A stretch of 49,578 nucleotides of DNA, filler included, from Jimgerdemannia flammicorona (Eukaryota), in assembly GCA_003990765.1 (NCBI GenBank). It is 2 parts of 2 records of this genome, joined end to end, with 100 filler letters (N's around TTAATTAATTAA, not from the genome) between each part and the next. Parts side by side here need not be neighbours in the genome. Positions count along the whole stretch, not along the records: positions 1 to 24,739 come from RBNJ01000932.1; 1 more part is not named here. The stretch is one strand, 5' to 3'. The position numbers and the translations under genes were made by a program. This document shows, piece after piece, positions 1 to 49,578 of this stretch (within the stretch, counting starts at the first letter, position 1; the number at the start of each line of letters is the position of its first letter). The notes beneath the pieces are model-generated. The model worked only from the letters and a program-made list of their open reading frames with translations, was not told the origin of the DNA and ran no database searches.

Positions 1-437
1 ACCAGACAATTGACTTTTGCTTTGGTTTGTATTCAACTTTCGGACTGAGGTTTTATTCACTCTCGCCACTGGGGTAATTTATACAAGTTGGTTGCTATCT
101 GGTTACTATGTGGCTAATTATACATTTGCTATCTTTGGCAATGTTTGGGTGTGTCCTCTGGGTACAGGTGTGTCCACAGGACATGAGTGTGTCCGCAGGA
201 CATGAGTGTGTCCGCAGGACATGAGTGTGTCCGCAGGACATGAGTGTGTCCGCCGGACATGAGTGTGTCCACAGGACACAGATAAACAATCCTGATCTGG
301 TGTCTTGGCTAATTATAAGTATGGCGGGCATGAGTAACTATGATACACTGGAAGTCACATCATGCTGAGTAAGTATGCTAATTGTTCGTGTCATCTGGCT
401 AAGTTATAATTCGGGTAGTATGTTCTGGTCCGTTACA
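1..437 (-). mobile_element. Partial LTR (subfamily C) related to the LTR-A/B family; runs off the window start
   Basis: The minus strand begins TGTAACGG at 437 (LTR-A begins TGTGACGG). The reverse complement of 1-100 reads AACTTGTATAAATTACCCCAGT..GAGTGAATAAAACCTCAGTCCGAAA..CAAAGCAAA, matching the TATA/AATAAA core of LTR-A. The flank reads ATAC in element orientation. Confidence 0.8.
168..280. repeat. 19-bp tandem repeat (ACATGAGTGTGTCCGCAGG) x5 plus partials, inside the U3 of LTR-C
   Basis: Units at 181-199, 200-218, 219-237, 238-256 and 257-275, head to tail with no spacers. Confidence 0.95.
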
Positions 438-1280
438 GTATATATACTACCCACAAACTGATAAATAAACTGAATGAGCAAATCAGACTCTCAAGTAGAT
501 ACTAAGAAACTATATTTCTTACAAATAAGATAACTGAGAACAATATCTTATTTTCATAGAGTTTATCTATAATAACTTAGTATAAGACTCAACAGACTTC
601 ACATCTTTCAAGTTACTATATGGTCAAGATGTATAAACTTTATCCAGCCTACTTACTTAAGTTAAGAAAGAATTCTTTAAAGTTTCTACCACCTAAGATC
701 TCATTGATAATATGACTATAATGATTTAAGTTACTAAAGATAACTTGCTCAAGGCCCAGATATATCAAGACCCAGATATGATAAGTCAAATATACCAATA
801 CTAGAAGATAGGAGATTGAATTCAAGATTGGCAATTAAGTACTCTTATCTACTATAAACCTCAATTTGATATTCTAAGTCAACCACTCTTCCAAGAAACT
901 CTAAGCAAGATATATTAGTTCTTATGAAATACTTGAATAAATATCTTCTATAATATATAAGTTAATACTACTATAGAACATCTATATATATTCTGTCTTC
1001 TATATCTCTCTATTTAAACTATACTATAATAGTCTACACAAGTACCTGAACTAGACTCCTCAGTCATTAGCACCTCTTTTGATTAATAGTTATATTGAGT
1101 ATAAAGTTGAGAAGATTCTTAACAAATATATATATTATAATCATACTGAGTATCTTGTTAAATAAGTAGGCTATCCTGAGTATGACAGTACTTAAGAATC
1201 TATTGAAAATCTCAAGAATACCCAACAAGCTCTCTATGAATACAAATATTGAGAACAATATTCTCTTTCAAGTAAAAGAG
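438..1280 (+). pseudogene. Heavily decayed 3' end of a chromoviral Ty3/Gypsy pol (integrase C-terminus, GPY/F, chromodomain)
   Basis: Hand translation gives PQTD..TE.ANQTL (~450), ST.FT.FKLLYG (~590), SKKL.ARYI..YEILE (~890) and chromodomain-like EYKVEKIL..EYLVK*VGYPEYDST*E..ENL (~1097-1215). A purine tract followed by TGT lies at ~1273-1284. Confidence 0.75.
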
Positions 1281-1589
1281 AATGTAATAATCCTTTATAT
1301 TCTATTTTTTTTTGCTAAATTATTATTTTTTTCTTTATCATATTACTTAGTAGAATATTCCAGAATAGCTTAGAATAGTATGAAATTACTTAGTCATTTG
1401 CTAAGAATCTGTTTCCTAAATAGTTCTGTTAATATTCTATCAATTATTAATCAATACTTAATAACTCTCTGTAATATTCTACTAAGTTTTGCCCAGTATG
1501 ACTCATTGCTCAGCATCCAGCTTAGTAATATTCTATCTGTTTCTTCTTCTTTCTATTTCTCTTATATAAATACTCTCTCAAAATATCTC

Positions 1590-2820
1590 AATAAAGCTCA
1601 GTCTAGTTAGTTATTATATAATCACTCAAATCTCCTAAAGGTAATTGAACTTCTCAAGTTCTATTTCTTAAATTTAGTTATATATTTCTATTTGGACATT
1701 TGCTAATATATAGTCTAAGTCTTAGATCTCATTTAACTTAACTATATTGAAGCACTTTTATACTTCAATAAGTGTAATTATTCTCTACAATATATATATT
1801 TATCAGTTCTAGCTCAAGAAAAATCTAATCAATAGTACTATATAATAGCTTATATAAGCTGAGCTACTAACCAATTATAGTAGTACTAAACTGGAATATC
1901 TTATAGTAATATGAGTAGTTATTCTATTTAAACACTATCTTATTAGAAAAAGATTCACTTTAATAACTGACCATATTACTCTAAAATGGCTATTTACCTA
2001 TATGAAACTTATTAAAATTCTTATCTGCTAAATTCTTATTATAAGATTACAAAATTATCATTATCTATAAGGTAAGAAAAGCTCACAACAATATTGATAT
2101 ACTTTCTTGCTAACTCTAATAAACTAGAAGAAGAATATACTAAGAAACTATACTCTAAAGAAAGCTTCTATAACTATCAAAATATAAGAAGACCTTATCT
2201 GAAAGAATATCAGAAAGTCTATCAAGAATAGGCAAATATAGAAGAAAAACTATAAATAATATATCAATATTGGCTCAACCTCAGAACATAAGTCAGAGAT
2301 ATACTCAAGAAATATAATATCTACCAGAAGTACTAAGAAAAGAAGAACTACTAAGTACTACTATAATCAATTATACTACTAGACAATATCTTTCAGAGAT
2401 AGAGAGTAGATGTTATTAGACTCCTATTAGTTATACTAAGAAGGAATAAATATATTCTAATATTTGTAGAATATCTAACTAAATGATCCAAAGCTTTTCC
2501 AATAAAAGTTGCTGATACCTTAACTATTATTAGTCTTCTCTATGATCTCATACTTAGATATAGACCCCCAGAAGAATATATTTCTAATTGAGGCACAGAA
2601 TTCATTAACAATATAATCACAAGTTATATCTGAATTCACATCTCAATAAACTATATTATATTACTCTCAAATCAATAGTATGATAGAATGAATGAACTAG
2701 ATTATTAAGAAAGAACTTGTCCAAGTCAATCCTATTAACTAAGATCTCTACTTATCTGAGATTCTATGGGAAATTCAGAATACTGAATATTATCAACTAT
2801 ATTGAAGTCTTGTTTTCTGA
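1590..2820 (+). pseudogene. Heavily decayed Ty3/Gypsy RNase H-integrase relic (a different element)
   Basis: VLAQE..IAY, NYSSTKLE and FKHYL..KRFTLITDH (~1805-1975), then NKYILIFVEYLTK*.KA (~2445) and GTEFIN (~2592). Confidence 0.75.
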
Positions 2821-2934
2821 GAAAGAGAAGAGTCACTAGAATGGAGTAATTTAGATACTGAAGAAGAAGGTGGTATAGATATAGATACTGAAGATACTTA
2901 TAGATATTATAATGATAACTAAATTATAGTCTAT

Positions 2935-5145
2935 AAAGGACATAACTACTGAATAGTAATTACAAAGTTTGCCATCTGGTCTATATATAATAATACTACT
3001 ATAAAATGTGTTCATAATTAGTTACCAAATAAAAATTTTATCTAAACAATTTTATAATTACAAATATTATCTTTTTCCTACTACAGATAGTCTGTGAAGT
3101 ATCCATGACATATATCTATAATATAGAACTGCTTTCACTTTATAGAAGAAGTCTTTTTTAGTCTCTTTGGAAGTCCTTTTAATAATCAGAAAATATACAA
3201 TTACTGGGAATATATTTTGTAAGTATTTGCACTGAATATATTTAGAGAGATTACTAATAAAAATATATAGCATATATATTTTAGTATATCTAAGCAGATT
3301 ATAATATATTTGGTCAATCTCAGGTAATATCAGGATTACTATTATACCAAGTGAGAGTTTTTTCTATAGTTTAAAAAAAGAATTATAGTTTGCAAACAGT
3401 GAGTATACTGACTGATCACTTGTAAACTTAAAATTAATTATTATTTTACCTATATTTGCTATCAAAAATTACTCTAATGTATCTCAGAGTACCATCTGCA
3501 GTATAGTATTTCTCTGCTTTAAATTTCATATTGTCCTTGAATAAAGTATTTTACATTAGCTTATACAGAATAGTAAGTAGATCTTAATAGAATAGTATAT
3601 ATTTACTAATTTAAGTTTTAGATAATGTGACGGTACAGCCAAATTTGGAAGAAGGAAATAGGGAATAGACACTTGATCGCACCCATTCCCAAAGTAGTAT
3701 AGCCTCATAGTTAGCAGTCCTCGATTTCGACATTGTCTAATTTCTTAGACATTATCCAAATCGAATACCCCGATTTAGCATAGCATTTAGACATTGTCTA
3801 AATGTTTTGACAAAGTCCAAATGACTCATTTATTACTTAGCCACCCTCTCATAGCTAGCAAACTTGTATAAATAACCCAGTATCTTCGAGTGAATAAACC
3901 TCAGATCGAAATAGTTCAAAGCAAAGAGATAGCAAAGAAACTAGTAAGCCTGCGGGCAGATATACTTCGAACTCACCCACCCTCCCCTGCAACTTCAAGA
4001 AGACTCTGTGAGAGTCAGAACAGTCAAGTTTTCAAGATACAGAAATCCAACGTACTTTCAAGAGTAAGTGTCCGCTACGTTACAATAAATAAGTAATATT
4101 AAAAACTTTATAATTGAAGGACTAATTTAAAAAAGAGAATTACTGAATGTTTATTGATTTAACAGATACATTAACTGTTTAATTATATATCACTCTATTT
4201 TTAGTTACTATATCTAAAATTTTTATTATCTCTCTTGAGTTTATAAACTAGAGGGGTCTGTTTGCTATTAAAATTCTTTTATCTATAAATATATTAAGAA
4301 GTTCATCTGCAACCTTTTGAGATATATTTTCACTTCAAAATAATAGATTTGTGAACTAAATTTCTCTATCATTCTTCTAAGAATATAAAGAATAATTTAT
4401 ATCAGTTATAGATATTTATCTGAGTTTAGAAATAAATTTGTTATACTGTATATACTTCTTTACTATTGATAATCTAACTATCAGTTGGTTTATAGATAAT
4501 ATAATTCTTATTGAACTCCAATATAGTAGATAGACTTCTCTGATCTTAAATTGAATTATTATTCTCTCTAAATAATTATCTTTTCTCTTAAATTAAATTG
4601 TCATTTTCACTGAATAATGAGCTTTTCTATTCTTAAATTGAAGATAATTACTACTGATATTATCTTGAATTATATATATATTCTTAGTATAATTATCTGA
4701 AATCTTTTAAGTTTATTTATATAGATTGCTCAAACTTAAAATATATGTGAAATTCAAGGTTAACTTATGAACTATAGATGAATTCATAAATAATAATAGT
4801 ATAATATTAAAGTTACTAAAATCTTAATAATCTGAAAATTCAAGGATAGACTTATCATTCTGATATTGTGTAAGTATATCATATATATATCTTATAGATA
4901 TATTAAGTCAATTCTGAGGCAGATTTGTACTTTAGATTGCAATATAAGCAAGAAAGCTTTATATTAATATTAGATTTAAAGTAGAGAAGGATTTGAAGGA
5001 TAATATGAATTTTAACAGTAAGTTTATAATCATGAAATATATTGATCTAAAATGAAATTCTTTATCTGATTGATTTTACACTTTTGCCCTTACTTAATAT
5101 ACTTACTTAGTATATATTTACTTGATATACTTGCTTAATATATAC
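2935..5145. repeat. Unclassified AT-rich dispersed repeat 'X', copy 1 (interrupted by the solo LTR at 3626-4084)
   Basis: Colinear with 27810-28058 plus 36790-38340; differences are mostly transitions. Family not identified. Confidence 0.8.
3626..4084 (+). mobile_element. Solo LTR, subfamily A (459 bp)
   Basis: TGTGACGG...TACGTTACA termini, near-identical to 5146-5621, with a 4-bp TSD ATAA (3622-3625 / 4085-4088). The empty-site paralog is at ~37215-37235. Confidence 0.95.
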
Positions 5146-5621
5146 TGTGACGGTATAGTCAGATTTGGAAGAAGGAAATAGAGAATAGATACTTGATCGC
5201 ACCCATTCCCAAAGTAGTATAGTATTATAGTTAGCAGTTCTCGATTTCGACATTGTCTAAATTCTTAGACATTGTCTAAATTTTGGACATTATCCAAATT
5301 GAATACCCCGATTTAGTATAGCATTTAGACATTGTCCAAATGTTTCGACAAAGTCCAAATGACTCATTTATTACTTAGCCACCCTCTCATAGCTAGCAAA
5401 CTTGTATAAATAACCCAGTATCTTCGAGTGAATAAACCTCAGATCGAAATAGTTCAAAGCAAAGAGATAGCAAAGGAACTAGTAAGTCTGCGGGCAGATA
5501 CACTTCGAACTCACCCACCCTCCCCTGCAACTTCAAGAGACTCTGCGAGAGTCAGAACAGTCAAGTTTTCAAGATACAGAAATCTGACATACTTTCAAGA
5601 GTAAGCATCCACTACGTTACA
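5146..5621 (+). repeat. 5' LTR of element A
   Basis: TG...CA termini, U3 tandem GACATTGTCTAAAT-like repeats, TGACTCA, TATAAATA and AATAAA. Confidence 0.95.
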
Positions 5622-5624
5622 ACT

Positions 5625-5646
5625 TGGTGTCCATTGGCTGGTAATT
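5625..5646 (+). promoter_or_regulatory. Primer-binding site
   Basis: TGGTGTCCATTGGCTGGTAATT lies 3 nt after the LTR end and starts with TGG (complement of tRNA CCA). Element B has the same position and similar sequence at ~13619. Confidence 0.75.
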
Positions 5647-5735
5647 CAAGGCAAATCCCTCAATTTCAAGCTGAACAACAAATAACTACCACTATCCAAA
5701 CAACCATACAAACCAAGTCCCAATACCCAGACAAG

Positions 5736-8700
5736 ATGGATATGAGACTGCCAGTATTCCATGGATATACCTCAGATGAATCAATCATCACCTTTATTGA
5801 TGATTTCGAGCAGTATGCTGCCGTAAGGACTCTGACAGCAGCACAGCAAGTAGCCCTCATGCCCTTCAGCCTACAAGGCCCTGCCAGAGCAGCATTCACA
5901 GCCACAACCCATGTAGGAAATGATGCCGATGCTGTACTGACAGCACAGAAGACCTGGCTCCGAAATACATATTACACAGATGAGATCAAGCAAGCTCTGA
6001 AGGATCAGCTCAACACAACGTGCCAAGGAATGAGTGAGGATCCAAACACATTCTATACCAGAATTCGATATCAGATAATCCTTGCAGATTATGCTGCTGC
6101 TACTCAAGATCAAGTAGCTGAAGCAACCTTCATGAAAGGAGTCCATCCAGAAATAGCCATGGCCATCTGCTCATCACCAGTGATTCTGGATCTGCCACAA
6201 AGGGTCACCTATGCTCAGCGATACTGGATAGCCAGACACCCACAAGACCATACAATGGAGAGAGTTACAGGAGTCAGAATCGAGGCACCCAAGGCAACCA
6301 GTGTGATCCCCACTACAATGATCAATCAAAACACACCTTAGCCAAAAGCTACCGAGCAGCAAAAGAACAGCGACCCTATGGAGGAACTTGCCAAAAGGTT
6401 TGCTGAAATGACTGCCCACCTAGGAGATATGGTAAAGGAAATCCGAGGAAGAGATTGCTGCCCTGTTCAGAAGTTTGCTACCACCTCAGATAAGAAGAAA
6501 GGTACCTGCTACAGCTGCGGAGAAGAAGGCCACTACTCCTATGAATGTATGAGTGAAACCAAATGCAAGGCTCAACCAAGCAATGCCACATGAAACAAGG
6601 AGCAGGCCAATACAATCACCTTTGAAGAAATCGGAGAATCTGATGAAGAAGAATGAGAGACCTATCCTACTCAGACCACCAAGAAGGATGTTCACAAAGA
6701 ACCCTACAAGAGACCACCAGGAAGACCCAAGAAGAACCCAGTGGAAAAGCAGATGGAAACTGCTACAGAAAGTAAAACCGAAGAGATAGACCAAGATATT
6801 GAGCTGGAGCAAGCAGTTCAAGATATCATCCAAGGGACTACTCTAGCCAGCAAAGGAGAAAAAGAAAAGAAGCTTCGCAAGACCAAGACCTTCAAGTATG
6901 ATATCTTCAAGGATCTCAGTCAACAAAAGGTCAATACAACCTTTGGTCAGCTTGCAGAAATCCCAACATTCAGACAGCAAATGAGGTTTGGACTTGCCGA
7001 AACAACTAAGGAACAAAGATGGAAGATAACCGAGGCCAATAATGTTCAAGAGGACTCAGGAGAAGAAAGTGAGGATAATCGCAAAACCTCTGCTTATGCA
7101 ACATGCCAAATTGAGGATCGAGTCTTTGAAGCCATCATTGACACAGGAGCAGGAGGATGTCTCCTCAGTAAGAAGGCAGCAGACCGCCTAGGTTGGGATG
7201 TGGAAGAAGCAACTAAGCTAGTATTCATCACAGCTGATGGCATAAGAGCCACATCTCTGGGAAAGATCTGAGATGTTCCCATCAAGATCGGAGGAGCAAC
7301 AATCCTAGTAGATGTAATCGTAACCAATGCCACCAACTATGACATCCTCATTGGCAATCAATGGCTTCACAAAGCCAAGGCAGTAATCGATCTCAATGCT
7401 CAGAAGATGCAGATCACCTACTGGGGACAGAAGATACGAATTCCCATCAACATCAACAAAGGAGTCCTGCTCGATATGGAGGAAAAAGAGAGCAAGCAAG
7501 AGGAAGCTTATATGGTGACTACCCCTAAGAAGAAGAAAGTTGGATAAATGAGTGAAGAAGAATGGTGCAAGAAGATCGCAGAAGGTTATGCCCCACAAGG
7601 AGTCTGTCCTCATGGAATCAAGATGTACTGTATGGAGCATGTCAATGATTGCTACCAGTGCACCATCGGAACCAGGAAGATCTACCAGGAAAGAAGCCAG
7701 AAAGCTCTCGAAAAACAGACCATGGAAGAAGAGAAGGAGGAAGATGATGAACCACCAGCCCTCCTGGAGGACAGTGATGATGAAGAAGAAATTAAGGTCA
7801 AGATTTGAAAGATCTACCCTAATGCAGTCTTGCCAGAATACAAGTCAGAAAACACAGCCAGAATGGACATCACTATAGTAGAAGAAACTGTACTTGAACC
7901 CCAGACAACCACCCTACTCGCAACTGGACTAGAGATGACCATTCCAAAGGATCATGTCAGGATTCTCAAGACAAGAAGCAGCCTGGCTAGAAGTGAAATC
8001 ACAATTGAAGGAGGAGTCATTGATTCAGACTATACTGGAGAAATTCTACTCATTGCTAGGAACCACAACCCTACAATTCCATTCCCAGTCAAGAAGAAGG
8101 ACCGATTGGCACAGATGTTGATCTTCCCAATCATACAGCCAAGGATCATAGAAGTCAAGAATCTGGAGGAAACAAAAAGAGGAAAGAAAGGATTCGGATC
8201 CACAGGAAGAGGAGTATTCACCAGCACCAAGATCACTGAACTCGAGCATAAGAAGGAGGAAAACATGAGCAAGCACAGTTATACCATTGGAGACGAATTC
8301 CCACTCAAGAAGGAACTCAAGAAAATACTCCACAAATTCAAGGATGTTCTTGCCATGGATTTCAAGGATATCAAGGGAAAGACCCCACACTACTATCATG
8401 AGGTAGATACTGGAGACACCGAATCAATTTATCAGAAAGCAAGACCTGTCCCGCCAGCCTACTAAGAATGGCTCAGAGAAGAAATCAAGCAGATGGAAGA
8501 AGCCAGTATCATCAAAGAAGCCAGCAGCCCCTGGTCTTCACCAGTTGTACTAGCCCTGAAAAAAGAAAGCAAACCTGGAGAATTTGCCCCAAGGCTCTGT
8601 GATGACTACAGAAAGCTCAATGCAGTCACCAAGAAGGATCGCCAACTACTGCTGCTCATCAGTGACATCCTTATAACACTGGGAGACGAAGCACAGTACT

Positions 8701-9713
8701 ACAGCACCTTGGACTTATACTCAGGATTCCACCAAATCGGACTCACAGAAGTGGCAAGTGAAAAGTCAGCCTTCATCACCCCAGACAGAATCTACATCTA
8801 CCTACAAATGCCATTCAGAATGTGCAATGCACCAGCAAGCTTTCAGCGAATGATGAACAAAATCTTCCACTATGACATGGGAAGATAGATGATGGTCTAT
8901 GTTGATGATGTAATTATCTACAGCAAGACGGCCAAGGAACATCTGCAGCATATACAGCAGATAATGGAGAGACTAAGACAACATGGCCTTTATATCAAAC
9001 CCAAGAAGTGCAAGTTTGCAGAAATCGAGATCTTCTATCTTGGCCATATCATCAATTGAGATGGAACACACATAGACCCCCTCAAGATATAAGTGGTAGC
9101 AGCATACCCAAGGCCCACTACTGTCACAGAAGCCCAAGCCTTCATGGGACTTGCCTCCTACTATTGCAGATTCATTAGAGGATTCTCCAACATCGCAGAC
9201 CCAATCTACGAACTCAACAAGAAGGATACCAAGTTCCAGTGGACTGGCAGACAACAAAAAGCATATGATAAACTCAAGGTCAGACTAACTCAGGCACCCA
9301 TCCTTAGATGACCCAATTGGACTCAAAAATTTATCCTTCAGACGGATGCAAGTGCATAGGGACTAGGAGCAGTCCTAGCTCAAAAAAAAGACAAAAAAGA
9401 GTATGTCATTGCATATCTTAGTTGTGGAACCCAAGGGACTGAAAAAGAATATGAGTCCTATAAGTTGGAATGCCTTGCAGTCATCTGGGCTGTAGAAAAG
9501 TTCCACTACTATCTGGCCGGAAGACACTTCACCATCCAGATGGACCACTCAGCTCTCACCTGGCTACTGACAACTGGACAACCCAAGGGAATCTATGCCA
9601 GATGGATAATGAAGTTATAAGCCTATGATGTAACCATCATGCACCACCCTGGAAGAACAAATTCCAATGCAGATGCTCTCTCACGGACACCTCAAACTAC
9701 CTCCAACCAATAA
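5736..9713 (+). pseudogene. Gag-protease-dUTPase-RT-RNase H polyprotein, single frame with premature stops
   Basis: All ORF fragments (5634, 6378, 6741, 7548, 7830, 8493, 9093) share one frame. Motifs: zinc knuckle CYSCGEEGHYSYEC, protease IIDTGAG, RT SPWSSPVVL / DYRKLN / LDLYSGFHQI / YVDD, RNase H LQTDAS.GLGAVL / DHSALTW / NADALSR. Confidence 0.93.
7790..8210 (+). pseudogene. dut: dUTPase domain between protease and RT
   Basis: Trimeric dUTPase motifs TRSSLA, GGVIDSDYTGEI, DRLAQML and RGKKGFGSTG. Confidence 0.93.
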
Positions 9714-9720
9714 ATCAATC

Positions 9721-10914
9721 ATGAATAAGGAGCTCTACTATGGAATTATCACATACCTGGGACAGCGAAAGATGCCCCAACATCTGGAAGAATGGACACA
9801 AATGATTATCAACAGAACATGGAAACAATTCGAAACTGACAGAGAAACACTGAAGAAAGGAAAACTACTAGTTATACCAGAACACAAGAAGGAGCAAGCA
9901 ATGAAATCAGTACATGAACTTGGCCATCTAGGAGGAACAAATACATACGACAAGGCAAGGAGAACAATATGGTGGCCAGGGATAGAGGAAGATATCAGAC
10001 AATTCGTCAAGACCTGTGACAAATGCCAGAAACAGAAACAAGACCAACGAAATCAAGCCCCAGGATCAGCACACATAGAATCAGTACCATTCGCCCACAT
10101 TGCAATGGATGTAATCAGCCCCTTACCCTTGACTTTGACTGGCAACTGATACATCATTGTCATTGTAGACCTTTTTACAAAGTGGATAGAAGTGGGACCC
10201 CTTATGGAAGCCAATGCACAGTCAATCGCCGATTTCTTCTACAAGGAAATCATCTGCCAGTTCAAGACCCCAACACAAGTAACTACAGATAGAGGAACCG
10301 AATTCATGAACCAGTTCTTTGAAGTTCTCTACAAGAAGTACAAGATCCAGCACATTCAGATCACAGCCTATCATCCTCAAGGAAATGGACAAGTAGAAAG
10401 GACCAATAAGACCCTCAAGAATGTTATCACCAAGATCTGTGATAACTACAAGAACTGGGATCACTATCTGCCAATAGCATTATCTGCTCTCCGGGATATC
10501 CAATCACAAAGCACCCACTTTATCCCTTAAGAAATGCTGTTCGGAGAAGAATGTTCTCAAGGAACCCTATTATCCAATGCAGATGCTGTATGGAAACATA
10601 TGGACATTGAAATATGGAGACTACACCAAATCAGGAAGAAGGCTGAGGATTATATAACCAAGGCACAGACACTACAATGGAGGAATGTGGAAAAGACCCA
10701 CAAGCCCTTGGAGATTATCAAGATAGGAGACAAGGTCCTGATGTATCGGAACATGGTAGAAGCTTCATGGTCACGAAAACTGGAGCCTAAGTGGGAAGGA
10801 CCTTACCTTGTGCAAGATATAAAAGGGACCACCTTTTGGCTACGAAAACCCTCAGGCATAATAATCCCCACCACCATTCACCGAAACTGACTCAAGAAAT
10901 ATCATGACCAGTAA
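9721..10914 (+). pseudogene. Integrase encoded as a separate ORF, with premature stops
   Basis: Own ATG at 9721 in a different frame from RT-RH. HHCC (HELGH...CDKC), DDE (MDVISP, TDRGTEF, GQVERTN) and GPY/F (KLEPKWEGPY); no chromodomain. Confidence 0.9.
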
Positions 10915-11365
10915 CAAAAGTACTGCAATGGCACTCAAGATCACTAGTGCTGCCCAAAGAGCCATTGAAAGACAATAGCACACCACCAAGCCTCCAACCA
11001 TAGAGCCATACTATGAGAATATTCAGAGTATTGTGCAGACTCATCTCTCTCGGATCTTGCACTTCAGAGCCTATCAATATTGGGCAGAATTCCAAGAGTA
11101 CTTCAAGCTTGGACAGGTGCTCAATCAGGATCCAGCAAAGACCAAGGAGGACTGGATTGCTGAGTGTCAACTCTCCCACTTACAGATCACTATTGCCAAA
11201 AGGATCCATAAGTTATTCCGAGAAGATGAAGCAGCGATAGACCACCTGAGAGGAGTAACCCCTACTGACTTCGAGAAAGTGAGAAGACATCATTGGGAAA
11301 CAGTCATGCAGCAAATCACACAGTACAAGACCATACAGACCATTGAAGCCTAGGAGTTTGAATAG
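10904..11365 (+). pseudogene. Third ORF (~153 aa, unknown function) between integrase and PPT
   Basis: ATG overlaps the integrase stop (ATGACCAGTAA) and there are two internal TAG codons. The homolog in element B (17837-18297) is conserved at the protein level with many synonymous changes. Confidence 0.8.
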
Positions 11366-11391
11366 ATGTCTCAGGGATGAGACCATCCATT

Positions 11392-11402
11392 CAGGAGGAA
11401 GT
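11392..11402 (+). promoter_or_regulatory. Polypurine tract
   Basis: AGGAGGAAGT immediately before the 3' LTR; the equivalent in element B is AGAAGGAAGT. Confidence 0.75.
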
Positions 11403-11878
11403 TGTGATGGTACAGTAAGATTTGGAAGAAGGAAATAGGGAATAGACACTTAATCGCACCCATTCCCAAAGTAGTATAGCATTATAGTTAGCAGTCCTCG
11501 ATTTCGACATTGTCTAAATTCTTAGACATTGTCTAAATTTTGGACATTATCCAAATCGAATACCCCAATTTAGTATAGCATTTAGACATTGTCCAAATGT
11601 TTCGACAAAGTCCAAATGACTCATTTATTACTTAGCCACTCTCTCATAGCTAGCAAACTTGTATAAATAACCCAGTATCTTCAAGTGAATAAACCTCAGA
11701 TTGAAATAGTTCAAAGCAAAGAGATAGTAAAAGAACTAGTAAGCCTGCGGGCAGATACACTTCGAACTCACCCACTCTCCTCTGCCACTTCAAGAGACTC
11801 CGCAAGAGTCAGAACAGTCAAGTTTTCAAGATACAGAAATCCGATGTACTTTCAAGAGTAAGCATCTGCTATATTAAA
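11403..11878 (+). repeat. 3' LTR of element A
   Basis: Direct repeat of 5146-5621; the terminal CA is mutated to AA. Confidence 0.93.
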
Positions 11879-11999
11879 ATATATAAAAGACTATATTATA
11901 TAGATAAGTAGTATAACTATGAAATAAAAGAATAGATCAATATTTTTATAATAATAGCTTTATTTTTATATTATAAAATAGATAATTATATATATATAT

Positions 12000-13000
12000 A
12001 ATATTATAATAATGATAATATGTATAGTATTCATTAATATATAAGTAAATAATAATATTATTATTATCAGTAAAATTCAGCTTAATAGAGTAAAAAAACC
12101 CTATATTGAAAGTTTAAAATATATAATAGATATAGATAATATATTCTTCTTTTTAAAAATATTAATTATATATAACTGAAATATCTGTATTATATATCTC
12201 TTACAAGTAATATATATTAAAGCCATTCTCAAATACTTTAATAGAGACTTCTATAAAGGTAAGAAAGTCTAATACTATTTTTAAGAATAGTGATAATATA
12301 TCTATTAAGAATATTAATTATATTTTTTATTGATAAGCTATCAGAAGTCTTTTGTATTTAATACTTAAAATGAGTCCTGATATATATATTCTATATTATT
12401 AATAAAGTAGTGAAGTATTACTCATACTATGATAATAGTCAGTAATTAATAGAATTTTTAAATACTTAAAGAGATCAGTATATGATATACTTATATTAGA
12501 TAACTATAATATTATGTTGTACAGAAGTAATAGTAAGAGAAACATCTAACTATCTGATATATGACTTGGATAATTATTGGTCTATAATCAGATATCTCTT
12601 CTATATTAGTAAAAGTAATAAAAAGTTGATCATTTTATAGCAAATATATAAGCAGAATTCTATCACAATCTTATCAATAGTAATAAAGAAGGTCATATTA
12701 TTCTGTAAATTATTAAAGAAGCTTGACTTCACTCAGAAGTATGACTTTATACTTATCTGCTAAGATAAATAATTAATTATAGTATCTCTAAAGAATTCTA
12801 TCTATTTTAGTAGAATGAAATACATCAATATATTCTATCATTTTGTATAAAAAAGTGTAGAATATAGAAATATATACTTGAAATACATTTCTACAGAATA
12901 TGTAATTATAGATTTATTAATGAAGCCTCTTTCAGAATTCAAATTCAAAATATTCACTTAAGAAATAGGTCTTATAGATAATACTATACCAGTATTTGGT
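12000..13000 (+). pseudogene. Heavily decayed Ty1/Copia RT-RNase H 3' relic
   Basis: SRMKYINIFYHFV and YIST....DLLMKPLS (~12810-12935) match the Copia HxRTKHIDIxYHFVR...ADxLTKPL motif after transitions; a PDI-like motif lies at ~12376. Confidence 0.7.
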
Positions 13001-13121
13001 GAGATCTAGTAATCTTATAAACAGTTGATCATGAGACTTTTCAGGCTCTTAAAAGCCTCTTATACTATACTTATATCTATATATATTTATTACATCTCTC
13101 ATCTATGAGTGGGTTATATAC

Positions 13122-13615
13122 TGTGACAGTTGATCTGAATTAGTAATATGTATGTATAAATCAGAGAAATTAGATATTTGATCATAGTATCTGAACTCAA
13201 TTCCCAATATAGTATAGCCTAATAAATAGCAATCATTTCACAGGTGTTAAAGTTTTCACAAATGTTTAAATTTCACAAATGTCAAGAATTCACAGATGTT
13301 AAATCTTGATAATTGTCAAGATTTTACAGATGTTAAGAATTTATACTTGTGAAAAGTGACTCATAACATAATCATAACTTAGCCATCTTATAGCTAGCAA
13401 ACTTATATAAATAACTCAGTATCTTGAGTAAATAAACCTCAGATCGAAATAGTTTAAGAGCAAAGAGAAAGTAAAGGAACTAGTAAGCCTATGGGCAGAT
13501 ATACTTTGAACTCACTCTTCTGTACTCTAAGGACTCTGCAAGAGTTAGAACAAGTCAAGTTTTCAAGATATAGAAATCTGCCATACTTTTGAGATTAGGT
13601 ATCTACTACATTATA
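13122..13615 (+). repeat. 5' LTR of element B
   Basis: Direct repeat of 18339-18831. U3 carries TTCACAAATGTCAAG-like repeats; the TATA/R/U5 part is shared with LTR-A. Confidence 0.93.
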
Positions 13616-16600
13616 ACTTGGTGCCCATTGGATAGTAATTCAAGATAAATCCCTCACTTTCAAGCTGAATAATGAACAACTGCTACCACTTGAACAACTA
13701 TACAAATTGAACCAAGACATCTGGACAAGATAGATATGAGACTACCAGTATTCTATAGATATACTGCAGATGAATCAATCATTATCTTCATTAATGATTT
13801 TGAGCAGTATACTGCTGTAAGAACCCTGACAGCAATACAGCAAGTAGTCCTTCTGTTCTTCAGTCTCTGAGGACCAGCAAGAGCAGTATTTGCAGTTGCA
13901 ACCTATATAGAAAATGATGACAATACAGTACTAGAAGTATAAAAGGCCTGGCTTTGAACTATCTACTATATAGATGAGATCAAGTAAGCCCTAAAGGATC
14001 AAATACAACTTGTCAAGAAATGAGTGAGAATCCAAATACATTCTACACCAGGGTCTGATATCAGATAATCCTTGCAGATTATGCTGATACCATCTGAGAT
14101 CAATTAGCCAAGATAACCTTTATGAAAGGAGTTTACCCAGAGATAGCCCTAACCATCTGCTTATTACCAATAGTCCTGGATCTACTACAAAAGGTTACCT
14201 ATACCTAGTAATACTGGATAGCCAGATATCCACAAGATCATATAATGGAAAGAGTCACTAGAGTTAGAATTGAAACACTCAAGGCAACCAGTGTAATCCC
14301 TACTAGAGTAATCAATCAAAACACACCTCAGCCAAGAGCTACTGAACAGTAGAGGAATAGCAACCCTATAGAGGAGCTTACTAAGAAGTTTGCTGAAATG
14401 ACAGCCTACCTAGGAGATGTGATAAAGGAAATTAAAGGAAGAGAGTGGCACTCAGTTCAGAAATTTGTCACCACCTCAGATAAGAAGAGAGATATCTGCT
14501 ATACTTGTGAAGAAGAAGGTTACTACTTATATAAATATATGAGTGAAACTAAGTACAAGGTCCAGCCAAGCAATATTACTCAAAATAAGAAATAGATTGA
14601 TACTATTACATTTGAAGAGATTGGAGAATCAGATAAAGAAGAATAAGAAGCTTACTCTGCCAAGATTATCAAAAAAGATATCTGCAAACAACCCTACAAG
14701 AGATCCTCAGGGAGACCCAAGAAGAACTCTATAGAAAAGCAGATGAAAACTACTACAGAAAGTCAAGGTAAAGAAACAGATCAAGATATGGAGCTTGAAT
14801 AGGCTGTTCAAGATATCATCTGAGGAACTACTCCAGCTAGTAAAGGAGAAAAGAAGAAGAAGCTTTACAAAACTAAGATTTTTAAGTATAATATTTTCAA
14901 GGACCTCAGTCAATAAAAGATCAATACAACCTTTGGCCAACTGGCAGAAATACCTACATTCAGATAGCAAATGAGATACAGACTTGCTGAGACAACTAAG
15001 GAGCAAGGTTGGAAGATAACTAAGGCTAACAATGTTCAAAAAGACTTAAGGTAAGAAAGTGAAAATAATCACAAGACCTCTGCCTATGCAATCTATCAGA
15101 TTGAAGATAGAATCTTCAAAGCCATTATTGATACAGGAGCAGGAGGATGTCTTCTCAGTAAGCAAGCAGTAGACTATCTAGTGGGAGGTTGAAGAAGCAA
15201 CTAAGCTGGTGTTTGTCACAGCAGATGGTATAAGAGCTATCTCTCTAAAAAAGATCTGAGATATTCCTATCAAGTTTGGGAGAGCAATTATTCCAGTAGA
15301 TGTGATTATGACTAATGCCACCAACTATGACATCCTTATTAGCAACCAGTGGCCTGATGAAGCCAAGGCAATAATTGATCTGAATACCCAGAAGATACAG
15401 ATTATCTACTGAGGCCAGAAGATGTAAATTCCCATTAATATCAACAAAGGAGTGCTGCCTGAGATGAAGAAAGAAGAAAGTAAGTAAAAAGAAGCCTATA
15501 TAGTAACTACTCAGAAAAAGAAAAAGAAAGTCAGATAGATCAGTGAAGAAGACTGGTACAAGAAGATCATAGAAAGATATACACTACTAGGAGCCTGTCT
15601 CTATAGAATCAAGATGTACTATAGCAAGCACATCAATGACTGCTACCAATATAGTATTGGTATCAGAAAGATCTACTAGGAAAGAAGACAGAAGGCTCTC
15701 AAAAAACAGACAAGAGAAGAGGAGGAGAAGGAAGAGGATGACAAACCACCAGTCCTCCTAGAGGACAGTGATGATGAAGAAGAAATAATAGTCAAGATTT
15801 GGAGGATCCACTCTGATGCAGTTCTATCAAAATACAAGTCAGAGAATACAGCCAGAATAGATATTACTATAGTAGAAGAAACCATACTGGAGCTCCAGAT
15901 AATCACCCTACTTGCAACTGGTCTGGAGATGACTATTCCAAAGGACCATATTGGAATCCTCAAGACAAGAAGCAGCCTGACTAGAAGTGAAATTACAATT
16001 GAAGGAGGAGTCATCAATTCTGATTACATATATTGGAGAAATACTACTTATTGCTAGGAACTACAATCCTATAATTCCATTTCCAATTAAGAAGAAGGAC
16101 TGACTGATACAGATATTAATCTTTCCAGTTCTTCAGCCAAGGATCATGGAAGTCAAGAAGTTGGAGAAAATAGAAAGAGAAAGGAAAGGATTCAGATCTA
16201 TAGAAAGAGGAGTATTCACTAGTACCAAGATTACTGAACTAGATCACAAGAAGGAGGAAACTATAAACAAGTATAGCTATACTATTGGAAATGAATTCCC
16301 ACTCAAGAAGGAACTCAAGAAGATACTTTATGAACTCAAAGATGTCCTAGCCATGAATTTCAAGAATATCAAAGGAAAGACCCTATACTACTATCATGAC
16401 ATAGATACAGGAGACACTGGATCAATCTATCAAAAGTAAGACCAATACTATTAGCCTACTGTAAATAGCTCAGAGAAGAAATCAAGAGATGGAAGAAACT
16501 GGTATCATTAAAGAAGCCAGCAGTCCCTGGGCTTCACCAGTTGTACTATCTCCAAAAAAAGAAAGCAAGCTAGGAGAATTTGCCCCAAGACTCTATACTG

Positions 16601-18338
16601 ATTATAGGAAGCTCAACTTGGTTACCAAGAAGGACCTCTAACCATTAAATCAATCATAAATAAGGAGCTCTACTACAGAATTATCACTTACCTGAGACAG
16701 CAAAAGATGCTCCAATATCTGGAAGAATGGATATAAACAATTATCAACAGAACTTGGAAACAATTCGAAATCAATAGAGAGATACTGAAGAAAGGAAAGC
16801 TACTAGTTACATCTGAACACAAGAAGGAGCAAGCAATAAAATCAATATATGAACTTGGCTATCTAGGAGGAATAAACATATATAATAAAGCAAGAAGAAC
16901 AATGTAGTAACCAGAGATAGAGGAAGATATCAGACAATTTATCAAAATCTGCAACAAATATCAGAAATAAAAACAAGACCAATGAAACCAAATCCCAGAA
17001 TCAGCACACATAGAATCAGTATTCTTTGCTCATATAGCAATAGATGTAATTGGTCTGCTACCTCTGATATTAACTGGTAACCAATACATCATAGTCATTA
17101 TAGACCTTTTCATAAAATAGATAGAGGTAGGACCCCTCAAGAAAGCTAATATACAGTCAATTGCCAATTTCTTCTATAAAGAAATTATCTGCTAATTCAA
17201 GACCTCAGCACAAGTAACCACAGATAAAGGAACAGAATTCATGAACTAGTTCTTGAAGGTTCTCTATAAGAAATATAAGATCTAGCATATTTGGACCACA
17301 GCCTATTATCTATAAGAAAATGGATAAGCAGAAAGAATCAATAAGACTCTCAAGAATATTGTTACCAAGATCTACAATAACTATGAAAACTGGAATCACT
17401 ATCTGCCAATAGTATTATCTGCTCTTTAGGATATCTAATTACAAAGTACTCACTTTACTCTCTAAGAAATGCTATTTGGAGAAGAAAGTTCTCAAGAAAT
17501 CCTATTGTCCAATGAAGATACTATATAGAAACATATGGATGCAGAGATATGAAGACTCTATCAAGTCAGAAAGAAGGCTGAAGATTACATAACCAAGGTA
17601 CAGACAATATAACAGAATAATGTAGAAAAATTCACAAGCTCTTAGGGATTATCATAATAGGAGATAAAGTTCTGGTATATCAGAATATGGTAGAAGCTTT
17701 ATAGTTACAAAAACTAAAGCCTAAATAGGAGGACCTTACCTTGTACAAGATATAAAAGTAATCTCCTTTTAGTTATAAAAACTCTCAGGCAGAATTATCC
17801 TCACTACTATTTACTGAAACCTACCCAAGAAGTATTATGGCTAGTTAATGAAGTATGGCAACAGCTCTCAAGATCACTAGTGCTGCATAATGAGTCATAG
17901 AAAGACAATAATGTACTACTGAGCCACTTACAATAGAAGAATCTTTGACAGTATCCAAAGTATAGTACAGATATATTTGTCATAAATTTCATACTTCAAG
18001 GCCTACCAGAATCAGACAGAGCTTCAAGAATACTTCAAGTTAGGATAGCTACTGAACTTATAGCCAGAGATGGAAAAAGAAGACTGGATTAAAGAGTGTC
18101 AGCTCTCTCATACTCAGATTACAATTGCCAAATAAGTTAATAAGCTATCTAAAGATAATGAGCCAGCCATAGCCCATCTTCAAGAAGTAGCTCTAGGAGA
18201 CTTTGGACATATCAAGAGATACTATTGGAAGAACATAATGATACAAATTATATAGTACAAAGAGATACAAATTGTAGATACTTGGGAGTTCAAGTGAATA
18301 GGATATTTCAGGGATAAATTACCTATTCAGAAGGAAGT

Positions 18339-18831
18339 TGTGATGGTTGATCTGAAATGGTAACATAAATTAGGGAAATTAGACATTTGATTGTAGTACC
18401 TGAATCCAATTCTTAATATAGTATAGTCTTATAAATAGCAGTTATTTCATAGGTGTTAAAGTTTTCACAAATGTCAAAATTTTACAAATATCAAGAATTT
18501 ACAGATATTAAATCTTGACAATCATTGAGATTTTACAGATGTCAAGGATTTATACTTGTAAAAAGTAACTCATAACAATAACATAGTTATAACTTAGCCA
18601 CCTTATAGCTAGCAAACTTATATAAATAACTCAGTATCTTAGAGTGAATAAACCTCAGATTGAAATAGTTCAAGAGCAAAGAGAAAGCAAAGAAACTAGT
18701 AAGCCTATAGATAGATATACTTCAAACTCACTCCCCTACATCCTGAGGACTCTGTGAGAGTTAGAATAAGTCAAGTTTTCAAGATACAGAAATCTGCCAT
18801 ACTTCTAAGGTTAGGTGTCCACTACATTACA
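18339..18831 (+). repeat. 3' LTR of element B
   Basis: TGTGATGG...ACATTACA, preceded by a PPT. Confidence 0.93.
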
Positions 18832-20112
18832 ATACATACATTTCTACAGATATCTCAGAATACTTTTCAACATGCAAAAATCTCTAGATATAGGATTTTA
18901 ATAAATTTTTGGGTTACATCTATTTTTAGTTTGGCATGCATTATGCATTGCATTTCTTCTAGTTTGCATTACATATTCTTGCAGTTTTCATCTTTTTTGG
19001 GTTACATAATTATCTCGTTGAACTCGATATGTCAGCGCCATTTTATCAGTTTTACGTCATTCATCAGTAACGCGAGAAATACGCGACCTACGCAACTTCA
19101 ATAAAATTGCACAATAACGAATTGCCAATCCCATCTGACGGAATTACCAAATTGTCAACTGGAAGATATCAACGGGAACAACAGAGTCGTTGACTTAAAA
19201 TAAGTCGATGGGATCAATCACTGTATCAAGTATTGCCGTCGGCACAGTCAAACCAACGAATCGTACATCCGCCGTCCGATTGCGCAAACCAAACAGGCAC
19301 CGAATCGATTTTCGGGCCAAGAACGTTGCCTTAATCGCATACCGAGTAACCGAGTAACCGAATAACCTTCATTTTTCCATCCACGGATATTGAACTATAC
19401 AAAACGTATGCCACAATAGAAACAAAACTCGACAGTCGCAAAGCGTCTAATCAGCGTTAGCATACTCGGATTCTCAAAGCCAGCGGGACGTGGATATGTG
19501 GCGATGAGATTAAGGTTAAGTTTCACACCGAAATTACAGATGCCTTATTTATTATTATTATTATTATACAATACCAAATAGTTACTAGATATAAAAAAAA
19601 TCATTGAATAAACGCAGAACGTTGACCGACGACTAAGCACAGAATGACAGTACAGGACGGTAACGAATGGCGACTAAACGGAGGATTGTAATGAACGACA
19701 GTTTGAGTGCAGAATAGGATAGCGCTCTGCGTGGGTAAACCTAGAAGACCGACCACTGCGAGGTACTCACGAAGCGACTTCAGTGTTGTCAGCAGAGGGA
19801 TTTTGGTCATTGCAGGACGTCATTGCAGTAGAGTATAATTATGTCGTGGGCGTGCGAATGAAGGAAAGAGGTGGCACGACCTGGCCACAAGACTGTGCCT
19901 TAATTTGACTAACAGCGCGCTCCTTTTTTTTTTTTTTTTTTTTTATAGATATCAAACTTTAGTAATCATTGAAACGAGACTTTATTTACAATTTTTATTC
20001 ATTTATTTTTTTCGTAGAGATATAAAGTAATCGTCGACTTCAAAACTTGGCAGCTCACGTCAAAGAGAATGGGTGCTCAATAAAAAAAAACCCCCCTCTT
20101 ACCGCCTTCTCG

Positions 20113-20819
20113 TCACTGACACCCCCACCCTATTCGCTCCATTTGAACCCAGTCCAAACACAGTCCGCTCTTGGTGTAGCTACAATCGACGTCCCGTATG
20201 TGGCACTTGACGTTCTTCCCAGCATCGGCATTGGTAATAATTATGCGCTGCGACAACCTGTACTCGGTCCACTCGGACTCCTTCAACGTGTGCCAGAATC
20301 CTTCGCCCGGTTGTTCCTCCAAAGACATATTCCCGTCAATGACCTCGTAACCAAAGCGTATTCTGTACAAACTCCGGCTCGAATTTCCCACGACCTTGAG
20401 CCGCCAGACAACTTCATACTGGCCGGGGCGCACGTTGCGAAACTCGCCATCGGCGGCCATCCACCAGACCCACCTAGGCTGACGATCTGACCGAACTCCG
20501 ACTCGAGATCAGGAATACGTGACCAGTACCGATTGTCGAGCCAGGTGACGTCGCTTGCGAGGTAGATCTTTGGGGAGGAGAGGCGGATATAGGCTCTCAG
20601 GTAGGATTCGCCGCTGAGTTCGGGGTGGGCGCTGGGAAAGTCCACGAGGAGTTTCAACTGCCACAGCCATTCACTTCGTGTGAGGTCGGCAATGCGACGG
20701 TACGCCAGGGCAGCCTGCAGGACGTCGAGTGGGCTGACAAGGACGAGAATATTGACAAGGATTTCGTTTGGAATGTTGTCAAAGCCACAGTTGGCAGACG
20801 TTTGAGTAAGTGGTGGCAT
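20113..20819 (-). pseudogene. F-box protein with a C-terminal PP2 (phloem protein 2)-like lectin domain; 1-bp frameshift near 20475 (pseudogene or sequence error)
   Basis: F-box FDNIPNEILVNILVLVSPLDVLQAALAYRR...WLW. PP2-like motifs TWLDNRYW, SEFGQIVSL.WVWW, GQYEVVWRLK, WTEY and TKSGLCLD are split over two ORFs; adding one base at CTA GG TGG joins them. CpG content is intact. Confidence 0.75.
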
Positions 20820-21179
20820 TTAGACGGGGGGAGGCCGTAACAGCGTGCTCCTTACCACGTGTGAAGGTCACCTTACAAAGTACTGTTCTTCTCTACGTGG
20901 CCAGGCCTCATGTGCAGCCTTTGTTACACAAACCCTAAAAAAATAACGGTTTATCAAACACGTTCATCATATCGGAAGAAAATGCACTTCGCCTAATTTG
21001 GATATACACGTGGGATATCTGTTTTCGTGATGACCTTTGGCTCTATTTCGATATCCACCGGAGTTCAGTTGATTTAGTGCAATCAAAGTAGGCGATATCG
21101 CACAGATTTAATGCGTGTCACAAGAGATCTCCCCCGTAATCGAGCACATGAACGGTTTCCGCCTCAATCGACGGTTCGG

Positions 21180-21266
21180 AATCCGCTCGTACGACCAAGG
21201 ATCCCAGATTGCTCGTATGACCAAGGATCCAAATGTATTCTCAATCCGCTCGTACGACCAAGGATC
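21180..21266. repeat. Three direct repeats (ATCC)GCTCGTAYGACCAAGGATC in the divergent intergenic region
   Basis: Copies at 21181-21203, 21211-21229 and 21244-21266. Confidence 0.9.
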
Positions 21267-21383
21267 TCGGGTCCAAATTCAAATGAATTCGTCGGCGCGG
21301 AACATAATTACAAACCCCTGTCAATTCCTTAATCGTCCCTGGAACCCTTCTCTATCCTCTCCAAAGATATCCTCTCGCGCTCC

Positions 21384-23112
21384 ATGGGCCAGTCTCTGTC
21401 TAGATTCTACGCGGTCAAACGCAAGGAAGGCCGCCGTAAGAATCTTGCACCCCAGGAGATACCTGGTGACAAGCCTCCTACCAAAGACTCGCACGGGGAC
21501 CCAATTCCTGAAGACTCCAAGGTCATCGATGGTAGCCTTTTCAAGAAGTCTGGCAGCGCCGTTTACCCGCTACCGAACGACAAGTCTGAGTATGGCCGCT
21601 TGAACACCCAGCACTATCTTATCCGGTGAGCGATTCGATTTGAATTCTTAATGGCAAAATCGCATCCCATTGCGACATAGTCTTTTGTATTGAAAATTCA
21701 GCCGTCAAAAGTACGGTTGGAATGTGGTGGAACTATGGAGGCGTTAAAGACCACAAATCTGACCGCCTTTCTGATCCGCAAATTAGCTATATTTTTCAGA
21801 GGTAGGAATTGATGTTTAAATTTTATGTAAACTATGCGTTGTGGTCACCATTGTTTATTCATACCATTTAAATCACCAATCTTTCTGTTGTAGTAATTAC
21901 AAAGCACCCGTCACTGAAGACCTGGAACGTGGAATAAAAGTCCTTGACGCCGGGTGAGTCACTCTTCCACCCCTATCATTTATTCCAACAACAACCATCT
22001 CCGAAGGTGCTAATAGGAAGCTGTCTGCATCCTCCAGCTGCGGCACCGGCGTCTGGACAATCGTAAGTGCCCTGTCCAATGTCGACCTCTCGTAGATCAA
22101 TTGTACTGCCCGCCTGATCCCCTTTTCTCTCCCCTGCCTCGAATTCAACCACTACACAGGAGATGGCTAATGAGTTTCCGAACTCGACCTTCATCGGTAC
22201 CGACATTACCAACGTCTTTGCCGTGTCGATCGAAAACGCGCCGTCCAACTGTACCTTCCTGGAGGCCGATACGACCAAGCGCTTGCCATTCGACGACAAT
22301 ACGTTGGACTATGTGTTCCAGCGTTTCCAAATCGGGTGTTTCGCAAAAGCAACGTGGCCTATTGTCATCAAAGAGCTTATGAGAGTGTGCAAGCCCGGGG
22401 GTTTTGTTGAGCTGGGTAAGGTTCTTTTTTTTTTTTTTTTTTTTAAGTTTTTATTCACATTCTTTTTCTCGCATGATTCTCATTCTCCATGTTTTACGCG
22501 CAGTCGAAAGCATATACCCGAATGACTGCGGCCCGGCGTTGTCAAAGCATGGTGAATGGTGTGCGTATTCTCCATTCTCATTCTCTGTCTCATTGTTATG
22601 TTATCCTCATCACACATCACATCCTCTTACCCCCCCCCCAAACTTCCCGCAGTTGAAACTCTCCTCTCCCTCCGTGGCGTCGACGCTAAGGTTTTCAAGA
22701 CCCCGGAGCTCGTCATCAACGCGGGCCTGCTTGATCTCCAAAGCTCGTACTCGCCCTGGCGGCTTAACTGGGGCCCCGATAAGAAGCTAGGCGAGCTGAA
22801 TGCACAGGTTTGTGCTCTGGCCCTGTTGGCTACCTCCCTTCAATCCCCCCTCGTGCTATTAAAGACTCATTCCTCCCCTCCTTTCCATAGAATTACATGA
22901 GGGGAATTCGCAACCTCCGCGCCCATATCTGCACTTCCCTCGGCATTGGCGATGACGAGTACGAAGAGGTTATGCGCGGATGCGAGGCAGAACTGCTCGT
23001 ACCGGAGGTGGAATATAAAGCGTCTCTTACCATCTTCGACTACTACGGCCGAAAACCCTTTCCCGTCACAGACGACGCCCAGCTCAAGATACACAAACCT
23101 TTGGAAAAGTAG
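21384..23112 (+). CDS. Class I SAM-dependent methyltransferase (LaeA-like / Methyltransf_23-25 type), 8 exons, 343 aa
   Basis: Exons 21384-21625, 21787-21801, 21894-21953, 22038-22062, 22160-22415, 22504-22560, 22653-22807 and 22891-23112. All introns are GT-AG and the exons total 1032 nt in frame. Motifs: YPLPND..E..RL..QH, VLDAGCGTGVW, GTDI, LPFDDNTLDYV, ELMRVCKPGGFVEL. Confidence 0.92.
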
Positions 23113-23546
23113 TCTCGCTTCGTGTAGATAGGATCTTACAAAGAAAAAAAACACAGAGTATTGGCCCCGTACCCAGTCAACGTCGCGAGACGGGGGAAAG
23201 GGCGCAAAGTATGTCCTTTTCTTTATTTTTATGTTTGTTATGAAGGATAATATTTATGAGAACAATCCTTGTCCTCAACTAAGTCAATATGTTTTATATA
23301 GTAAACTCCTGGTACTAGGCAATAATAAAATTGTTTTTATGACTTACTAATAAATATAAATTTTATAGTATTTATAGATTTATTTAATTATACTTTTCTA
23401 TAATTCTTTTAGATTACTTTCATAATAAATTTATTGCTACATAATGTGAATAATATTAAAATAATTATTAAATTTATATTATCTATTTTATTTTTAACCT
23501 CTAAATATTTTCTTTTTCTTAAAAGATTTATATAGAAGATCAATAA

Positions 23547-24739
23547 CACGCTCCTTTCTCTGCTACCTTACCAGTCACAAGGTTTGGTAGGCAACCTTCA
23601 AAGTCCTCTTTCCTCTATTATTACCCCCTCTACCTCAGGTTAGTTTGCTGTACCTGCATGGACATGGTGGGAGGAGGGCTATGGTGATGAGTTGCCCCTT
23701 TATCAGTGTTAGATCAGTGTCTTCTCCACTTTTTCACAGTTTCTGGTGTCTTTGGTTGTATCTGGAGTGTATTCATTTTGGTGTGGTATCTTCTTCCTTT
23801 TGCTGTCACCAACAAGGTGCTGCCTTGGTATGTCATGGGTTATGTAGAGAGTTGGCCAACCTTGGGCATCAAGTGCTCAGTATAGATTACCTATAGGTCC
23901 TTAGTGCCTATGGTGGGGCCCTCTGGCTTTGGCAAGCTTCCCGATGAGTGTAGTTCTGATATAGGTGACTGTTTTTCAGATGTTGTCAGGATGGGAGAGA
24001 AGATGGCCATCACAGATAGGAGGATGGATGATAACAGTGAACCAGTGGGGTGCTAGGCTAGGGGCAGTTATCAGGGCTAGAGTGGACAATATTTTGGTGG
24101 GGCCTTTCAATTGACTGGTGGGGGGTGGGGTGGTGCAGGGGCTGGCATTCTGGCTGTATCCAACTGGAACCAAGAGCTGATGCAGTAATGTGATTGAGGC
24201 CTGCAGGCTTGGGAAGTGGGGCCTTCCTCATTTGGTAGTACCCGACTGGAACCGGGAGCTGACATAGCAATGTGATCGAGGCCTGCAGGCTTGGGGAGTG
24301 GGAGTGGGGTCTTTTCAGACCCTAGCCCATGTAGGTCCTTTGAGGAAGGTGCTGTGTATAAGTCCTTTACTCACTCGCTTTGAATCTACTTTGCTCTCTG
24401 TTGATTGGTTGGGGGGTTTTTTCTTTGCCTTGGACTTTTTTTTGGGATTTGGGGGGCTAGTCTTTATTCAGTTCTGGTACTGCTAGATCCAATGTGTAGG
24501 TGTGCTCTCATGTGTAAATGATGATCCAGCCCTGGTGAGCAGACAAGTCTAGTCTATATCATTGGGGTTGATATAGTTAGTATTTAACAGATATAGCTGG
24601 AGCAGTGAGACTGCTAGTCAATTAAGTAGCCTAGGTTAATAAGAGGATATTATTTGGTGGGTGGTGGGGGAGGGTTTTGGCCTATACAGTCTAGGTTCTC
24701 TTCCAATAAAAATCTGTGGGACTATGAGTCTGTTAAAAA
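23547..24739 (+). mobile_element. 1.19-kb poly(A)-tailed retroposed unit, copy 1
   Basis: Colinear with 48385-49578 and ends AATAAAAATC..GAGTCTGTTAAAAA at the gap. Contains an internal ~60-bp direct repeat (~24165 and ~24246). Confidence 0.85.
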
Positions 24740-24839
24740 NNNNNNNNNNNNNNNNNNNNNNNNNNNNNNNNNNNNNNNNNNNNTTAATTAATTAANNNNN
24801 NNNNNNNNNNNNNNNNNNNNNNNNNNNNNNNNNNNNNNN
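24740..24839. other. Artificial contig linker (44 N + TTAATTAATTAA + 44 N)
   Basis: Exactly 100 bp and symmetric; the core gives stop codons in all six frames. Confidence 0.97.
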
Positions 24840-25007
24840 ATCAAATTTGGATGATTATTCATCAAATTATTGATGTAAACATTTAATTGTCTAATTTGGA
24901 AATCAAAACAATGGTTGATTCGAATCCCATCCGAGTTGATCCGGATGGGATTCAATCCGAATCAATCCGAATCCAATCCGGATTAAATTGACTCGTTAGG
25001 AGCACTA
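24840..25007. mobile_element. Right terminus of a CpG-intact hAT-family element
   Basis: Ends AATTGACTCGTTAGGAGCACTA; its reverse complement matches the TIR at 28059 (TAGTACTCTGAATGAGTCAATT). Has ATCCG(A/G) subterminal repeats. Confidence 0.8.
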
Positions 25008-26977
25008 ACCATCTATAAGGAGTAAATAAATAAGATTTAACTTAAATATAAAAAGATGAGATATATTCACTATATAAAATATATCTATAATAAATCCATA
25101 AACTATACTATAAATACTACTATTCTATGAACACTATACTATAAATACTATATATAAAATTATATAAATCTCAACTTATATTAGTAAAGATTTAGTTTTA
25201 ATAATAATCCATTGACTCTTATATTATATACAATTTATTATTAAATATATACTCCTAATACTACTATATACTCTTCAAATGAAAACTAGTTATAATTGTA
25301 AGTAATACTAAATATATCTATATATTTGGTTATTTAGTTCTAACTATATATTTATAAATAAAATATATATTTAAAAAAATTTCTCCTATAATATATAATC
25401 TGCATACTTATTTACTAAATATAAATGAAAAGAATATGTATTTAATCTACTCATCAAGTCCTTTCTTACTGAATCATATTTCTTAAATAAGAGTAATATA
25501 TATACTTTATAAATAATTATATCTATAGATATAATATTAAATTTCCCAGTCTGGATAACAACAGCTATTTTTATTTTATAATTATGAGAGATCATACTTT
25601 TAATACTAGGATTCTCAATATCTACTATATTATATCACTCTAAGTATATAAGTTAATGAACTTAGTAATCTTGTTCAATTTGAAGAGAAGGCAAACTTGA
25701 GCAAAAAGATATTTATTTATATTTTGTCTTATCTCAAACTACTTGTCTGTGAGATTATACAATACTACTCAGTTATATTATAGACTCTTATAAAACTATT
25801 ACTTGTAGTAGGTAAGTTGGTAAAATATAGCTAAACTTAATTTTATATCTACAAATAGGTCATAAACTCTAATTGATAAAGTAGTAAAGATATTAATCTA
25901 CAGATATTAAGGAGAGATATTAGAAATATTCACCAGCTAGTTTAGTATAAATAACTTACTATTGAATTTTTAGATATAAACTAGAACTTATGGAAAAACA
26001 TCTGAGTAGCAAGTTCAAGGTTATATAGCTTAAACAATTTTGAAACTTCATCAATATAGAGTATACTATCAGGTATGCTAGTACTTAGGTACCAGTATTT
26101 CTCAGTTATTAGTAAGCTTAAGATATTCACAAACTTGCTAGTTATAACATAATTGAGCTTATCTCAAGTACTGTTTGGTGATCTATAAACTTAATAACTT
26201 AGAGAAGTGAATCATATTTATTTATTTATCAATATATTATCTTAACTTCTGCATGATATTGATATTTAGTTATCTCTATATCAGTATTATCTAATATACC
26301 AAATATTCAAGTTGACTCAGAAATATGCTATAGAGAGTAGAGTTTTTCAAAGTTCAGCAAACTTGATGAGATTTCTACAAACTGCTCTTTTAGTTTATTA
26401 AATTGAGATAATAGTATATCTTAATCTGTAAGTATTTTTTCAGTCTAAACTAGTGATGAGACATAGAAGTATCACTCAATAAATATTGTAAGATATTTGA
26501 TAATATGTATTAAGTAATTTGAAAATCTCTCTTATATATAAGAGAAATATCTTTTAAAAGATTTTTTTTTTTTTAATTAAAGAGTTTATAAATATTTTAT
26601 GAACTTACTATAATATATATAATACTTATATATATTAGTTATTAATATTTAGCTACAGTTATTTGACTAAGATTTAAAATTCCAGTAGAGAATTTTTTAA
26701 GTCTAGAATATTAAGAAATAAGCTAAATGTAGAGATCTAACTCTAGTATAAGTAAGTTTGCTATATATATATCAAACAAACTCTTGATAAGATTAAGAGT
26801 TAGATTGACTAAGTATTCCTAAATATCTTTTTTTACTTAATAAAGTATATCAGGTATAATTATTAAATAAATATTTATAAGAGATAGTTTACATAGTATA
26901 TTCTAGAGTTTGGCTGATAGATGATATAATTATTAGTAAAAAATATTTATTTAAAAACAAGCAAAATTAATATATAT

Positions 26978-27454
26978 TGTAACATAGTGGATGCTTACTC
27001 TTGGAAGTACATCAGATTTCTGTATCTTGAAAACTTAACTGTTCTGACTCTCGCAGAGTCTTCTTGAAGTTGCAGGGGAGGGTGGGTGAGTTCGAAGTGT
27101 ATCTGCCCACAGACTTACTAGTTCCTTTACTATCTCTTTGCTTTGAACTATTTCGATCTGAGATTTATTCACTCGAAGATATTGGGTTATTTATACAAGT
27201 TTGCTAGCTATGAGAGGGTGGCTAAGTAATAAATGAGTCATTTGGACTTTGTCGAAACATTTGGACAATGTCTAAATGCTATACTAAATTGGAGTATTTG
27301 ATTTGGATAATGTCTAAAATTTAGACAATGTCTAAGAAATTAGACAATGTCGAAATCGAGGACTGCTAACTATAATACTATACTACTTTGGGAATGGGTG
27401 CGATCAAGTGTCTATTCCCTATTTCCTTCTTCTAAATCTGGCTGTACCGTCACA
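26978..27454 (-). mobile_element. Solo LTR, subfamily A (477 bp)
   Basis: Reverse complement of LTR-A with a perfect TSD ATAT (26974-26977 / 27455-27458). Confidence 0.95.
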
Positions 27455-27607
27455 ATATAGTTAGTTCCTACAATTTATATACTTAAAGACTCTTCTTAGC
27501 TATTTTATATTTATCTTTCAAATGGTAAATCTGTGTATTTACAACTACTCTTTATATCTCAGAAATTGTTCATAGAAAATATATCTTATCAAGACATGAA
27601 AATTATA

Positions 27608-27711
27608 TTTTTTTAAAGAAATTTTAATAATCCCTTAGTTTGGTAATCACTTATAGTTTTTGGAAATCACAAGCTGACGGTGCAGGAAGCTTAAATGCTA
27701 TGAACATCGCC
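27608..27711 (-). mobile_element. 104-bp retroposed fragment with an A-tail and 15-bp TSD
   Basis: GACATGAAAATTATA at 27593-27607 and 27712-27726. A T7 run abuts the left copy and CpGs are retained. Confidence 0.75.
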
Positions 27712-27809
27712 GACATGAAAATTATAAGTGAGGGGCCATATATCATTTTGAGAAAGCTTAATTTATATAGATCAAGTAGATCAAATATATCTCTGGATAA
27801 TTGACCATG

Positions 27810-28058
27810 AAGGATATAACTACTAAATAATAATTATAAAGTTTGCTATCTGGTCTATATATAATAATATCACTATAAAATATATTCATAATTAGCTATC
27901 AAATAAAATTTTTATCTAAACAATTTTATAATTATAAATATTATATTTTTCTTACTTATAGATAGTCCATGAAGTATTCATGATATATATCTATGATATA
28001 GAACTACTTTAACTTTATAGAAGAAGTTTTTTTCATTCTCCTTAAGAGTTTTTTCAAT
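27810..28058. repeat. Repeat X copy 2, left part (split by the hAT)
   Basis: Matches 2939-3183. Confidence 0.85.
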
Positions 28059-28074
28059 TAGTACTCTGAATGAG

Positions 28075-28425
28075 TCAATTCAAATCAAATCTGGATTTGA
28101 TTTGTCACATGATAGTTTGATCTGAATCTCAAATCCAAAGCAATCTGAATCAACTTGGATTAATCTGAATCCACCCTATCTGAATTGTCCCATCTGAATC
28201 ACCTATCCAAATTACCTATTTAAATTACTCCATCTGAATCACCCTATCCAAATCACTCTATCCAAACTACCCAATTTGAACCACCTAATCTGAATCACTC
28301 AATCTGAATCACTCAATCTGAATTCTCCAATTTGAATCCTCCAATTTGAATCCTCTAATTCAAATTCTTCAATATGAATTCTCATCTGAATTTTTCAATA
28401 GAATCCTCCAATCCAAATCCTCTAC
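28075..28425. repeat. hAT subterminal short-motif array (ATCTGAATC / ATCCAAATC, decayed from ATCCGAATC)
   Basis: Many copies at ~13-14 bp spacing, mirrored at 36660-36770; the CpG-intact form is visible at 24915-24985. Confidence 0.85.
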
Positions 28426-28519
28426 ATGACTCATATGTCAGATATGTCCACATATACATACAATATATATATATGCAAACATATGCATATATATACAAAT
28501 ATATAAATATATATGTTGA

Positions 28520-31100
28520 TAGATCAGTCTTCAACAGTTCACAGTACCAATGATGCTTCAAGTCAAATATCTCTGATAGTTTTACACCTTCTATGTAATC
28601 CTTACTCCAAAATCTGGTAACATTATACTAAGACAGAAGATGATATTATTTATAACTATTGCAGATAAAAAATTAAGATATACCTATTGATATAACTGAC
28701 ACTTTTTGTTTGATATACATATAATACTGTTTCATCTACCCTCATAAACTGTATTAGCCAGAAGTTCAAAATGCTTAGTGGTATAACTTCAAATATGTAT
28801 CAATACATAAAAGACAAGTACTCTGACAAAATCAAAAAGAACATGAAGATAAATAAAATCAATATTCAAGCTGTGGTGAGTATGTTTATCTGATTATCTG
28901 ATCATTTCTATATTAACAACTCTATTTAATCAAAATATTTAGCCATACTCTTTAGCAGAATTTTGAAATTGGCTCATTTGCTAGATTGTGTATACAGACC
29001 AGCCATTCACAACTATTGAGAGTAATCAATTGCATAGTATCTTTGGTCTCCTCAAGTATGATTTATATTTGCTAAGTACTAATACTATTTGCAAAGATAT
29101 CCTGGAGACCTATAGAAAGGAGTATGATAATCTCTGCCAGATACTTCAGGTAAAATAAGGGCAGCACTGTGATCTTTGCAAGCTGAATTATATATATATA
29201 TTTATAAAGAGCTCACCAATTTAACCTCACATTCAATAAGTAGAATTTAGCAGGCAAAATTTTATTTATAATTAACACATGGATATCTCTCAATGCAATT
29301 TCATTTCTGGGCATTACTGGTCATTAGATTGATCTTGATTAGTAGCTTAAATCTCTCACCCTTGACTTCATCAAACTTACTGGTTCTCATTCTGGAGAAA
29401 ATATTATAGATGTTTTTATTAGTTATATCCAGGAACTTGGAATCACAACCAAGATAAAAAAGGGGGGCTTGCCATCAAGTTGGTATTTCAAGAAAAGTCC
29501 TAAAACAAATAGATTTTATTGGTTATTTATTTTTGTATAAATTGGCCGACTAAATATTTCAAGTACAGATTTTAGTCATTATGATGAACAATGCTATAAA
29601 CAACTCAATATTTTTTGAAGTTTTAGTAGGCAGCCTCAAACAAAAAAATGTGGCCTTTGGTATAGAAAGCTGCCATATGTGATTCCAGGCCCATATACTA
29701 AACCTCACTATTCAGGACTATCTTATATATATAGATAAAACATCCAAGAGAGGAGAGGCCCAGAGTATAGTTTCCAAGCTATATAAACTGATTGTATCAG
29801 TCTGATTGTCCTTACAACAATAAGACAAATTTACTATATAGTGTAGGGCAATTAGTTTAGCCCTGAAGAAGCTAATATTGGATGTCTATCCATATTGGAA
29901 CTCAATATTTGCAATGATCCAGTGTGTGCTGGAGTTTGCTGTGATATATATTCTTTTTTTTTTCAGTTAGCTAAAGCAACTTATTTTGGATGATTGAGGA
30001 TTTTATTTGTTTTTTTATAAACAAAAAAACAAAACAAGCCAATAGATTCAATAGTTACTACCAATAAGGAAATATAGAGTGAGACACTAGATGAAAGTGA
30101 GTAAGACATACTTAGAAATATGGTCAGAGTTTTGGAAATAAGTGGTAATTACTCTGGCCCTACACTCATTTTGTCTACCTCTATATAATGTAATACCTCA
30201 CCATATATAACTGCCAGTATTTCAATGATTGTATGAAGGATATAGTCAAACAAATGACTCTGACAATAAGCTCTACAATACCAGTATATAACCTTTTGAT
30301 TGACTAACTAGAGGATAAGCTCAAGGATAGACTAGAGGGTTGCAGTGATTTATGGTTAAGCCCAGATCAGAGAGATATCATGGAGGTTGCTCTAAGCAAG
30401 CTCAGAAAATACTACTCCAAAACAGATGCTACTATATACTCAATCAGTATAGATATATCAGCATGTGGCCATTGTCTCTTTCAAAATAAAGAAACTCTTG
30501 CAAAAACTCACTCTCTTTTTTCTAAATAATACTGGACCTATACTTAAAGCTATAATACTATAAAGATCAGGGCTAAGAGTAGCACTTCATTGAGGAAACC
30601 AAGTAGGCAGTAATCAAAACATACTGGAAAAACTATATACTACCACAAGGTTTTGGCCAAAGTCTAGATAAATATACCAAGAGATCCCTCCTGTCCCATA
30701 TTTACTTCAGCAGAAAGAGGAGAGAGCCATCAGTAAAAGAGCTGCTATTAATAGACAAACACAACATTTATCTCACCAGTGACCACATGATTCTGCTGAA
30801 GAGTATAGAGGTGCTCAATTGGTGGAAGGTGGGTTATTAGATAGGCAGTTGATTGTGTTAGACCAATTTAATCCTCCAACCTAACCACTGCTCTACCCAC
30901 TAGAGTATGCAGCTATAGCTATATCAAATGGACTTCTCTAGCCTATGTGGTATGGCTTGGAACTACTTGATAATTCCTACTACCAGTACTCCCATCAAGT
31001 GAGTATTCTCAGGCAAGATGGATCTTATTGCCCCTAAGAGATGTGCACTGAATACTGAGACAATCTGGGCATATATCTGAAATCTTGGTGGGGCTCAGGC
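28520..31100 (+). pseudogene. hAT transposase pseudogene with introns
   Basis: BED-finger-like remnant (~28650), TWISLNAISFLGITGH*ID (~29277), HSGENI (~29388), DV...WNS.FAMI (~29881) and dimerisation motif PTTSTPIK*VFS (~30975). Confidence 0.85.
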
Positions 31101-31255
31101 TGCTAAAATTTGACAGGTTCTGGGGTTCACAGATAAGTTAGTTGGCTTATAGATTATTTAATACTTTTTCAAAAATAAAAATGAAAAAAATAAACCTAGA
31201 CTTGGCCTGGAGTTTGTGGCCTAAGTAGGACAGCAGTCAGCAGAGTTAGTGGTGG

Positions 31256-31578
31256 TAGAGAGAGTATGCAAAATTTGTAGCCTTCCATTAGCAGCAATAT
31301 ACTGTCAGTATCTGAGTTGGTGAGTGGAGTCAGTGGGTATAGAGTTGGTGGGCATGGAGTTAGTAGAAAGAGTGTGCAAAATTTGCAGCCCTCTGCCAGC
31401 AGCAAGGGATAGCCTCAAGTGTCTGGGATAGGGGGGTAAGTGGAGGGGGCAGAGATAGGTAGAGAGAGTATACAAAATTTGCAGCCCTCTACCAGCAGCT
31501 TGGGATAACCCTGAGCAGCCTGTGTCCAGTAGAGTAGCAGAGAGAGTATACAAAATTTGCAGCCCTCTACTAGTAGTA
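31256..31578. repeat. Four ~42-bp dispersed repeats GTAGAGAGAGTATRCAAAATTTGCAGCCCTCTRCCAGCAGC
   Basis: Copies start at ~31256, 31363, 31459 and 31537 with unequal spacers. A ~20-bp tandem array follows at ~31630-31703. Confidence 0.85.
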
Positions 31579-33369
31579 AAGAGGTAACCCCAAGCTATCA
31601 AAGAGTCTGAGTCCAGGTTAGAGGATACTTCTGGTGATCAGAGAGTGCTTTTGGTAGTCAGAGGGCATTTCTGATAGTCAGAGGGTGTTTCTGGCAGTCA
31701 AAGTTCACCACAGATTCAGGCTTCATCACCAGTCAGATCTCATGGACACCCTGGCCCTATGCTACAACACTGCACCAGTAGCACTACAGAGCAGGACCAA
31801 GGGACTGATAGGGCCTGACATAATGGCTAAACTAGTGCTACAGAAGAGGCACTCAGCTGCCAGCCCAACCCCTCACAAAAGACTACCCAACTCTTACAAA
31901 AACTACTCCACCTGCTAGTTCCAGACTTTGATAAGTCTGTTATCTATTGTGAGTATGATGACTGTTGTGTCCAAGCTCTCTTCAAAGGTGACAGTACTAT
32001 AGTGGTCATGTGGTTGAAATAGAATGACCATGTTGGCTATAAATAGAATCTTGAAACCATAGATGAGGTTATATCAGACTCTGCTGCTATCCTTCCAGGT
32101 TGGGCCCTTCCTTTCCAGAATATAAAACATTACTAAGGTAATGTTGTTGTCTATATGTGTGGACAGAGAAACATTGTATCCAATATATTCTAATGTGATA
32201 TGAGTATATAGTTAGGTGAACCCTTGGCCCAGAACCTCATACTGCCAGGCTGTGCTGGTGGATGCCTGCCCTTGGTCCAGCCCCAGGAGCTCTGGCTTGA
32301 AAACCTGTCAAAATGGATGGCATCTGGTCAGTCCTTTTTGCATACAGGGGGGCAAAAACCCCTAGACTGCAGAAACCCCCCAGACTATAGCATCAAAAAA
32401 GTGGAGCTCCTTATCTCATATAGCATGCTAAATTGCACCAAGAATGTACATACAGCTATACCAAGATCACTACTAAGCTGACCTACCATATGCTCTACCA
32501 ATCTGCTCAAAGACCCCCAGATTATAGCCACTATTGCTATATAGGCTATATTATGCTTATATGTAGTTTGCTCTTTGACAGTACTTTTAAAGTTCTGGTA
32601 GGGGTACAGAATCTTGTACATCTCTGGAATTGTATTAAAAAGAGTATGTCAGCAAAGAGAGTGATTATCTAGAGAGAAGGAAAAAAAAAAAAAAGAGAGA
32701 TGAGTGCAGGAAATTTCAGAACTCCAGAATCCATCCTTTACCAGTATTACAGTATACCCAATTCCTGTCCAAACCCCCCCTCTTTACTTTTTTCACCCTC
32801 TCTTTTCTGCTACCCAGTATTTGACACAATCCTTGCAAACCTCATTGATGTGGTAGTGAAGCTCATTGCTGTAGAGATTCCTTATCACTATCACAACCAC
32901 CTCTCCATAATCATTAATAATGATATAATTCTCTTTATCATTAATTACTCCTACTGGCCAATGGACCCCTTGGTCAAGAATGATTAGCTCTGATTTAAAT
33001 GTAAACTCCTAAGCCTTGATGATGATGCTGGTACTGCTCATACTGAACATCTTGCTCTTGAATTTCTCTATTTGATCAGATGCCAGATGTGATTGAACTC
33101 AGATAACTTTGAACTCTCCTTTACAATAGAACTGAGCCCTGATCTGAGGGGCCAAGATAAGTATGTAGATGGATTGCATGTAGGCAGATTGTATGTAGAT
33201 AGATTGTATATAGATAGCAGACACCTTTCTCCTATATAATTCATGTTATACCAACTTCAAGCAATGGTTTTCAACACCACTCAGAGAAAAGGTACTATAA
33301 AAATATCATCAAGCAAGAGTTCCAACAGGTGTGCTGGGTCAGGTAGATCTGGGGCATTCAGCTGGCAGA

Positions 33370-36300
33370 ATATGGGAAGAGGTTATAGACTGGAGATGGG
33401 GGCCTTTAGAAGGTTGAAGAGTGGAGAGGGATCTGGCAAAGAACTGGTGTTAGGTGGAAGTGGGGGAAGACCTGGCCCCCCTAGCTTTGCAGACAAGATG
33501 AAGGGAAGTGGATGGCTGGTTGGAGCTAGGGCAGGTGCTACTGAGGAGAAGGACAAGGCTAGCATCAGTAGGGGGAGTGGTACCCAGGTGAGAGATGTGA
33601 GCATAGGGGCTGGAGGTGCTGTGGCTGGGGGTGGGACTGTTGATGAAAGTGTGATGGGAAATCAGAAAAAAAAAAGTGATGTAATGGCTGATGGTAAGGT
33701 GGGGCAGGGGTTCTCAATATAGAAGAGAGATCTGGTAGATAGTGTGATAGAGCTGGTGGTAGCACCATTGCTCAAGAAGTCAATCTTGGAGTTTGTGGCT
33801 ACCTTGTGCTTTCAGGGCTTGGCAGTAATGGCAAGGATAGTCTTGGGGCTTATCTCAAAGCAGGTGGCTGGGGCTGCTTTAGTGAAGTTCCTAAAGGGTC
33901 TGGAGGGGGTTGAGGTGGGCTTTGAGGAGGTGGACCCACTGAATGAGGCTCTGAAGACTGGAGTGGTGGTCAGAAAAGTAGTGGTCCCTATGGTATGCTA
34001 TCTTAGGTGAGACCCCAGAGTAGTTCAGCTGCTGGTAAAGGGGGTGCCTACAGTAATAGTGATTGAGATAAGGAGGCAGGTTGAGGAGGTGATGGTAGAG
34101 TATAGTGATATAGTTGATATTGGTTTTCAGATATGAGAGGGGACTACTATCAGAACTGAAGATATTGATGTCAGAATTCAGCTGGCAGAGAAGGAGACCA
34201 CTAGAAAGACAAGTGACTAACTATCAGTGATACTATGAGGGGCTTTCATCTATTGGGTATTGAGGGTGAAAGAGAGTAAGAAGGAGGAGGAGGATCTGTT
34301 GGAGGCTCTAGAAGAGATAAGTGAAGCTGTTGAGTAGAGGGCAAAGGTCTGGAAGAGATATGTGGAGTTAATGCATTTGGAGATTGTGGAAGAAAAGTAT
34401 ATCTACACTGACAGGAGACAGTGGAAAAGGACTCAGGGGCATAAAAGACAGAGAGAGCTATTGGCAAGTATGAAAGAGAGAGTGAAGAAGAATGATGGTG
34501 GTATTGAGGAGTCTAGGGGTACAGAAGCAAGTATCTGGGCCAGTAAGAGAGAAGAAGTGATAGAGAGGGTTCTAGAGAAAACTGGGAAGATGTCATGAGT
34601 GGACTCATTTGAGGATGGTACATTTGAAGTCTGGGAACCTGTTATGGAGAATACTCTCCCTCTGATCAGGTGGAGTCCTGCTGCAAAGGACAGGGTAGCA
34701 GAGGATGTGCTGATGTATGGTACCAAGCAGGTCTACTTTGGAGTCTCAGATTTGGCAAAAGGGGGACAGATGGTAGCAGTTGGTGAGGATGAGCTAGTGG
34801 ATGTACTGGAGGAGGGATGGAATGAGACTATGAGTGTAGGAGCTGATACCATAATGCTAGATACAGAAAGACTGGTGACTCTGGAGAGGAAAGAGGTGGA
34901 TAATCTATTGTAGATATATCAGATGATGAACAATTTCACAGCTAAAGAATTGGGGGAAGTGGACCTGAGAGCAATAAGTGAGGAGTACTGGGTGCAGATT
35001 CTGTAGAGAGATGGTATGGTGGAGGTACTAAAGGTGGAGGGGAGGTACTTGTAATTTTCCTGAAGAAGAAGGGGTATGAGATTGATAAGGAGAGAGAGAC
35101 TGAGCTAGCAGTTGCTACCAGTGAGCAGGCTGCTTACTGTTGGACAGAGAGGTATGGTTTGCAACTTTGGCAGGAGGCCTGCCTGGAGTATTGTGAGAAA
35201 TTTGAGAAAAAGGAGAATAGTGAGATGGTGGAACTTCTGGAGAGATTGGAGACAAAGGAAGCTGAAGAGAAGAGGCTGGCAGCAGAGCATAACTTAGCCT
35301 TAGTACAGGAGAGGTGGGATGTGGATTTGTAGAGGATGAGAGAGACCTTACTTCTAAACACTATTCCTTATGAACAGTACAACTAATATTTTCTCACTGA
35401 ATGTGAATGGGTTAAGGAGATCTGGGTGACACAAGAACATTTTTACTTAGCTTAAAGGATTGAAGGCTGATCTCTTTCTGCTGCAGGATGTACATTGTGA
35501 AAATGATGATAACTGTATAGAATGGACTAGAGAATGAGAAGGGGCTATAGTATAGATGGGTAAGGTGGAAATTTTAGTGAGAAGTAGTAAAGGTGACTTA
35601 GAGGATATCAGGAGCTGGGGAGACTGTTTGGTATGGGGAGAATAGAATTGACCTAGGTGGGAGTCAGTGAAAGTTGGCTCTTACTACTGCCCTACAGCTA
35701 GGGGTGAGAGGATCACATGGATTAAGGGGCTTTTGGAGGAGGGTATACTCTTGAAAGATGGCATTGATGTACTGAGAGGTGACTTTAATATAATGCAGAA
35801 CCTGGAGTTAGATAGAACTGATGGAGGAAGGAGTATAGGTGGGAGAAGTGGTGGACTGGATACTTGAGAGGAGGTCAAGAACCTTAGTTTCTTAGGAGAT
35901 GTAGGCCATATAGGGTGGGGGGAAAAGAGGATCTATATATACTGAGTAAATGGCCTTAGGATAAGGATAGATTGGATTCTGACAGCTAAATGCTGGGGTG
36001 TGGATGTCTAGAGGACTCTAGAGGTAGAGTGATATCTGTGGTCTAATCACTAGGGCCTGTTGGGACAGAGGCAGTTTGGGGGGAGTGGGGATGGACTCAG
36101 ACATTGGTGCCTTAACTCCTTCCTGCTGGCTGAGAAGGTTTTGTGGGACCCATGGATAGAGGACATCCAAGTGAAGATTGCTGGCTAGACACATGAGGAT
36201 TTGCCAGTGGGTGTCCAATAGATAAAGTTGAAAGAAACTATATAGGTTTACTGGAAAGAGGCTGGTAGAGAGACAGAGAAGTAGAGAAGGAAAAGGGTGA

Positions 36301-36660
36301 GGTATGCTTCCAATCAGTTGGTTAGACTGCAGATGGAATAGGCAGATTTGTTAAATGCTGGCATGGTCAATGATTGGAGGTTGGAGTGTACAAAATTAGA
36401 GGTAATGTAGCTACAACAGGTGCTGAGAGAGGAGAAGAAGATCTGTATAAAAGGAATGGCAGTCAGGCTAAGGTGACAGAGACTTGAGGAGGAGGAGAGG
36501 CCTACTAGGTACTTGTTGCAGCTCCTCCAGACCAAGAGAGTACAGCATTGATGGAATAGGGTCCTGGATGCAGAGGGGGAAATAGTACATGGCATGCAAC
36601 AGATCTTAAGGATACTGAAGGAGAGGTAGAGGTATCTGTAGAGTGAGGAGGAAGGGGGAT
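33370..36660 (+). mobile_element. 3'-truncated L1/Tx1-like LINE (ORF1 + APE endonuclease) nested in the hAT
   Basis: Colinear with 42950-46190. ORF2 ATG at 35370, then IFSLNVNGLR, LLQDVH, SYYCP, GDFN, RIDW and S(D)H; it stops abruptly at the hAT right subterminal repeats. Confidence 0.88.
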
Positions 36661-36789
36661 GGATCAATCCAGATCAATCCAGATCAATCTGGATCAGATT
36701 ATGAGACCAATCTGAGTTGATTCAAATCTATTACATGATGAATCTGATTCAAATCTCATCTGGATAAATTGCATTCATTCAGAGCACAA

Positions 36790-38340
36790 CTTTCAATAAT
36801 TAGAAAATATGTAATTATTGAAAATATATTTTATAAGTATGTTCACTAAATATATTTAGAGAGATTCTAATAGATATATATAGTAGATACATTTTGGTAT
36901 ATTCAAGTAGATTATAATATCTTTAGTCAATCTTAAGTAATACTGAGATTACTGTTATACTAAGTAAGAGTCTTTTCTATAGTTTAGAAAAAGAATTATA
37001 GTCTGTAAACAGTGAGTATACTGACTGATCATCTGCAAACTTAAAATTAATTATTATTTTACTTATATTTATTACCAAAAATTACTCTAATATATCTTAG
37101 AGTACTTTTATATACTATCTGTAATATAGTATTTCTCTATTTTAAATTTCATATTGTCTTTAAACAAAGTGTTTAATATTAGTTTATATAAAATAGTATA
37201 TATTCATTAGTCTAAGTTTTAGATATATAAGTGATATTAAAAACTTTATAATTGAAAAACTAATTTAAAAAAGAGAATTACTGAATATTTATTCATTAAT
37301 AGAAACATTAACTATTTAATTACATATCACTCTATTTTTAGCTACTATATTTAAAAGTTTTATTATCTCTCTTGAGTTCATAAACTAGAGGAGCTCATTT
37401 GCTATTAAAATTCTTCTATCTGCAAATATTAAGAAGTTTATCTATAATCTTTTGAGATATATTTCTACTTTGAAATAATAGATTTGTGAGCTAAATTTCT
37501 CTATTATTTTTCTAAAAATATAAAGGATTGTTTATATCAGTTATAACTACTCATCTGAGTTTAGAAATAAATTTATTATACTATATACATAAGTATTTTT
37601 TTACTATTAATAATCTGACTATTAGTTGGTTCATAAATAATATAATTTGCTGAACTTTAATATAGTAAATAGACTTCTCTGATCTTAAATTAAATTGTCA
37701 TTCTCTCTGAATAATTGTCTTTTCTCTTAAATTAAATTGTTATTTTTACTGAATGATGAGGTTTTCTGTTTTTGAATTGAAGATAAACCATCACTACTGA
37801 TATTATCTTGAATTATATATGTAAACTTAGCATGAGTATCTGAAATCTTTCAAGTTTATTTATATGAAATGATCAAACTTGAAATATGTATAAAATTCAA
37901 GATTAGCTTATAAACTATAGATGAATTTATAGACAATAATAGTATAATCTTAATGAACTAAAAATTTAAAAATAGACTTATTATTCTAATATTATATAAG
38001 TATATTATATATTTTGTAGATATATTGAGTTAATCTCAAAGCAGATTTGTAATTTAGATTGCAGTATAAGTAAGAAAGCTTTATATTTATATTAGATTTG
38101 AAAAGTAGAGAAGAATTTGAAGTATAATATTTTGAGTTTATAAATTTTAACAATAAGTTTAAATAATAAGTTCATAATTTCTAATTGACTTTGTACTTTT
38201 ATACTTATATAATATGCTTATACTTAGTATTTATATTTGTTTAATATATTTATACTTGCTTAATGTACTTATACTTACTTAATATACTTATGCTTGCTTA
38301 ATATACTTATACTAGCTTAATATACTTGTACTTATATATT
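36790..38340. repeat. Repeat X copy 2, right part
   Basis: Continues the match to 3176-3625 and 4089-5145 without the LTR, ending in TATACTTGCTTAA-like tandem repeats. Confidence 0.85.
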
Positions 38341-38955
38341 ATTATATTAACTAAACTCATTTTGTCATATTAACTAAATATAAGTAAGTAAGCTTTATGT
38401 TTACTTATTAGACTTTCTGATATCTATATACATATATATATATATATATTATAAATATTGCAGATATAAAAAGAGATCTTTATCTAGAAGAATTGTATCT
38501 TTTTTTATTCCTCCTATTACCATAATCTCTTTATGTTTAAAGATAACAGATTGTATCTTAAGATGAATAAAATATACCCTAGTATAAATAATAAGTATCA
38601 AGCTATGAATAATACATACTAAGCTATAAATAAATTATATCAGTTCTATGAAACTAAGGGACAATAGACCATAGACAGATCATACTAAATTATGAAGATA
38701 TATAAAACTAAGAAGTAGGTTATGAAGGTGTATAAATCCAAGAAGCAGACCATAGATAGGTCACACTAGACTATAAAGATTATGAGGTCAATACTAGTAA
38801 GTTCATAACTTCTAACTTCAATGAGAGAGTAGTTAAATAGCAAAAGACTATATAAGATTAAGATGAATAGAATGAGAACAAATAAGATAAGAGTAGAGAA
38901 GAGGATGATGAATGATCTGAGCTTACATATAATTTAGGATAATGAGATATTTCTA

Positions 38956-40149
38956 TTTTTTTTTTTTTTTAACAGACTCAATGTCTTGCAAATTTTTATT
39001 GAAAGAGAACCTAGACTATATAGGCCAAAACTCTCCCCCACCACCCATTAAGCACTGCCTCCCCATTAACCTAGGCTAGCTATTGTCTAGCAGCTTAACC
39101 ATGTCAGATGCAGTAGAGCTTATATTGGTCTATACCTCATTCTGCATACTATGCTCTCCCTACCACTAGGGAGAACTCAGCTATATGCCAATGACTGAAA
39201 GCATATGCCTGAGACCCCAACATATATACAAGACCATGCTCAAGCTGAATAGAATAGCCCCTGCCACCCCAAAGAGAATGACAGGCAAAAAAAAAACTCT
39301 CATCAAAGTACATCACAGTGGGTAGGACCTGATTCTCCCAGTCAAGGTAAGTAAAGGACTTATACATGAAGTGGGAGGAGATCTCCAATACTCCACTACT
39401 CAAGTCTGCAGGCCTCAATCATATTGCTGTGTTAGCTCCTAGTTCCAGTTGAGTGTAGCTAAGATATCTGAAATAGATAGCCTCAGGTCCCCTGACCTCC
39501 CTCAATGATCAGAGCCCAACCCATCAAATTGCCAAAAGAAGCTGAGAGTAATATGTACCTACTACCTAACTGCTCTATACTAATCAAAAGGCCCCACTGA
39601 AGCAGTACTCACCCCAGCCCCAATAACTGCCCCCAGCCTGATATCCTACTAGTTTACTGTTATTAATCTTTCTTCTATCTGTAACAGCCATCTCCCCTCC
39701 CATCCTGACAATACCTGAAAAACAGTCACCTATACCAGAACTACACTTGTCAGAAAGTTTGCCAAAGCCAAAGAGCCCCACTATAGGCACTGAGGACCTA
39801 CAGGTAACCTATACTGAGCACTTGATGCCCAAGGTCAGCTGACTCCCTACATAGCCTGAAATATACTGAGACAGTACCTTATTAGCAATGGCAAAAGGAA
39901 GAAGGCACTATACCAAAATGAATATACTCCAGATATAGCTGAAGATACCAGAAACTATGAAAAAGTAGAGAAGATGCTGATCCAATATTGATAAAGGGGC
40001 AACTTATCACCATTACCTCCCTCCTACTGTTCTGCAATAGATATAGCAAACCAACCCAAGGTAGAGGGGGTAATAATTGTAGAAAGTAAACTTGGAAGAT
40101 TGCCTACTAAACCATTGTGACCAGTAAGATAGTGGAGAAAGAGAGTTTG
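38956..40149 (-). mobile_element. 1.19-kb retroposed unit, copy 2 (divergent middle), complete with poly(A) and TSD
   Basis: T15 tail at 38956-38970 and TSD AATGAGATATTTCTA at 38941-38955 and 40150-40164. Confidence 0.9.
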
Positions 40150-41779
40150 AATGAGATATTTCTATATAGTAAGATGCTTTCAGATAATAAGATACTTCTA
40201 GATGATGAGATACTTTCAGACAACAATGTACTTCTGGATAATAAGGTACTTTAGAATAATAATATAGAGACTTATTTGGTCAGATATATAGAATAGATGG
40301 TTTTTGGTAATAAGTTCATAAATTATAATTTATATATTATAGCTTATTTGTGAATATGAATTGAATTTTTATATTATAATTTAGCAGATCTATAGGTATC
40401 AGTAGTCTCTGTTAAAAATATAAGATTAATAAAGTAATCTGGAAGCTTGCAGTAGACATACTTCTTCAATATCTTTTCCTTAAAGATCTTTTTCCAAAGT
40501 ATAATAGTAATCTGAAAACAGATATTATTATTAAAATTTTGAAGGACATGGGCTTAAAGACCAAAGATAGTGATGGTTTAATTTATACTATAGTGAGTTT
40601 CATTTACATTCTATTTATATATTTATTTGGCAGTTCACAAACTCAACCATTTTTATTTTTATATAGTTATACTATCAAATTATAATCTACTATTCTCATA
40701 TTCATAAAGTCTTTGACAAAAAGTTTGATCAAATCTTCTTTGATATAAACTAGCTAAGATCTATAGCTCTAAAAGATCTTACTTATACTTGCCAATAAGT
40801 GGTATAATATTTGCAAGTCTAGAATAATTTTATTTATCTGAAAGATGATAAGGATGAGCTCAACAAGCTATTCTATAGTAACTTATAAAGCAACTGCTCT
40901 ATTTCATATTCTTCAAATGGAAATCTTAGTTTGTGAATATGTTTCAAAAAGACAAATATATTAATCTATATAGTTGCTATTATTTACATATTTTTAAGTA
41001 TATTTTCAAGTTTGTAGATTTATATTTATTAGTATATACTTATTTCTTTATATAATTATAGCTAGATTATATTATCTGGCCTGATGCCTTACTAAGAACT
41101 TTTAATAAAAGAGAGTAAAAGAAAATATATATGAAATAGCTTAAGATGATTAATAAGATTCATAACCACATTGATCTACTTGAGATTAAAAAAATAGTTT
41201 GTGATCTATATAAAGATATTGACTTAGATAAAGACAATGAGATAATTAATATCTCTAATATTCTTCTTTTATTAAATAAGGATGATCTAATCTAAGAGAG
41301 AGATGAGTAGAATATAGAATAAGATATATAGTAGTAAGAGGAACTATTTGCAGAAAAAGAAAGTATTTGTAGAAGGAAAGTATCTATAGAGAAAAATTGT
41401 TCACAGAAGTGTTTATAAATAAAAAAAGAAATAAAATAGTCTTTTTTGAAAATTCAACCTTATATATACCCATTATTTGCAAGTTATTTATATCTATAGA
41501 ATATAAGTTTATACTTATATTAAAGAGTTTATATCTGTGGAATATTAGTTCATTACTTATATTAAAGAGTTTATATTTATAGCAAATATTTAAATTTATA
41601 TATATATTCTTATCTATAAAATATGTTCAAGTTTATAATATACTATTATAAATATATACTAGAATTTATAGATTTCTAATAAATATACTTAGAACTGAAT
41701 TATTTTTTCATGATAAACCTGCTAGAATCTTCACTAATACTTAATGTCCAAGATTAGTCAACTCTCTATATAATCTATA

Positions 41780-42030
41780 ATACCTTATGATAATAGCTTA
41801 TTAGTGATAGCAAAAGAAAGAAAGTACTATATCAAAATAAGTATATCTCAGATATAGTCAAAGATACTAATTTAATATCAATAAAGAGATAACTCATTAC
41901 TATTGTTTCTCTTCTACTACTCTACAATAGATATAATAAATCAACTTAAGATAGAGAGAGTATAAGTTGTAGAAAAGAACCCTAAAAGATTACTTATCAA
42001 ATCTTATAACTAGTAAAAAAAAAGAGCCCA
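41780..42030 (-). mobile_element. Decayed 5' fragment of the 1.19-kb unit
   Basis: Aligns to ~39850-40140 with heavy transition decay. Confidence 0.65.
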
Positions 42031-42949
42031 TAAGTACTGAACTATTTACTATTACTTACTATTTACTAACTCTATAATATTTTTAAATAGTTTACTTAAT
42101 TAATTATATTTTTTCTTATTATTTCTTAATTATTCTATAATATTTTAATACTTTTTAAATATTTAATACTTTTTTCTTAGTACTAAGCTATAGTTAAAAT
42201 ACTTTTATTTATTTTTTAGTATTAAATATCTTATTTTAGCTAGTTATAGAAACTTATAAAATATTATAGAACTTTATTATATTTAGCTTAGACTTTATCT
42301 TAGTATTTTTTCTTTTTTTTCTTTTCAGATCTTACTTTTAAAGCTTATCTCTTAAATAGTATATAGAAATATCTTTTTAGTAGTAATTTTTTTTATTAAA
42401 AATCTGATTTTTCAAGTTTATATTTTCAGTTAAAAATATAACTCAATTTATCTAATTTAATTTTTTTTTTTTTTTTAATAAAATTTTATTCAAAGGTAAA
42501 AAAAAGTATAGTTAAAAAGTTATTTTAATTTTCAGACTTACAAATTTTCAAAAATTTGCAGCCAAATTTGGCTACATTACTATCTAAGTAAAGACAAAAT
42601 ATTAATATATATATATTTAAACTAAGTTTTATTTATTTATAATAATTAGAATATTATAAAAATATTATATATAATACCAGAGAGTTTAAAGATATTGATA
42701 TTTAATACTAGTAGTATATTTCTAATATTTTATTTAACTTAAAAGATAATAAAAGATTATGAATAATTTTATAAGACTGGTGCTTATAAAAATAGATATA
42801 AAAACATCTTTCTCTAGTAATATTCAGATTATACAACCTTCTGACAATACTTATGATAAAGTTTTTAGAGAAAAAATACTAGTAACATAGTAAGTGATGA
42901 GTATTTTGAGGTATATACTGGATAGGGAGGCCTAAGTATATTTGACTAG

Positions 42950-45900
42950 TAATATATGGGAAGAGGCCCTGACTTGGGGGAAAGTATGAGGGGCCTGTTG
43001 ACAGGTGGATATAGAAGAAGAGGAAGTAGTATAAGAGAACAGAGAATTAGAAGAGTGAGCTTTACCAATAAAATAAAGGAGAGAGGGCTGGCAACTGGAC
43101 TGGAAAGTTAGCTGAGGAGGAGAAAGGAGATAGTGATGAATATAGAGCAGCAGCTATAAGAAGGAGTCTCTCTGGGGGGCCAGAGTAGGGGGGCTAGTAG
43201 TGTAGTAGCTGAGGGAGTGACTACTGATAAGAGTATGATAGGCAGGACTGCTAATGATAGACCAAGTTATGGGAAAGATACAAGGCCTAGTAACTTGATC
43301 AATAGTATAACAGACCTAGTAGTGGCCTCATTACTCAAGAAGTCAATCTCAGAGTTTGTGGTTACCTTATACTTCCAAGACTTAGCAGTAATAGCAAAAA
43401 TAGTCTTAGGGCTAATTGCTAAGCAAATGAAAGATATAGTATCTGTTAAGTTTCTGAGGGACCTGGAAGGGGTGGAGGTGGGTTTTAAGAAGGCTGGGCC
43501 ATTAGAGGATACACTAAAGACTAGGTTGATAGTTGGAGAGATATGTATCCTGATGACATACTGCTTAAGGTGAGATCCCAGAGTAGTATAGCTCCTGGTG
43601 AAAGGAATTCCTATGGTGACTGCAGTGGAGACAAGGAGGAGAGTTGAGGAAGTCATGGCTAAGTATGGAGAGATGGTCGATATAGGGTTCAGGGTCTGGA
43701 AAGAGACCTCTTTTTGGACTGGAAATGTCAACATCTGGATTCAGTTAGCAGAGAGAGAGGCTATTGGAAAGGCTCATAATTGGTCTTTAGTGATAGTGTA
43801 GAGAGTCTTTGTATACAAGATGATGAGGGTAAAGAGGAGTAAGAAGGAGGAAGAAGATCTGTTGGAGATACTAAAGGAGCTGAATAGTATAGTAGAGCAA
43901 AGAGTAAAGGCTTAAAAGGTATATATGGAGTCAATACACTTGAAGATTATTGATAGGAAGCATGTTTAAGTAGATAAGGAGCCATAGAAGAGGTCTCAAG
44001 AATGCAAGAGATAGAGGAAGTTGCTAATGAAACTAGAAGAAGAGGTGAAGAGGGCTGCTGATAGTAGTGAGGATACTGGAGGAGCCAAAGTAAGTATCTG
44101 GGTCAGCAGAAGTGGTGAGAATATAGAGGTAGGAGCCAGGAAGGTACTAAGCAAGGATCTGTATAAGGATAGTATATATATTTGAAGTCTGAGAGAATAC
44201 TGCTCCTTCTTTTATTAGGCAGAGACCAGCTGTGAGAGATCAGGCAGCAGAGAATATACTAATGTATGATGCCCAGTGAGTGTACTTTAGAGTTCCTAAG
44301 GTAATAAAGAGAGAATAGGTGGTAGTGGCTGGTGAGGATAAACTAGTAGATATCTCAGAGGAGAAGTGAGATGAGGCTGCAAGTATAGAAATAGATACCT
44401 TGATACTGGGTGAAGGAAGACCAGTGACTTCAGGGAAGAAGGAGGTGGAAAACCTACTATAGATGTACTGGATAATGAACAACTTCACAGCTGAAGAGTT
44501 GAGAGAAGTGGACCTGAGAGTGATGAGTGACAAGCATTGGGCCCAGGTCCTGTATAGCAATAGAGTGGTGGAGACACTGAAGGTAGAGGTGCTTGCAGTT
44601 TTCCTGGAGGAGGAAGGGTATGAGGTTGATAAGGAGAGAGATACTGAGCTAGTGGTTGCTGCTAGTGAGTAGGCTGCTTTCTGTTGGACAGAGTGTTATA
44701 GATTATAGCTCTGGCAGGAGATCTGCCTAAAGTATCATGAGAATTTTGAGGAAAAGGAGGATGAGGAATTAACTGAACTTCTGATTAGATTGGAGGCAAG
44801 AAGAGTTAAAGAGGAGGTAGTGGCTGGGAAACATGACTTAGACTTAGCTCAGAAAAGAATAGATGTGAAGTTGTAGAGAGTGGATATAACTCTTAATATT
44901 ATTTCTTATAAATAGTACAACAAATATTTTTTCTTTGAATATGATGGACTGAGGAGTTCAGTTAGGTGTTAGAACATTTTTACTTATTTGAAGAGCTTGG
45001 AGGCTGATCTCTTTCTTTTACAGGATATTAGATATGAAGATGACTTAAATAGACTGAATTGGACAACAGAATGAGAAGGTGTCATAGTTTGGAAGAGAAA
45101 GGTTGGAATTTGGTATAGAGAGACAGAGAGGAGATACAAGATATGAGAAGCTGAGGGGACAGACTGATCTGGAGAGAGTGGATTTGACTAGGTTAGGAGC
45201 CAGTTATAGTGGGGTCCTATTACTGCCCTGCTGTATATAGTGAGAGAGTAGACTGGGTGAAGAGACTCCTAGAGAGTGGGATACTTGTGGGAGCTAAAGT
45301 AGATATTCTTGAAGGAGACTTTAATATAGTCCAGGATGCATTGGTGGATAGGACTGATAGAGGGCAGGGGACTATGGACAGGAGTGGGGGGTTGGAGACA
45401 TAGAAGAAAGTAGAGAGATTGAGTGCTCTAGTGGATGCTGGCAGGGGGTTCTGGGGTAATTGAAAAGTATATACATACTGAGCAAATGGTCTGAATATAA
45501 GGATTGACTGGATGCTAATAGCAGACTATTGGGGCTTAGATGTTTAGAAGTCACTAGAGACTGAGTAGTATCTGTAGTCTGATTACTAGAGACTATTGGG
45601 GCAGGGATATTTCAGGGAGAGTGGGGATGGACCTGGACATTGACACCTCAATTCCTCTTTGTTGGCTGAGAAGAGCTTATGGGACAAGTGGGTGGAGGAC
45701 ATTTGGCAGAGAATAGAGGGCTGGATACTAGAGGGGGCCATAGTTGATATCAGATGGGTGAGGTTGAAGAAGGCTGCTAGAGTTTACTAGAGTGAAGCTA
45801 GCAAGATAACAGAAAGGCAGAGAAAGAGGAGGGTGGCCTGAACTTCTGCTAGATTGGCTGGACTTCTGGAGGACTGGGCTGGTCTCTTGGCCCTGGAGTG

Positions 45901-48384
45901 GGTGGAGGACTGGAGGGTGATGAGGGTAAAGCTAGAGATTGTAGAGTTATAACAGGTATTGAGGGGGGAGGAGAAGATGAGAGTGTGGAGTCTGGCTGCA
46001 AGACTATGCTGGCAGAGATTGGAGGAAGAGGAGAGGCCCTCTAGGTACCTTTCAAGGACCCTTTGAGTGAGGAGAGTGAAGTAGTAATGAGAATGAGTTC
46101 TTGATTCTGGTGGCCTACTGTACATAGTTTACAAGATATTCTGAGCTTATTGAAGGAGAGATAGAGTGGTTTGTGGAGTGAAGAAGAGGGTGGGGCTAAT
46201 GCTGCCACCATAGAATGCACTTTGGAGGAATAGTACCTACTGCAGATTGATGAGCTGGATGGTTTGATGACACTAGTTCAGAAGGAGGAAATTTATCAGA
46301 TTCTTGTCATAACTATACTAGATATGGTACCAGGAGAGGATAGACTGCTCTGGGACTTTTGGAAGAATATGGTAGATGTCTCTAAAGTGATGGAGGAGTT
46401 AATGGCACTTTGTGACTTAGTACTACAGTCTGAAAGATGGATGAGAGAGCAGAATCTAGGACTAGTAGCTCTGCTCTTTAAGGACAAGAGTAGGAGGGAG
46501 AACTGGAGGAACTGATAGCCCATTGTGCTACTGGACATAGACAGAAAGCTGATCACTAAGGTGGTGGTAGTATGGCTGCAGAAGGTGGCTCAGCAAGTCT
46601 TAGGTAAGGAGTAGTAGGGTTTTGTAGAGGGCCAACTCATTAGAGATGATATGGCCTTGGTGTATGGTGTTATTGAAAGAACTTGGGCCTATAGACTGAA
46701 TGAGAGATTGGTCTTCTTGGATCAGAAGAAAGTATATGACCATTGCAGTGAGTCTGACTAGTGAAGGTTCTAGACAAGATTAATGTCTCTCAGTGGTTTT
46801 GAGTAGTAATGGTCAGTCTACTAGAAGGGAGTAGAGTGGTGCTCATGTATAATTAATATAGAGGGGTAGTATTTCCTCTAGAGAGGGGTGTTTCCCAGAG
46901 AGACCCACTGTTCTCTATCTTATATACTTTGTTCTTGGAGCCATTAATAGATAGGATAAGGTAGAAGATTGTAGAGCTCTCCATATTCAGCATTGTATAG
47001 AAGGTTGGAGCCTTTGCAGATGATATGGTAGTTGGTCTGGAGTCAATTGCTGATATCAAGGAACTTTGGAAAATAGTGAAGTAGTATGAGACATACTCTG
47101 AGGTTAAACTTAACTAGTATAAGTACAAAATGATAGTGTTAGGTAATGGCCTAGTAGAAGGGAATATTATTAAAATAATTGTCCCTACAGGAGAGGCTGT
47201 GAGGTACTTAGGTATCTATCTCTCTATATATGGGTCAGTCCTGCCATAACCTTAGTAGGAGCATTGAGTGGTTATCTGGAGAGAGGTCCTGTGGGGTTGG
47301 AGAGGCTGCTACCTTTTCTTGGCAGGATATATTACAATTCTGAATATCTACTGACTATTCAAGATGTGGTATTTGGTATACCATCTAGACTTTCTGGTCT
47401 GAGTGGTGAAGAGACTATTGAAGCTGGCCAAAGATTAGATCTGAGCTGGACAGAGGAGTCAGATTGGCTGAAAAATCTTATCATTATCAGTAGCTAGAGG
47501 AGGCCTTGGGCTGGTTGACTTCCCAAAGAGGTTGTACTATCTGAGAGCATAGTGGTTGAAGAGAGCAGCAGAACTAAGGAGTAATAGCTGGGTTTCTCTA
47601 ATAAAGAAGATCTGGGAGATAAGGTGCTCACTGAGAGGAACTACCAGGAATTTATTATCCTTGGTTGGGCTTCTAAATAGTAGATATATGAGATTTAAGA
47701 GCTTCTGGTAAAGAGTAATAGATGAGGCTCACTGCATTGGAATTTGCTGTTAGAGGGATAAGGGAGAGATGTCTTGGAGCCCAGCAATGTAGAGATAGGA
47801 TTGAGTATTACTAGGGAGTACTCTCCTTATAGACTTTGATATTAATAATAGAGTAGAGTACCAAAGGGGGATGGGACAGGATGTATGGTCAAGCAGCTGA
47901 CAGATAGTGGAAATTGGTAAGGAGTGGAACTGGAATAGAGTCTGGACCTGGAGTACAAAGATGAGGCAATAGTTGTCACCTAAGTACTGGATAGTTTGGT
48001 GGCATATATTGTAGAGAAATATTATACTCAACTTTTGCTCAGGCTACTTTGTAGAGGGGGGGAACTTTGACTATAAGAAGTGCTATAATGTAGATCAGAA
48101 TAGGAGATTTGTATAGATGTCAGAATATTAGCTGAGGGAGTATAAGGTACTTGGTGATTTCTGGTTAGTAGTCAGAAATAGATTGGGTGCTATATATAAG
48201 GGGAATAGTGAGCAAAGTTGATAGGAGAATCTGAGAGATAGATTGGTGGGGGGGGGTAGGGAAGGAGTGACTGACTTTGGATTAGGTATTAGTAGTATGG
48301 GTGAGACTAGCAGGTTACTGGCTATTTGTATTCAAGGAAGAAAAGAGTTTGAGTTTGAGAGAGCAGTTAGTGAGATGAGAAGAG
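42950..48384 (+). mobile_element. Near full-length decayed L1/Tx1-like LINE (ORF1; ORF2 with APE, RT and CCHC remnant)
   Basis: ORF2 from ~44908. RT motifs PGED.L, NWRN..PI.LLD.DRKL, FLDQKK.YD, RGV.Q.DPL, AFADDM and RYLGI; zinc-finger remnant at ~48070-48145. Confidence 0.9.
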
Positions 48385-49578
48385 TCCCTTTCTCCACTAT
48401 CTTACTGGTCATAAGGTTTGGTAGGCAATCTTTCAAGTCCCCTTTCTCTTATTATTACCTCCTCTACCTTGAGTTGATTTGCTGTATCTATATGGGTATG
48501 GTGGGAGAAGGGTAATGATGATGAGTTGCCCCTTTATCAGTGTCAGATCAGTATCTTCTCTACTTTTTTATAGTTTCTGGTACCTTCAGCTATATCTGGA
48601 GTATATTTATTTTAGTGTGACACCTTCTTCCTTTTGCCATCATCAACAAGATGCAATCTCAGTATATTATGGATTACATAGGAAGTTGGCTAACCTTGGA
48701 TATCAAGTGCTCAGTATAGGTTACCTACAGGTCCTCAGTGCCTGTAGTGAGGCCCTCTGACTTTGGTGAGCTTCCCAGCAAGCATGGTTCTAGTATAGGT
48801 GACTGTTTTTCAGGTATTGTCAGGATGGGAGGGGAGATGGCTGTCATAGATAAGAAGATGGGTGATAACAGTGAACCAGTGGGGTCCAGGCTAGAGGTAG
48901 TCATCAGGGCTGGGATAGACAATATTTTGGTAGAGCCTTTCAATTGGCTGATAGGGAGTGGAGTGGTGCAGGGGCTGGCATCCTGGCTGTACTCAACTGG
49001 AATCAGGAGCTGATATGGCAATGCAATTGAGGCCCACAGGTTTAGGGAGTGGGGCCTTCCTCATTTGGCAGTACCTGACTAGAACTAGGAGCTGACATGG
49101 TAATGTGATCAAGGCCCACAGGCTTAGAGAGTGGGAGTGGGGTCTTTTTAGGCCCTAGTCTATATATAAGTTCTTTGAGAAAGGTGCTATATATGTATAA
49201 GTCCTTTACTCATCTGCTTTGAATCCACTTTACTCTCTATTGGTTAGTTGGGGGGTTTTTTCTTTGCCTCAGGCTTTCTTTTCAGATTTGGGAGGCTATT
49301 CTTTATTCAGTCCCAGTACTGCTAGATCTGATGTATAGGTGTATTCTCATGTATAAATGATGATCCAGCTCTAGTAAGCAGACAAATTTAGTCTATATTG
49401 TTGGAATCAATGTAGCCAGTGTTCAACAGACATGGCTAGAGTGGTGGGACTGCTGGACAATTTAGTAGCCTAGGTTAATGAGGGGATATTGTTTGGTGAG
49501 TGGTGGGGGAGGGTTTTGGCCTATATAGTCTAGGTTTCCTTCCAATAAAAATCCGCAGGACTATGAGTCTGTTAAAAA
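48385..49578 (+). mobile_element. 1.19-kb retroposed unit, copy 3, directly abutting the LINE ORF2 end
   Basis: Colinear with 23551-24739; the window ends in its A-tail. Confidence 0.88.

What the first reader, a model, noticed from the sequence alone, without database searches (positions are those of the whole stretch)
9700..11402. Three-cistron Ty3/Gypsy: stand-alone integrase ORF coupled to pol and to a third ORF
Seen: gag through RNase H is one frame ending at TAA 9711-13. Integrase starts 7 nt later (TAA-ATCAATC-ATG) in a second frame, and ORF3 starts in the third frame overlapping the integrase stop (ATGACCAGTAA). Element B keeps the identical 7-nt spacer (16646-16658, with ATG decayed to ATA) and the same ORF3 ATG position, so a private indel in A is unlikely. 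Established: Ty3/Gypsy integrase is normally part of the Pol polyprotein. Inference: IN and ORF3 are made by termination-reinitiation, frameshifting or subgenomic RNAs, a possibly undescribed expression strategy.
Basis: partly seen in the sequence, partly recalled or inferred. Interest (0 to 1): 0.8.

Follow-up and report, generated by a model that had tools for sequence, protein, structure and literature searches.

The report
Gypsy retrotransposon with stand-alone integrase gene
The window holds two dead copies of a retrovirus-like jumping gene whose relatives, common in soil DNA, encode integrase as its own gene with its own start codon rather than as the tail of the usual polyprotein, followed by a small conserved gene of unknown fold.

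Summary
Copy A is dead, though, with 13 in-frame stops in gag-RNase H, 3 in integrase and 2 in ORF3. Copy B has lost RT/RNase H, so it cannot show the pol frame.

The layout is nevertheless real and ancestral:
- **Intact relatives.** Metagenome contigs L001, L002 and L017 carry uninterrupted gag-PR-dUTPase-RT-RH, integrase and, in L001 and L002, ORF3 reading frames.
- **Start codon.** Of 119 related stand-alone integrases, 104 keep a Met at the same position.
- **Tree.** A 59-row RT/RNase H clade contains no row with integrase fused to Pol.
- **ORF3.** It is a conserved family (66 clusters), with no Pfam match and no match to a known fold.

The frame offset differs between relatives (+1 or -1), no slippery site is present, and L017 has stops between the two genes. 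Frameshifting is therefore unlikely, and integrase starts at its own AUG. Stop-to-start distances of -4, +2 and +7 nt favour termination-reinitiation. A subgenomic or spliced RNA is the main rival, and no RNA data were available. Six keyword searches found no published description. Repbase and GyDB could not be checked.

The parts
5146..5621 (+). 5' LTR of copy A (TG...CA), followed by a PBS-like ACTTGGTGTCCATTGG
   Evidence: The repeat pair 5146-5445 / 11403-11702 is 96% identical. The LTR start TGTGACGGTAT is shared with L001.
5736..9713 (+). ORF1 of copy A: gag (CCHC)-protease-dUTPase-RT-RNase H in one frame, with no integrase domain. It has 13 internal stops and ends 8 codons after the ADALSR motif.
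   Evidence: Translation with X at stops. Pfam finds zf-CCHC, RVP_2, dUTPase, RVT_1 and RT_RNaseH. It aligns with the intact L001 ORF1.
9711..9723 (+). Pol/IN junction: TAA, the 7-nt spacer ATCAATC, then ATG in the +1 frame, with A at -3
   Evidence: Contigs from 4 runs bridge 9543-9785 with 0 gaps, and no indel is listed at 9600-9760.
9721..10914 (+). Stand-alone integrase ORF of copy A (H2C2 zinc finger, DDE core, GPY module, no chromodomain), with 3 internal stops
   Evidence: It is 74% identical, without gaps, to the intact metagenome integrase P0132. Its Met1 aligns with the Met1 of 100 of 119 relatives.
10904..11365 (+). ORF3 of copy A, in the +1 frame relative to IN and overlapping IN by 11 nt. 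It has 2 internal TAG codons and belongs to a conserved family of small proteins.
   Evidence: Close intact relatives are P0250 and P0252-P0259. The family has 66 clusters.
11393..11401 (+). Polypurine tract AGGAGGAAG, 1 nt before the 3' LTR
   Evidence: Read from the sequence.
11403..11878 (+). 3' LTR of copy A
13122..18831 (+). Copy B of the same family (LTRs 13122-13615 and 18339-18831). It is older and heavily decayed, and it has a 1,060-bp RT/RNase H deletion joined at 16634.
   Evidence: BLAST of A against B. Identity to A is 80.0% and 76.8%, and B's changes are strongly C>T / G>A biased.
16646..16658 (+). Copy B junction: TAA-ATCAATC-ATA
17837..17839 (+). Copy B ATG at the position of the ORF3 start

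Best explanation
Copy A (5146-11878) is a dead copy of a Ty3/Gypsy-type LTR retrotransposon. It belongs to a large, mostly soil-borne clade with three cistrons.
- ORF1 is a single gag-protease-dUTPase-RT-RNase H frame that stops a few codons after the RNase H ADALSR motif.
- Integrase is a separate gene, translated from its own conserved AUG. That AUG sits where the integrase N-terminal module begins in ordinary fused elements.
- ORF3 is a small conserved gene overlapping the integrase 3' end in the +1 frame.

Most likely, ribosomes that finish ORF1 on the full-length RNA reinitiate at the adjacent integrase AUG (termination-reinitiation). Integrase would then be made in lower amounts than Gag-Pol, as a free protein that joins the particle or pre-integration complex in trans.

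Shown: the layout, its conservation, the conserved AUG and the variable frame offset. Inferred: reinitiation, trans-acting integrase, and any role for ORF3.

My odds are about 0.93 that the layout is ancestral and functional, about 0.85 that IN starts at its own AUG, and about 0.5 that ribosomes reach it by reinitiation. The confidence given for this entry is that of the whole statement, reinitiation included.
For: 1. **Intact relatives with DNA.**
   - L001 has ORF1 at 41-4735 (1,564 aa, no stop; CCHC, PR, dUTPase, RT, RH and no IN). Its IN is at 4732-5988, with the ATG overlapping the pol TGA as ATGA, and its ORF3 is at 5960-6652.
   - L002 has a pol TGA, 2 nt, then the IN ATG. Its ORF3 overlaps IN by 125 nt.
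   - L017 has a pol TAG, 110 nt, then a 542-aa IN.
2. **Pol ends early in the nearest proteins.** They are 45-52% identical and stop 10-31 residues after ADALSR.
3. **The IN start is conserved.** The IN search gave 663 hits at E<=1e-3. Of the 119 listed hits examined, 100 begin at the same Met, 4 more have an M there behind an extension, and 15 are N-truncated.
4. **The INs look functional.** HHCC and DDE residues are invariant in 54 of 54 aligned INs.
5. **Tree.** The RT/RH tree has 122 rows. The window's 59-row clade (SH-like support 94) has 0 rows with IN fused to Pol, while all 56 fused rows lie outside it. The window sits in a 12-row all-split clade (support 100).
6. **Against frameshifting.**
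   - The offset is +1 in the window and +2 in L001, L002 and L017.
   - There is no X_XXY_YYZ heptamer in 4 of 4 junctions.
   - In L017 the IN frame is closed between the pol stop and the ATG.
7. **For coupling.** The stop-to-start spacing is -4, +2 and +7 nt in the three members of the window's clade, and all 4 AUGs have A at -3.
8. **Not a private indel.** Contigs of 4 soil runs cross the junction with 0 gaps.
9. **ORF3 is conserved.** There are 13 hits and 66 clusters at E<=1e-3.
Against: - No RNA or protein evidence exists. No RNA run holding the stretch was listed.
- Reinitiation after a 1,300-1,560-codon ORF is normally inefficient, and the known viral helpers were not found. There is no UGGGA motif in the 150 nt upstream in 0 of 4 junctions. 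The 100 nt upstream fold no better than shuffles (z -0.43, +0.48, +1.01, -0.49).
- L017 has a 110-nt A-rich spacer, which fits internal entry or a separate RNA better than tight coupling.
- ORF3 starts 11, 29 or 125 nt upstream of the IN stop, so simple reinitiation cannot serve ORF3 in L002.
- Only 4 junctions could be read as DNA.
- Start positions of predicted proteins come from gene callers that require a start codon.
- The tree is a FastTree run without bootstraps, and its tail classes rest on predicted proteins, some cut by contig ends. The 11 rows classed 'unknown' were left uncounted.
Confidence: 0.5

Rival explanations
1. Integrase, and perhaps ORF3, is translated from a spliced or internally initiated subgenomic RNA, as env is in retroviruses and insect errantiviruses. 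On that RNA the conserved AUG is simply the first start codon.
For: - The AUG is conserved and sits in good context.
- The frame offset is irrelevant to this route.
- L017 has a 110-nt spacer.
- ORF3 starts as much as 125 nt before the IN stop, so at least ORF3 probably needs another route.
- No reinitiation-helper motif or structure was found.
Against: - The near-zero spacing (-4, +2, +7 nt) in three diverged members is unexplained by a separate RNA, except as compaction.
- No splice signals or transcripts could be examined, and no RNA holder was listed.
Confidence: 0.3
2. Internal ribosome entry on the full-length RNA just upstream of the integrase AUG.
For: The regions upstream are unstructured. 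L017's spacer is A-rich, with A = 0.53 over 150 nt.
Against: In L001, L002 and the window the AUG lies inside or within 7 nt of the upstream coding frame. That leaves no dedicated leader. No element conserved outside the coding motif was seen.
Confidence: 0.08
3. Programmed ribosomal frameshifting makes a Pol-IN fusion protein.
For: The IN frame is open upstream of the ATG and overlaps pol in three junctions: 80 nt in the window, 37 nt in L001 and 121 nt in L002. Two single soil contigs skip 112 and 85 nt in a way that would put pol in frame with the IN ATG. Their flanks are only 26 and 30 nt, so they are unreliable.
Against: - The direction differs between relatives (+1 against +2).
- No canonical slippery heptamer is present in 4 of 4 junctions.
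- L017 has no overlap, and stops close the IN frame.
- A start Met conserved in 104 of 119 sequences is not needed for frameshifting.
Confidence: 0.05
4. The frame break is private decay, an indel in a dead lineage, and carries no biological meaning.
For: Both window copies are pseudogenes with many stops. Copy B cannot show the pol frame.
Against: Intact relatives share the split. P0132 is an intact IN, 74% identical, with the same start. Soil contigs cross the junction without indels. The whole clade lacks fused IN.
Confidence: 0.02
5. The host reads stop codons as residues, so the frames are really open.
For: Many in-frame TAA, TAG and TGA codons. Five of A's 12 stop positions that B covers are stops in B as well.
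Against: - All three stop codons occur, and table 6 still leaves TGA stops.
- At these positions intact relatives carry assorted ordinary residues.
- Close relatives from metagenomes are open under the standard code.
- The changes follow a C>T decay pattern.
Confidence: 0.01

Closest known systems
Canonical Ty3/Gypsy (Metaviridae) elements such as Ty3 (layout recalled from general knowledge). The fused relatives found here include P0063, P0079, P0081 and P0094.
   Same: LTRs with TG...CA ends, PBS and PPT. The gene order is PR-RT-RH-IN. The RT, RNase H, H2C2 and rve domains are present, as is the GPY module in IN.
   Different: Pol ends after RNase H and IN is its own cistron with its own AUG. 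Gag and pol form one frame with no gag/pol frameshift. A dUTPase lies between PR and RT. There is an extra conserved ORF3 and no chromodomain.
Bdelloid rotifer Juno, Vesta and TelKA LTR retrotransposons (PMC5408684; I read passages and all of section 3.1)
   Same: A dUTPase between PR and RT, and a third ORF after pol. One family (Vesta1b) also lacks a gag-pol frameshift.
   Different: [quoted passage not shown] Its ORF3 types (env-like, GDSL esterase, DEDDy exonuclease) are unlike the small helical ORF3 here.
Stop-restart (termination-reinitiation) translation. Examples recalled, not read here: AUGA in victoriviruses, UAAUG in hypovirus CHV1, influenza B M1/BM2 and the non-LTR element SART1, and calicivirus VP1/VP2 with TURBS.
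   Same: The stop and start codons overlap or lie within a few nucleotides (ATGA in L001, 2 nt in L002, 7 nt in the window), and the frame relation is variable.
   Different: Neither a UGGGA-type motif nor an upstream structure was found. Dependence on termination is untested. I found no LTR retrotransposon example in print.
DIRS-type retrotransposons (recalled, not read here)
   Same: The integrating enzyme is encoded in an ORF separate from, and overlapping, the RT/RH ORF.
   Different: DIRS elements use a tyrosine recombinase and have different terminal repeats. The element here has a DDE integrase and ordinary LTRs.
Sister group in the same 59-row clade: elements whose Pol carries a 200-400-residue C-terminal extension in place of IN. 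It includes proteins named by NCBI as Rhizophagus irregularis and R. clarus (P0077, P0084, P0106, P0107).
   Same: Pol lacks IN domains, and these rows share a clade with the window on the RT/RH tree.
   Different: The tail after ADALSR is long, with a Cys-rich motif in some members, rather than short. Most lack the dUTPase. Where their IN is encoded was not examined.

Membership tests
Ty3/Gypsy LTR retrotransposon (Metaviridae) | Direct LTRs flanking an internal region, with a PBS and PPT | tested here: met
   LTR pair 96% identical, TG...CA ends, PPT AGGAGGAAG and a PBS-like TGGTG....
Ty3/Gypsy LTR retrotransposon (Metaviridae) | Gene order PR-RT-RNase H-IN, with a Ty3/Gypsy-type RT/RH and an H2C2 + DDE integrase | tested here: met
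   Pfam hits in that order. The RT/RH clusters with Ty3/Gypsy proteins.
Ty3/Gypsy LTR retrotransposon (Metaviridae) | Integrase made as the C-terminal part of the Pol polyprotein | tested here: not met
   A stop and a frame change lie between RH and IN in the window and in intact L001, L002 and L017. This is a usual trait of the family rather than a formal criterion.
Chromoviruses (Ty3/Gypsy with a chromodomain) | Chromodomain at the IN C-terminus | tested here: not met
   No chromodomain hit in the window IN, the L001 IN or the L017 IN.
Termination-reinitiation (stop-restart) translation | The downstream AUG overlaps or lies within a few nt of the upstream stop | tested here: met
   Spacing is -4, +2 and +7 nt in L001, L002 and the window, but +110 nt in L017.
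Termination-reinitiation (stop-restart) translation | An upstream cis element that holds the ribosome (a TURBS-like 18S-complementary motif or a pseudoknot) | tested here: inconclusive
   No UGGGA in 0 of 4 junctions and no excess folding energy. The host 18S is unknown, and 4 sequences are too few for covariation.
Termination-reinitiation (stop-restart) translation | Downstream translation depends on termination of the upstream ORF | not testable with these tools
   Needs reporter assays.
Programmed ribosomal frameshifting | A slippery site in an overlap, with a constant shift direction | tested here: not met
   No X_XXY_YYZ heptamer in 4 of 4 junctions. Offsets are +1 and +2. L017 has no overlap.
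Reassigned-stop genetic code | In-frame stops at conserved positions of otherwise intact genes, with one meaning for each codon | tested here: not met
   All three stop codons occur, at positions with assorted residues in relatives. Relatives are open under the standard code.

The most novel reading that the evidence does not exclude
A whole clade of LTR retroelements has uncoupled integrase from the Gag-Pol polyprotein. Integrase would be made by stop-restart translation after a ~4.7-kb ORF, which would be the first such case in an LTR retroelement. It would act as a free, trans-supplied enzyme. The new-fold ORF3 protein, with a nuclear-localisation-like tail, would help bring integrase or the cDNA complex to the nucleus.
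Probability: 0.3. Interest if true: 0.8.

Novelty: new variant of a known kind. Interest (0 to 1): 0.66.

Why it matters
Textbook retroelements deliver integrase into the particle as part of Gag-Pol. That sets its dose and guarantees it is packaged.

A diverse, apparently active clade breaks this link. It includes 100 or more distinct integrase clusters with invariant catalytic residues. This raises concrete, testable questions:
- How is a downstream cistron translated after a very long ORF in a eukaryote?
- How does free integrase find the cDNA?
- Can integrase then serve defective copies in trans? Copy B in this window lacks RT/RH but keeps IN and ORF3.
- What does the conserved ORF3 protein do?

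There is also a practical point. Annotation pipelines that expect RT-RH-IN in one frame will score these elements as broken.

Tried and rejected
- **No host genome.** None is held for this window, so no family census in the host was possible.
- **Other collections.** Scans of viral contigs and genome contigs with the IN alignment each gave one distant, unrelated locus.
- **RNA.** No RNA holder was listed among the sequencing runs. The laid runs are contigs only.
- **Joints in soil contigs.** Two joints (9607>9720 and 9626>9712; one contig each, flanks 26 and 30 nt) would put pol in frame with the IN ATG. They are too weak to use.
- **Alternative genetic code.** Rejected.
- **Upstream RNA signals.** No structure and no UGGGA motif were found. 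Rfam gave 0 matches at gathering score on the window.
- **ORF3 identity.** Every search came back empty:
  - Pfam gave nothing. Of 52 family members scanned, 0 matched except one spurious hit.
  - The PDB sequence search had a best E of 0.033.
  - The protein atlas gave only unrelated leads.
  - The second model is good (mean pLDDT 82, about 97 over residues 1-125). It has no match: Foldseek PDB best E 2.3, VIA wide best Z 4.5 with rmsd 3.2 over 71 residues, and BFVD best E 1.1.
- **IN with ORF3.** The complex job was not folded by the tool, so there is no result.
- **Host identity.** The atlas lead for the F-box/PP2 gene points to rotifer-rich clusters. The RT clade contains Rhizophagus proteins. 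Neither settles the host.
- **Earlier notes of this scan.** Nothing came back.
- **Other loci with frame differences.** L013, L044, L050, L065 and L079 are distant, and I did not examine them beyond.
Full report
**What is in the window**

The window is AT-rich (26-30% GC between elements). It consists mostly of decayed repeats, and no reading frame under the standard code exceeds 301 aa.

Copy A spans 5146-11878. Its LTRs, 5146-5621 and 11403-11878, are 96% identical over the 300-nt reference stretch. Between them, one frame (5736-9713) encodes a CCHC zinc knuckle, an aspartic protease, a dUTPase, RT and RNase H. It ends at TAA 9711-13, eight codons after the ADALSR motif.

Seven nucleotides later, in the +1 frame, an ATG (9721) opens a 397-codon integrase frame with an H2C2 finger and a DDE core. 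That frame ends at TAA 10912-14. An ATG at 10904, again in the +1 frame, opens ORF3, which runs to 11365.

Copy A is a pseudogene. It has 13 in-frame stops in ORF1, 3 in IN and 2 in ORF3. There are no frameshifts, because the single-frame translation aligns with an intact relative over residues 30-595 and 687-1320.

The stops are decay rather than a variant genetic code:
- All three stop codons occur, and table 6 does not open the frames.
- Intact relatives have assorted ordinary residues at these positions.

Copy B (13122-18831) is older and more decayed, at 80.0% and 76.8% identity to A. B's changes are heavily biased toward C>T and G>A, affecting 56% of A's CpG sites, 39% of CpA, 27% of CpC and 16% of CpT.

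B does keep TAA-ATCAATC-ATA (16646-58) and the ORF3 ATG (17837). It has, however, lost A's 8639-9698, and the joint lies 12 nt before the TAA. B therefore cannot vouch for the pol frame, and the two window copies alone could not exclude an inherited indel.

**Relatives settle the question**

A search with the RT/RNase H part returned 4,863 hits, of which the best 120 were listed.
- The most similar proteins (45-52% identity) are metagenome proteins with gag-PR-(dUTPase)-RT-RH and no integrase domain. Many end 10-31 residues after ADALSR.
- A metagenome DNA scan returned 80 loci. Of the 58 in which I could place both RH and IN, 50 have them in one frame, 48 of these with no stop between. Eight have them in different frames.
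- Three of those eight are intact split elements.
  - L001 has ORF1 at 41-4735 (1,564 aa, no stop, same domains, no IN), IN at 4732-5988 with its ATG overlapping the pol TGA as ATGA, and ORF3 at 5960-6652.
  - L002 has TGA, 2 nt, then the IN ATG, and an ORF3 that overlaps IN.
  - L017 has TAG, a 110-nt A-rich spacer, then a 542-aa IN.
- I did not study the other five, which are distant.

A search with the three integrases aligned gave 663 hits at E<=1e-3, all from metagenomic sources in the 120 listed.
- Of the 119 examined, 100 start at the same Met (M-N/D-x-E/D-L-Y-Y-G-L). Four more have an M there behind a short extension, and 15 are N-truncated.
- P0132 is an intact integrase, 74% identical to the window's without a gap.
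- HHCC and DDE residues are invariant in 54 of 54 aligned members.

On a FastTree of RT/RH I used 122 of 124 rows. Two were dropped because fewer than 300 residues aligned.
- The window lies in a 12-row clade (support 100) in which every Pol stops early.
- That clade sits inside a 59-row clade (support 94) with 0 IN-fused rows: 21 short-tail, 28 with a long IN-less tail, and 10 unclassifiable.
- All 56 fused rows fall outside it.

Logan contigs from four soil runs cross 9543-9785 with 0 gaps, and no indel is listed in 9600-9760. The split is therefore an ancestral, maintained trait of a large clade.

**How it probably works**

Integrase starts at its own AUG. The evidence is as follows:
- The Met is conserved.
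- The frame offset differs among relatives: +1 in the window, and +2 in L001, L002 and L017.
- None of the 4 junctions has a canonical slippery heptamer.
- In L017, stops close the IN frame between the pol stop and the ATG, so a shift cannot reach it.
- Splicing that fuses Pol to IN is excluded for the window and L001. Only 24-33 nt separate ADALSR from the stop, and the conserved integrase residues begin at the Met.

By inspecting the tails printed, I see that in fused relatives the homologous stretch (..D-P-x-L..I..Y-L..G..P) begins the integrase N-terminal module. The ORF boundary thus sits where a protease site would be expected. That is an inference.

How ribosomes reach this AUG is not shown.
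- I favour termination-reinitiation. Three diverged members of the window's clade keep the stop and start at -4, +2 and +7 nt, and all four AUGs have A at -3.
- Against it, there is no UGGGA motif and no unusual upstream folding. L017 has a long spacer. ORF3 starts up to 125 nt before the IN stop, so at least ORF3 may need a separate RNA.
- A subgenomic or spliced RNA is the main rival.

**ORF3**

ORF3 is always in the +1 frame relative to IN, in 3 of 3 cases. The window's ORF3 has close intact relatives (P0250 and others).

A profile search of 1.84 billion representatives found 66 clusters at E<=1e-3 and 19 at E<=1e-10. Nearly all are 100-260 aa long.

The family has a helical domain of about 125 residues, then a Pro-rich stretch, a G-E-L/M-W motif and, in many members, a terminal K-R-x-R patch that looks like a nuclear-localisation signal. 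This is my reading of the alignment.

The domain is modelled confidently (pLDDT about 97). It matched nothing in Pfam, in PDB sequences, or in the PDB and BFVD fold libraries. Its function is unknown, and a role in nuclear delivery is speculation.

**Comparison with what is known**

The element is Ty3/Gypsy-like in LTRs, gene order and domains, and it has no chromodomain.
- Bdelloid rotifer Juno, Vesta and TelKA elements share the dUTPase position and carry an ORF3. Their pol is described as canonical PR-RT-RH-IN (PMC5408684; I read passages and section 3.1).
- A dUTPase in fungal Gypsy elements is known (PMC2864245, passages).
- Tuber Tmt1 is a chromovirus (PMC12581995, passages).

Keyword searches gave no paper describing a stand-alone integrase cistron in an LTR retrotransposon. 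I searched for integrase combined with 'separate ORF', 'separate open reading frame' and 'reinitiation', and for dUTPase, Rhizophagus and Tmt1. The hits I opened concern gag/pol or non-LTR elements. Keyword search can miss such work, and Repbase, GyDB and Dfam were not available.

Stop-restart examples in victoriviruses, hypovirus, influenza B, caliciviruses and SART1, and the separate recombinase ORF of DIRS elements, are recalled, not read here.

**Host**

The host is unknown.
- A 50%-GC island with normal CpG content (20-23 kb) carries F-box/PP2 and methyltransferase fragments.
- Soil and root metagenomes, and a coded 'organism A', hold parts of the family.
- The wider clade includes Rhizophagus proteins.
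- An atlas lead points to rotifer-rich F-box clusters.

**Verdict**

The mechanism is still open, with reinitiation favoured at about 0.5. This is a new variant of a known kind.

Noticed in passing
window 13743-18340 against 5739-11402: Copy B differs from A mostly by C>T and G>A changes: 198 + 157 in that direction against 55 + 71 in reverse for the first segment. The context preference is CpG > CpA > CpC > CpT. CpG observed/expected is 0.00-0.25 in the repeats and 1.05 in the gene-like island. This looks like repeat-targeted cytosine methylation and deamination, or a RIP-like process.
   Followed up: partly
window 20026-22900: A GC-rich (50%) island holds host-like gene fragments. An F-box ORF (20286-20819, -) and a PP2 domain ORF (20116-20508, -) lie in overlapping frames, which suggests an intron or a frameshift. 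A methyltransferase fragment lies at 22118-22522 (+).
   Followed up: partly
window 3608-4092: A third, diverged LTR-like copy of the same family (64-85% identity to A's LTR). It is probably a solo LTR or a remnant.
   Followed up: no
window 23553-24654 / 48387-49493; 35042-36198 / 44586-45734; 3254-3492 / 36867-37105; 4291-4827 / 37426-37970: Four further repeat families occur in two copies each, at 71-87% identity. ORFs sampled from two of these regions had no Pfam hit.
   Followed up: no
window 24740-24783 and 24796-24839: Two runs of 44 N each, which are assembly gaps.
   Followed up: no
proteins P0034, P0041, P0047, P0066, P0067, P0084, P0106, P0107 and others: The sister group of the window's clade has a Pol that continues for 200-400 residues after ADALSR with no integrase domain. 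Some members carry a Cys-rich motif (C-L-T-C-G-N..S-G-S..W..K-H-Y-Y-S). The group includes proteins named Rhizophagus. Where their integrase is encoded is unknown.
   Followed up: no
Pol tails of L002, P0044, P0059, P0068, P0070, P0074, P0098, P0109: Within one subclade, the short Pol tail after ADALSR keeps a peptide motif (F-I/V-E-R-L-P-K..G-P-F). It could be a docking site for free integrase or an RNA element for restart. It was not tested.
   Followed up: no
L017 1195-1304: The 110-nt spacer between the Pol stop and the IN ATG is A-rich and lacks G. It contains no GT, so it is not an intron.
   Followed up: partly
L001 6740-6760 and window 5146 / 11403: The LTR 5' end TGTGACGGTAT is shared between the window element and L001, although their proteins are only about 45% identical. 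This fits a conserved integrase recognition end. L001 also has four 28-nt tandem repeats at 6810-6949.
   Followed up: no
window 9607-9720 and 9626-9712 (table 5): Two single soil contigs skip 112 and 85 nt across the end of RNase H. Either skip would place pol in frame with the integrase ATG. Their flanks are only 26 and 30 nt, and the letters between are unknown. This may be an alignment artefact or a fused variant.
   Followed up: no

Follow-up and report, generated by a model that had tools for sequence, protein, structure and literature searches.

A conserved third open reading frame between pol and the 3′ LTR in a Ty3/gypsy retrotransposon lineage of Jimgerdemannia flammicorona

An LTR retrotransposon of the Ty3/gypsy type in Jimgerdemannia flammicorona carries a third reading frame, ORF3, between pol and the 3′ LTR. 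As this frame is intact elsewhere, constrained and in place, we regard it as a genuine accessory gene of the element lineage that has been pseudogenised in the window (the whole stretch of DNA analysed here, 49,578 nucleotides of assembly GCA_003990765.1, filler included). It is highly probable that ORF3 is a real, constrained coding gene, and likely that its product is an element-encoded accessory protein serving the element. ORF3 would be the third gene, with its own conserved ATG, of a non-chromodomain, dUTPase-carrying lineage, and its product, of about 17 kDa, would be soluble, entirely helical and without enzymatic activity.

The element and the limits of ORF3

The better preserved of the two copies, copy A, occupies positions 5146-11878 of the window. 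Its LTRs, at 5146..5621 and 11403..11878 on the plus strand, are direct repeats with 93.9% identity by self-comparison of the window, which also located the 3′ LTR; the ends of the 5′ LTR come from alignment. The 5′ LTR starts with TGTGACGG, ends with GTTACA and contains a TATAAATA box near 5405. Reading of the sequence places a primer-binding-site-like TGGTGTCCATTGG, which begins with TGG and is kept in copy B, directly 3′ of this LTR (5625..5637, plus strand), and a polypurine tract, AGGAGGAAG, abutting the 3′ LTR (11393..11401, plus strand). Together with the two direct LTRs, these elements characterize copy A as a Ty3/gypsy-type retrotransposon, as does the domain order gag(CCHC)-PR-RT-RNase H-IN, which Pfam recovers along 6342-10530 with an extra dUTPase between PR and RT.

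Between the LTRs there is a single long sense-strand reading, which is interrupted by numerous stops and shifts frame at least twice. The gag-pol coding region extends over 5700..10914 (plus strand, start approximate) and is interrupted by in-frame stops and frameshifts. It encodes, in this order, a CCHC knuckle (Pfam zf-CCHC, E-value 2.5e-6), a protease (RVP_2, 2.1e-7), the dUTPase (7809-8465, plus strand; dUTPase, 7.9e-26), a reverse transcriptase (RVT_1, 5.5e-12), an RNase H (RT_RNaseH, 2.7e-27) and an integrase (Integrase_H2C2, 2.1e-19; rve, 6.6e-10). Pfam finds no chromodomain after the integrase, including in the integrase C-terminal frame at 10531-10887. The flanks of copy A are AT-rich and show no clean pair of target-site duplications (TATAC versus ATATA/TATAT).

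A heavily decayed copy of the same family, copy B, was located by blastn of copy A against the window (13374..18838, plus strand) and has no counterpart of about 8646-9699 of copy A. Solo LTRs are present on the minus strand at 3593-4092 and 26971-27459, as seen in the self-comparison. Rfam and tRNA scans over the window gave no matches. The window also contains an F-box frame and a methyltransferase frame, the nearest Atlas clusters of the latter being mainly from Ascomycota (score 0.95), which hints at a fungal host.

In copy A, ORF3 lies at 10904..11365 on the plus strand and comprises 153 codons and a stop, from the ATG to a terminal TAG (11363-11365), with internal TAGs read through. Relative to pol it is shifted to the +1 frame, and its ATG overlaps the end of pol by 11 nt because the pol frame runs to its natural end, TAA 10912-10914. 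An earlier TGA in pol of copy A (10888-10890) corresponds in the junction alignment to an arginine codon in L001, a metagenome contig of 6479 bp with a 1258-aa gag-pol frame and integrase pieces. Downstream of its gag-pol frame, L001 has an intact ORF3 of 153 aa (5795-6256). Here, too, ORF3 lies in the +1 frame, and there is a 44-nt overlap with the end of the integrase C-terminal frame. Copies A and B and L001 share the position of the ORF3 ATG and the A at -3. ORF3 takes up the entire space between pol and the polypurine tract, with only 37 nt from its stop to the 3′ LTR, tract included. ORF3 is therefore a sense-strand frame within the LTRs and separate from gag and pol, as an accessory ORF is, and it is present in copies A and B and at the corresponding place in L001.

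The two peptides quoted in the original prediction are present in the window: FQEYFKLGQVLNQDPAKTKEDWIAECQLSHLQITIAKRIHKLF in copy A, in the frame from the ATG at 10904, and LQEYFKLG*LLNL*PEMEKEDWIKECQLSHTQITIAK*VNKLS in copy B, stops included. Copy A is broken by two TAGs (10976-10978 and 11351-11353), both at positions that are tryptophan in every aligned homolog reaching that column. ORF3 of copy B (17837..18297, plus strand), delimited by tblastn with the homologs P0001 and P0014, is interrupted by 10 stops and has lost 1 nt near 17941-17947. Both ORF3 copies in the window are dead pseudogenes, inactivated by transition mutations. The description of ORF3 as a conserved ORF is confirmed, with the correction that neither window copy is intact.

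Contigs from four public runs, three of them labelled soil metagenome, cover 30, 30, 30 and 29 of 30 bins when aligned to copy A, and nearly all their differences from the window are transitions. None of these contigs has a joint that would place ORF3 close to the leader, which contigs could not reveal in any case, and no RNA run carrying the element is among 15 runs listed. In run X1 compared with the window, we count 137 T>C, 97 A>G, 63 C>T and 48 G>A changes, with 24 transversions. These differences are as expected if the window copy decayed by C-to-T and G-to-A changes. RIP was considered as the cause and set aside: the index is borderline (TpA/ApT 0.66-1.16), and the 31 polarised transitions show no CpA preference, as an A follows 6 of 18 T sites and a C precedes 7 of 13 A sites. 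Since there is no clear RIP signature, we name the process transition decay only.

Coding constraint and the pol/ORF3 border

Constraint was estimated as Nei-Gojobori proportions on three nucleotide copies (A, B and L001), skipping codons with stops or gaps. Between copy A and L001 (151 codons compared, 3 of 154 skipped for stops), the differences fall 37/27/86 on the three codon positions, with a chi-square of about 40 against an even spread, in agreement with the excess of third-position differences that had been noted from the sequence. For this pair, pN is 0.211 and pS is 0.804, which is saturated. The pN/pS ratios of the three ORF3 pairs are 0.263 (A-L001), 0.269 (B-L001) and 0.265 (A-B), and dN/dS is 0.146 for copy B versus L001. 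The other two frames of the region give pN/pS of 0.88-1.53 (1.19 and 1.53 for A versus L001). Along the remainder of the element, the A-L001 ratios are 0.25 in gag, 0.20 in the linker, about 0.31-0.32 in protease, 0.27 in dUTPase, 0.20 in RT-RNase H, and 0.24 and 0.20 in integrase, compared with 0.26 in ORF3. With pN/pS at 0.26-0.27 in all three pairs, ORF3 is therefore constrained like gag and protease.

The purifying selection proposed in the original prediction is thus recovered in 3 of 3 pairwise comparisons (pN/pS 0.26). None of the observations that it named as speaking against the proposal was made. Instead of a dN/dS near 1, pN/pS is about 0.26 on the three nucleotide copies; instead of being absent from other family members, ORF3 is intact in independent contigs; and instead of a match to an integrase C-terminal domain, we find no Pfam family and a frame different from that of integrase.

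From gag through integrase (gag, protease, dUTPase, RT and integrase), copies A and B are mutually nearest, with 78-83% identity, and L001 is farther away. In ORF3, the A-B identity is 64.6%, and copy B is nearest to L001 (72.7%). A sliding-window comparison places this switch of nearest relative at about 10900-10970, which is the start of ORF3, and the U3 regions of the A and B LTRs cannot be aligned by blastn. We conclude from the identity switch at the start of ORF3 and the unalignable U3 that recombination with another sublineage gave copy A its ORF3 and its U3. The higher divergence of ORF3 relative to gag and pol that had been reported is real for copy A versus copy B, but it does not hold as faster evolution, since its source is recombination at the pol/ORF3 border and not relaxed constraint. 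By these sequence comparisons, ORF3 is an exchangeable module with unchanged constraint. Adjacency alone explains its inheritance together with U3.

The ORF3 family and its predicted fold

A search with copy A ORF3, with X at the internal TAG, retrieved 8 proteins of 61-78% identity, all from metagenome sources and all unnamed or "hypothetical". A 15-sequence profile run against 1.84 billion representatives gave 7 matches at E of 0.001 or better, 5 of which are family members: three close ones and two distant ones of matching length, P0016 (E 3e-6) and P0018 (9.6e-5). P0017 and P0019 were dropped as spurious, being internally repeated and matched in 5-6 stretches. With the distant members added, a profile word search of a word-indexed set of 5.8 billion yielded 26 proteins, and a further word-indexed search added no new members. 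After cluster look-ups the family comprises 52 sequences, which fall into three subfamilies of 150-169 aa. All database copies are called "hypothetical protein" or unnamed, and the family is abundant in contigs of runs labelled soil metagenome. Viral contigs (family queries including P0041 and P0052) and genome contigs (queries including P0041) gave no matches. A further contig, L002, was dropped as a carrier of ORF3, because it has a 15-residue match only and no relative of the element's proteins.

Subfamily 1, to which the window copies belong, ends in EAWEFE. Members of subfamily 2 carry a net charge of -13 to -14 over the last about 35 residues, end in WDV or WDL and have a pI of 4.6-5.0, and subfamily 3 is without the acidic tryptophan end. 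Residues E62, R100, F105 and A111 (P0001 numbering) are invariant or nearly so across the three subfamilies, which also share the motif IAxR(I/V)(Y/H)x(L/V)F...A(L/I)xH(L/I/V)...P. A link of subfamilies 2 and 3 to retroelements is assumed here from homology.

ORF3 matches no Pfam family at E 0.01. Scattered weak matches appear at E up to 1, among them TBK1_ULD, which is hit by 4 of the 16 members with E values down to 0.018; they were judged to be chance. Pfam Chromo is not matched in any of 16 family members even at E up to 1, so the statement that ORF3 is not a chromodomain stands. A PDB sequence profile search with the family gave 4 matches, all at E 0.09 or worse, and in the ESM Atlas the matches to P0001 are exclusively unnamed clusters of bacteria, archaea and phages, which gave no usable lead. 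We find no cellular homolog of ORF3 in the 1.84 billion representatives or in the word-indexed search of 5.8 billion. An origin of ORF3 as a duplicated piece of gag or pol was also considered; the family profile matches L001 gag-pol with a probability of 1.6%, IAxRIYxLF aligning with an RT-connection segment. This resemblance is at chance level, and ORF3 is therefore not a duplicated gag or pol piece.

The family is hydrophilic. In 8 of 8 members, GRAVY is -0.53 to -0.77 and the highest 19-residue hydropathy means are 0.19-1.24, and by both measures none has a signal peptide or membrane-spanning segment of the env type. The predicted absence of a membrane stretch is therefore confirmed in these 8 members (highest 19-residue Kyte-Doolittle mean 1.24), and the proposal of a soluble accessory protein of about 150 aa agrees with the 153-aa frame that is intact in independent contigs and with its hydrophilic character.

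The structure was predicted with AlphaFold2 for the homolog P0001, which is 78% identical to copy A, and not for the broken window sequence. The alignment had 34 rows, consisting of 33 of the 52 family proteins and the window fragment, with short fragments and near-duplicates left out. The predicted model has a pLDDT of 86.5, a pTM of 0.82 and eight helices (residues 2-26, 40-55, 59-75, 81-88, 92-105, 109-114, 120-124 and 128-151); an earlier model from 15 close relatives only was poor (pLDDT 54). A Foldseek search of the PDB with this model gave a best E of 0.47, an exhaustive VIA-align comparison with 48,161 chains gave none at Z of 5 or more (best Z 4.1), and the viral BFVD structure library gave a best E of 0.23. 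These whole-model searches hint that the predicted fold may be without a known relative.

A two-copy prediction, run on P0001 without the family alignment, scores 0.48, compared with 0.25 for the best of 3 controls. In calibration, the mark used for dimers was reached by 21 of 30 solved same-chain pairs and 0 of 23 solved single chains; for eukaryotes, the figures are 17 of 29 known homodimers and, within these, only 1 of the 7 that lack an older solved relative. At least 65% of contacts are common to the runs, and the partner pLDDT is at least 62. The predicted interface is symmetric, involves residues 40-76 and 84-94 of both copies and coincides with the block in which the subfamily of the window copies shows no variation. 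The ORF3 protein is thus probably a symmetric homodimer, held together by the helical hairpin that is most strongly conserved (residues 40-76, containing the EFQEYFKLG helix).

Possible roles, rival readings and known systems

We propose that the ORF3 protein would help the propagation of its own element as an adaptor or regulator. The helix-loop motif IAxRIYxLF...ALxHLxGIxP and the acidic, tryptophan-carrying C-terminus would engage a partner. Within this reading, and with rough estimates, our best guess is a tentative one: a dimeric adaptor or regulator that acts as a transactivator-like factor on the element's own LTR. It is based on the 3′ position, as in the genes of complex retroviruses, on the acidic aromatic end and on the inheritance with U3; nothing links the protein to transcription in particular. 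The pI of 4.6-5.0 in subfamily 2 makes direct DNA binding a poor fit. In a more specific version, which is doubtful, the acidic tryptophan end of a dimeric transactivator or anti-silencing protein would recruit a host factor, and the protein would co-evolve with the U3 promoter with which it is inherited. Three further roles appear unlikely, to a similar degree: an integration tether in place of the missing chromodomain, a counter-silencing factor, and a cofactor of the particle or of reverse transcription. A point against the main reading is that ribosomes would have to reach an ATG lying about 5.3 kb from the start of the genomic RNA. Expression may occur by reinitiation after pol termination, from an internal promoter or by splicing, reinitiation being suggested by the conserved short distance between the stop of pol and the start of ORF3.

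The relation of ORF3 to pol would also be compatible with a C-terminal extension of integrase, made by +1 ribosomal frameshifting and acting as a targeting domain in the position of a chromodomain. ORF3 is +1 to pol and overlaps its end (11 nt in copy A, 44 nt in L001), the integrase lacks a chromodomain, and in copy A 13 further codons before the ATG, from 10865, are free of stops in the ORF3 frame. However, a TAA at 10862-10864 closes this frame 14 codons upstream, the length of the overlap varies, and the ATG with its A at -3 is kept in A, B and L001. Gene calls in the three subfamilies start at the aligned methionine, or further inside in shorter entries, although callers always start at M, and no known frameshift heptamer was seen by eye. 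Overall, we consider such an extension improbable. The same position between pol and the 3′ LTR is all that would suggest a degenerate envelope gene, which is contradicted by a length of 153-169 aa, a maximal hydropathy of 1.24 with no stretch resembling a signal peptide or spanning the membrane, an all-helical, globular predicted model, and searches that give no Pfam family and nothing better than E 0.23 among viral structures. We regard this origin as extremely improbable.

A separate question is whether the ORF3 protein matters to the element, or whether a protein is needed at all. The tight packing between pol and the polypurine tract, the gag-like constraint that persists across lineages with saturated synonymous sites, relatives that are all small free-standing ORFs of the same length, and the lack of a cellular homolog in the 1.84 billion representatives or the word-indexed 5.8 billion all argue against a passenger, that is, a captured host gene or host-useful gene with no role in the element's life cycle. 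The capture of foreign ORFs by LTR elements is documented (PMC5408684), and the recombination breakpoint at the 5′ border of ORF3 gives it the character of an exchangeable module, but a passenger is in our view quite improbable. Conservation of the region as a cis-acting nucleic-acid element (a 3′ untranslated region, or a packaging or priming signal), with the frame being incidental, could account for the first approximately 25 codons, which are unusually conserved at the nucleotide level among A, B and L001, and for the adjoining polypurine tract. It is contradicted by the codon phase of the differences (37/27/86) and by pN/pS of 0.88-1.53 in the other frames; moreover, the 153-codon frame is intact in several divergent sequences, and the family alignment yields a confident predicted fold. 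The chance that the frame is incidental is accordingly minimal. We thus retain ORF3 as an accessory gene whose protein would serve the element.

It is commonly assumed that gag and pol suffice for an LTR retrotransposon. Additional genes that selection maintains indicate functions for which the element cannot rely on its host, such as regulation of its own transcription, escape from genome defence or choice of the integration site. ORF3 resembles the additional ORFs of other LTR retrotransposons as an extra frame inside the LTRs besides gag and pol, mostly with no known function, and Pfam reveals no sequence relation to the named families of such ORFs. An "add. ORF" of unknown function is marked in fungal Gypsy elements, and a dUTPase between protease and RT is the arrangement of one Postia placenta element family (PMC2864245). 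The LTR elements of bdelloid rotifers combine diverse ORF3s with a dUTPase, as in the element described here, and the ORF3 types named for them are env-like, GDSL esterase or DEDDy exonuclease (PMC5408684), whereas the ORF3 of the window is small and helical, with no catalytic signature. The gene brtn of Botrytis Boty-like elements is antisense (Zhao 2011, as cited in PMC8365987), in contrast to the sense-strand ORF3. The available text of Muszewska 2011 (PMC3248453) does not describe such ORFs, and our literature search found no description of the ORF3 protein family, though some of the fungal elements with an "add. ORF" in PMC2864245 may be related. The accessory ORF is thus a known category, which ORF3 fills with an undescribed, confidently folding protein family.

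The chromodomain of chromovirus integrases also directly follows the integrase core and C-terminal module; in contrast, ORF3 is a separate frame with its own ATG, an all-helical model and no Pfam Chromo match. The best PDB sequence match, which is not significant (E 0.09, profile positions 44-122), is to 2q5z and 2q73, titled "hypothetical protein", which we take to be MazG-like all-alpha nucleotide pyrophosphohydrolases. A helical hairpin that dimerises is common to both, as a prediction in the case of ORF3, but no MazG-like chain is among the 50 entries listed in the structure search (best Z 4.1). MazG-like proteins bind metal through the acidic motifs E-x-x-E ... E-x-x-D. These are not conserved in the ORF3 family, where E62 is the only acidic residue kept and the aligned second motif reads AKRIHKLF.

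Complex retroviruses carry regulatory genes at their 3′ end, such as tas/bel1 of spumaviruses and tax of deltaretroviruses. Like these, ORF3 would encode a small soluble protein between pol/env and the 3′ LTR; it is inherited with U3, and the acidic, aromatic-rich end of subfamily 2 resembles acidic activation domains. In contrast to this likeness, we find no sequence or fold similarity and identify no DNA-binding feature in ORF3, for which no spliced mRNA is known. The ORF3 family is compact, has no Pfam family and no structural relative among those searched, is under gag-like constraint and exists in natural intact copies. Were ORF3 only a structural helper, it would still fill an annotation gap; should it turn out to be a regulator or to counteract defence, it would offer a new tool and add a case of virus-like complexity in fungal mobile elements. 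A regulatory role would make this fungal Ty3/gypsy lineage "complex" in the sense of the complex retroviruses, on a fold that may have no known relative.

Border between pol and ORF3

In copy A, a Ty3/gypsy LTR retrotransposon, a recombination breakpoint maps to positions 10900–10970, at the border between pol and ORF3, the 153-codon frame that precedes the 3′ LTR. Both ORF3 and U3 (11403–11626) of this copy belong to a sublineage other than that of its own gag-pol. ORF3 of copy B, a more decayed member of the same family, clusters with that of L001, a metagenome contig carrying an intact ORF3. Between copy A and L001, the proportion of synonymous differences (pS) is 0.72–0.80 in gag, RT, and ORF3 and much lower, 0.46, in the integrase (9634–10890 compared with L001 4516–5793), suggesting either a mosaic history or an added constraint on the integrase region.

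Codons 1 to ~25 of ORF3 (ALKITSAAQRAIERQ) are nearly identical in nucleotide sequence in copy A, copy B, and L001, including synonymous sites (window 10930–10975; L001 5821–5866). This identity may reflect an overlapping cis-acting signal directly beyond the pol stop.

Surroundings of the elements

Two solo LTRs of copy A's family are located on the minus strand (3593–4092 and 26971–27459), with 89–95% identity to the LTRs of copy A. Host-like frames encoding an F-box domain (20283–20816, minus strand) and a class I methyltransferase (22118–22522, plus strand), the latter with closest Atlas clusters mostly from Ascomycota, lie in a block of ~50% GC. Blocks of 20–26% GC (1000–3500, 12000–13300, 25000–29000, and 37000–43000) stand between the elements and genes of the window, with no more than borderline RIP indices (TpA/ApT 1.0–1.16).

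Another repeat is present in two copies (33739–36658 and 43302–46193) sharing 66.6% identity. Its plus strand is strongly C-depleted (C ~12%, G ~30%), and the GC skew reaches +0.5. A Pfam search with 17 frames from 33240–33719 and 43160–49057 gave no family match for any of them.

dUTPase domain

The dUTPase domain of copy A (7809–8465; Pfam E 7.9e-26) is an insertion, giving the order protease–dUTPase–RT; L001 also carries an intact dUTPase. One report (PMC2864245) describes a Postia placenta family with a dUTPase likewise placed between protease and RT, a position that this family shares with copy A's element.
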